In this document: positions 1 to 64,000 of the stretch, one piece after another | Layout: each line of letters begins with the position of its first letter | Numbering within the stretch: the first letter of the stretch is position 1 | From: Amphiscolops sp. MND2022 | Lineage: Eukaryota | DNA: 64,000 nucleotides | Assembly (NCBI GenBank): GCA_964187785.1 | Contig: OZ076411.1 | Span: 43,028,001 to 43,092,000 of the forward strand | Direction of reading: 5' to 3' | Position numbers and translations under genes: made by a program | Notes under the pieces: model-generated | The model's database searches: none | Seen by the model: the letters and a program-made list of their open reading frames with translations, nothing else | Told to the model about the DNA's origin: nothing

Positions 1-570
1 GCCTCACCGTCATTCTTCGACAATTTGAGTAAACCATTCAGAGATTGTACACTTGCACAAGTTTACCACTGATGTTCCGTTTGCACGCTAACTATCTAAA
101 ACACGTCACTAGTTATCCCAACAAGCCGGGACCGGCCCAAGTTGTCTACATATCTAAGGCTCAAAAATAACCAAAAAGACTTCAAAGTGTCAAAGTATTT
201 TCTTCTACAGTGCCTAAAAAACCCAAGAAGTTGGACCAAACTGGCGCGCCGGGGGACCCTTTCGCATTTTTCAACATCCATTGTTGCAAAACATCAAAAA
301 TTGAAGGGGGACCTTTTGGTGAAAAAAAATTCGAAAAGTCTCACAATGCCAAAAAAGTGAAAGGGGGACCTTTGGCCTCGCCGGTACTGTAAGTTACGCG
401 GAGAAACAGGAAAAACGCTTTTGGTTCAGTTCGCTATTCGAAATGGTTCAATTTGACACCATAATATTTCGTAGAACTTTTGAAGAACTGTTTTGGTCAG
501 TTCGTGTGCATTGAAAAAAAAAGAGTCACTATAATAGTCGCGTTTCACTTCATGAAGCGTCGACTAAAAC
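1..570. repeat. AT-rich interspersed repeat with modular subunits and a terminal hairpin
   Basis: Recurring modules (gggggacccttt..., gtctcacaatgccaaaaaa, aaaaaaattcgaaaa) also seen at 33780-33960; ends in agtcactataatagtcgcg...cgactaaaa, a motif repeated at ~29660-29712 and ~38585-38638. Confidence 0.65.
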
Positions 571-3500
571 CGCTGGCTAGAAGCAGATGAATTCACCTGG
601 TCTGCAACCCATCCAGTTTTAAGACATTTGACAAGTCTCTGCAAAGAAAAAGTTATCCGAACCTCTGACGCAAACATAGATTTGTCTGAAATTCAGCCAA
701 TCATGGAAGCTAACAATGAGTTTACCTTAGAAAATCAATTTATCCCAGCACCAGAGTCTCGAATTGAAACTCTAATCCGTTACCAAAGCTAAAAAGCAAA
801 TAATCAGTTTGCAGCGGTAAGTTTGAGAAATTGAAATACCCATTTTGTTTAGGAAGCACAAAAACTTTTAAACATGATCATCATGTTTTCACGGAAAATT
901 CAAACATCCCATACAGCCGACAAAAATTGAAGCACCCTTTGAACGGCTGATGTAAGTCTTGTGTCGACAAAAACGGCAGATATTACCTAAAATGTTATAA
1001 CAGGGCGTTTTCAATCAAAAATAAAATAGTGGATAATTCTTAGAAACCATTTTCATTAAGAACCAACAAGACGGAAACGTCTAAAAGCGGCGCTATGCCC
1101 AAGGCTCAAAAGGCTCAAAGTTTTCAGAAAATTCCCGGGACTTCTGAATCCTACCCTTCCTCTTTTGAATTTTTTGAATCCTACGCTTCCTCCTCAGTGA
1201 AATGCAAAATATTTCGGACATAATGTCGAAATATAGTCAAACTAGTTCGAATATAGCGTGCTGGGACAAATGGAAGCGCTTGTTTTCCAGCCTCTGTCTC
1301 CTCCTCAGCCAAACGCAATATAGTTCGGATATAACACCAAAAATTGGATATAGCGCAAAATTTTCGAACCTTCACCTCCAATATTCGGATAATATTGAAA
1401 AAGTTATTGGTGGATATATTTGAGCGAACCTAATATCAGACGAGAAATTGTATTCATGTTAGAGGCTTTGGATGCGTTCAAAATCAAGTATTAAGTACTT
1501 ATATTAAAAGTAGAAGACACTATGTCAAAACAACACTCGATTTGGCATCCGAAAAATTTCAAAATGCAATACCTTCCTTGAAAATATTGTTGAAAAGCGA
1601 ACAGCCAAAAACAGTTGTAATTCCTTCAAAACGATTTTTACGGAGTAAAACTAGAAGCATTCAGATTTTGTGATCATTTTGCGTTGTAAATTTTCAACGA
1701 GGACGTTTCAAGTGTTAAAGCGAAAAGTTAGAGATCTGAATCAAAGGTACCAAGTTTGTTGCAGGTATTTTTTGTTGCGAACAATCGTTTTCGAGATGTT
1801 GCATAAGTTTCGGGAAATGCCAAAAATCAAAAATCGGCCGTTTGTTATAAATTTTGCTTCATTTCAAAACAAAAATGCAAATGTACTTCTCGAAATTTGA
1901 GAATTTTTAGCTCCCGGGTTTTTTTTGTCTGAATCGGAAAGGTAAAATTTATTGCAATTTGAAATTCTTTGTCAGCCAAATTGAGTGTCTTTAGCTTTTA
2001 GGCCTTTTAGGCACCCTTGTGTACCCATTAAGTCTTGCCAGAAAAAAAAGGAAGAGTTCCTACCTAACCTGTGCCGAACTGTTTTAGTTTGAAGTATAAT
2101 AAAAGTGTTTATAATATACCATTATAGAAATTCAAAAAATTGACTTTTTCAAAGTTTAATATTTTTGACCAGGATAAAAGCCGGAAAAGTGTATTTATCA
2201 CATTTGCAATTATCGAAATGCATATCAGCCTAAACTAGTTTTCACATCTGTATTTTTCAGCTTAGATAGATCACACAATTGAGACTGGAAAGTGTCCGAT
2301 TTTTTCTTTAGAGCATCTTGTAAGACTGCTAACATAATCACAGTGCCACTGCGCGTTTCATTCATTTTGTCAAGTTTTCTTTTGAAATTTTCAGCATGGT
2401 CACGCAAATCTGTGAAATGTTTGATAATAATGATTCCAAAGTGCCATTAAGCGTTACAATAATACCTAAGAATCAATTCTCAGTTGTTTTCGCAAATTAT
2501 AGAAAGACGTTTAGTGAGGTCTCTCCAAGAGCCAAAACTTTTCTAGATAACTAAATCACATTTGCGAAAAGACTTTATCCCATCATTTACTTATCTAATC
2601 ATTTTCGAATGTTTTCAAAGGTACCGTCCGTCTGGTGATTGTCTTGAAAGATTATTGAGTAATTTTTTCACTTGCAGGGTTACTTCGAGAAGAATACAGC
2701 AGCTTCGTCTTTTCTGATGCCCCATTTAGAGCCAACTACCTCAACTGTTTACAACCATTTTCACTACCTCGATCAACTCGAAGCAACATGTGACTTCAAA
2801 CCATGCAAGTTTGAGAAATGTGACATGACAATAGCAACTTACACCGAAAGAATCTTCAAGCTGGGATCTGTCAGATATCTTTTCCAGAAGACTTTAGGGA
2901 GAAAATCCATAATTATTTCATAACTAAAAGTACTCTTCGTAATCAGGATGTCTTATACCGCTCAATTGCAGTGAATTTTACAATTTCTGTTCAGTTACTT
3001 TTTAGCTGAAAAAGACAAGAAAAGAAAAATTCCGAGATCATATTATTTAAAAAGTTTTCGCAGTAACTGCGTTTTGGCTCAGCTAAATTTAATATTTCCA
3101 ACTCTTCACGATATGTTTAAAAAAGACAATTGTAGGGACTATTCACATCATTTTCACAATAGCTCAAAACCTCTTTGTATCGCTTTTTTGAATTGAAGCG
3201 ATCGTCACAGTAAATTCTCTATGAGGTCCACCGGTCGTATCAGAGCCGTATCTCTGGTTTAACTTATCCAGTGCCGCGCTTACTTAAATTTTAACTTGGG
3301 GAAAGACCATTTCGTTGATTGCATTGTTGACTGCTCTCTGAATTTACTGTACCCATCATACAATATATCTCTCGCGACATGATAATTACCCCCATTCAGA
3401 TTTTCCAACTTCCCTGAGACCCTTTTCTGTTTCCATAGGATATACACTTTTATTCGGCGCTTTTGGTGAAACAAAAGATGTAACGGCAAGCTGTTATCGG

Positions 3501-4387
3501 TCTCTTAACACGTTAACAGAGGAGGAGGAACCTGCAGAAATGGGGAAGTCGCTCGAGACAGGCGCCCATCGCCACATATCCATTTTGCAACCAGGGGTGA
3601 AATACGTCCCGAGGCCTTGGGTGCTACGACGAATACCGTCCAACCGGTCCTAGTCTTTGATTGCTAATAGTAACGGGCATCTTCTTGACTCCCTAAAGAC
3701 TACCGCTTAACTAGCATTTAAAAACAATGTCAAGAATAAAATAAATTTCCAATTCCAGGGTGACAGGAATAAATCTAAAGTGGAGAATAAGATCTACAAC
3801 TGCCAAACCTAGCGCTCGAGCTAGCTAAAATAAGTGAACTTACATGAAAACATGCACGGATATGGCAAACCACACAGCTTAAAGCTGGGGCACAGGGACT
3901 CCAAGCACCAAACAAGGGCAATTAGGCTACAGGACCCATTTTACTGGTTTCCGCTACTTAAAGTAGCATAATGCTAAATTCAGAAAACCAGGGTAGGCAC
4001 CTGAAACATGGTAGTTTTTCTAAGCCCTCAAGCTGTTCTGTTCTCTGCGCTCTCGCTCGGTCTTGCTCGGTCCTCGTTTTGCATTGAAAATGACGAAAAC
4101 AGCGAAAAGAGCAATCACATGCTCAGTGCCACGTCACACATCGAATCAGAATTTTTGACAAAATTTCTGAACATATCCAAATTGCAAAATTGATGTACCA
4201 GAGGGTCCCGTTACAAAATATAATACTTTGGAACTCGGTTTCCAAGTTTTTGTTATTTAATATTCAATAAATAAATATCAACAACATTGAACAACGATAA
4301 ACAAGATAGCAAGACTTTTTACTTTTGACGAAATATATTTCGAGGTTATTTGATATTTTGAACATTTGGATAATTTACCAAATATTT

Positions 4388-4458
4388 GCAGTGCCTGGGA
4401 AGCGAACCTGCGACCCTATGGTCAGACAGCCAACGAACTAACCATTCGGCCGAACCGT
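4388..4458 (-). repeat. tRNA-derived SINE-like head (A-box and B-box)
   Basis: Minus strand reads ggttcggccgaatggttag...gtcgcaggttcgcttcccaggcact: A-box-like TCGGCCGAATGGTT and B-box-like GGTTCGCTTCC; no intact acceptor stem. Confidence 0.5.
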
Positions 4459-4637
4459 CTCTAATTGAGTTTTATTTCCTTTAATTCTTTTTGCTTGTCA
4501 ACATCCTCCGGGCCCAAGCAGATGATTGGTCGGAACGAGAACAAAAAACTTTTCTTTTTCATGATCGGTATGGTACCAAGACTAAATGATACATATTTTA
4601 CAAAGATACATGTGGTTAAACTGTAAAAATACAAGTG

Positions 4638-6643
4638 TTACGAGTTAAAATATATCAGTTGGATTGGGAGAGGAAGGACTGGGGCTAGTTTCACGACCGG
4701 ATGGACGAAGTTTCCTGACGTGTTCTTAACTTCAGAAGAGCGGGGTACGGCATCGCCTCCAAAATTAAGCTTCAGAAATCGTGCGAGAGGGTAGTAATTT
4801 CTCGGGCTAGTGTCTTCAACAATCCATAAAAGGTCTCCCGTTCTCAGTTGTCTGTGAGACTGTGTGGACAACTTTGAGCGACGATTCAATCTCGGTACGT
4901 TCACTTTCAGCCATCTGTTCCAGATAGCGTCGGAGTAGGCTTGAGCGCGTGCATATCACTTCAGTAGTCGAAATCACAGATAGAATGAGATGGTAGAGAC
5001 GAGACAATTGATCCAAGCAAACAGTGGTTGGGTGTCAAAGCATCCATATTAGTGGCATCTGCACGTGCTGGAACTAGCGGGCGAGTGGTGAGGCTCTGCT
5101 CTACAAGACAGAAAATAGTTTTTAGGATTTCGTCTGTCACACGTCTGTTGCCAAGTATCGCATAGACTGTATGTTTAAAACTTCTCACTAGCTTTTCCCA
5201 GACATCGCCATGGTGTGGGGCGCTAGGAGGATTGAACTTCCAGTTGATACTTTTCTTGACCAAAGACTCAATAAGTGTTTGTTGGTTCCAGTTAGGAATC
5301 TTCCGAAGGAGTTCTTTCTCAGTCGCAACAAAATTTGTCCCGTTATCCGACCAGATAACGGAGGCTATACCCCGACGGGACGCAAATCTCTCAATTCCTA
5401 TGACGCAACTTCTTGTATCCATTAACGGCACATCTTCAAAATGGACAGCGCGGGTAGTCAATCATGTGAAGAGAACACCCCACTGTTTCTCTGTGGAGCG
5501 TTTAACAGAGACGTAAAAGGGACCAAAGTAGTCTAATCCAAAGTTCGTGAACGATGGCGATGCAAACGCGATGCTTTCTTCTGGCAAATCAACCATAATC
5601 AGTTTCAAAGTTTCCGCTTTGCGTTTGCTACAAGTTACGCATCTGGATTGTATCGTTCGCAATGCAGTTTTCAAATTGACATGGCATACGTCTGTTGTAT
5701 AAAGGCTCTAAGGTATTTTACATCTTGATGGCAGTGTTTCGCGTGCAAATGTGCAAGGAATAATCGAACTACTAAGTGGCCACTTTCAAGAAAGATAGGG
5801 TGTATGATATCAAAATTTGCAACTCCGAGTTGTTTTGTTTGACCTTGTGCTCGGAGCAGACCGTTTTGACCAATGAAGGGTGAAAAGTCCCTAATTACTG
5901 AGGGTTTACTGATCGTCGAACTTTTCAGCAAGCTTCTCTTCTCGTTCGGAAACGATTCTGATTGTACTAAGTATATAAGTTTCTGCTCGGCAAATTCAAG
6001 TTCGACAGGATCCGTCATTGAACCCATATTTGTTCGGTTACCAGAGAATTTCGGCAAAAGACGTGAAATGTAGGCATAATGCCCAAATGTTTCTCGCAAG
6101 AGCTGTACTTTTGCCACTCAAGAGTTAGGGCATTGAAGTTTACATTTGCGGTATTCGCTGTCGTCTCTTGGTATTTGGGTTCGATAGGAACTTTGTCAGG
6201 ATCAAGTTTCATCAATTTTGCCTCCATAAATTCGTCGGATGGTTGGAAGGGCCAATCAGAAGTCCTCAGGAAGGCGGGACTTTTAAGCCATGTGCTCTCT
6301 AAAAATAGCTTTTGCCGACAGGCCACGGGTCCCTGCGTCGGCCGGATTGTCGACTGTTTGTACATGGATCCATGCATCCACTGTCGTCAGCTCAAGTACC
6401 TCGGTACCTCTATTGGCGACGAGCACTGGTTGTTTGTCAATGGAATTGTAGTACAGTGGTGCTGTCTATCCACCTTAACGTTCGCTCGACAGTTAGGTTG
6501 AGTGTCTTTTGAACTTCATCTTTCAATCGGGCTGCGAGAAGAGCTGCTTGAAGCCCCCAATTTCGTATCATGAGTGCTTTCATTGAAGTGACGCGAGCTT
6601 TCCGGGAAACAAAAGCTAATTCCGTTATCATAGTGATAGGCAA
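4638..6643 (-). pseudogene. BEL/Pao pol C-terminal half (RNase H region, integrase HHCC and DDE core, C-terminal domain), frameshifted
   Basis: ORF fragments: RNWGLQAALLAARLK, WIDSTTVLQ, HAKHCHQDV...CVTCSKR, FGLDYFGPFYV, WSDNGTNFV, PPSAPHHGDVWEKLVRSFK, LTPNHCLLG, GDLLWIVEDTSPRNYYPLAR. Confidence 0.9.
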
Positions 6644-6850
6644 CTGCTAAGTATGCATTTTGAGAGCAATATGTGCATTTCAGCAGATTCAATGTTGCTT
6701 TGGACGTAACAACGTGGAATTGGTATTTTGCCGAAAATGGAAAATTTTTCAGCCCAATCGAGGCATTTTCTACAAATCTCGTCGAGAGGGCTATTGTCCC
6801 ACTTTTGCTTGATCAGGCGCCAAATAACTTTTCACAAGGGTCGTGCTGTA

Positions 6851-8291
6851 CAGTGTATGGCGCAACAAGACAAATGGGGTCGTAAAATGCCGAGACCAGG
6901 CTCAAAACAACGCGTTGTGATACAGGTCACATGCATGATACGCGACGCTGATCTTTCTTCTTCTGAACAAATAAACAAATAAACAAATGAAAAGACTTTT
7001 GAAATAAGAAAAAACTTACAAAATGAAAAGAATGATGGAATTTGGTTTTGTTAGGTTAAGTTTGAATCTTTTCCAATGAATTTAAGGATTGAAATTTATT
7101 TGTGATGAATAGTTTGAACGACGAATCATGCCTGATACGCGACGTTGAACCTTTCTGTTCTGAACGATAAATAAACAAATGAAAAGTCTTTTGAAATGTT
7201 AATTTGAAATAACAAAATGAAATAAATGGTGGAACTTTTTGAATGTTTTTTTAAATTCATTGTATTATGTTTAATTTGAATGAAAAGTAAGTATCTGTGA
7301 TTTATAATCTGAAGGATTTTTATATTATAATAATATATAAGTCTTAGAATTATATATTTAAATTTTAAGGATTATTTGAAGAATTACATTCATATTAATT
7401 TATTCTATTTATTATACTTGTCAACAACTATTTTGTTTCAAAATATGGGGTCAGTTTTTTTATATATATATGTATATTTATTATTTTTATTATATAATTT
7501 CATATTTTATATTTTATTTATATCCAACGTTTTTGAATGACATTTTGTGATTGAAATGTATGTCATATATATTTTGAAGGATTATTTTTTGTTCATATTT
7601 ATATGTATTGATAGATATAGAAAACGACCCAAAATTGGATCCAAAATTTTTGAATTTTCAAAGTCTAAGTATTGAATACCCCCCACACATTAGAATATAC
7701 ACACATAAACTCCCCCCGCCACATATACCTTTATTCGATGTCAACTTCATTCTGTAATTTGTGAGAGGAATCCATTTTTGAAAAAAATACCGATGGTAAA
7801 AAATTCGACAATATTGATTGTATTTGAAATTTGTCTTCCGAGAATTTTCGAACTTATGGGAAACCGTGTTTGCAAACGTTCATTAAGCAACCATTTATTG
7901 CGTCCATAATCTCAATTAGGTAAATTAGTTTGATTCAGAGATAAAAGGAAAATACCCGACACCTGCGGGTTCTGAGATCAAGTTGAGGATTAAATTGTCA
8001 TGGATTCTAAGACACCCAATTTTCAAGCAATTTGATTGGTTCACAAATTTGGTGTGGAATCCTGGCCATGAATTGCGGAAACTGAGACAAAAAGTTGCCG
8101 AAAGGTCCAGAGCACCGCTAGTGTTTTAAGTATATGCTATGGGACTCCACAGAATTGCTTTGACGGTGTCTCGGTTTCCACAAAAATAGTGGAAATTTTT
8201 CAATTTTGCAAGTTTAAAGACATGTTTGCGGAATCTAAGGGGTTACACGCACAGAAATGTGTTTGTAGAAATTTAGCTTGTCTATGCACTG
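6851..8291. mobile_element. Non-autonomous Tc1/mariner-type insert in BEL pol (TA-flanked, CAGTG termini)
   Basis: TA|CAGTGTATGG at 6849-6860 and CTATGCACTG|TA at 8282-8293; very AT-rich interior with a ~197-bp internal duplication (6930-7040 / 7126-7240); removing it rejoins BEL pol peptides LVVSRGTCPDLNRP and ARPL.KVIWRL..QKWD. Confidence 0.7.
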
Positions 8292-8336
8292 TAATGGACG
8301 GTTCAGGTCGGGGCAGGTTCCGCGGCTGACAACTAA

Positions 8337-11300
8337 TTAGTCAAACCGGTGGTTCCATTTCAAGCCTAAGACATGAGAATTTTCATCTCCGGCTGCCGAA
8401 TGTTTCTCATCAGTTTCTGTAGCAGGTTTAACGTTCGTTTCGAGACTGGTCGGTAAGTTTGGTATGTTACTGACAAACTTGGTTAGAGTGAAACAGCCTT
8501 TTGATAACATTTTCACAGGGTCTTGAGCTTTCTTGGTTGCTTCAACATTGGTCGCGCTCGATTCAATGTAATCGTCCATGTTAAAAAGTTTTCGACACTT
8601 TTCGCTGCTCCCAGAAATTTTTTGCGGTTATCACGTGCTGTTCGTTGAAGCGCAAAGTTCGCACAAGTCGGTGAATCCTTTGAACCGGAATCGTGGCGCA
8701 CGTACTGGTACACAGCGACGTCTGTTGCTGGGTCCTCCCGCCACCGAAATTGAAAAGACGATCAGTCTTGAGGAATCACGCCAACTTGCAAAAACGTTCC
8801 CTCTATGTCAGCGGAGACAGCGTAAGGGTGTTGTCGGAAGCGCTTTAGCATGTGAATCAATATTTGTAACAAATCTGGAACAGTAAATAGAGCGTTGTTC
8901 AATGAACCACCGTGAAACTTGGCTGCGCCATTAAGCACACGGCCTACTTTCCCAGGCTTGTGTGCGTGTAACACTGGGTGGTGCGGCAGGTACCAATCAC
9001 GCGGGTTGTCAACTTCGAAACTTTGCGGACTTGTCGCCCGTAACGATATATCCTTTGTCGTGCTCGTCTTTTATCGTTTGAGCGTCGCTGGCTTTCAGGT
9101 CTGAAGCACGTTCGAGTCGGCTTTCAAGGGATTTTAGTTGCACTAAGACTGAGAAGTAGTTTTTCGGGAGACTGCTGTCATCTTTAGCCCACAACATACC
9201 TACTTGATATCAGCATCCGTCATGATATTGCAAAATTTTCGACGCTCTAGCAGTGGCAGCAGAGGGTCCACTCGTCTCTTCGCTGCAAAAGACTCCATTT
9301 CGTACCAACTCCGAAGTTGATCGGCCAACTGGGAGTCATTCTCACTCTCTCTAAGTGTTTTACAGATTGACCCAAAAAGGCTGCACTTGACCAGTCGTGT
9401 TCGTATTTTAGCGAGCGGACACACCAATCATGGAGGAAATTGTTGCAGAAAATGTTATCATAATTTCGCTCCTATGCCTTTTCAATGGTGGGAAGCTTCT
9501 CAGTTTCTCAGGATGAGCAGCCACAACTGCCTGCGGTTGATCAAATTTACACTCGAGCGTCTTCACTGCATCTTGGTACATAAAGCCACAGTATGCAAAT
9601 TCCGCATTTGCAGTCTTCGCTTTGCCCGTCACGAGCATTTTCAAATACGTCAGCCTCACATCATTCAAAAGTGGTGCGGAGTCAATGGCACGCCTAAGCT
9701 GGCCTATCCATTCATGCCATTGCAGTGGATCTCTTTTATATTGCGCCAGTTTCCACTCAGGAAGATGGTCCTTTTTCGCAGCAGACAAAAGTTGAGCAAG
9801 ATCGTTCACAGATACTGTCGTTTGCGTTTGTGGTGGAATGGTCGGATGTTGAAAGCTCGGGAGAGTAGGAGCCGGTATCAATGTCGTCGCAGGTTGTATT
9901 ATTTGTCCGATTGCTGTAGGAACCGTAACAGCTTGAGGGTTGCAGTAGTAAGGTGTTCCTCAGGTCTGGACTAAAATAATTTGAACTGAACTGCCATTGG
10001 TAGACACAATCGGTGCTGCGGCTGTACCTGAAGAAATGAATTGTCCTCCAGTCAATAGCAGAGCAGAATCTTTTGTTACTGAACGGCTGTTTCCTGATAG
10101 AAAAGTCCAAGCAGATAGGTTAGGAACGGCATGGCTGGGTGGTATGCTAATCTGTGGTGGAATCGTCATAGTCTTTACGAGCTACTGCGTTTGCGGAGAC
10201 ACAGATCGGGCCCGCGAAGTATGGGGCGCATTGATTATTGATTGGTGTAGTAAGGGGGATGACTGTAGCCGGCATATGTAGTGAAGGATGAGAGCTGTTT
10301 GTCGTAATCGTGCATGTAAAAATTGGCAGCGGCGACTTTGGGCTGCTGTGATGTCGGGGAAATGTTCAGTCTAGATGTGAGCGCTACGAGTTGGTCAGAA
10401 AAGCCGCTTTGAACATTTTCTTTTGGTGGTGTTGTTGTTGTAGCAACCGGAGGGTTCGAAGATTTGCCTAGTCTGTTGAACTCAGTAGTTACGGTCTGTA
10501 TATGTTCCGTACTACCATCATTGACCCAGTCGGACTTTCTCTGTGATGCGGTTCGACTACTATATTTGCTAATACGAGACAGTGTTTCGTGAAACTCGTC
10601 AGACACTTCAGAAAGGTTTTCAGTCAACTCCAGTTCGTTAATGCTTGCTTCCGCAAGTTTTTGTCGGTTTTTTTCTGCCATTTCTTGTAGCTGAAGAGCC
10701 TGTTCTTCTTCTAAGAGTTTCAGTGCGAACTCAATTCTCTGCTCGATCGAGCGGAGTGCGTTTTCGCTCTGTCTTTCCAGTTCTTCTCGACGTTGCATAG
10801 CTAAAACGAGTTCTTTCTGTTTCTGACTTGATGTTCTTGATTTTGTTGATATCGAAGATCATTTTGAAGCCTTTCCGTTAACAGTGTCGACAAAAGAATG
10901 TGACTTTCCATGAGCCGCAGGACAAGCATCAATTTAGTCACAAGCTTGCCTCAAGATTTCATCATTTTGCTCAGTACCTTCTTTCAACCACAGTTCTAAG
11001 TCAGCTTTGAGTGTCGCGGCATAGGTAGACTTTGATGCAAGCGAAAATATTTGTTCGTTCTTGTTGAATGCTTTCATGATTGCATCTTCGGCTTCTTTCA
11101 CCAGAAGTTCAACTTTTACTCGTCAGTCTGCATTTGCGATGGACTGAGAAGTCTTGAGTTCTGTTGAGTTCAGTTTGTGTCTTCAATCGGCTTTCATGAA
11201 ACATTCGGACTTTTTCTTGTAAGTCGGTCATAATTCGTTTGTTTTTTTTGTTTAGGATACAAGAGGACGATAACGATGGTCTGTACAACGTACAGCTGGT

Positions 11301-11908
11301 TAAAAGGACGGATGCACTGCTGCTTTTCACGGGCGGAGGGTGTTTTCTGCGAATCAACCGAGCAGTGAAGCTCGGAGGCAACACAGAAAAGAAACTCTTT
11401 CACTGGCTGCAGCGTCAATCAGACATTGAAGTCCGGACGCGCCAAAACACAGAAGGGAAGAGGCAAGTCAGTGATCAGCAGCATGTGACAGGTTTTTCAT
11501 CGCCCTACGGGCGCGTTTAGAGAGACGTTTGGGGCGACTGCTGGCCGTAATTTGGGAGAGGTCGTTTTCATGATTCATAATTTTATTTGAAGGTTTCAAT
11601 TCTAGATCAGGACTTTGGTGCAATGCCTCTAAATTTTGCAAATAGTCGAGATCTTTTTGTTTACGCAACGAGTTAAAACCTTTTTCAAAACTCAATACAA
11701 GAATATTTATCTCTTTCAATCGCAAAAAAATGTCAGGCGTTCGGTTTCGTTGGCAGTACACATGAGCCCTGGTTCTGTTTTGATAGGATTTTAGAACATT
11801 TACAAGGTCAAGTACTAATAAGGCATGATAAAATTTGCTCTTTTGTTCACAGAAGCTTTCATTTTTGACGTTGTACCAGTTCCTTTTCATCTTTGAAAAG
11901 CGTTTCAA
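8337..11908 (-). pseudogene. BEL/Pao gag and reverse transcriptase fragments
   Basis: ORFs 8337-8579 (MDDYIES, HVLGLKWN), 8762-8974, 9009-9197, 9200-9427, 9408-9881 (BEL gag-like), 10235-10798 (coiled coil) and 11468-11908, all collinear on the minus strand. Confidence 0.8.
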
Positions 11909-12235
11909 TCAAGTTTTGTACAATTTTACGAGGTTTTTTTGCGTTAATCTTCAATCTCAGGCCCGATATCTTTTGAACATTTTTTTAGAGCGTTTTGATT
12001 TTCTGGAGTAACAGTTTCTATTGCGTGATGCAAAGAACTAGCAGCTAATACTAGAAACTTTCAGCTTTTTCCTGTTTTTTGGCAAAGTCCCGTCTTTCGT
12101 GGTAGTTCACAGTATTTCACGCTGTTTCAGCGTAATTCAACAAAACAAATTAGGTTACTTCACAGCGAATCACGTTTTTTCACGGTATCTCACGGTATTT
12201 CCCTAGAAAATTCTTTTTTAAGGTCTTGCTATCGA

Positions 12236-12600
12236 CTAAATATAGCACACATCAAAGTTTTTTCCATTGAAGTTGTTTGGAGAGTTTTTTGTTTTTAAAA
12301 ATACCTCTAATGATTGATTCTGGGGTAGCTTGTGGGTTTCGGCGGGGCCATCTTCTGGGTTCCGGGGCTCTTGCTGGGCTTCGGGGCACCTGTTGGGTTT
12401 CGGGGTACCTACTAAATATAGCACACATCAAAATTTTTCCATTAAAGTTGTTGGGACAGTTTTTTGTTTTTAAAAATACCTTCAGTGATTGATTCTGGGG
12501 GAGCTTGTTGGTTTTGGCGGGGCCATCTTCTGGGTTCCGGGGCTCCTGCTGGGCTTCGGGGCACCTGCTGGGTTTCGGGGTACCTGCTGGGCTTCGGGCC
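12236..12600. repeat. Two-copy ~176-bp tandem repeat with GC-rich 18-bp subrepeats
   Basis: ctaaatatagcacacatcaaa... starts at 12236 and 12412; subrepeat ggggcacctgctgggtttc occurs several times. Confidence 0.9.
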
Positions 12601-12721
12601 ACTTTCCCGGACTAGGGGGTACCAGTCATTTGTGGCTCAGTTGTTGAGAATTTCAAACTTATCGACTGGATTAGGTCCCTGGTTTTGCCATTTATGCTAA
12701 AATCTGCGGAATAGAGTAAGC

Positions 12722-13822
12722 GTTTCCGTTGAACGGTAACCTTTGGGATCCTTTACTATTTACGAAGATAGATATACCCCCAGCTGTATCAACCAATCAG
12801 AATTACTTCAAATTTTGAATCAAGTAAGGCTGCAGTTGCGGTGAGGGACAACGGGGGAAAGCTGATGTATTCAGAAGTCTAAGAGAACAAGTTTTGGGGT
12901 AACGAAAGATTGGCTGAAAATATTTGATGAAGGTGAAGAGATCTGAATAAGTAACTTCTCAATCTTCATCAAAAAAGTATTTTGCTATAAATTAACACCA
13001 CTGAATTTTAACTTCCCAGGTTTTCGATCTTTGCGAACCAGTGCAGATCTGCAAAATTTTTTTGCAGGGTTCTGCAAAAATCGTTGCACTGAATCTTGAA
13101 GATCTAAACAGATCTGCAAGATCTTTAAAGAAGTGTGCAGAATTTTGTTAAAGATTTTTGCAGAAATATGTTTTTCTGCAGCTTCTAAGGAACCAATATA
13201 CTGCATTTTTGGACATCTTCCACTACTTTATGGAGAATTTTAGCTGAACTAGGGTCAGTCAGTTGAAACTCGAGTTTCAACTGACTGACCCTAGTTCAGC
13301 TAAAATTCTCCATAAAGTAGTGGAAGATGTCCAAAAATGCAGTATATTGGTTCCTTAGAAGCTGCAGAAAAACATATTTCTGCAAAAATCTTTAACAAAA
13401 TTCTGCACACTTCTTTAAAGATCTTGTAGATCTGTTTAGATCTTCAAGATTCAGTGCAACGATTTTTGCAGAACCCTGCAAAAAAAACTTTGCAGATCTG
13501 CACTGGTTCGCAAAGATCGAAAACCTGGGAGGTTAAAATTCAGTGGGGTTAATTTATAGCAAAATACTTTTTTGATGAAGTTTGAGAAGTTTATTATTCA
13601 GATCTCCTAACCTTCATCAAATATTTTCAGCCAATCTTTCGTTACCCCAAAACTTGTTCTCTTAGACTTCTGAATACATCAGCTTTCCCCCGTTTACCCT
13701 CACCGCAACTGCAGCCTTAGTTGATTCAAAATTTGAAGTAATTCTGATTGGTTGATACAGCTGGGGGTATATCTATCTTCGTAAATAGTAAAGGATCCCA
13801 AAGGTTACCGTTCAACGGAAAC
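12722..13822. repeat. Spacer-less ~1.1-kb palindrome (two ~550-bp inverted arms)
   Basis: Centre gaaactc|gagtttc at 13271/13272; outer ends gtttccgttgaacggtaacc and ggttaccgttcaacggaaac; arms near-identical centrally, scattered mismatches outward. Confidence 0.95.
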
Positions 13823-14438
13823 TCTTTTGCCATCACTTTTGGAGATCTCCATCACTCAAAATTCTCGAGAAGGAAAATTTGTCACCAACGGTAATTTTGG
13901 TGACTTGAGAAAGTGCTCTATTGGTTATACTCCGTAATTCATCCATTTCACTGGAACTTTTCAGAAGTTGCGGTTGATCATTGAGAGGCTCGTTTGCCAT
14001 ATTGACTTAGTTTTGGCGGATGAAATTTGACATGTGGCAACCTTCTGGGTTGGTCGATGTGTTGATAAAGTGTTGTTGTTATAATATTTCCGCAACGTAG
14101 TTTGTGGGAGTATTTTTAGTATTTGCTGTTAACTTGGAATACGTTATAGTAATTTATTGGTCATTGTTTGGCTCTGTAAAGATCTGTAATCTCTACAGAT
14201 CTGTACAGATTGCTACAGAAAAATGTTTCTTCATTTTGTCATAAATGAGACTTCTCTCCAGTTTTAAACAGTTTTATTATTGGTTGTCATCGCTGTGGGG
14301 TTTTTATTGTGTTTCTGAGTATGTCAGATTTTTTCGAATCTGCACATATCTGCAAAGATCTGCAGTTCTGCACAAATCTGCAATGATCCACAAAAATTCT
14401 GCAGATCTGCACAGATTCGCAAAGATCGACAACCTGGG
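13015..14438. mobile_element. Non-autonomous DNA element with CCCAGGTT termini (animal CMC/EnSpm-like MITE)
   Basis: 38-bp TIRs cccaggttttcgatctttgcgaaccagtgcagatctgc vs reverse complement of 14401-14438 (3 mismatches); internal GCAGATCTGC / CTGTACAG palindromic repeats. Confidence 0.7.
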
Positions 14439-15298
14439 CTGTTAACGCCACTGAATTTCAACTGAATGGCAAATTTTTTTTTCAAATTGAAGGGAATTCG
14501 GAAATGTGAGCGAAGTAATCGAGCTTCTCTATGGCCACCAAATAAATCTTTAGATTGAGTTTCATTTGCTTTTTATCTTATTGCTTGTCAACAAAAAATG
14601 CCCGTCTCTTACAGTGAGTAACTTTTTTCAGACCACAGACCTCACACTCAAAGGTAATTTTTTTTGAAGAATTTCTCTACCCGTGTTTCCCTCCGATACT
14701 AAAACAGGTCAATCATACTCTGCCATCATACTCACAGTATGATTCCAGGCTGATCATACTATGAACCACAAAGGTTTATGGTTCCAGGTTGACCATACTC
14801 TGGACATATATGATCCAGTCTATGATACGCCATGTTCCATAAAAATGATTTTACACGATATTCCTCAACCAAAGGTCCAATACAATCACCAAATTGAAAA
14901 CAAGGTAGCAATCATCAAATTTTGGCAGCTTTTGCTGAAGTATTGACAATTTTTTCTCGAAATAATCGAGAATCATACTGCAAAGTGGGTACTGCTATAA
15001 CAAAAGAGTTAGTTATTAACTATGGAGTGGCTGAGAACAAATTGAGTTACTAAAGTTTGTCTTTAACTCCGCTTAGAGCTTAACGCAGTTCTGACCTGCA
15101 ATGTATCGTTCGCAGATACAAAAGGTCGAATGTGGCTCCATTGTCTTCAGCCTATAAAGCTGGCTGTTCTCAATATTTGAAAACTTTTGTTTGGGTTGCA
15201 TGTCACGTCAACACACGTTTGGAACAAAAATTCATGATTCCAGGCTGACCATACTCTGGACCATATATGATTCCAGGCCGATCATACTCTGGACCATA

Positions 15299-15521
15299 TG
15301 TTGAGGCTCAAATATTCTGTCAATGGAGCAATTCCGCGTGAAAGAATAAAGACATGTGAAAAACAATTTGATACTTTACTTAGACTTGTTCACGTCTTTT
15401 CATTGTTGCTCTTTTCAAATTTCTGATCAAATCACACTCCTCAGAACTCATTGAAAACAATTCGCTCTCAATGATGAAATAAATTTTCTTTTGTAAACGG
15501 CTTTTCAACAAAGTCTACAAC
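15299..15521 (+). repeat. 5' LTR of BEL element 2
   Basis: TGTTGAGG...CTACAAC; differs from the 3' LTR at 5 positions of 224 (including the terminal base). Confidence 0.95.
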
Positions 15522-15527
15522 TTTTAT

Positions 15528-15547
15528 TGGTGCGATACGACCCGGGA
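15528..15547 (+). promoter_or_regulatory. Primer-binding site (tRNA-Gly-like, tentative)
   Basis: TGG start 6 nt after the LTR; reverse complement TCCCGGGTCGTATCGCACCA resembles the 3' end of invertebrate tRNA-Gly(GCC) (TCCCGGTCGATGCACCA) imperfectly. Confidence 0.5.
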
Positions 15548-15581
15548 AACAGCAGATACCGGACCAAACAATTCAGTCAAC

Positions 15582-18500
15582 ATGTCGCTTGATGCGAAAT
15601 TATTGGAACAATTGCGCCTTTCAAGATCTTGGGAATCATTACAAAGAATTCGATAAAAATCAATCCCATTGCAGGGAAAGATGCAATCGATGTAACACCC
15701 GAAGATATTAGATCTTTGAAAAGCATTCGGACAATGCTACAATCAAAACTCACGCTAGTGGAGGAACTGAGCGAAGCTATTTCCGATAAAATCAATCCAG
15801 ACGACTCAATGGATGATGAAAACGAGATTCATTACGACATTGAGATGAAAATCCGAGGGCAACTTGAAAAAATTGAAGAAATCTTGGATAGGCTAGCCGT
15901 CAAAGAGCCTGCTGAGACACCCTCTCATTCAACAAACAAAACGACAGGTTTGAAAATGCCTAAATTTGACCTTCCGAAATTCACTGGAAAATATAAAGAC
16001 TGGGTGCCTTTTTATGACCAGTTCATATCTGCCGTGGATAGAAACGATAGTATTTCAGACATACAGAAACTGCATTACTTGAAAGCATCTTTGCAAGACG
16101 AAGCCGCAGTAATTCTCTCGCATTTACCCTTAACAGCCTCAAATTATAGAATCGGATTGAAATTGTTGGAGGACCAATATTCCAACAAACGGCTAATTCT
16201 GAAGTCATATATGGATGCAATCCTGCAAGCTCCGCCTCTCCGTATTGAATCATCAGAAGGATTGCGGAGATTACAGCTAACTCTTGATGAAAATTTGATG
16301 GCAATGGAAGCCATGAGTATTAACACCAAGGTCAATTGGTTTTTCTGGGTTCATATTGTGTCTGAGAAATTGGACCCAGAAAGCAGATGACAGTGGGAGC
16401 TAGATAGTGCTGGTGATGATGTCAGAAAAATCGATGATTTGCGGAAATTCATCATCGAACGCGCCAGAGCTCTAGAGGCGTCTGAGAAAAATAAACTACA
16501 TTCGCCACGATATGAAAAACAATTCCAGACGTCGTCATACAAGCAACAAACGGTCCAGAGTTATAACGCAACATCAGTTCATTGTCCCTTTTGTTCAGAC
16601 CAACACAGAGTCTTTCAGTGCGATCGATTCAAGAAAATGTCACTCACAGAGAGACGTAATCTAGCTTATAGCTCGAAATTGTGCTTCAATTGCCTTGGAG
16701 ATGGACACATGACACGAGATTGCAGTTCAAAACCCACATGCAAAAAATGCCAGAAAAACACAATACTCTATTGCAACCAGAAATGGTCGATACAAGGAAA
16801 ACAGTACCAATCAATCAGAATACAGCTTTGCATCAATCAACATCGCAATTCGACACAGTGGTTCTTCCGACTGCAATAATTCCAGTTATAGCATCTGATG
16901 GTTCCATTTCGAAATGTCGTGCTCTGCTTGATAGTAGTGCTCAATTGAGTATGATGACTGAAGATTGCGCACAACGACTCCATTTGAAACGCACACCAGC
17001 TTCTATGCGATTAAACGGAATCGTTAGTTCCCAGAACATTTCTTCTTCGTTAGTGATTTTCAAAATTCAAACACCCTGCGTTCCAATTTTTGAGGTGAAG
17101 GCTCTTGTAAGGCCAAACCTATCCCAATTTCTTCCAACTCATTCCTTCAAAGTGAAAGGTTGTTTCCAATTAAGGTCAATCAATCTCGCTGATCCCGAGT
17201 TCATGAAATCTAGACAAACTGATTTAATTTTGGGATCCGATGTCTATGAACACGTGGTTTTTGGACGGAAAATTGCAGGAAGACAACGGCCTCCATTTGC
17301 GAAATACAATTTTCGGGTGGGTGGTCTCTGGAAAACTTTTAGAACAAACTAATCAAGTTCATACAGTAACTGTTCTGAAAACAGACATTGACTTGAAACG
17401 TTTCTGGGAGCTGGAGGAAGTTCAGCTGCCTCAAAAAATGACAGAAGAAGAAACTCAATGCGAGCAGCAATTCATCGATACGACAAAACAAGCTGAAGAT
17501 GAAAGCTTTATCTTGAAATTACCATTCAAGCAACCGCAGAGAGCATTGAGCGACAGTTTTGTTCAAGCAAAACGCCGATTCTTGTCACTAGAACGTCGAC
17601 TGACAGCAAATCCTCAACTACATGAGAAATACCGAGCTTTCGTAAAAGAATTCATGGACTTGGGTCACCTGGAAGAAATTCCAGCAGACGAAGTTGATAA
17701 GCCATCTTGTGAAACTTATTACTTGCCTCACCACTGTGTATTCAAAGAAGACTCGACAACGACAAAGCTCAGAGTGGTCTTTGACGGATCTGCAAAAACC
17801 AGCAATGGACAATCTCTGAATGAAACTCTGATGGTAGGCGCCAAACTTCCGCCAGATTTGTACTCTACTCTCTTGCGTTTCCGATTTCACAAGATAGCAT
17901 TCTCTGGTGATATCGCAAAATGTATCGCCAAATTGCTTTGGACAGGGATGATAAAGACTATCATCGCATCCTTTGGCGCGATAATCCACAGGAACCCATA
18001 AAACGCTTGAGAATGACTCGAGTGACGTATGGGATTGCGTCTTCCTCATTTCATTCCATAAGAAGTCTCCAAGAAACAGCAAACAGACTTTCGGACGATT
18101 CGCTCAAGAGAGCAATTTTGCATGATTTTTACGTCGATGATTATCTTGGTGGAGCAGCGGACAATTATTCTGCCCGAAAGCTTGTTTTCACCTTGATTCA
18201 GGAACTGAAAAGATTTGGATTTGAATTGCGCAAGTGGACCAACAGCGACTCTGCTATCACGCTCTCCCTACCTGACAATTTACGAGATACAGCAGAAAGT
18301 TCCAAAATACTGGACAAAGAAAATCACATCAAAATTCTTGGAGTTCGTTGGAACCCAAATCCTGACACATTCACTTTCAAGGTAAATCTTGACGATATCA
18401 GAACACATACAAAAAGGGCACTTCTTTCAGACATTTCTATAAATTATTTGATCCTAATGGATGGTTGGGACCAATCATCATTAAATACAAATGCCTTCTT

Positions 18501-20713
18501 CAAAAAATCTGGCAATTGGGACTTGAGTGGGATACTTTATTGCCAAACGAAATCACAGGAGAATGGTTGTCATCACGTGGCAGTCTCAAACAGTTAGAGA
18601 ATCATCAGATTCCTCGCTGTGTTCTGCCAGATTAAAAGTTTGAAAACTTCTAGTTGCATATTTTCACTGATGCCAGTGAGAAAGCGTATGCTGCGACTGT
18701 GTACAGTCGTTTTCAATCATCAGATGGATCGATTTCAGTTCAACTTCTAGTTGCGAAAACACGTGTAGCGCCTGTCAAGGTAGTCAGTTTGCCTCGGTTG
18801 GAGTTGTGCGGTGCACAATTGGGAACTCGGCTTATCAAGGCAGTCGTTGAATCACTACATTCTCTGACCATTACGATTGATTCAGTTCACGCTTGGACCG
18901 ATTCAACAATTGTATTGCAATGGCTCAATCAACTTCCACGAACTTGGGCAACGTTTGTCGCAAATCGAGTTTCGGAAATTCAGGACTTTCTCCCAAGGAA
19001 CAAGTGGAACCACGTGCCCTCTCAAAACAATCCTGCTGACTTGTCATCTCGCGAAGCAGATGTCAGAGATCTTTTGCAATCTAAACTTTGGTGGAATGGA
19101 CCGGACTTCTTGAATTCTTCAGAAGCAGAATGGCCACTACAGCCCCAATTATCAAGCACTCCACCTGAGAGTCGGTTCAAACAGTCTGTTGAGGCCAATT
19201 GTGCGTCAAACTTGAGTACATCCACATAGTCAACAGAATTATGGGATACAGAGCGTTTCGCCAGCTTTACAAAATTACTCCGGGTAATTGCTTTCGTGCA
19301 AATATCCATACAATTAATGAAACGGCAAGATCGTTCGAAGCACATATCAGCAACAGATCTGGAAATTGCAACGAAATATGTTATACGAAGTCATCAAAGG
19401 TTCTTTTTTTTCGCAAGAAATGAATGCTTTAGAAACGGGATTGAGTTTGAAAAGGGATAGTGTTTTGCTCAACCTGTCGTCCTTCTACGACACTGAAACC
19501 GGAACGATCAGAGTAGGTGGTCGTTTGGCACAGGGACAGTTTAAAGACTCCAAAAAGTTTCCATATTTGATAAGCAAGGCGTCCACTCTAGCTGTCCTGA
19601 TTTTGAGGCATTATCATGAAGCGACTCTTCATGGCGGCGGGCTGCTTACGCTCAACACGAGTCGTGAAGAATTCTGGATACTAAATGGCAAAGATACAAC
19701 GAGAAGAGTTATCAAGGATTGTGTTATTTGCAGCAGATTCGAAAACAAACCTCCGATGCAAATGATGGCGAACCTGCCAATGGAACGAATTACAGTTGCA
19801 AAACCTTTCCAAACAGTAGGACTAGATTTAGCAGGACCAATATTCACCAAACCAAAGGTAAAAACATACATTGCAGTTTTTGTATGTTTTGTAATCAAAG
19901 CAGTACATATTGAACTTGTAGAAAATTTGACCAAGGAAGCTTGCATGTCAGCCATAAAACGATTTACTGCCCGACGAGGATTGCCACAAAAGCTTTTCAG
20001 TGACAACGGACGAAATTTTATTGGAACAAGTAATGACATGATACGACTACAGGAAATAATAAACAAAGACTGCAATGAAAAATCAAATGGCAATTTCGTT
20101 TCGCAACTAGGAATAGAATGGCTGACCATTCCTCCTAGAGCACCGCACTTTGGAGGCCTATGGGAAGCTGCTATTAAAAGCATGAAACGCCATCTGCGAC
20201 GAAAAGTTGGATTGCATGTTCTTTCGTTTGAAGAACTTAAAACCGTTGTGATACAAATCGAATCAATTCTAACTTCCAGATCATTGGCAGCAATGTCCAA
20301 TGATCCCAACGATCTGCAGCCTATAACCCCAGCACACTTTCTACTAAGAAGACCAGCCAATGACATCCCTTCGGGCAATTGACAACATGGATGAAAATAT
20401 CTCGTTGACTCAGAGATTCAAACTGTTAGAACGAATCAAAAGATCTTTTTGGAAGTCCTGGTACAGAGACTATCTGGTAATACTCCAAGTACGAAAAAAA
20501 TGGCTTGCTTCGGGACCATCTTTTGCGGAAGGCGATTTAGTGGTGATTGCTGAAGATGATATTCCACCTCTTAGAAGGCAAATGGCTCGAATTGAGAAAT
20601 TGTATACAGGAAATGATGATATTAGCCGAGTTGTGAAGTTGAAAACATCAAACGGAAATTTGATTAGACCTGTAGTAAAAATCAAAAGACTCCCCATTCA
20701 AAATCCCAACTAG
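15582..20713 (+). pseudogene. BEL/Pao gag-pol polyprotein with about 8-9 stops/frameshifts
   Basis: MPKFDLPKFTGKYKDW gag, three Cys/His knuckles (CPFCSDQHRVFQC, CFNCLGDGHMTRDC, CKKC), protease ALLDSSAQ, RT HHCVFKEDSTTTKLRVVFDGS and YVDDYLGG, RNase H IFTDASEKAYA, integrase GLDLAGP / FSDNG / GGLWEAAIKSMK. Confidence 0.95.
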
Positions 20714-21292
20714 TCATCAGCTTTAGTAACCCTCGCTGACATAAATAGTTGAGTGAAGAAATGCCTGAACTCCAATTCTTCAATTTTTTTTTCGATTTTT
20801 TCTAAATTCAAAACCTCATAAATCAACATTAAAGACGAATTTCGAAAATCCGGGATGTACAGATCTCCGCAAGAGTCTCTTGAATGCAATGATACCCCTC
20901 ACATCTCTGACGGACTGCTCATCTCCGATGGAGTTGATTTTGAATGAAATATACCCTGAATTTTATATCACAGAATCTCATCAAATTTTGAAAACCTTTC
21001 AAAAAAGTATCACTCGAGGAAGTTTGGATTACTCATCAAAAGCAGCTTCAAATGACTCGAATGCTTCATAGTATTATCCTTTCATTGATTCCATTTCTTG
21101 TTTATCATTGACTCATATTCATTTGCTACTGCTGATAGTGACTTACATACTTGACTTCTCCATTCATCAAATATTCCTTGCAGTGATTGTTTTCAGCTTT
21201 TATTAGTTATCATCCACTAACCAAGCTTCAAACTTTTACATCACATGGACTCTCGCAATTATTGAAGCTGCTGGCTTCAAGGAGGCCGGAAA

Positions 21293-21516
21293 TGTTGAGG
21301 CTCAAATATTCTGTCAATGGAGCAATTCCGCGTGAAAGAATAAAGACATGTGAAAAACAATTTGATACTTTACTTAGACTTTTTCACGTCTTTTCATTGT
21401 TGCTCTTTTCAAATTTCTGATCAAATCACACTCCTCAGAACTCATTGAAAACAATTCGATCTCAATAATAAAATAAATTTTCTTTTGTAAACGGCTTTTC
21501 AACAAAGTCTACAACA
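21293..21516 (+). repeat. 3' LTR of BEL element 2
   Basis: TG...CA, directly after the PPT and directly before the CCATA TSD. Confidence 0.95.
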
Positions 21517-22339
21517 CCATACATGATTCCAGGCCGATCATACTCTGGACCATATATGATTCCAGGCCGATCATGGCAAGATCATAGTGAAGAAATTTGG
21601 TTGATTTGTATGGTGCCATCATATGGTCAGATTATGGTCGGCCTGGTCAGGAAACCCGGGTAGGCCTTCCTACTTTACAAGGTCCCCTATTCTGGTATTT
21701 TCATTTTCAGCAACTAACTGAATGAGACGAAAAATCCAAAGTGTCCATTTCTTGCGTTTTTCGGCACTGTGAGACTTCTTTTGGGAGTGCCTTTGTGATG
21801 ACATCATATTCGTTGCACGGCTTGGCGCAATTGATCAAGTCTTCTTTGTCGAAACCTTCTTCTATGTCAGTGAATTTTTCAGTTGGCTGTTCGCAATAAT
21901 ATTCCAGTTTATGAACATTGTATTGAGCTTTTTTAAAGGATAAGGACATCCGTTTGTGTTTTTTAAAGATTTTATGAATAATTGTTTGTCAGTAGCGTAC
22001 GTTTGCGACTGGTATGGCCTTATGTAATGACTGTGGTCTTAGAGCGGAAGGACGTCCCATGTTGAGCACTACCTGTAAAACTGTACAGATCTGTACAGAT
22101 CCTGACAGATTTTCTAGGATTTGTCAAAAATTAACTAGTGATAAATACGGTTTCAAAATTGAAACTAGTTGAATAAAAAGCGCTCTACATAATGAACACC
22201 TTTCTTAGTTGAAGTTTTTGTCGAAATCTGTACCGATCTGTACAGATCCTGATAGATATTCCAGGATTTGTCCAAAATTCACAATACGAAATTGACCAAT
22301 AAATTCTCATAAGGTGTTCTAAGTTTCCAGCAATTACTA

Positions 22340-23647
22340 CATCTTTTCAAAGCCTATTCAAGCATTAGTGACTTCAATTGAAACATATGTGTGATCTATT
22401 GAAACATTACCGGAAATGAAAATTTGATCACGTTTGGATACGCGTTCGTATGTTCAATTGAAACATTGAAAAACCTATTGAAACACCTTGCAAAATGTCC
22501 TGCTGTCAAGCTGTTGCTAGCATAGATAAGCGACGTATTCTTGAAATCCATTCAAATGGTGGATATTTTCTTACATTAGCTCAGAGTTTGGGGATCAAAA
22601 GGACTACGTCCTATCAATCGTGCGACGCGGGAGAGAAGAAAACCTGCCGAAGGGTGGTTCTCATAACAGAAAAATTGATGACGAATTACTTCAGCATGCT
22701 GTAGACATTCTAGAGGGCAACCCAATGTTGACTTTGAAACAGCTCAATCACGCTATAAGAGATAAATTACCGAGCAGGCCTCAATTCATGAGCCCCGCTA
22801 TCATTAACATGCGCAAAAGTTTTGTTGACGAGTTCGAAATAAATGTGCACTTGCGCCGAACTCAAGGGCGATCAGCACCAGGCGATAGAGTGTACAGAAA
22901 AGTAGGAAGTCAGAAGGGTCCCAATGTGACTGTTTGTTGCGCAGTATCGCCTGATGGAGGCTTACTACATTATCAAGTTGTCCAAGGCGGAATAAAAAAA
23001 ATATTTGCCTAATTTTTTTCAAGTGTTATGTGGGAACCTGATGCTCAATGAAGGCCCTGATGTAGATGGTGTCTGTATCTTTGATAACGCCCCAGGGCAT
23101 GCAAGAATTGAAGCAATGGATCTCAATGGATTTTTTCAGCTCCGCCGACTCCCTAAGTACTGCCCCTTTCTCACAATGGGTGAGGTTGCGATTTCTAGTT
23201 GGAAAGCTGCCATGAAAAGAATTATGCAAGAAGAAATGATCACATTTATCAATGCTGACCGATTGAGAGCGCCAGGAGTTACGCTGCAGCAATATCAATC
23301 TGATCACTTGAAGTCTATCGCGGACCCATCAAATGGCCACATAACACCCCTAAAGTGTCGTGGCTGGTATAACCATACAATGACGTATATTCCAGACTGC
23401 CTTGCTATGAAACCTATTGATGGTTAAATATGTTATCCGCTTTATCAAGTTTATCTGTTTTCTCTTTCTTTATTTATTTGTGGCCATTTGTGTATAAATG
23501 TTTCAATAGAAATTCGTTTGTTTCAATGGAACTCACTTTGGGAAAATTTGTTTCAATAGAACTTACTTTGGCTTTACTGTTTCAAAAGGAGTTGTTACTT
23601 TTGTTTCAGACGAGCTCATTTTTGTCTCAATAGGCGTTGAAAATGTG
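22340..23647 (+). mobile_element. IS630/Tc1-mariner superfamily DNA transposon, degenerate
   Basis: TA flanks (22338-39, 23648-49); imperfect ~20-bp TIRs catcttttcaaagcctatt / cacattttcaacgcctatt; subterminal ATTGAAAC repeats; transposase remnants inside. Confidence 0.8.
22495..23427 (+). pseudogene. DDE transposase (DDE_3-like), frameshifted and internally deleted
   Basis: HTH-like N-terminus, FVDEFEINVHLRRTQGRS, NVTVCCAVS, IFDNAPGH, LPKYCPFLTMGEVA (cf. LPPYSPFLNPIE). Confidence 0.85.
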
Positions 23648-24554
23648 TAAAACTACTCCAGCAAACCCTGTTCCCGAAAAATTACAACCACAGCATTTTT
23701 TCAACACATCTACCAATCCAGACCGTCGCCACATGTCTAACATCATCCGCCAAAACGAAGTCAATGTGGCAAAGAGTCTCTAAAAGTTGAAAAACCACTT
23801 CTGGAAAGTTCAAGCGAATGGATGAATTAGCGTGTATAACCAATACCGAACGTTCCCCAGACACCAAAGATACCGTGTTGGGGACAAGGTTTCTCACTCA
23901 AGAATTTGTGAATAATGGAGCCAACTGACAGAGCCTTGGTCAGTTAAAATACCTGTTGAAGAACCCCAAAACTGTAATATATTGTTTCCCAGAAGCGCCG
24001 GAAAAAACCTGAGAAATCTGTACAGAAAATATTTGACCATCTGTAAAGATCCTTGCAGGTCTGCAGTTGTCCTTATGTAGCAGTGGCAAGATCTTCACAG
24101 ATCCTCAAGGAAAAAACGCTCACAGATCTGTACAGATTCTGAAGGAAAGCTCAACATGGGTTATCTAATTTTATGTTCAGTTTTATCTCAGTAGCTTTAG
24201 TTTCCTCTTTGATGCTTTCTTTGGGTCACTCATAATTTCAGTTGAAATTGAAAGGCTGAAGGCTCTCAATGCTTTATTTTTTCTGAAGTAGAAAATGAAG
24301 AGTGAATGTTTAAGACAGTAGTTCAGTTATAAGTTTTACAATAATTGAGCTAGCTATATTAAAACGCGAAAAGTTTTGAGTGGCTATATTGTTATCCGAA
24401 GAGTCACTCGAGGTCTGTTACTGCTTGCCTTTCTCATTGATCAATAAAAATGCAAATTATGCAAACTTTTGTCAAAATTTCATTGATATATTGACATAAA
24501 ATGTAACCGTATGCAAGACACATGTTGTATTGTATTGTCTGGCATCATAAAACA

Positions 24555-24840
24555 CCAGTATTTTGTCGGATAACCCTGATTTTTGCTCATGTCTGCAATT
24601 CGATCAGGCATGCTACGATCGAGGTCTCAGCAGAATTCTTGCCCAATTTCATATACCCAGATACTTTTAAGCACCTCTTTAACGCTGATGTCCAGGAGGG
24701 GCAATGTGCCGACACTTTTTGCTTCATAAAGTTCCAGCAAGTTTCAATCACATTCAGTCCAGGAGAGTTGGAAGGCCATGTAGGAATTCATTTGACCATA
24801 TGTGTACTCAGAGGTGTCTGCCTTTCTTCCCATTGTCAAC
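24555..24840 (-). pseudogene. Tc1 transposase C-terminal fragment
   Basis: Manual translation WPSNSPGLNVIETCWNFMKQKV...SMPDRIADMSKNQGYPTKY matches the Tc1 WPxxSPDLNPIE...SMPxR...GxxTKY pattern. Confidence 0.85.
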
Positions 24841-24979
24841 TGATTTAAAGCAAACAAAAATAAAGCAAATAAACAATTGTCAAAGCAAATAAAACCTCTT
24901 TGGAGTAATGTTATGTCTCAAAATAGTTCCGATGGAGTTACTTTATCAAATTCACAGTTTTTCTCTGCAAGATCCTTGT

Positions 24980-25504
24980 CTAGACATCTTCTGCCGATTC
25001 ATTTGGTTCCCTTGTTATTCCAAAGAAATCGGCCCGACTATGGAATTTATTTCTTTCAGGTATGAAATGGAGTCGAAACGAAGCATACAACTGACTGATA
25101 TTCATCTTATTTCGGTCATTGTCTATTACTGTTATTGTCATCTCCGTCACTGCAGCTTCTCCCAATGCCCAGATGAATATATCTTTGATTTTTATCTCCA
25201 GTTCTTCTCGAAATTCAGGTAAAACTTCTTTATCAGTTGTCATATTGTTTAAGTCGATATCTTGAGTCATCTTTACGTACTGTATGAATCTTCTCCACCA
25301 TAGTTTCGCTTCTTGTATGATCTTCTTTTCGAATATGGGTAGTGTAATCTTTTGGTGGGGTTTTGTTCTACCCTTTCTCTCAGATTCTTCACTGCAAGAA
25401 TTTGGTCCCGTCGCCTCGTTGGTAATATTTTTTTGACTACTTGAAGTCTTTCTGACTGCGCCATGTCGTAACTTCGAAGATAACAAAATAGTATAACAGG
25501 TCAA
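24980..25504 (-). pseudogene. Truncated Gypsy-type gag fragment
   Basis: 174-aa ORF ending RLHFIPERNKFHSRADFFGITREPNESAEDV, typical retrotransposon capsid-like motif; no downstream pol. Confidence 0.6.
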
Positions 25505-26347
25505 TACTGAATTCTAGCTTTTTTGTATAGATACTAAATGATATATCAATGTGGCTAGCAGTATTTTAGCAGGTACTTTTAATATAATTACACAATATCA
25601 TTATATAATGTCTGACCTCTAAGCTCACTCTACAAACATATTTTGAAAAAAAACAAGTGGCCCTATTTTTCGGCCTCAATGGTATATAATAACTGTAGTG
25701 TTATTCTAATTATTCAGTTCACTGCCTCAGTGATAATCAATTGCCCTTTTGTTACGCATCGTTTGAAAATCGGCTAGCGAATTCTATTGGTTTTGTTGGT
25801 TTGTTCTACTCTTCTGGCAAAGAATTGTTCGAGGTTCAGTGTATGCTAGCGTCGGTCAGTGTTGTACGATTTTTGCAATTGGGCGAATTTGGAAGTTTAG
25901 TGTAAACTGGGGTGAATAGAAGATGGGGTGAGTTGGTATATGCGAGCGGATTATAATTAAATGATCAATTACATGTAATCGCGACCTGTGGACAGCTTTC
26001 AAAGCGAATAAATGTAATCCTACTGTGTTTAGCGTGGACTCAGTGTATTATATTCAAACTTTCAAGCCTCTATTGAGTTGTATAAATAAACCAAATTTTG
26101 GTGTGCGGCATTTTCTTTCATTTAGTCATTTTAATTCCGAACTAATCTACAAATATACAACTCAGGTATGGACATATATTTATTAATTCTGAAAGCCAAT
26201 TTCACGCTCTTTCGAACTAAAACGGTTTCAAATAGATTGGAGTTGAATTTGGAAATTTTGAAAAGCAGGTTTTTTTGGTGTTTTAACATGGGGTAAGTTG
26301 GTCTATTGAAACTCGGATTGCAAAATAGTTTTCTTATAGCTTTCTGA

Positions 26348-27300
26348 ATGCCTCGAAATTATGTCAAGAAAACTGATCGCGGTTCTTATGGTCCTGAGCT
26401 ATTGGAAGAAGCTGTGAAATTGGTCAGGTCGAATGAAATACGTGTCTCAGATGCCGTTCGAGAATACAAAATACCCCGTACAACACTCGAACGCCATCTT
26501 CGATCTGCTGGGGTGGTTCCCTTATTAAAGACGGGAAGGCAACAATTTTTACGCAAGAGCAAGAAAATGTTCTCAAAGAAAGAATTCTTTATGTCGCTTG
26601 TCGGGGCTTACCGATAACAATATTTCAGTTACGTGAAATAGCACTACGATTTGCAAATACGTTAAGTCGCCGAAGAAAACTTCAGAAGCAAATACCAGAT
26701 GGTTGGAAAAATGAAGGAGCAGCCGGTTATGATTGGTGGGATTGTTTTCGGAAGCGTCACAGTTCGTTGGCTTTACGTGTGGCAGAAAATATATCAGCCG
26801 AAAGAGCCCAAGCCTTCAATAAAGATAGAGTTGATCGTTTTTTTTGCTGTTTTTGAAAACGTTTTGGTCAAAGTAGGCGCAACTGACAAGCCTGCTCTTA
26901 TTTATAATTGTGATGAAACAGGATTGTCTACAGTTCCTGCTAAGGGGCGGAAAGTTCTGGCTCAAAAAGGCCAAAAACAAGTGTCCCAATTACAGGTCGG
27001 CAAACGAGGAGTTCTAACAACTATTTTGCCATGTTGCAATGCCTGTGGTGATTTTATTCCGCCTTTTATAATTTTCAAAGGTCCCAATACACCCGACATC
27101 AAAGATTTCCCAGCCAGTACGGCTCTTCATGCGACCAAGAGTGGATACATCGATAAAGAAACATTTTTGGAATTTTGAAGCATTTTCAAAATTTCCGAAA
27201 CTCAGACGGAGCTTGTGTTCTGGTTTTGGATGGCCATGGGTCTCATTTTTTCAATTTCAGGTCACAACTCCTGAGAACTTGTCAGACAAACGAGAAAAGT
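26348..27300 (+). pseudogene. pogo/CENP-B-like transposase (psq-type HTH plus DDE_1)
   Basis: MPRNYVKK...AVKLVRS...AVREYKIPRTTLERH (HTH), YNCDETG, TILPCCNACGDFIPPFIIFKG, SGYIDKETF, VLVLDGHGSH; several frameshifts. Confidence 0.9.
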
Positions 27301-27628
27301 TTCGTGGAGATAAGAAACGAAGCGAATTGGCATAACAAAACAACGAACACTGTCCGAAACGATGTCAAAAAGCATTTAAACGGTCTACCATTGCTGCCGA
27401 ATCTTATTTTTGTTTTGTGTGCGAAGCAAATTTTGCTGAAAATTTGATTGACTTTCTACAATGCACCCTTTGCAAAGAATGGGTTTGTGAAATGTGCTTC
27501 GCCGTAAACTCATGTGCATTGTGTAATATGGTTGCATATTGAGTTCCGAATTTCTCAAACTTTTCCAGTTTGATGTTTCTATCACTCATGTTAACCGTTG
27601 AAACCAAAAATTGAAAGTTTCCAACTCA

Positions 27629-27828
27629 NNNNNNNNNNNNNNNNNNNNNNNNNNNNNNNNNNNNNNNNNNNNNNNNNNNNNNNNNNNNNNNNNNNNNNNN
27701 NNNNNNNNNNNNNNNNNNNNNNNNNNNNNNNNNNNNNNNNNNNNNNNNNNNNNNNNNNNNNNNNNNNNNNNNNNNNNNNNNNNNNNNNNNNNNNNNNNNN
27801 NNNNNNNNNNNNNNNNNNNNNNNNNNNN
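27629..27828. other. Assembly gap (200 N)
   Basis: Run of exactly 200 N. Confidence 1.
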
Positions 27829-28644
27829 AAATTATCGGGCAAAAATAATCTATATCAAGTGCTTAAATAGCTGAACCACTATAGCTGGATCGCAGACTTG
27901 TATTCCAACTCACCACAGTTTTTCCTATTTGAGATCTGTTTAGAGTGAGTCTGTTTCTTTTTGTCTTTTACCTCCCAATTCCGCTATTCACTTGTTTTTT
28001 CAATAATTTGCGTATTTGGTCGGTTTTGTTTGAAAGGTTTCCTAATTGCGACTAAAAGGGGTTTCAACTCTTTTCTGTTTCGGGGAGCTGATTTTTGTTA
28101 GTGTTTCATTTTTTGTCTTCGAAAGACTTCCTTCCGGATAAAATTTTTCTGTGAACGAGTCGTTCGTTTTTTTTTCAGTAATGCTCGATAAATACACGAG
28201 CTGATTGCGCGGCTCAAGAAGGGCGTAAATAAGCATGCGATCAAAAACTGTATACACATGAACTCAGAAAAGGTACCTACTCAAAAGAAGGCATGTTTTT
28301 TGGGTAGCTTTGAAACAGAACTGTGAATCATTGCTGAGACTTAAATCCGTTTAAAGGCAGCCAACACGTTTTACATATCGCGTTAAGCCTCTTTTGAGGT
28401 GAATTCGTATATGCTTATAATCCTTAAAACAGCAAGTCACATCAATTTGCAATTTCCAAAAATTAAGAAATATCTTAACAAAATGAAGAATGTTTTTTAC
28501 ATCTATTTTATAGAATACTTCCATAAATTCTACTAATATAAAAACGATAATCAATTTCGGCATTAAGTTATTCACCAGGTTGAATGCTTCTGTTTCACCT
28601 AATGGTTTTGTATTTTTCCGCGCAATATCCTTGCTGATATCAAA

Positions 28645-28936
28645 TTAAGAGTCTTTTGTGGGTCCAATTTCGCCCCCACACGCACTTGGTTCCTCTGTTG
28701 TTTCTAGTTTAATCTGATTGGTTGAATCTGCCTGGAGACTTTGTTGCAGACTGGACAAAGAGGTGGCTGGTTGCCCCACGAGGTGCGAGGCTGTGGTGGT
28801 TAAGCCGCCCATCTGCGGGAAGGGAAAGAGCGGAGAAGCTGTGTTCTGAAGCAGAAACTGTGACGCTGCTTGGTGGGCGTTGGCAAACAGATTTGTGGGT
28901 GCCACGGCGCATGGGTTGAAAGTCGTGAAAGTTGAA
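28645..28936 (-). CDS. rx: Rx coding exon 5 (terminal)
   Basis: Acceptor tttttttcag at 28937, phase matches exon 4; open to TAA at 28645-28647. Confidence 0.85.
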
Positions 28937-31900
28937 CTGAAAAAAAAACGGAAAAAATCAAAGCGATGTTTTTGGATGACAAAACTGGGTCCTGTAGTTT
29001 TGCCTAGTTACTTTGAAAAGGAGGGCAATAAAACCTAAGTGAATAAATCAATCATCGTATTCGTTGAAGTTCTTTTTTGATCAGTTTCCGATATAAATCT
29101 CTATGGTTCAAAAATTCAATTCAATTTAGAGCGTAATTGAAACTTGTTGCAGTCAACTTCATTTTACTCACCCAGGGGTTGGTGAGCCCCCGGGGTTGAT
29201 GGTAGCTGCTGCAGCTGCTGCGGCCGCTGCTGCGAAGGGGAAATTGAGCAGACTGGCGGGTGAGAACAGGGGAATGCTTCCCGTGAGCCAGTTATCCAGG
29301 GGTGTCGGCATCTTGTTCACAGACGAGGCACTCCTTAGAGACGCCAAAGGGAAATCCGCGTTGAGTTTCAGTTGGTTCTGTTCCAGTTTCTCTTGACGCC
29401 TCCATTTGGCTCGGCGGTTTTGGAACCAGACCTACAACACAAATTGAATATTGTTTTTTTTTCAGTTCGACCTTCTTCGCTTTGCTTCGCTTCTGCCTTC
29501 AGGGAGCTTTAGGTATGGCACATCACTAATGAAATTCTAAGCTGTTTCGCTGAATCCTAGAGCAAGTCACAATTGGATCCTAGATAATTTTGCAAACTTT
29601 TCGATCGTGCATTATTCCATTCGCAGCTTTGTGGTCTGGAGGAAAACCAAGAAAAAACTAGTCACTGTTAATAGTCGGGAACATTTTATTACAAAATGCG
29701 CTGACTGAAAACCGTTTTAAAGGAAAATTGCTGGACTTATTGGTCAATCACTAAAATTGAGGAACGCAAGAAAATTGGAAAATTAAAAGATAACAAAAAG
29801 CGTTTTTCATGATTAGTAACAGTCTGTGAACAGTTTTATTCTTCCAAGCATATTCAAAAAGCATTGCTGATTGGCTAGAGATAATAGCGATGCTTTTTTG
29901 AAAATTGGGTATTTTTGCTGATTTGAAGTCTTTGAAAAAGAGTTATTAAATGATGAGAAAAGGATTGTTTTCATTAGCCCAGAGTGGTTTGAAAGTGCAA
30001 TTTTCAATGACTGACTGTGGTGTTTAGAGATTGAATTAGTGGCACTTAAGTTTATTACGCTGTAATTGCAACAGTGGGGCAAGACAAATCTCACAAAAAA
30101 TACATATTCCCCCCAATTATGGTAAATTGGTGTTTCACAGGTGGATAAATTTTCAAACATTTTCAGTTTACTTTTTTCAGCGGAAACCACCGGGGTGTGA
30201 AATGTTGAATATGCTCGTTTCTTTGATTGCTTTTAAGCTAACAATTCTAACCATGGAAAATGACAACATTGACCGGCGAAGCATGAAATTTTGTCAAAAC
30301 ATAAAACCCAATTTTTTTAATGCATTCCACTTAATTCATGACATTAGGGCAATTTTAATTGAAAAAGACGGTGCAAAACAAACAAGAAATGCAGGTTGAA
30401 AATAGAAGAAAATTAATGTTTCCCTCGAATTGGTCTTCAAAAAGAGAAAGAAATAAAGGTTGCTTTTGATTTCATGAAGTGACAAAAAATTTCGATCGCA
30501 CATTTTGATTGAGGGACACCTTGTATTTATTCGTCGTGAATAGCGAAAGTGGACAATTTTCAAATTTACTAAAAATATCAGTTTCTCTTAAACTTCAAAG
30601 TAACTATTTTCGTAAAGGTCCGTCCTAAGTAGGATCAATCAGTTATGACTAAATATGTTAGGTACTAGTGGAGAATGGAATTTGCTACAATATTCCGTGC
30701 ATGTGGATAGTTTTCAGAGACTTGAAATTTTATGCTTTTGAATTTACAGCCCCATTTTTGTGAGAATGTTGAACGCGAGTGAAAGTTATGTAATTTTACT
30801 TTTATCCAGTTCAAGGAGTGCCAACCTCCATACGTGTTCCGTCATGATGATTTGAAACTTTCAAAATAATAATGTATGATCTTCGTTTTCAAATGCTCAA
30901 GATTTCTACCTCTTCTTTCAAAAAGCCATTGTTTTTTGCATCATACGGGTGGTTCTTTTGTCCAAATTTTTGCATTTTTTCAATGTTATTACACAAAACC
31001 AGACTAAGAAATATGACAGACAGAGAAGACCGGTGAGATGGTGGTTAATAATTAAGAGAAAGAGAGGAGCAAGGATACATGCAGGAAAATTGTAAAAAAA
31101 AATAAAAAGGAGAGATTAAAAGGCAAGAAGCAGTGTCCGTGGTTAAGGTTAACTGTTAACTAAAAGTGGGGTGATATATAGTGTATGTATAATTCTGCAT
31201 TGCTTATAGTGGAAGTGAAAGTATAAAAGGGTATATAGGTGGGGGTTGGCTGGTCGGTCGGATATAGGTGGGGGGGGGGGGGGGTGTAGAGGGGGTAGAG
31301 GTATGGAGTGGAATGTAAGAAGAGCAGGTCCGTATTTGCTGGGCAGGCGATTATCTTATCAGTTAAATCATTCTAAAAAGCTTTCAATTAGCACTAACTA
31401 GACTTGAATTAGACTCCTAAACGTCTATTAGGCGCACACATCCCTCAGGGCTAGAATCTAATCATATGAGCTGAATGGAAAATTTCCTTAACTAATTTTA
31501 TTAACTGACGAGGCAATTGAGCAGCGTTCTTGTCGACTTTGAATTAACCAACCTATACAACATCCGTTGGCCAGCTCAGTGCCCTGATTTTGTCTGATTA
31601 TCTTCTTAGACATCTGCTTATCCCAATTTGCTTCACCCCGCTCTGCTTAATTGTCCCCTCAGTTGAAAACAAGCTGGGCCTCCCTCCACTAACTAGGTAC
31701 ATGCGAATTAAACATCTTTCAATTACCAAAACTTTTCAGCGCAAAATGAGAAAGCGAAGAAAGTCATTCAGTAGTTCACACTTTTTAGACTTACACCGCA
31801 GACCACTGACAAATTGCAAACAATTGTTTAACTAATGCGTTTGATTGGCGCTAAACTGACTAATCTACACTTGTGAGAGACGCTGACACCTAAGGTGTGA

Positions 31901-34900
31901 AGAAATTGCCAGAGAGATGCTAACAAATAGTAGTTAGTCAACAATAACCCCCCCCCCCGGATGCACAAGAAATCAGCTGATCATCAATGAAAAATGTTTT
32001 CTCCGGGTAGGCGCAATTTCCGCCTTTTCATTCAATTAATTAGGAAGCGGCTTTCGCGAATCTCCACAAATCATTAACAAGTAGCGTTGGTGAAAAGCAT
32101 AAATTAGCATCATTAGATTGAATTGTGAAAAGATATTGATAAAATTTAGGAAATTAGCTTTTGCTATTGGCTTGCTTGATGTGCAAAACAAGCTAACTGA
32201 TGCCTCATTAAACACTGTCACCTTAAAATTTGAAAAAAAGTCCATTTCTTCAATGGATATTTATTGATCCAGCTGTAAAACCATGCCTCGCGTGCCGTTA
32301 CTAATGGACACTGATTGATTTTTGTTGTTATTCAAAGACATTTCATAAAAATATTTTCAATTTCGCTGTTTTAATTTTAATAACTTTCCTTGTTTATAGC
32401 AACAATTTTAGGGACAAAATTTTTTTTAATTGTGGCAAAAAAGTAAAAGCTCTCATGAGTCGCCAAGACTTTGGATCCTACAGAGCGAATACAATTTACA
32501 TTGAGGGATAGAATAGTTTAATATTTATGTTTGGATTTGCCTAATTTATAAGAAAGCTAAAAAATTATGAAAAAAAATTACTGGAATCAAAAGTTGTTCA
32601 ATCTGAAAAGCAAGTTGATGGGTTGAAGCAATTTAATATTGAGCTCCCAAACGAATCAATGCGCCATAAAAAAAATTATGCCCTTCGCCAAAGGCGTTAT
32701 TTTGCTAAAAATTTAAGGGACATTTCGTTTTTAAAAAATCAGAAATAAAGTGGCGTAGTTCCGAAAAAAACAATAGTTTCTTCTCTACATTTGGCAGCAG
32801 TAAAAAGTTTTGATTTTGGTTTAGTGCGGGACTCGATCCCACAGAGAGCAACACATTCACCTTTGTGGTAAAACAGAGCTAAGCCCAAGGCCTTAAAAAG
32901 TTATGACAGAAACGCGTGGCAGAAAAAGCTCTCTGGCTACCCGGGTTGGAAATCAACCGCAGTCCACCGGTGGTCACCGATGTTCCACCGAAGCCCCACC
33001 GGTGGACCACTGCGGTGGCATCCGCAGATTTTGCGGTGGCCACCGGTGGAGGTACTCACAGTCCCACCGGTGGCCCACCGGAGATTCCACCGGTGGTCAC
33101 CGATTGTTCTACCGATGGTACAAGGATGATGCAGGTCCAGCAAAAATTGGCAAAAGTTCAACAGAATTATAGAGCAAAAATTAAAAAGGCGCAAATTTCA
33201 CGGAACCATGGGACTCAAATCTACTCTTCAATACAATTGAGATCTATATTTGGATACATCAAAATCAATAAATGATGAAAATAATTTGACTATAAAATCT
33301 ATTTTTTGGTGGAGAAATTAACAAAAATACCCCCAAAATTGTGAAAATCCTACCTATCTAGCAGCTGCAGGATACGCGGTGCCGAAAAGCGTCCTTAATG
33401 CTACCCGGGCCATCAAGGTAACCCTCAGAAATCAATAAGTAACAATATAACAGTAAAAACATGCATAAAACCCAAAAAAGAATGACCGCCAAAATTTGAC
33501 ACACTGAAATTTGAGTTATTCGAATTGTTCAAAAAAAAGTTTCACCGGTGGCCATTTTTTTGGCACATTTTCCAAGGAGAAATCGAGAAGAAATTCAATA
33601 GGAGAAATGTGTGTTTGAGTGTTAAAATTAGGTTCGTTGCATACCACAGTTGAAATTGCTCGCTTTTTTAAACATTTTTCTAGGTTTCGAAGCACTTGTT
33701 CCATAATTTTTAAAACTCTGATGGGAGAATTAGAATTGAAATATTTTCGAAAAATCGAAAAAAATGAGTATTTTAAAACAGTCTCAAAGTGCCGAAAAGC
33801 TTAAACGGGGAGACCCTTTGAGCTCTTTGAAACTTGAGTTTGCTGCAAAATATCAAAAAACTTGAAGGGATGAAACTTTGGAGACAAAAAAAATTCGAAA
33901 AAAAGTCGCACAGAGCAGAAAAAAAAATTCAAAGAGGGCCCTATAGTCTCGTCCGGTTTTGTATCTTACGTTAAAAATGGAGTAAATGAAAGTGAGAACC
34001 CTTTGCACTAAGTGAGATGCGTTTCCGCTTGCCGGTCCAGTAGTTTAGTATTTCTGTGAAAAGTGTCCACCCGCTACACATACATTCTGTTATCTGACGG
34101 AAAAAAACTTGCCACTGTATTGATCGGGTTTTTTCCTTAAAAGGAAAATACGCCGCCTAAAAAGAGGTACAGAGGCACAGCAACTATTTTTGTGTGCAGT
34201 TACAAGACATCCTGAAGAAATAATCGGACACTTTCAAACCTCAACTAATCAAAACGAGCCAGGACAGCCCAAGCCGGCGCCCCGCTGAAGTTTCTCGGAC
34301 GTGCAAAGGGCACTATTCTTTAACTTTTATCAATTTCTCAGATCCAAAAAATACCCCGAGACATACGCATAAAACTCGGAAACCACTTTTCCTCAACTCG
34401 AAACACAAAAAAAAAATCTTTTTTTTTGAATTTTTTTTCCAAATTTTCTTGGAAAATCTTTCAGCTCGCAAAACTATTTTTTCTGAAGCCGAAAAAAAAG
34501 CTGTGAATGCGACGGGTACCTTTTTCCAAATGAAAGTTTCGAAGGAAAAACGCACAGAGGTAAAAAAATCTTTTAAAAATGTGTTTTCCACAAGAAAACG
34601 TCTCAATTCGATAATATCAAAAAGAAGACTCGGGAAACTATTTTCCTTAACAGAAAACATCAAAAAACCAATAATAGTAAAAACATATTTCGAATATTAT
34701 TTCCAGTTTTTTTTACCTTACCGTCTTGTAAAAAAAGTTTCGAATATTCTTTATAGAATTTTTTCTCTGCCGAAAATTGGGGGACGGAATTGATGTTTGG
34801 AAAAAAAAATTTTAAAGACGCATAGTGCCGAAACAAATTCCAAAGGGGGATCCTTTGGTCTTCCCTTACTTTTGCAAAAATAAAAAATGTTTGGTTTAGT

Positions 34901-37900
34901 GCGAGACTCGAACCCACGTACCTCTGCTTTACGAATTCCGCTTTAACCACTAGGTCAAGTGGCAGTGAGCAGTTACTTGAGAAATTGAAGCACTTTTGGT
35001 AGCACTTTCATGGACAGTTCAGGTGTATATAAAAACTGGCGAAAAGCCAAGACTAATCGTTCTTTCTAAAAACAGCGCTGTAATCGACTAATCTCAATTA
35101 AATTAGCCCTTAGTGGAATGCGATCGTTTGCTTTGAAAGCACACCTACTAACCACTGGACTAAGGGAACAAAAAGTTCCGGCAAATAATTTTAGTAAAAT
35201 ATTGCAATAAATTGTGTTTTTCATTTGGCACGGCTGTAAGCTGGCTGTGCGACTAAATTATCTTGAGTATGGTGATATTTAAAACATCAAATTGGTCCAA
35301 TTTTTGTTCAATTTTCTGAAAATGTTGCTGGAAAAGTTGCGTCATATTGTAACATCATTTTTTGTTCAATTTTTTTTAGTTTGAGATTTGTGTAAAAGTT
35401 GCGTATGAATCACGACAGGAATAGACCGCCTAGATAATTAATGTCGCCACAATTTCTCGACTTAGTTTGAGATTTTATATGCTCCTCACAAACCCATGGG
35501 ATCGGATCAGCTAATGCACAATCTTTGTTTTCAACAACGTTCAAAACACGTGATGTTTTGGTAAATTATCTTATTAAGTCTTTCACTCCGTACCTTGAGT
35601 GATCCAGTGACGTCATGAGGATGTGATTTTCAACGTTTTTGTCTAAACGTCTGGGTAACTACTTACACTCACAGTAGTAACTTCTGTTCAAGATGTTTGG
35701 CAAATTAACGGCTTTTATTTCGTCATCACGTTACTTATGTTTTCGTCTCCTAAAGTAACCGAAAAACGAATGAAACGATTGAAACGTATTTTACTCCGAG
35801 CAAATCCTTGACACTGAGCAAGTTTGACTGAAGGAAAGATTTTATACTAAAGCTAGAATAGATTTTTATTACGCTAAAACCCTGTTTAATTTTCCACCGG
35901 TCTGAAGCTAAACTGTTTGCAATTTGAATTCTTGAGAAAAGAGGATTAGGTTTTTTGCCAAATGTTCCAGCCAAGAATAACATAGCATGATTGAATTTCC
36001 ATTTCTGAGTAGTTTTGGGAAAACGTAGCCGAACTAAATCGGATTGAATTGTATTGAAATTGATTGAATGGATAAAAAAAGTGAAAAATATACATTATTC
36101 CTAGAATAGCACTCCTTGAACGCAAAGGTGCCTGTTTGCTCATTTTTCGTATGCTGCTACAAGTCCCGTGAGAAAAAATTGGAAACTTACAAACCTCAAT
36201 TGTTTGAAAACGAAAAAGCAACGACATAATCTTAATCTAAACGCATCTGCAGACATGAATACTAGTTAGTGCATATATGAAGACAGGGCCCTAAAATAGC
36301 AGTTTGAAACTAATCGATTCCATCGCTTCACTTTCTCAAATTCGGAGGAAAGTCACTAGTTTGAATACACTGCATTTTAATCGTTATATAAGTCGTGTCA
36401 GAAAACTGCTTTAGAAGATTAAATTTGGAAAGTTTGAAAACAAAAACGGCCCAACCCCATTTTTCGAAACAAGACAGAATAAATAGGGAATAACGTCAAC
36501 AATTCAAGTATAGCGCTTTTTTCATCGAAGTAGACATTATCGGAAATCATTATCCGACATTTCCACAGTTTAGATTGAAAGGACTCAGAAGCTTGACGCT
36601 GGTCTATTGCGAACTTCAAGGCCTGTAGACTATTTGGTGATCCACGAATTCAAAAAGAATCGTTCAGTAACAAAATCTCCGAAGGTGGACCATTTGGGGT
36701 TAAACAAGTTTTTGACTGAAAATTGAAAAGAAGGATTTTAGAAATTGAATCATTTCACAAAAATGGACCATTAAGCCAACTCCAACCGAAGACCCTGATC
36801 ATGTAGAGGGAAAGTTTGGAATGAAATTGGAACATGGAAAAGTTCTTTAATTGCCCGCGCGCAATTGAAGCACCGACTAAAAAACTAGAATTGTGAACTC
36901 AAAAAACTTATACAGTAGACTTCGTGTAATAACACCTTTGTGGGACCCGCCTATAATGTGTCATTATACGAAGTGTGCTTTTATCCGGAGTTTGGAAAAA
37001 TGCATTCTAATACTAAATTTCTAAATCATTACTGAAATTTAAATGCATTCTAGTACTAAATTTCTAAATTATAAATGAAAATTGAATGCATTCTAAAACT
37101 AAAGTTCTAACTCATAACTGAACTTTAAATGCATTCTAACACTAAATTTCTAAAACATATATGAAATTTAATCCATTTAAAACAGTCTGTAACTTGTGCT
37201 TGCTTCCGCTTTGTAGACTTGAGCTCATTTTTTGATTCTAGTAATCGAAAGTGTCAAGTTACTCGTGTGAAAGTTGTTCATTGATGCAGAATAGTCACAA
37301 TTTTTGAAGCATTTACAAAATTTCACTGCATTTATCTTCCTCCTATTCTCTGAATTTATCTTCCTCGTCATTTTCTTAACTTCTGCGCAAGTTTCGGCAT
37401 CAGTGAGATCCCCATTCAATATTTTATCATTTTTGCCTTATCAGATTTGCTCTATTTTAGAAATTGTGTGGGATAGATAATTGAGAGCCTCGATTCAGCA
37501 GCTGGCAGATCGGCTGAAGTTTTTTCACCGTGTATTTTTGTGAAATTAAAGTTGTTTCGCTTCTTAAAACGCTCTATCAATGAAATTGTTGGCATGAGGT
37601 CGTCGTCAAAAATTTCCTTGCAATTGATTGGATTTTCACGAAAAATTGTACCACATATAGGGATATTTTTAGCCCTTGATTGTTTAAACCAACTCATCAA
37701 ATTTTTTTCAAAAATGCTCCTTCTGTTTTACGTTGTCTTTTCTGATTTAGATTTTTATTTGATTCAGCAATGGAAATAATTTCAATTTTCTGGCAGTTTT
37801 TTATTCTTGTAACTGTAAGGCCTTCAATGTTGAACTCCTTGGCAAGATCAGATTGGCTTCGTCCAGGATCTAAACCTTTGATAATTGCATTTTCTGAAAA

Positions 37901-40840
37901 ATTGTCAATTCGACAGGTTGTTTCTGCTCTTCCAATTTGTATAGCGCATGAATTTGAATGAAATCACAAATCTATATAAAATTTGATTGGCTGAAAGTAT
38001 GCAAACAAAACATCTGTGTTATTACAGACAGTAGTCAAAAACTCAATGAGAGCAATAAAATATGTTATTATCAAAATTGTGGGAAAATACGAAGTGTGAA
38101 AATCCGGAGTAATTTACATGGCACAGGGCCGGGACCTCAAAATATTGTGTTATTACGAGAATTGTGTTATTATCTGGATTGTTATTACACGGTTTCGACT
38201 GCAGTTTCATTAAATTTTTTAGAATGGTAGTTTTTTTTAAAAAAAATTTCATAGTAGTAGAAAAAATCCATGAAAGCATTGAAAAATGCCCAAACTGACG
38301 GAAAAACACCAAGATGGGAACCTTTAGGCCTGAAAAACGTCTTTTTGTTTGTCTAAATAAGGAAAAAATTGAAGGGGTACCTCTTATGTACCAAGAAGTA
38401 TTTCGAAAAACTTTTGTCAAGGTTTGCTAACAAAGATTTTTACGCCGCGGCAAGCATCGAACCGACGATTGTCTGTGTGGGAAGCGTCCTTTCTAGTTAC
38501 TGGCTGCGTGAACAAACTGGCGACGTGATCAAAAATTCTGTTGAAAATGAACCCTTCTAATACATTCTTTTGCCCTACAAAAAACTAGTCAGTTTAACAG
38601 TCGCGCACATTTTCGTACAAAATGCGCCGACTAAAAACAACACTCTTTTTAACAATAATAACATGATAGCCTTCTGAAAATGTCAAAATACGGTACTTTT
38701 GGCATAAAGTGTAGCTTTTGACTACGTTATCAAAACTACATTAAATGGATCGCATGAAGCCTATATAAGTTCATGAGACATCAGATGGTTCCATTTCTTC
38801 AAAGCCTTGAACCAAATAGTTCCATGCATGAAAAAACGCATGAAAAGCATGGGTTTCATTTCATGGCTTCATAAACAGAATCGCTTGGAACTGTGTTGAT
38901 CATATCGCTTCATGCATGGTAGCCTCATAACTTTGGATATGAGAAAGCATACGCTGTGAAACGCATCGGGTATTACTTCCTGTACACTAGTCACATTTCA
39001 TGAAAATAATGCATTTTTCTGCTGAAAGTTTTTGTGAAGTTATTAGAATAGATTGAAGTTTCTGATTCCTAATGCGTTCATATGATTAAAAATTAGTTTC
39101 CGGCCAATAAATATTACATGGAACTCTTTTCTATCGGGTAACTAGTATCTAATTAGGATTTCCAGCAATTAAATGAGACCATTCCAACCTGAACCCTGAC
39201 TTCAGGCAAGTTGACCCTGGCTGCCAGCTCTTCGCGGCTGTACACGTCGGGGTAGTGAGACTTCTCGAAGGCCCGTTCAAGCTCGTGCAGTTGATATGTC
39301 GTGAAAGTTGTCCTGTTTCTCCTGTGTTTCTTACCAGACCCTTCTTCGTCGTCTTCATCCTCTTCTTCTTCATCGTCTTCTGCACTTTCTGCATGACTTG
39401 TGACGTCATCGCAAAGTGGCCCTGTTGAAAAATGAGTGACTTCCCTTCTAAATTTCTGAGAAAAATTTCATCTAATCATCTAACTTCAAAAGGACTTGAC
39501 AGACAGGGTGGTATCCATGCAAGGTTTCCGGTTTGTGCGCTTCGTTCTTCGAGAAAAATCACATTACCTTTGTTTTCATATTTTGATTTTCGTATTCTTT
39601 TTGAAGAGTGTCAGGGTTTTATCTTGAATGCATTTTCTAAAGCTTCAAGTTCAAGTTTTGAAAAAAGTTCTCCCATGTTTCAAAGAGGGTATACCCCCAG
39701 CATGATTTACATATGAACTTTTTTTTTTCAATTTAGCTGTCTTTTCTTCCATTCTTTTTTCGCATTCGTCTGAAATACATTTTTGATAAATGTTGGATAC
39801 TTAATTATTGGAAATTGGCTTTAAGTACATTAACATTAAATAATTACCTGAAGTGAAAGATTGTGTGCGTTTCATGATGGGCGATGTTTTAGAACAAGTC
39901 ACTGAAGCACCTTCTGACTTGGGAGCTGAATATCTGGGCCACAAATTGCCAGACTTAACTGCCAGATCTTTGCTGAGTAAAGGAAAGGTTTTTTCCGAAT
40001 CTGATAAATTGTTGGGATATTTTTTCAGTTCGAAGTCACCGCCGGTTTTGCTCTCTTTGCTCTCGTGGCCAGCTGAAAAATTTTATTAAAATTAAACAAT
40101 CTAATAGCCACAAATGTCTCGCGAGAATTTGATACATTTTCGATGAATGATGCGTGATAATTGTTCAATTGATTGCAGCTTGTAATGTTTAATTGAAAGC
40201 TAACAATGGCTAAAATTCTTGAAGAAAACAGAATAATGGCAAACTAAGTTTCATTGTTTTTCATTGACGTTAATTCTATTCACTCTTTTGTTCAAAAGGC
40301 TTGCTTGATCGTTTCAAACACTCAGGGGTAATCCTGCATTAATGAAAACTTCATGAAAGTTAATTAAATTTTTGTTTTTGACAAACTTCCGAAGCTTTTC
40401 AATGTAACTTAGATGTAAAATTATTTAAAAAAAGACAGATAAGATAAAAGATGGCGAATAAAAAATGATGAAAAAATTGAAACCATTGAATTAACACGTT
40501 TTATTTTGAATTTGATTTATCTTCCTGTGTCCGTGATCAAATTTGTTTCTAGTTGCCTTTTTTTATAGAAAAAAGTGCCTTTTAGTGAGCATTTCATGAC
40601 AGAATTAACTTGTTTATCTTTTTTGTGGCTAGGGATGTCAGACTTACGTTTGGTCAAGTTGCTTGTGGACTGATGAAGATCTAGAGTTCTGGAAGCAGAG
40701 TTATGGATGCCAAGAATGGAGCTGATAGAGTAAACTCGTTTCTCCGCAGAACTGCTGTCATCGGGAGAAGTTTGTGGGGTTGCTGACAAAAGTGAAGAGA
40801 GACGAAAGTTTTCCATGGGCGAAGAATTGTTAGACTCCAT
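28645..40840 (-). CDS. rx: Retinal homeobox protein Rx/Rax; join(complement) 40648-40840, 39848-40072, 39189-39421, 29172-29431, 28645-28936; 1203 nt, 400 aa
   Basis: Homeodomain [46 protein letters not shown]|[14 protein letters not shown] is almost identical to Rx; octapeptide [11 protein letters not shown]; Rx motif PTPLDNWL; all four introns GT-AG with matching phases (1,1,0,2). Confidence 0.95.
29172..29431 (-). CDS. rx: Rx coding exon 4 (homeodomain helix 3 end, Rx motif, poly-Ala)
   Basis: [17 protein letters not shown]...PTPLDNWL...AAAAAAAAAA; acceptor gtgttgtag, donor gg|GTGAGT. Confidence 0.97.
32560..32840 (-). repeat. Diverged copy of the tRNA-headed AT-rich repeat (Rx intron)
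   Basis: ttggtttagtgcgggactcgatccc matches ttggtttagtgcgagactcgaaccc at 34891-34915, with homologous flanks. Confidence 0.6.
32937..33130. mobile_element. GC-rich MITE-like segment with CCACCGGTGG palindromic repeats
   Basis: Starts TA|CCCGGGTT; about six CCACCGGTGG-type palindromes in 200 bp; matching right TIR not found. Confidence 0.5.
33480..34967. repeat. Modular AT-rich interspersed repeat with tRNA-like head at 34897-34967 (minus)
   Basis: Shares modules with 1-570; minus-strand head tgacctagtggttaaag...gggttcgagtctcgcact has A- and B-box. Confidence 0.6.
36913..38201 (-). mobile_element. Tigger-like (CENP-B/pogo) DNA transposon, internally deleted
   Basis: TIRs TA|cagtagacttcgtgtaataac and gttattacacggtttcgactg; minus-strand remnants [49 protein letters not shown]. 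Confidence 0.8.
36999..37170. repeat. 43-bp tandem repeat, 4 copies, inside the Tigger-like element
   Basis: aatgcattcta... recurs at 36999, 37042, 37085, 37128. Confidence 0.9.
38270..38640. repeat. Fragment of the modular AT-rich repeat with terminal hairpin
   Basis: Ends agtcagtttaacagtcgcg...gccgactaaaa like 527-568. Confidence 0.5.
39189..39421 (-). CDS. rx: Rx coding exon 3 (acidic tract and homeodomain residues up to 46)
   Basis: [27 protein letters not shown]...EVRVQ; acceptor tttcaacag, donor cag|GTTGGA. Confidence 0.97.
39848..40072 (-). CDS. rx: Rx coding exon 2 (predicted)
   Basis: 225-nt stop-free symmetric phase-1 exon between ttttcag acceptor and g|GTAATT donor; not in the ORF track. 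Confidence 0.7.
40648..40840 (-). CDS. rx: Rx coding exon 1 (octapeptide)
   Basis: aacaaaATG start, [18 protein letters not shown]...[11 protein letters not shown]; donor aaac|GTAAGT at 40647. Confidence 0.85.
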
Positions 40841-41039
40841 TTTGTTTGGATATCTGACTTGGAACCGAGAAAAAATTGGAAACGACAATTTTTTCACCAA
40901 ATTGGAAATATCAAGAGCTGAAACGATCTTTCTAATAACTATTTCTGTGGGGAGTTGATATTGTTTTCATTTCGTATTTGATCAGTTTTTAATGTGAAAT
41001 GAATGACGGGAAGGGTGAAAGTGGGAGCCTACTTTGGTG

Positions 41040-41110
41040 AGGATTGGCTAGACGAGGAGCAATTTGATTGGCTGCTGTTGAAAGGCCTGCGGGATTGCTA
41101 ATTGGTTGTT
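41040..41110 (-). promoter_or_regulatory. CCAAT-box cluster upstream of Rx start
   Basis: ATTGG at ~41043, ~41066 and 41101, i.e. three CCAAT motifs on the Rx strand 200-270 bp upstream of the ATG. Confidence 0.4.
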
Positions 41111-43749
41111 TACATGGAAATAAAATTGATGGATTAAAGCACTTAACGGCGGTGGCTACTTAACCTATGTTTTGACGTCCTCCTAGAAAGACTACTTCAG
41201 GTGTGGCGAAGCTTGTTTTTCCCTTGCAGAGTCTTCAACATGGATTGCTGTATATATTGGTTCGAGCAATAAAGAAGCTACACAGGAAGCTAGATTTCCA
41301 AGGATTGATGAACTTGATTCATAAAACAAAACAGTTGTCTATTAAACGATGCGGCGGGAATTGTTGATGGCAAAAAAATTTGGGTTCTTAACAGGAGAGT
41401 TTGATCCCTCATTGGAGAGAAAATTTGAGGAAGGTGTGAAAGTTTGTTGAGAAGTGTAGGTGTGGACTGGACCTTAGTGGGTGCTGGATTTAAACAAGGG
41501 GGTTGTTTGGGGTGTTAGGCGGTGTTGTAGGCGCGAGTGGGTTGATGATGGAAGATGCGTCGTCACTGGGCTGAGTTGCGACGGACGAGGTGATGGTAGG
41601 CTGGTTGTTAGTTGTAATTTATAGGAAAGACTATATAATAGGAATGTAGCAGGTCCACGGGGCAAATGTGCGATTTAATCCGGGAGTGTTAATAAAATTA
41701 TTGACTTATCTCAATTTAGATTTATTCACAGCGGCCGCATTCTGAAAAATTGCGCAATAAAAGAGGGGAATTTTTTCATTAAGCTTATTACCCCGACCTG
41801 TCACAAATTATCCTCTGGTTAAATGAACAATGTCTTGAGTCGATTTCATAATGAAAGGAATAAAAAATCGTGTTAACCTCATAATTTAATTATTGTCCAA
41901 ATTTAACATGGAATACATCATCCATTCACCTGACAAAGCCAAGTTACCACTACCACCCCCTCCAATCCTATCCTACCCGTGGAACAACCCGTACAACTGG
42001 TCGGGTACAACACAGGTACCGGTAAACTTCTTCCTTCTCTTCCTTTTTCCCTTGCTCTTCCCGGCTTTTGACCATCCCGCCATTTCATCATCCTTACAGC
42101 CCTAAACAAAATTCACTTTTGACTCTTTGTGACTTGCACCAATTAGAGACTTCCACTTAAACCCTTTGCCACACTCGGGGCTACAGCTCGACTTGATTTC
42201 ACTTCACTTGCCCGTGAATAGCTAATTTAAATGGCACAAATGTTGTCTTAGAACTGATTACGTCACTTGCAAGATAAGAAAACAGGCAATGAAAGGCTAA
42301 CAGGAGGTATCGTTTGCCCCCAGGCCGGTTTAAACAGTTTGGCAGTTACAGTGCCAAAAGGGAATTAACAGAGTGCAGCAGCGATTTCACTTTTGTCATC
42401 TTTCGGAGCTCCAGTGGAAACTACCACTTATCTTTTATAACCACTTGTAACTAACTACCTGTAACTGCTAATATTCCGGCGCTTTTTGAGATAAGACAAA
42501 TTTCACAAATTAACCACTTCGCCTACCTAAAATGGCATTTTTTCTCAATCAGTTATGTTATTTTTTTGTGTGAAAAATGAAAATATCAAATGTCGATTTT
42601 TGATGGTTTAGCAAGTCATCAAAGGCGGTTCTCTTATTTGAAGGAAAAAACTTTGTGGGCAGGTCGGTTTGATGATGCAAAGTCCCCGAACGCCGCCTAA
42701 GTTTATAAAATTTCCACTTAAACAATTTAATGTCGCAACTTTATCTGAAATTGGCCGAGAATGTCGAGTTTATTATCGCCCCACATCTTAGAGGAATCTT
42801 AATGGGTTTTAAGTGGTATCGTCTCTGAATATGTCTCTAATGACATGAGCCTGCGATAGAAGTCAAACAACTCATCAGTGGTGGCCAGCAGGGGTAAACT
42901 ACCTGTCCACTGGGCGGCCACACTCTTCCCCATCTATCCCACAAGTGAAGACCCACTCCATCTAAGGTATCAAAAATTCTCGGAAAAGGGTGATTTTTCT
43001 ATCGACTCAGTGTAAAAAAGCAAAAACTAGAAGAAACAACTTACTGAAAAAAACTTTGATACTTTTGCCCTATCAACAAGAAACTATTATTCAGCAGAGT
43101 GTCTCTAAGGTACCAGACTTTTTCTGCTAGTAGTGACATCAAACCAGCACAGTTACCGCCTAAACTAGTCTTTTAAAACTGTAATCATTGAAAAGGGTTC
43201 TTCCACAAATATTCCACAAGAGAAGTACGTTCTAAATGTTTAAATTTCTTGCTAAAGCCAAATAATAACAACAACAACATTTAAATGATGCACAAATAAA
43301 TATAAAAGCGCAGACTATATAAACGAACAGAATTATACCTATGCCAGATGAGAACAACACAAAAAAGTTGGTGGAAAACCAAAACAAATTAATGCAGTTT
43401 TTACGTATTCTAGACTAGTATACAATCTACGGGGTCGCTTGGAACTTTCCGATCTGAAAATTTGCGTTTCCATGCCAACTTTTTGTGTTTTCTTCACCTT
43501 TCGCCTGAAAAAAAAAGACGAAAACTACAAAAAAAGCCATTCCGATGAGCAAAACTGCAAAATTAACAAATGAATCACCAACTTTTATTATGCATTAGAA
43601 GGTGCCGTTACATTAATCCCGGGGTTTGGGCGTGACATCCTGTCGTTCACAGTGGACTGCACATCATCGTTCCCCCAGTTGAACCCTAAAACTAGAATTG
43701 TCAAACTGGTGTAGAGCCACCATCGCATTCGATGAATTAGCACTGCAGC

Positions 43750-45990
43750 CTCATTTGTGACTAATCTTTGCACTTTTGTCTTTTTCAGATTCTACAAAAC
43801 GAAAGATAAAGATTGACTTCAAAGACAACAGAATAAAAGTCAAAAATGTTTTGTGCCTTTGTTTTTAGACCGATAAAACAGATTGGAATGTCAAGGTATT
43901 ACAATTTCAACGTGTGCCTAGTAATTAACGATACCGAAGATTTTACTTCCTTGTAATTAGTGAATGTTGAACGGTACTGTCGACAAACTATCTGAAGACA
44001 TGTTGATAAACAGTGTTTTCTGAGCCAGTGTTCTTTTACTAAGTGAACCAAAAAAGGACGCATAAAAAAGACACTAGCAATCTTCCAATTTCTGTCAGCA
44101 ATTTAGAAGCTCTTGTTACGCTGAAGACAAAATTTATCAATCGATGAACAAAGTACAATCCCCTAGTAAGAACAAGTGGTTACGGAGAAAACACACTGAA
44201 GTTGAGATGGAGCTAATCTAGATCTGCCGTCAAAATACTTTAGATAGTGAAAAAGGATCTGTAAAAGGAATCAAAACCAACCCAAAATTCTTTTATAACT
44301 ACAACAGTAATTTTACGAAAACCGAAACAATGTGCGTCCACTGGAAACAGGGAAATGGGAACTAATGCAAAAACCAGATATAAATGCTGATTTGCTATCC
44401 CTACAAACAAAACAATTCCGTCTACAAAGTGCCCTGTGAAAAACTACGCTCTTCAAACACGGTAGTTTTCGTTACCAAACAAGACAACAAGTTTGATGCC
44501 AAAGACATGACACAAGCAATTGATACACTGGAGTTGACTGTTGCCGCTGAAATTCACAGCCTCCCTGCACTGCAGCTGAAGAAATGCATATCCCTCGATA
44601 CTCCACTTCATGCTATTGTGAAATTGTCTCGCGAAACAAGAAATTCCATTCAAACACATCCCGATCACACCAATTTACGTAGACAAAAGTGAAGATAACG
44701 TAGAAAATTACAGATCAGTAGCACTGCTTTTACAAAATATCGAAGTATATGAAGTATGTGAAAAGGTTGTGCAGAAATATCTAGTGCATCACAGTGAAGA
44801 CACGAATGTTTTCAATGATTCTCAACATGATCGTGTCTCAGCCAGCTCCTGGCTCAACGTAATGACGTGTTAGAGGCCTTTGAGGACGCAATAACACTGA
44901 TGTCATCAACGTTGTATTCGGAAAAAGCTTTCGTTAAAGTCGACTTCAATGTTCTTCTGCAAAAACTTGAAAACATTGGCATGAAAGACGAAAGCACAAC
45001 TGGATTAGAGTTGTCACAACATAACCAACCCATCTGTTCGTTGTGAAGGAGCATATATCGAAACCAGGTAATGTGACTTCCAGTGTTCCACAAACAAGTT
45101 TGCTGGGAACTCTTCCTTTTCTCGTCTTTATGATAGACATCGACTGAACCTTGAAATTTTCAATACTCAGAAGTTTCGCTGATAACACTACAAAAACTAC
45201 AAAAAGGATCAAAGACTACGAAGTCACTGAAGCTCTCCGAATGATCCTGGAACAATTTTACGAGTGGGCTGAAAGAAACAACAAGGAATTTTTCCTTCGT
45301 CTAATGTTTGAGCTATGGGCTACGGAGATGGGAATGAAGTCAAAACCATTGCACAAATTTTCAGTGGTCTCTGAACTATCACCTTGTTGTTCGTGACCTT
45401 GGAAAAACCATGAGTGTGCGCACATTGGAACCATTGTGTTGACAACCCAATCGACTGCCTCATCAATCTGCAGATTTTTCAACACCCAATCGCCTGAACT
45501 ACTATTACAGCTTTAAAAATCTCTAATATTGTCAAATATAAACTGTTGTCAACTATGGAATCCAAAAAGAAAATGGAGATCAACAAGCTGGAGACTCTTC
45601 ATACAGGTTTCACTCTCCACATTGCTGGTGCATCTGAACTCAACAAGAAGATCGACTGAAAAACTTCCGTTGATACCCTCATGGAAGATGACGAGAAAGA
45701 TACATTAGCTGTTAATGTCTGGACAATTATTAGAGACTTTGGTGCCACAGACTGTTTTCAAACCAGATTCCGAATTTCGAATTTCATCATCAAGAGTTCA
45801 AAACTGTTCACCTGGTTACCATGGCAGCCTAGACCAATGACAAACTACTGTATAGAGCTGTATAAAACAAAGTAGCAGATTTTTCGAATTTCTTTTAGTT
45901 GAATCATTGGTGCCCCATTCACAAGCTCACGGTTGAACAACCCTAATAGACATTACCGAGGCCCAGACAGTTCACCTCTAAAATTGGTAC
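43750..45990 (+). mobile_element. Degenerate CR1/L2-like LINE (reverse transcriptase and 3' region)
   Basis: Manual translation RSCLSQLLA..DVLEA...KAF.KVDFNVLLQKLENIG, VTSSVPQ, SILRSFADNT (cf. FADDT), LEQFYEWAERNN; heavily mutated; 5' boundary uncertain. Confidence 0.8.
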
Positions 45991-46074
45991 ATTAACCACC
46001 GGGCAGAGTTGTAGATGACGGTCTTTGACAAGGCTCACCAGTCAGCATGTCCTGGGAAAGTCTTTCAACAAGAA

Positions 46075-46245
46075 AGCAAGCCAACAAACAATCAAACGAA
46101 CAAACAAACAAACAAACAAACAAACAAACAAACAAAGGAACAAACAAGACCTCGCTAAGCACCGAGTTATTTTCCGCTGAAAAAACGCATCAGCCGGAGT
46201 TCGACCTCGCGACCTCGCGTCTGCTACTAACTGCGCCAAGTAACT
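46075..46245 (-). mobile_element. Short tRNA-derived SINE with (TTTG)n tail
   Basis: Minus strand ttggcgcagttagtagc (A-box)...gaggtcgaactcc (B-box), short body, then (TTTG)n microsatellite at 46085-46148. Confidence 0.65.
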
Positions 46246-49200
46246 AACTAGTCAAGTAACTATATAAAATAGTCAAGTAGTTAAAGTAGTTAAGTGGTAG
46301 AGCGTGGAGATTTGTCAGAATTTAGGGTAAAAAGCGCATCACAGATCATGAATTTCATCCCTTATTATATGTGGGCGGAAAACAACAAACAAAAACATCA
46401 AATCGACATGAAAGAATATGATTTGAATTAAAATTGTGCATTTTTTCTCACATGGGACTTCTCCAGTTTTTCCCCTGGAGTTAAAGAAACGACGATAAAA
46501 TTTTTTGATCAAGTGGTGCTCCTGGAAATCGAAAACTATCCATCTTTGGGAATGTATAATTTCGAACTCAATGAGCTGAAATCTAAAAAACAATGAGCAC
46601 TGATTCACGTCATTGGTTTTTTATTTTCTAACATACTCCGTGTTGAATGGAAAAACCCATGTGGTTTCCTTATTTCATTCAATGTAAGGTGTGTTAACCT
46701 GATTTACCGGACAAACTTCCCAGATAGTTTTCTTCACGATAGCAGACAAGAAATTTCGGCATGACTCATTTAACTATCAACCTCTCTGAATGTTTTTTCT
46801 TCACAAGAACAACATATAAGACACCATTGGAAATCCTTGATCGCTAGAAATTCAAGGGACTGGAATCGAAGATCGAAATCAAAACAGTCCATCAGTGTAA
46901 TTTCTCAGTGCGATCAGTGTCGTTTCTCGCTCTAATCTATGGTTTCATTAGTGATCCTTTTCTCATTCGATGTTGGGGCCATCCCAACATTTTTTCGTAT
47001 CTGTTGTCCAAAAAGTATTTGGTCACGTGTTCCATCTTATTATGAGAACATCCATGTTCTCAGTTGACTCTTCGGTACCTGCATTGGACCACAACCGGAA
47101 ACGAAGTTCCTTTGAAGTTTTCAGGATCTTGATGCCTGGGTTAATGGTCAACAGGAGAGGAACGTCTTAGGGCTAAAAAACGAATACAATGAGACGCTCT
47201 TTTCATGAAAATTCCGAAAAATCTCACTCGGAATTTTACAGAAATTACTCGGAATGAACAGAATACCCAAATCCTCCACCAAATTCTTTCTTCGGCTTGA
47301 ATGGGTATTTCGTAATTCAATTGTCGAAAAACTCCAGGGGTGACCCTTTGCACTGTTGTAGCAACGTTTGCTCACTCTAACTTCTGTTAGAACTAACTTT
47401 GGTGAACTATAATTTTTTGGATTGCAGTTTTACCACTCGAGGGGTCATTCGGTTTTCCCGAGATCACAAGTACTGATGTGGTGTAAAACTTCATGTCTTT
47501 TATACCGCAGTATTACGGACATGATAGTGAGGAAAACATTGAATGGTAATAGGTCTGGAAAAGCATCAGAGGAGTGTAATATTTCCAACATGTGAAATCT
47601 TTCTGAACATTCCAACACCAGAACAAAACGCCCGCTGAGCTTAGGTGTATTTTCTGCCCTCATTTACAGTGGCGATTTAGCAACGACATATTTTGAAAAG
47701 GCTCGAGCGTAATCAATAAACTCACGCTAACAACAACGATCTAAACATGCACATAAATTGAAAATTTGGAATAATAAACTTCCTGCTTATTTGGTACATT
47801 TCTTTCTAGGCTATTGGAAACACAGGAATACATCCAGGTGACAAGAAACTGAAAGTCATCTAATTTAACCGAATGTCCGCCAGTGACACGAATTGGTAAG
47901 GGAAGATTCGAGGTTACAAAAGTTTACACTTCAGGTCGCTGTCTGAGAGCTAAGAAGGTAGGCCGCTAATTGATATTCTAACAGTCGTGGATATCCGGTT
48001 TATAAAAACCTTCTAAAACCGCAACTAAGTAGTCGTTCCGTTCTTCACTTTTTCCAGATAAAAAGCTTTTTTTTTCAAGTAAAGATAGAATTCTAACGTT
48101 TTCCTTCACTGAATCATACCACTGACGTTTTGAATTTGACATTTACGCTTCGATCTGAAGGTCAAATTTCATTTCTGATCCTTTTTCCTTTCTTGTTGCT
48201 CGAAATGCCGCTTTTATTTCAGACGGATGTTCGAAGAGTAATTTGATTTTAGTTATTCCAGTTTCTGTTTATGAAAAAATATCGCCTGTTTCTGAAAAAT
48301 TCTGAATTGTTTATCGCCTTAAAACTCAAGTTATTACGACCTGGTCACATAGGAATGTGGTTTGAGCGACCTGGTCATATAGGAATGTGGTTTTGGGCGT
48401 TTGAACTTTGGTTACCTTAGTATTTGCTGTGCGAAGAAAATGTTTCAAAGCAAATTCGGGAAAATGATAAGTTATAAAGCGAGTTTAGGTTGTGGTTATT
48501 AGAGTTTGAAGAGAAGTTAGAGAAGACGTTACTTGTTTCCCAAAAATACTTTTGACTTGAGTTTTTCTGGAGCTAGAAACAAAAAACCGGAAAGATGGTA
48601 TTGGATCATTAAGTTCAAAAGGAAAGACTCTTTTTTTCGACTCTTTTGGTGTTTCTAAAATTGATTGAATCTGTCACAAGAACACCAACGATGATCGAAT
48701 TGTAAGTATCAATACTTTTCAAGTATCAATAGATTCTTCCCGGTTCTCCAAAACAATTTTCCCGCAGTCATTTAACAAAGGGCAGCGAAGTTCTTATGAC
48801 AGATTCGGTAAGAAGGAAGTCTTTGCGTTTGCTTAGCAGTACGTTTTCCCAGCTAGTGACGAGTTTAGTAGTTATTTCCCTTGTCTTAAATTGCCTCAAC
48901 GAGTGTCATGCACACATGAAGGTAATATAATGACACACTTGTATAAACGCAACCATGGAGTAAGAGTAAAAAAAACAAACACAATTACAATTTTTATAAT
49001 CATAAACCGATCGTATTCGACATATATTGAGGAAAAACGAAGGAAACCCATGATCTCGGAGGCCTATCCAAGAAACAACAAACAGAAGGATGATGCACAA
49101 AATGCCCATGTAGTTGGGTACGAGAAAAGAAGTAAAATTGCCCAAAATGGTACACAGAATGAAGAAAACAGCTCATTAAAATGAAATAATGGAGAAGCAA

Positions 49201-49622
49201 AGGGAAACAACAAGAGTCGAATACAAAACGATGACTCAAGAACAAAAAGATATGAAAGGTATGCGATGTAAGCGGACAAAATGGCATCCAAAGAGCTGTG
49301 AAGATATGAATGCACAGTTATCAGAAAACGTCAGAAAGTGGTTATAGACGAATGGTTAACAGAACTGCAGAGACGACACTAAGGAAGGGAAAAAATGGGG
49401 TCAATGAATAAGCGAAGCTGAGCACATAGCACATAGGTTCAAGAACGAGTGAAAAAAATATAGATGTTAGAAACTGACTGTGAAGCGGTTGGAGTGAAGC
49501 GGTTGTTATTACAAAGAGAGTAACAGAAAAGTACAACAGACTGGTACTGAGAAGAAAACACACAACACTCAGGAGTCCAAAAGGACGGGATAAATGGCGC
49601 TAGCAGATAACGCCTTGAAAAG

Positions 49623-51837
49623 TCAGAGGGGGATAGTTGTGTAATGTTGATCATTATTTACATTTTTGTGAAGGAGACAACGGTTCTGCCAACGAAAGTT
49701 GGGGTCATTGCGGATGATGTCTATATGGTGTGTGGGGACAGATAGCACTGGTTTTAGTGGTATTTTATGTTTGACGTTGTCTTTATCTTTGTAAACATGT
49801 TTGAATGGCATGAATTTATGTAAACTATTGCACCGATGAAAAAGGTACATGAATAATAGATGTAACAACATAGATATTATAAAACTTGCTATGCCTATTA
49901 CGATGGTTGATGTAAAAGAAGTAACGTGGCTGAGTTCACGTTTAAATGGATTTTTCAAAGAGGTCATAAGCATAATTATTGGTTCAGCGAGTTTTTGAAG
50001 TGCTTCTCGATCTTGGACTGATGTTTGTGGGATTTTAGTTCTTTTTTCAGAGATCGTAAAAATGCCAAGTTTGCTGAGGATTTTGTGCTGAAGGATGGGA
50101 GCTCCTCGATGGAAGGAAGGACGCTCAAAACATTCTGAAGAGGATCGGGAAGATCCACATGAAGTTTGATGGATGGAACTCGAGAGCAGGATTGTAAATC
50201 AGATCGAATGAAGATATTGGGTCCTCGCAGTTGATGACCACATGGAATTGTATAAATACAAATGCGGCATCCTGGATATGTGCGAGTAGATAGATGAGCT
50301 GTGTCGTTGCTAGCTGCTGACTCACGAAGTTCAAAGTCAGCATCAGCTGAAAGGATCAGCCAAATGCCAAATTTCAAAGTGATCGCTCGTTCGAATATTG
50401 GCAACTGGTAGGGAACCAAGTCACAGACTTTCATAGCCTCGACAAGGTCGCCAAAGAAAAGAAGAGACAGGCATGAAGAACCTGAGCCTTCAGTTGCGAA
50501 TCCTTGCTGGCAAATGCTGTAACGTGACGACCCAATGCATTGGTCCAGCTGTTGACGAGACACACTGGCAGTCTCGCGACCATCTTTAGAGACGGCGAGA
50601 AAATCAGCGTTTGTGTCCCAGATCATTGCCATGTCGTCGTCATGCTGGAGCATGGGCAAAGGGATTGCTTCGTAAGTTGTGAGAACCGTCTGACGCGAAG
50701 CCAAAGGGATCGACATCGTAATGAGCAATCCTTCAGGCAAGGCGACAATGTCTTGTAAAAGCTGCGATTCGTAATATGACAAAGTCTCCTGGAAAGAAAT
50801 TGCCAGAGTGAGACGGTATCGTGCCTTGTTTTGAATGTTTTGTACAATTGTGAGAACTTCCTCGAGTGACGGGCGGTCAAGAAGAGACATAGGGACAAAC
50901 TTGTTCAAGAGAGCTGGAAGACTGTTCAGAAGGTTGAGGCGATAGGCAAACAGCGCTGCACGATAAGACTTCACATTGGAATGAAAAAGAGAAAGAAGTG
51001 ATGCCACAGTATCGAAATTAAAATTAATCTGTTGTCGGGTAAACAACAGCTGATCACAGTTCCTCATCCTGTGAATATCATCGCGGAAGGCTTCAAATTG
51101 AACGGTTATGGTCTTCCAGTTGGCATTCTGTATATCAGCCATCTGCTGTTGGAGATCCCGAATCGCTTGTAATTCTTTGCCTACAACAAAGAATTTCTCA
51201 TTGGTAGAAGATTGGATGTGTTGCAAATTTTCGGCAAGGGATTCAGTCATCTGAAACATACGGTTGATGGCGTCAGCATTCTCCCGGGATTGACAGGTGC
51301 CAAGGATACCTGACAAGCCACAATCGCCAGAACCCATTGCAATTCCAGTGCCAAAAAGTCCAATAACTCCAACAGCTGCTGCTGCTAGAGGCAGGGCTCT
51401 TCGAAGTCGATCAGCATGTGATAAGCTGGGAGAGGGAGGCGGCAAAAAGGCAGCGATTTCTTGTTGGAGGGCCAAAAGTGCTTGTTCAGAGTCAGCGACT
51501 TCTTTTTGTACTTCAGAAAGAAGCCAGTTGACATCAAATCCCTGCATTGGTGTATTGGTGAAATTCAAATAACAATTAAAGGTTGGCATGTCCCACATTG
51601 TGTCCAAGATGGAGAGAAGACGCTGAATATCAGATTTGATGGAAACTGAGAACTGGGGAAAAAGAGAAGAAATTCTACGTTTATGAACTTTTCGGCAAGC
51701 AATATCTTTTTGTGCTCATGAAAAATGATGCCCTTTTTGAGTGGGCCATCAGAATCGTCGAAGGCGGCAATCGGCGATTGTGCCATTCCCAAATGTGGGA
51801 GGAAGAGAAACAAAAGAGACATGCAAAACACAAACAT
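49623..51837 (-). pseudogene. env: Envelope glycoprotein, class I fusion (baculovirus F / errantivirus Env-like), ~740 aa with two frameshifts (~51660, ~50005)
   Basis: Signal peptide MFVFCMSLLFLFLPHLGMAQS; furin site RLRR (51398-51409) followed by ALPLAAAAVGVIGLFGTGIAMG; heptad repeat; FLAVSKD...LDQCIGSSRYSICQ Cys pattern; TM IVIGIASFIISMLLHLLFMYLF in ORF 49623-49973; 543-aa central ORF intact. Confidence 0.85.
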
Positions 51838-54800
51838 CCTGCTGGGTGGTTCAGAGCGTAGGATGAAGGTCAATGCTATTTATGTCCTTTATCAATTTGG
51901 CAAGTGAATGTGATATATACAAGAAATGGAGAGCAAGTTTGTGAAAAGAAAATGTTAAAGTTGAAATCGTTGTTTTCGAAAAGGTGAAGTGTTCACGAGA
52001 GAGATTCAAAAGTCGAATGATCGAACAAAAATGGAATCGTACGATAGAAGTATAAACAATGCATAGTTTGCTATTTAAACCGGTTGTTTAGGAAGTTTTG
52101 TCGAATGTGCAAGAAGTAAAACCAAGTTTCATTATTGAGTTTGTGAATTGTAGAAGTATAAACAAATGCATAGTTTGCTATTTAAACCGGTTGTTTAAGA
52201 AGTTTTGTCGAATGTGCAAGAAGTGAAACCAAGTTTCATCGTTGAGTTTGTGAATTGTACATTTGGCAAGTAGTCGTCTTATTTAGTCTTATTGCTTCAG
52301 TCTTGTTGAGTATCATCAAAAGTCTTTTATCTACTACTAACTTCAAACGTAAGTGTGTTTAACATGTGTATTCCAGTTCTTCAGAGTCTGTCAAAAATGA
52401 ATTGCCCAAAGGCAAGTTTCGAGGGTTTTATCCTTTGGTGCTGTCCCGAGGGGACGTACGTGGAACGAGGGGGTCGACTCCTCTCGTTCACGAAAGTGCC
52501 CCGACCCGAGTGCTCTCCCCCAGTCGCGACAATGACTGAGAACACCGGGGGAAGTCAGGTCGGTGTGTGGGTGAGCCTGATTCTATCGGTGCTCATTAGG
52601 TGTTTGTGTGTTTGTGCTGCCAGGCCTGCCGTAAGCAACAAAAAATAGAAAACATAGAAGAAGAAAGAGAAAGGCGAGAAGAAAGAAGAGCAGTCAGAAA
52701 ACAAAAGAAAATGAAGTCAGTTGGCTTCCGAGCAAGAAAAGAATTTGAAAGAAAACAGAAAGAGAGAAATTTGAAGAGGAGGAAGAACTAAAGTGTCAAA
52801 AAAAGGACAAAAAAACGTAGGGCCAAACAGTAGTTCTTAAGCGAACAAAAAAAGAAAAGAGAAAAGAAAAAATGACAAAGGAAGTTAGAAGAAAAAAAAG
52901 ACAGTCGAAAAAGAAGGAAAAAAAACCGTCGTCTAAAATGTAAAACTATGTGTAGTATTGATATATATGTATAGAGTGCTAAAGCACGCATAATACGTAG
53001 TGTGGCCAGTGAGAAAAAAAAGGAAATAGAAAAAAAAGAAAAGAGAAAGAAAAAAATACAAAAAAGGAATTGTAGTGAAAAGAGTAAAAGTTTGGCTGCA
53101 AAGCCTTTTGTTTGAGTCAGCAAGTAGTAGTGAGAAGAAAGTAGCAGTAAAGAGAACTTATATTGGTTGTGGTCTAACGGTATTCATTGGGTTTTTCAGA
53201 TCGTCATAATGGAGAGATTTTTGCACGAAGCTATCGTGAAGTACTTGAATGATGGAGTGCTCGATACATCAGTATTAAAGACGTCAGAGAAGAGGGAGAA
53301 CTTTAAGAAGGTGTGCCGCAGTCTGAAGGTGGAAAAGGGTGTGCTTATGTATAAGGGGAGAAGAAACGAGTTCTTGCCAGTTCCAACGCCAGAACAAGTG
53401 GACAATCTCCTATACAAAGTTCACGTGAAAAAGTGGAAAGAAGGAGAGAGCGATGTCGGAAAGAAGCACTACGGGGGGTACAGCTTCACATCGATGCCTT
53501 GTCTGGAGCCGGGTGGCGTATCCAGCAGCTCTAGGAAGCTTAGATACGCTAGCCGAAGAGTAATTGACATTTCATTTATAGTACATGTGAAATATAAGAA
53601 AAAATAAAAAACATCGGCGTGTGTCTATGTGTTATTAATCAACTGTGATATAAAAAGTGGTATACTATATGAAGGACAAAGTGTCCATAGATGGGTATTA
53701 AGAGGTTCTTGCGAAATTGCCAAGCATGCTATTTCGACAGTGAGGAGGGAAATCGGGCACATTTGTATATGCCTGCAACGCTGAAACGGGGTGTCGAGCT
53801 TTGTGAGAAGTTCGGTTATATGGGAGGAAGAGAAACAAAAGAGACCTGCAAAACACAAACATCCTGCTGGGTGGTTCAGAGCGTAGGATGAAGGTCAATG
53901 CTATTTATGTCCTTTATCAATTTGGCAAGTGAATGTGATATATACAAGAAATGGAGAGCAAGTTTGTGAAAAGAAAATGTTAAAGTTGAAATCGTTGTTT
54001 TCGAAAAGGTGAAGTGTTCACGAGAGAGATTCAAAAGTCGAATGATCGAACAAAAATGGAATCGTACGATAGAAGTATAAACAATGCATAGTTTGCTATT
54101 TAAACCGGTTGTTTAGGAAGTTTTGTCGAATGTGCAAGAAGTAAAACCAAGTTTCATTATTGAGTTTGTGAATTGTAGAAGTATAAACAAATGCATAGTT
54201 TGCTATTTAAACCGGTTGTTTAAGAAGTTTTGTCGAATGTGCAAGAAGTGAAACCAAGTTTCATCGTTGAGTTTGTGAATTGTACATTTGGCAAGTAGTC
54301 GTCTTATTTGAGTCTTATTGCTTCAGTCTTGTTGAGTATCATCAAAAGTCTTTTATCTACTACTAACTTCAAACGTAAGTGTGTTTAACATGTGTATTCC
54401 AGTTCTTCAGACTCTGTCAAAAATGAATTGCCCAAAGGCAAGTTTCGAGAGTTTTATCCTTTGGTGCTGTCCCGAGGGGACGTACGTGGAACGAGGGGGT
54501 CGACTCCTCTCGTTCACGAAAGTGCCCCGACCCGAGTGCTCTCCGCCAGTCGCGACAATGACTGAGAACACCGGGGAAGTCAGGTCGGTGTGTGGGTGAG
54601 CCTGATTCTATCGGTGCTCATTAAGTGTTTGTGTGTTTGTGCAGCCAGGCCTGCCGTAAGCAACAAAAAATAGAAAACATAGAAGAAGAAAGAGAAAGGC
54701 GAGAAGAAAGAAGAGCAGTCAGAAAAGAAAAGAAAATGAAGTCAGTTGGCTTCCGAGCAAGAAAAGAATTTGAAAGAAAACAGAAAGAGAGAAATTTGAA

Positions 54801-55845
54801 GAGGAGGAAGAACTAAAGTGTCAAAAAAGGACAAAAAAACGTAGGGCCAAACAGTAGTTTTTAAGCGAACAAAAAAAGAAAAGAGAAAAGTAAAAATGAC
54901 AAAGGAAGTTAGAAGAAAAAAAAGACAGTCGAAAAAGAAGGAAAAAAACCGTCGTCTAAAATGTAAAACTATGTGTAGTATTGATATATATGTCTAGAGT
55001 GCTAAAGCACGCATATTACGTAGTGTGGCCAGTGAGAAAAAAAAGGAAATAGAAAAAAAAGAAAAGAGAAAGAAAAAAATACAAAAAAAGGAATTGGTAG
55101 TGAAAAGAGTAAAAGTTTGGCTGCAAAGTCTTTTGTTTGAGTCAGCAAGTAGTAGTGAAAAGAAAGTAGCAGTAAAGAGAACTTATATTGGTTGTGGTCT
55201 AACGGTATTCATTGGGTTTTTCAGATCGTCATAATGGAGAGATTTTTGCACGAAGCTATCGTGAAATGCTTGAATGATGGAGTGCTCGATACATCAGTAT
55301 TAAAGACGTCAGAGAAGAGGGAGAACTTTAAGAAGGTGTGTCGCAGTCTGAAGGTGGAAAAGGGTGTGCTTATGTAAAAGGGGAGAAGAAACGAGTTCTT
55401 GCCAGTTCCAACGCCAGAACAAGTGGACAATCTCCTATACAAAGTTCACGTGAAAAAGTGGAAAGAAGGAGAAGGCGATGTCGGAAAGAAGCACTACGGG
55501 GGGTACAGCTTCACATCGATGCCTTGTCTGGAGCCGGGTGGCGTATCCAGCAGCTCTAGGAAGCTTAGATACGCTAGCCGAAGAGTAATTGACATTTCAT
55601 TTATAGTACATGTGAAATATAAGAAAAAATAAAAAACATCGGCGTGTGTCTATGTGTTATTAATCAACTGTGATATAAAAAGTGGTATACTATATGAAGG
55701 ACAAAGTGTCCATAGATGGGTATTAAGAGGTTCTTGCGAAATTGCCAAGCATGCTATTTCGACAGTGAGGAGGGAAATCGGGCACAATTGTATATGCCTG
55801 CAACGCTGAAACGGGGTGTCGAGCTTTGTGAGAAGTTCGGTTATA
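51796..55845. repeat. Direct tandem duplication, 2,025-bp unit (51796-53820 and 53821-55845)
   Basis: Near-identical copies offset by 2025 nt; junction ggttata|tgggagg. Confidence 0.97.
52045..52257. repeat. 106-bp tandem repeat (2 copies) between env start and antisense ORF; repeated at 54070-54282
   Basis: tagaagtataaacaatgcatagtttgctatttaaaccgg... at 52045 and 52151. Confidence 0.9.
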
Positions 55846-56529
55846 CGTGTAATTGGGAACCCATCAGTGGGGAAAAGACCATTAGCACGGCAGTGGTATT
55901 GGACTGTCCGAAGAGGAAGGAGCCATTGGGCGAGCTGGCAGAATTTGGAGGCGAGTGTTTCTTCTCCAGTATATACTATTTGATGGTTGGAAGGAAATCA
56001 GGTAATAAGATTTTTAAAAAAATGTGAAGCATAAAAAAAACTGTGAGCGAAAAGTTTGTTATATATAGAACGGCAGAACAGTGCACCAAGTAGGAAGTGC
56101 AAGGGGCTACGTGTGGCAGCTACAGAGGCAATGCAGACTGCCGAATTTAAGGAGTACTGCCGCACATGTCTCGGGACCGCGCCCAACGATTTCTTGGCAC
56201 AGGAGTGTGCAAAAGTGACGGCCAGCATTTCCGAGGCGGCGGTAAGGGTCAGATGGTGGCCTTATTATATGTGTATTTCCATTGTAAGGATGAAGGGCTA
56301 TGAGAAGGCAAAAAAATTATTTCAGATCTTAGCAACTGCCTGCGTACTGCAAACAGACCTCATTGTGTACTGGCAGTACTGGAATATGGGCGGCTGGATC
56401 CGTTACAAATACGGACCAGCAAGCAATGGGCGAGGTGGCAGCTTCTTATGCCAAGACATCCAGGGAGGCAAGAGGGTTCAGACTCGCTTCCATTGCGAAC
56501 CATTACCCGATTTTCCGGAGCCAGAGTGA
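52397..56529 (+). CDS. Putative antisense spliced accessory gene of the Gypsy element: exons 52397-52570, 53200-53559, 55716-56001, 56069-56529 (about 425 aa); integrase-H2C2/GIN1-like N-terminal region plus unknown Cys/Trp-rich domain
   Basis: GT-AG introns join ORF-track fragments in frame (phases 0,0,1); peptide LHEAIVKYLNDG...GVLMYKG...EQVDNLLYKVH...KHYGG...MGIKRFLRNCQAC resembles an integrase zinc-binding region; no DDE core follows. Confidence 0.5.
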
Positions 56530-57456
56530 GTAATATCGAATATTACACAGAGAGTCAGTAAGTCTTTTTGTGTGATTCTGTGAAAAGAGGGATATTTTTA
56601 TTAGATTAGAGACATCACTGAGGGTGCCAGGGCCTGTTGTGGATCCGTGAGAAGAGGAGGAAGAGCAGGGAGCCTGTGGAAGTAGCTCCATGCAAACATA
56701 AGGGTAAGAAAATGCACTTGTGTTTGGAAAAATATAGGAAAAATCAATAAATAGCAAATTTTTGCATGTTTTTGGATCAAATTCCAATAAAAGCGATAAG
56801 TATGGGGTATAATATTGCATATGAACATCATAGAAAGCTAGGAGAGGGTTTTGGGGGCCATTACAGTTGAGAAAAAGACAGAAAAATACAAAAAATTGGC
56901 AAAAAAGGCGATGTGAGACTAAAGAGCGAAAACGTCCCCCATAAATACTTTTTTTTATTTTTTTTTCGATTTTTCCGGTAAAAAAGGGGGATCACCGCTA
57001 TTCAGGGATCAAAATTCCAAAAAAATGGGGTTTTTAGGGGTCTTTGAGAGTCAGATTTTTCAGGGGTCAAAAAATGGTCAACTTTTTCTGCAAAACGGCT
57101 AGGTAAAAGGGGTTGGTATGGGACCAAGGGCCTGAAAACTATACCTAGGGGATGTGGGGGATCCCACAGTGATAATGAGGTATCATTCAGGTCGAAAAGG
57201 AAAAAATATGATACAATTTTTGGTCAAGAATGGTCGAAAAACAGCGATTTTCGAAAAAAAATCGAAAATTTTATCAAAAATGTCAATGAAAAGGGGGTAA
57301 TTCAGGTCTTTATGTGGATGAAAGAGGAACTAGAGGGATAGCAGAGGGTAATAGAAGGCGCAAAGGATACATTAGGAAAGGTTAAGTCGGGAAAAAAGAG
57401 AAAATTTATCCAAAATCATGGAAAAATGGTGTGAAAAATTAAAGTAAAAAGTGGTG

Positions 57457-60400
57457 TTATTTCCATGGTTTGGAATTTAAAAAGGTTGTACGGCTCGGTT
57501 TGGGTCGTAAACGAGTGTCACGACGGTTTGGGGGAAGCTGAGGTGGTGATCGTAACAGTGGATGGGGTGGTAGGAGTATGAGTGTTACGAATAACAGTAG
57601 AGGGTACAGTGTGATCTCGAATAAAAGCATCAAGATCTGTGATAGGTAACACAGGTGTGGTAGATGGGCGGTATGACGGGGTTCCTTGTGGGAAAGAAGA
57701 AGTAGCAGCAGGGTTTAGTGCCTTTGGCGGTGGGGTTGAAAGTGTAGGGGTAGTAGGACGCGGAATGCGTTATGATGGTGGGCGAAGATATACCGGTTTC
57801 GAGTTAGGTTGGCTTGGATAAAGAGGGGTTTTATAAAAGTCAAAGAGAGGTGTTGGATTCAAGTGAGGGTTATTACGAGGTGGTGACGCAATAGCGCGTG
57901 CTCGATTAACAAGATTTTCCGAAAATTCCGAAAACGAAGAAGACGAACTCTCATGACCGGGTGTACACATCGGTATACGTTCCGAGTGATAAGGGGGCGA
58001 ACCTGATTGTTCCAAGTCCAGGGTTGGCATAGGTTCATGGGGTAATCCAGAAGAATCAGGAAGGTTAGAGGAAGAAACATGACTTGAAATAGGAGTAGAG
58101 TGCATCAAAGGTTGGCGACGGGTCGAAGGGGTAATAGTCGTTGCTATACCAGAAGTCGGCTGGGCGATAGTAAAAACGTCGTCAGAAGTGAGTGTTGTTT
58201 CTGGGGTGGGGAAAAATGAAGAATGGGGCATGTTTATTGAAGAAAATGGTGTTCCTGAGGAGGAGGAGGCAACGAAAAACGAATGATGGTGTTGATCTTG
58301 GAGTGGTACAGTTGAAGTATCAAGCCGAGCTTGATAAATAACGGGAGGAAGATGAACATGATTTTCTACATGTGGGAAGTCGCGGTTAGGAGGGACTTCA
58401 GGTTGAGGTAGGGCATGTAAAGGCTGCGGTAGACCGGAAGGGGTACCAGGAGAGCCTGAGGTGCCGGTGGTGCCGGGGGAGCCGGTGGTGGCACCGGTGG
58501 CACACGACGTGGAACATAGTGAAATACGACGGCTGGCGTGTCATCAACTTCGTCTGCATTAGTAAACGTACGATCAGTTAAAAGGTCTGGAAGAGCCTGG
58601 TCAAAGAGGGCGGGCTCTGAGACGTGTCTCGTAGAGGGGTCAGGAACAAAATTAGTTTGGTTGATATTAACAATATCATCGACTGTCTATTGTGGTGTGA
58701 TGGGACGAAGTCGAATTCGATGTACACACTGAGTGTAATTGGTGCCTACCTTTCGAACAATGTAATTGAAGTTTGTGAGAACGGACTCAACTCTATACAG
58801 AAATAGCCATTTGGTAAGCGATTTTCCCATATGGTCGTTGGTATTTGAAAGATTTGGATTCAAGAGTAAACAAAACGAATGTTTTTTCAATGGGGCGGCT
58901 GACGCTTTTTGGTCATAAAAATGTCTGTATTTATTGTAAGCAGTGATGGTAGCATCACGTGCTAGAGAAAAAACTTCGTTCATTTTATCTTGAAGAGTAC
59001 TCGTGAATTCATAACGTGTTTCAAGGGTTTGCAAAAGTTTTTTATCAAACCGTAAATCAAGTTGTGAATGGGGTTGTCGGCCATGGAACAAAAATGTTGG
59101 AGTGCATCCAATTAAAGCATGGTAAGCCGTATTATGTACAAACACGGCCGGATCTACGTATTGGTGCCAATCACGTTTACTTTTGTTCTCATATATGCCC
59201 AGATACTGTTTCAGAGACGCGTGAGAGCGCTCGACGGACCCAACAGTTTGTGGGTGTTTTACAGTGGCATATTCTAGTTTGATTTCAAGTAATCGACTTA
59301 GTTCAGTCATGACACGGGAGGTAAATGCTGTACTCATATCCGAAAGAACAACTTTCGGTATATAGGCGGATCTCATGAAAATTTGGAATAACTGTTTCGC
59401 AACATTCGGTGCGCTGGCGTTGCGCAGAGTTTTCGCAAAGAGATATTTACTGAAATTGTCTTTGGCTGTAAGTATATGGGTATAACCTGCGGAGTCAGGT
59501 AGTTTACCTACAAGATCGACTTGAAGCAAATCACCTGGATAGTATTTGTCAGTCGCAAGGGACAAAAGTGGTGTTTTCAACGTTTGGTGTTTAACAGGTT
59601 TGATTTGAAGACAAGAGCTACAATTTTTTACATAATTGGCTAGACATTCAACAAAACCAGGGAAATAGGAATGTTTACGAAAGAGTTCTGCTGTTTTAGC
59701 AATGCCAGGGTGGCCTGCATACTTACTATTATGGACTCGATAGAGAGCTTCATTTCGCAAATGTTGGGGAACGACATATTGGCGAATAAAATTTCGGCCA
59801 GTATCATCAAAAAATTTACGGTATAAAATACAATGGTGATTTTCTAAACAGTCAAAGTGTTTGAGATACTTTCGAAGTTCCGTATTCATATAGGAAAGTT
59901 CAGAAGACGGCCTTGTTTCTAACCATGATAACACTAATCTAATAGTGTTATCTTTCTGTTGTTCCTCACGCAAATTTAAGGGTGTTAATTTGTCAGAAAG
60001 GTCCAAATCATCCAGAGGGTTCGGAGAATGGACGGCGGTAATTTCGAGAAAAGATGCACGGAGACTTTCCGGAAGACTGAACGTTTCACAGTCAAATTTG
60101 AATGAATTTACTGAGTTATCGGGAACCTGCATGCCCAAATGGAGGTGGACATCAGCTACAAGTACTTTAGAGTTAAAGCGGAGTTCTAGCTTAGTGTGTG
60201 GTTGGATATGGATTCTAGACAGACAATCTGCCGCTGCATTGGCTTTTCCTGGTATATGACTTAGGACAAAGTTAAAATTCAATACGTGATCCACACACGT
60301 CCAAAGGCTTGACGGAATTGTTTTAGCTTGGAAGAATCTAGCCAGACTTTTATTATCAGTTAGAACTAACACTGGTTTAGAACTTCCCCATAAAAAGTGT

Positions 60401-62600
60401 GCAAATGTGTCAAATGCAAAGTGCACAGCTAAGAATTCCTTAGCACAAATGGACACCTTTCAATAAGTTGGAGTGAAGATCTTGGAACCAAAAAAGACTG
60501 GCACATATGTTTTGTGGGTTTTACCGGTTTGATCAATGGAGTAGTCTTCGATTAAGAGGACGTATCCAGCTGCATAAAAACTAGCATCGGTTAAAATTAC
60601 ATATTGTGCGTTTGGTTTAGGTAGTCGAAGCGACAATTGACATGCTTGTTCAAGAACTTTTCGTAAAGTGATGATACTTTTATGTTCGTCCGTTAGAACA
60701 ATGTCCGATTCTTTTCGTAACAATTGGTAAAATGGTAGCAGTTTTTCACCAAGTTTTGGAAAGAATGAATGAAAAAACTGGAAAAAACCAATAAATAGTC
60801 GGATCTGTTTTATGGTTTTAGGTGGTTTCAGGGTGTCTAAACAGTCTGTTATTTTCGATTTATTGGGAGACATTCCTTCACTTGTTATCGTATTTCTCAA
60901 AAACGTCATTTTCTTTAGACCAAAGTCGCATTTACTGGGTGTGAGTCGTAGACCTGTCTTTTGTATACATTCAAAGATGGCTTCTAAATTGGCAATAAAT
61001 TCTCCAAAAGTTTTAGCTGCAGTGCCTAGGTCATCAGCCTATTGAAAGCACTGGTCGGCAACTATACACGGGTATAGGAATTTTCGCATGAAGGAACTAA
61101 AGGCGCTAACTGAGCGGCTTAGTCCTTGAGCTAAGCGCAAACATGCGAATGTCCTTGAAGGAAAATTGAAAACCAGCAGTTGCACTGACAATGGGTCAGC
61201 CATTTGTAGGACATGATACGCTTGACTGCAATCCAATTTTGCAAAATACTTCTTGCCAGCAAGATGCGCATTTACATCTGCTAGTGTTGCTATTGGTAAA
61301 TTGTGGTTATCGTGATCATGCCTGATTAAATGATTGATTCTTCTGAGATCTACTAAAATTCGCAATTTACCCGAGGGTTTACAGACAGCAAAAATTGGGC
61401 TTGAGTACTTAGAGTTTGTCAAGGTTGTTATTACTCCCCAAAATTGCAAAAGTGCCAATTCTACTAGAACTTCATCACGATAGTGGATTGGGGTCGGTGG
61501 ACCTGGGTATACATCGGCTTATCGTTTTCAGGGGTAAGTATCACTTTGAATTCTTCGTTTGCTCCAATATCTAAGCAATGTCTTGCGAAAATCCGGAGAT
61601 ATTTTAAAAGTAGCGTTTCAACAATGTTAATCTGTTCAGCGTTAAAAACAGAATTTTCCCAAGTAAAGTGTGAAAGAAATTTCTTTCGGTTTTCTAAGTT
61701 TTTATCTGGGTCTAGTTTTTTTCGTGATTTTAGAGGAATAATCTCGTCATAAATTCTTTTATGAAATCCTGTGAGATTTTCTGGGTCTTTGCAGGTTTCC
61801 GGAGCAGGAAACCAAAACTCATTTGTTGATGGGTATACTTTGGTTTCAGGGTCTTCAACGAGACCGTTAATACTTTTAGTTAAATGGTCAAAGGAGAAGT
61901 TCAGGATTGATAGGATGCAAGTATTGGGCTTGCTTTGCTGTCAAGATCGTTACTTTAGCAACAGGAACATTTCTGTGACTTTTACTTTGTATAGCAAAAT
62001 GTTAAGTATCCCAAGGGAAACTTGTTTTTGGTCGTTCAGTTTTACAATTGCGCTGGTGACGCAAAGTCCTGTTTGTTTTTCAAAACGCGGATTCGGTTCT
62101 ACAATAGCTACTGTTCCTTCAGAGAAGGATTCAGCTGAGAGAGAACAAGAGAATATTTCGGATGTATTCGGTTGTACCGAATAGTTTTGAATAGAGTGTA
62201 AGAAAAGGTTTTTCTTCGGAGTAAGCTGACTTACTTTTCCGTCTTTATGTATCCCTTCGGTTACTTGTAAAGTCATATTGGGTAGTTTCAGCGTTCTTGT
62301 TCGCCGATGAATAGAAATAACATTTTTCTCAAAAATTGGTAGTCCCAAAAATGTCTGGTTCATTGTTTGCATCAAAATGAATGTTTCAGTGAAAGATTCA
62401 CCTGCAATATTAAAAGAAGCTCGAAACGTGCCATGGGTGGTTACAGAGTCACCTTTTGCAACTTTTACAGAGCTGGTTGTTGGATTATAGTTGGTATTAG
62501 CTTTAGGACAAAGACGTTGTATCTTTTGGAATACGGTTAGAGGAATGGCACTTGAGAAAGAACCAGTATCAATTAGGGCTTTTACTGGAAAAGAGTGGTA
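57457..62600 (-). pseudogene. pol: Gypsy pol: protease, RT, RNase H, integrase and long P/S/T-rich tail; multiple stops/frameshifts
   Basis: ALIDTGS (~62570), YSSPIFAV / LRILVDLR / YFAKLDCSQAY, YADD mutated to TAG-ADD (~61030-61045), ILTDAS, ELLA/EFLAVHFA, HNSKYAGHPG...CSSC, QVDLVGKL, LSDMSTAF, GSVERSH. Confidence 0.95.
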
Positions 62601-62817
62601 CCAAAAAAAGTGGTGGTACCAAAAAAAGTGAAGTGCGAAGCTTTGAAGAAAGGATGTTTATAAATGATGAGGAGTTAGTCATATTAGTAGATAAAGAAGA
62701 AGAAATATGGGCAATGTGTGGCTTACTTAGTTTTTTGGATTCGAGGCATGTTGGTTTACGTCCATAGTGACCAATATGGAGGCATTTGAGTGATGGGTTC
62801 CATCGGCTGAGGCTGCA

Positions 62818-63940
62818 TCATGGGTTTTGGAGCTGTGAAGTTCGGAAGTTCGGCGCTGAGTATTGGGTGTATGGTAGGGCTGGAGGTTGATGTTGCTGAG
62901 GACGAAACCAGCATTGTGAGAGTATGTGTCCGAACTTGATGCAATAGTTGCAGTATTTTTGACTAGATTGCGCAGTATTGTTGTTTCGTTGCTGATTCCA
63001 GTTGGGTTTCTGATTTTGCCAATTTGGATTTGACGGTCGCCAATTTTGCTCATTGTTGTTGTTATTTTTCCAGTTCTGCTGGTTGTTTCTCCATTGGTGA
63101 GGGTTGTTTCCACGGGGAGCATTATTTTTGTTCCAATTTTGCTGCTCGTTTTTGTTGTAGATATTATTGTTTCTGTTGTTGTTCATGTCGGAAGTTTGGG
63201 CTGTAGTTAGCTGGTTAATGGTCGGTTGCAAGATTTTGGTCAATTCTTGCAATTCAGTGGACAACTTTCCAGTTCCTTGCTTGAGAACATCCTGTGCTTT
63301 TGACAACTCATGGATTCTTGTGAGGAGATCTTTTGTGGAGCAATTCTGATGCTCGTTGAAGGCGGTGTCGTCGTCTTCCGGGTAAAGACGATCTACAATC
63401 ATTCTGCAAGAAGTTTTTGCGCATAACTCCTCAATTGGAGTTTCATCTGGTTGTGTCATTAAGAAACGTTTGAGTTTGATAGGCATTCCATTAATGAATG
63501 ATTCTCTCACTCGTCGTGTTCTTTCTTGAGCACGATCTCCTGCTGCTACTGCAGGTCGTCCTTCTGCGGCGGCTCTTGCTACAACGTTGGGGTAGGCTTC
63601 CAAAGCCAATCGTTGCAATTCAGTAAGGCAATCTTGAGCGCTTTCCTCAGAGGGTTTCATTTTGCGGGAGTTGAAAAGCAACTTTTGAAGCTGAATTCTC
63701 TGATCATTTTGATATCTGTCACGTAGGGCTGCTACTGCTTGCTCGTAGTCATCTCAAACTGCTGCTTCTTGTTGGTCGAAAAATGTGAGTGCACCTCCTT
63801 TCAGATGAAGGTGAAGGTATACCGACGACAAATGCATTTGCGCCACCCATCGTGCCAACCGTAATGGTGCAGTCACAACCGTTAACCGTACCCGCAAGCC
63901 ATGTTTTACCGAATTTGTCTGCATGGACGTTTCCACCTGC
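62818..63940 (-). pseudogene. gag: Gypsy gag with N/Q-rich region and one CCHC zinc knuckle
   Basis: LHLKGGALTFF...(stop)...LFNSRKMKPSEESAQDCLTELQRLALEAYP, N/Q-rich linker, CNYCIKFGHILSQC (CX2CX4HX4C). Confidence 0.9.
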
Positions 63941-64000
63941 CACCAACAACGCGCCGACAGGTGTGATTCCCGTCACCACTTCGATTCAAGTAACACCAAC

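Follow-up and report, generated by a model that had tools for sequence, protein, structure and literature searches.

The env-like gene examined here is very probably the env gene of a decayed, env-carrying Ty3/Gypsy retrotransposon copy in the window (the whole 64,000-nt stretch of DNA that was analysed). We regard as secure the prediction that it specifies a class I F-type fusion protein, based on its anatomy, its protein family, a modelled fold and ESM features (Table 1). F-type env genes on non-insect Gypsy elements are already known, as is the combination of a CCHC gag, a dUTPase and an F-type env (as described in PMC13524379 and PMC5408684). What remains new is a long-branch radiation of env-F Gypsy elements and the presence of antisense ORFs in the pol-env spacer.

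Table 1. Features of the element, with positions in the window, strand and supporting evidence.
Feature	Position	Strand	Evidence
F-type (class I) env, two frame changes giving three pieces	49623..51837	-	ORFs and mapping of natural relatives; fold of relative P0078
Hydrophobic N-terminus, signal-peptide-like	51781..51837	-	Hydropathy; present in 45/66 full-length homologues
RLRR, furin-type site	51398..51409	-	RxxR in 61/66, Rx[RK]R in 43/66 full-length homologues
Fusion peptide, then two-Cys loop CGLSGILGTC	51293..51397	-	Both Cys 98-99% conserved
Long helix, heptad-repeat (HR1-like)	50906..51280	-	Heptad statistic; helix 222-311 of AlphaFold model
Cys-rich, beta-rich head with 8 conserved Cys, corresponding to F domains I/II	50186..50760	-	Model, fold match, alignment
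Transmembrane (TM) anchor	49848..49904	-	TM-like stretch, KD 2.5, in third piece; TM in 49/66 homologues
Probable 3' untranslated/LTR end, boundary approximate	48350..49622	-	G/C skew change near 48350
Tandem duplication, 2 x 2,025 bp, in pol-env spacer	51793..55845		98.7% identical; 21 substitutions, 6 indel columns
Antisense ORFs in spacer: 53158-53604, copy about 55228-55630, 55716-56024, 56047-56526	53158..56526	+	ORF list
Ty3/Gypsy pol: PR - dUTPase-like - RT - RNase H - integrase - Pro/Ser-rich tail	57457..62660	-	Pfam, PDB, profiles
gag with a single CX2CX4HX4C knuckle and a frameshifted 3' end, first 44 family codons missing upstream	62730..63819	-	ORFs, family comparison

Anatomy and predicted fold of the envelope protein

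The ORF survey yielded three env pieces free of stops on the minus strand between 51837 and 49623. The first opens with an ATG at 51837 and has a hydrophobic start (Kyte-Doolittle, KD, 2.0); the second (579 aa, 49979-51715) contains the RLRR site, an Ala/Gly-rich peptide beginning at 51397 (KD 1.9), the loop CGLSGILGTC at 51322-51293, the heptads and the Cys-rich part; and the third includes the membrane anchor, with the stop codon of the gene at 49625-49623. Thus, the signal peptide, RLRR site, fusion peptide, Cys loop, heptads, Cys-rich ectodomain and TM segment listed by a sequence-only reading of this DNA were all found where that reading had placed them, on the minus strand. In the heptad region (about 51280-50906), the hydrophobic fraction was 0.64 at a/d positions vs 0.38 elsewhere, compared to 0.50 vs 0.42 in a beta-region that served as control for the statistic. 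Natural relatives of 738 aa map onto exactly three frames of the window and hence define two frame changes, one at 51664-51661 inside a run of five T and the other near 50060-50030, which agrees with the two frameshifts, one of them in a T-run, that had been read from the sequence. The env pieces of the window gave no Pfam family match and no PDB sequence match.

The window env piece folded alone as a single sequence reached a pLDDT of 33.7, and the natural relative P0078 (738 aa, ~90% identical to the window) modelled with the family alignment reached 79.8 (pTM 0.67). The P0078 model is weak at the fusion-peptide/HR1 start, where residues 198-238 have a pLDDT under 50. A Foldseek search of PDB with this model returned 116 matches at E<=1e-3 with RSV F at the top (E 7e-7), and the matches listed were paramyxo/pneumovirus F throughout. 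In VIA-align, 49 of 50 rows were paramyxo/pneumovirus F, the best match being Nipah post-fusion F (Z 8.9, rmsd 4.8, 291 aligned). In BFVD, the strongest matches were to an abalone herpesvirus protein (E 1e-18) and to chu-like glycoproteins, and baculovirus F was matched at E 4e-14. TM-scores of the structural matches are low (0.2-0.43), with identities of 7-15% and a Z of only about 9. The class I F-type envelope proposed by the sequence-only reading is upheld by the predicted structure of P0078, through its matches to paramyxo/pneumovirus F and baculovirus F, and in part by profiles: 5 of the 58 env alignment members match Pfam Baculo_F, but neither the window pieces nor P0078 have a Pfam env match, and the 738-aa env has no match to PF00523. 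ESM features of the env are close to Baculo_F and Fusion_gly clusters (0.95-0.96, with a recognition value below the tool's threshold) and also to Gypsy-env and rotifer clusters (0.91-0.92).

Paramyxo/pneumovirus F, baculovirus F (Ld130) and lokiretrovirus Env, a mononegavirus-F-like vertebrate parallel as described in PMC9040795, have the class I F fold in common with the window family but are only 7-15% identical to it. Unlike these proteins, the window env has an additional Cys loop immediately after the fusion peptide, and it is encoded by a Ty3/Gypsy element, unlike the viral F proteins and lokiretrovirus Env. Influenza HA2 was considered as the nearest relative and rejected, since its profile matches (E about 1e-3) are confined to 77 positions in the fusion peptide and heptad and HA is missing among the fold matches listed.

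Relatives and conservation of the env family

Of 8000 candidates scored against the long env piece, 75 are homologues at E<=1e-3, ranging from 30 to 95% identity, and a profile search recovered 2710 representatives at E<=1e-3 (50% clustering). In a 104-row alignment, 12 ectodomain Cys columns are 94-100% conserved vs a mean of 40% for the other columns; together with the numbers of homologues and representatives, this places the similarity far beyond chance. Within the full-length set, defined as 66 homologues of 700-870 aa, the hydrophobic N-terminus, RxxR and TM segment occur together in 34 (separate counts in Table 1). Purifying selection on a working glycoprotein would leave such conservation of Cys and domains.

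The 90% cluster of the window env has 29 members, many of which are fragments. When an intact env was sought among other copies, at least three unbroken 738-aa ORFs on different contigs were found among the cluster members listed; they are 98.8-99.2% identical mutually and about 90% identical to the window env. Three unbroken ORFs so nearly identical to one another point to recent activity of the family.

Env relatives were absent from the viral contigs and prokaryote genomes scanned, and a metagenome scan yielded one 3.8-kb contig carrying env only; a second whole element was thus not found as DNA in these scans. This contig (L001, 1-3812) holds a same-family env of 42% identity, which is also broken, preceded by the Ser/Pro-rich end of an ORF that resembles the tail of pol; the arrangement suggests a much shorter pol-env spacer in this relative.

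Gag-pol of the element, the spacer and the element ends

The gag ORF 62821-63753 contains the knuckle CNYCIKFGHILSQC. As had been noted from the sequence, it has the form CX2CX4HX4C, and the CCHC is kept in 38 of 42 gag relatives of at least 390 aa. The pol domain order PR-RT-RNase H-IN, with H2C2 and rve domains, is that of Ty3/Gypsy (Metaviridae), and the integrase has its best PDB match in Ty3; a BEL/Pao identity, considered for weak DUF1759 matches in gag (E 1e-3), was rejected on the strength of the pol domains and this PDB match. The family consensus at the GPY/F position of the integrase is KWxPLYRV. Between PR and RT (about 62200-61950, minus strand) lies an interdomain that is common across the pol clade and predicted to be dUTPase-like: the window copy matches the family profile at E 1e-23 and has no Pfam dUTPase match of its own, and Pfam dUTPase is found in relatives P0542 (E 1e-4), P0568 and P0359 and in 2 of 29 A3 members. 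A bridge from RNase H to the zinc motif has a median length of 196 aa in the 32 of 75 pols caught by one search pattern, and its consensus before IN, judged by eye, has a helix and a short strand.

The window pol has five in-frame stops, one inside the YxDD motif of RT at 61041, as well as several frame changes. With the missing gag codons and the frame changes in env, all three genes are broken and the copy is dead. Unbroken gag and env ORFs exist in the family of the window, and unbroken pol in a sister family.

In a quick pol tree of 77 rows, after removal of 10 near-identical rows and of rows without the RT motif window, 61 rows form a clade that a very long stem (2.77 changes per column, SH-aLRT 100) separates from the other Gypsy matches. 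The window pol adjoins env-linked families in this tree, whose outgroups are few, long-branched and include no named errantivirus.

Nested in the pol clade of the window is a high-copy AQYVDD sublineage (proteins P0354-P0390) with clusters of 200 to about 500 members. No contig in common with the sampled env families was found for its 37 representatives or for 30 members of the P0377 and P0357 clusters, hinting that this sublineage may have lost env, with higher copy number.

The gap from the end of pol to env is 5.6 kb, or 3.6 kb once the tandem duplication is subtracted; the gap, the duplication and the breaks in gag and pol are absent from the sequence-only reading. The second 2,025-bp unit duplicates the initial 45 nt of env, a 107-bp tandem pair sits inside each unit, and the duplication may have arisen by a template switch or unequal recombination or may be an assembly artefact. 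Of the antisense ORFs in this spacer, the first looks like an H2C2 zinc domain of integrase type (ESM features 0.94, with only 129 shared), the next piece supplies a CxxC and the last is Cys-rich. These ORFs gave no convincing Pfam match and may represent an accessory gene, possibly spliced, or a nested insertion.

The G/C skew is one-sided and continuous from about 48,350 to 63,000, suggesting a single element of over 15 kb with gag-pol-env on the minus strand. No paired LTRs, PBS or clear PPT were found in the window, and the 5' end of the element lies outside it. Where the start of the family gag is expected, positions 63820-64000 hold unrelated sequence of opposite skew with weak similarity to a BEL/Pao-like element near 10,100 (E 2e-5); this is probably a nested insertion.

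Comparison with known env-carrying Gypsy elements

Chary & Hayashi (eLife 2026, PMC13524379) describe F-type env genes on Ty3/gypsy elements of annelids, rotifers, barnacles, tunicates, cnidarians and more, and name such elements 'ancient errantiviruses'. Their env-F and pol trees are congruent, and they exclude a single origin and argue for an ancient acquisition; the genome list of that paper is without Xenacoelomorpha/acoels. In their elements the bridge is described as an RNase H plus a 'mini' domain and not a pseudo-RNase H. Like these elements, the window family is multi-copy in a non-insect animal and combines a Ty3/gypsy gag-pol with a downstream paramyxovirus-F-like env, in which a signal peptide, a furin site, a fusion peptide and a TM segment are found. 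The order of genes in the window and the co-location in its family (see below) give a Ty3/gypsy pol and a downstream F-type env in one element, in line with the operational definition, which asks for an env of F or gB type, whereas the intact ORFs of the published elements are lacking in the window copy, in which gag, pol and env are broken. The window element thus fits the operational concept of an 'ancient errantivirus' used by Chary & Hayashi, and their F alignments, from a survey with 1,291 ENV_F rows, may include relatives of it. The published set consists of intact elements with a pol-env gap of up to 1 kb or with env within 3-5 kb of pol, against 5.6 kb in the window, or 3.6 kb once the duplication is subtracted. 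A spacer of such length suggests that elements of this kind escape surveys with tight gap limits. The text of the paper does not mention a dUTPase, a knuckle, or antisense or accessory ORFs.

Other likenesses are found in rotifers and tunicates. TelKA of bdelloid rotifers (Rodriguez et al. 2017, PMC5408684) is described as having a CX2CX4HX4C gag, a dUTPase between PR and RT and a paramyxovirus class I F env, all as in the window family. Compared by description, the env of TelKA is about 600 aa and scores on PF00523 and that of the window family is 738 aa and does not, and TelKA has GPC where the window family has its consensus at the integrase GPY/F position. Tor3/Tor4b of Oikopleura (Henriet et al. 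2015, PMC4402516) are non-insect Gypsy elements with a furin-cleaved membrane glycoprotein Env, like the window family, and the intergenic region behind their pol can contain a promoter for env, the window also having a spacer between pol and env; again compared by description, the Tor Env has seven Cys along with other conserved motifs and the window family twelve Cys.

Insect errantiviruses (gypsy, ZAM, Idefix) have the gag-pol-env order and a baculovirus-F-related env, as does the window element. The sequence-only reading had contrasted their lack of a CCHC knuckle with its presence here and proposed a different Gypsy lineage. The lack in insect errantiviruses is confirmed by the accounts in PMC2577118 and PMC1635307, and these viruses mostly have a pseudo-RNase H (as reported in PMC13524379). 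Because the CCHC of gag is conserved in the window family and missing in insect errantiviruses, the view that the window element is not a Drosophila-type errantivirus, though it would work like one, is supported. What is not supported is a claim of novelty, since the combination is published in PMC13524379 and PMC5408684; and the CCHC was rejected as a mark of novelty, the knuckle being the ordinary Ty3/Gypsy state and present in TelKA too (PMC5408684). Acoel genomes are rich in LTR elements, as reported in PMC6451197 and bioRxiv 10.1101/2022.08.27.505549. No description of an acoel env was found in the literature on acoel LTR elements and env, and these two genome papers do not mention 'envelope'.

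Origin of the env

A rather unlikely alternative origin is that the env was captured independently from an F-type virus (a mononegavirus, chu-like virus or mollusc herpesvirus) instead of being inherited from an ancient pool of env-F genes among animal Gypsy elements. Such a capture would bear on the origin of the env only and is compatible with its identity as the env of a Gypsy element. The very long stem of the 61-row pol clade, the scarcity of Baculo_F matches (5/58) and the top BFVD matches to an abalone herpesvirus protein and chu-like glycoproteins are in its favor. Nevertheless, the few, long-branched outgroups of the pol tree contain no named errantivirus, structural E-values at 12-15% identity cannot rank donors, ESM features also match Gypsy-env and rotifer clusters, and the congruence of env-F and pol reported in PMC13524379 argues for an ancient acquisition.

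An own capture of an F-type env is also one part of a broader scenario that we consider doubtful as a whole, in which the family would be a radiation of Gypsy 'retroviruses' with a dUTPase and a CCHC gag, long isolated and still active, in an unsurveyed host phylum that might, as a guess, be Xenacoelomorpha. Its pol-env spacer would hold an antisense accessory gene with a zinc domain, in the manner of complex retroviruses, and a much higher-copy sublineage without env would have arisen from it in the same genomes. If true, this would provide a natural test of the costs and gains of env. Independent of that scenario, the value of the find is that of a further sequence-distant env-F Gypsy lineage. 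Its families are numerous and divergent (30-95% identity), its unbroken env ORFs were amplified recently, and it can be included in phylogenies that address single versus repeated acquisition of F-type env. Should the host come from an early-branching bilaterian group not yet sampled, the lineage would fill a gap in the debate over F-env acquisition.

Proposed function of the envelope protein

By reference to class I fusion biology and Drosophila gypsy, the signal peptide of unbroken copies would take Env into the ER, furin would cut it at RxRR to give F2 and F1, and the TM segment would anchor it in the membrane of Gag particles. At a target cell, the fusion peptide would insert and HR1/HR2 would zip into a six-helix bundle; fusion would then deliver the RNA core into that cell, the most plausible route being one from soma to germline inside one animal. 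Because of the long pol-env spacer, the env RNA would probably be spliced or internally promoted, as described for Oikopleura Tor (PMC4402516). The window copy itself is incapable of any such step because its env, pol and gag are broken.

It is unlikely, in our estimate, that Env instead acts on the surface of the producer cell, fusing neighbours or opening bridges for intracellular Gag particles, with no infectious particles formed. Such a role would be consistent with a fold and motifs that show a membrane-fusion machine only, with the fact that no separate receptor-binding gene was identified, and with the statement in PMC13524379 that transmission is unshown outside Drosophila, but a conserved signal peptide, furin site, TM segment and cytoplasmic tail suit a virion envelope, for which Drosophila gypsy (cited in PMC13524379) provides the precedent.

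Linkage of env to gag-pol

Adjacency alone is no proof that env belongs to the element, because the 5.6-kb spacer contains a duplication and antisense ORFs. In our linkage test, family proteins were scored as sharing a contig when their contigs were equal in length, which stood in for identity. The linkage table compared 10 gag/pol clusters, each represented by at most 15 listed members, with seven env groups; its 60% env group was put together from the env homologue search, and different families in it could partly derive from different assemblies. Of the 127 gag/pol contig entries, 38 match the rank-matched env family and none match any other. Window-like gag clusters matched window-like env on 7/15 and 3/10 contigs, gags at 64-67% matched the 70% env on 5/15 and 4/10, and pol clusters matched the rank-matched env on 8/13, 3/12 and 8/10. 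An env partner was found on none of 12 contigs of pol cluster P0335 and none of 30 contigs of two distant control pol clusters, and env families P0013, P0034 and P0043 had no gag/pol partner in the table.

The contigs that gag or pol share with env are as short as 8.7, 11.8, 13.5 and 20.6 kb. Each of the three unbroken 738-aa env ORFs has a family gag on its contig, and 14 of 48 gag matches (the window's own included) share a contig with an env match. Divergence of gag and of env gave a Spearman coefficient of 0.71 over 14 non-independent pairs, after exclusion of the self pair and of one gag that could not be aligned. One candidate linkage pair, P0316/P0017, was rejected, since a single 1.4-Mb contig carries two different elements; this contig, which is outside the table, has a window-like env and a sister-family pol. 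The rank-matched linkage and the short shared contigs indicate that env is a long-standing part of this Gypsy lineage, and the absence of crossed co-locations agrees with the placement of env on a Gypsy element in the sequence-only reading.

These results make it very unlikely that the env is an unrelated neighbour, either the glycoprotein of an endogenised virus or a piece of a second, nested element 5.6 kb from gag-pol. A long spacer with a duplication and antisense ORFs, the fact that no LTR was found and a window rich in nested elements would be consistent with a neighbour, but family-matched co-location (38 vs 0), correlated gag and env divergence, short shared contigs, a common strand with gag-pol and a continuous skew speak against it. 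A host-domesticated, syncytin-like fusogen, which the strong conservation of the protein across homologues could recall, is exceedingly improbable for an env that is multi-copy (29 members in the 90% cluster, many fragments), broken here by two frame changes and co-located with gag/pol.

Other features of the window

Two decayed BEL/Pao-like elements were recognized by eye, at 4600-10900 (minus strand) and 15600-20700 (plus strand), and a 224-nt direct repeat (15298-15521 and 21292-21515) may represent the LTRs of the second. No tRNA genes were found in the 64-kb window, which has an assembly gap of 200 N at 27629-27828. A remnant of a Tc1/mariner-like transposase was seen by eye at 22545-23424 (plus strand), and a near-perfect palindrome occupies 12718-13826, with arms of about 550 nt that are 97-100% identical. 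About 9 kb from the 3' end of the element lies a paired-class homeodomain exon of a host gene (39153-39467, minus strand), putatively Rx-like by its motif, which shows the host to be an animal but no more than that, and an octapeptide-like motif is present upstream of it at 40517-40966 (minus strand).
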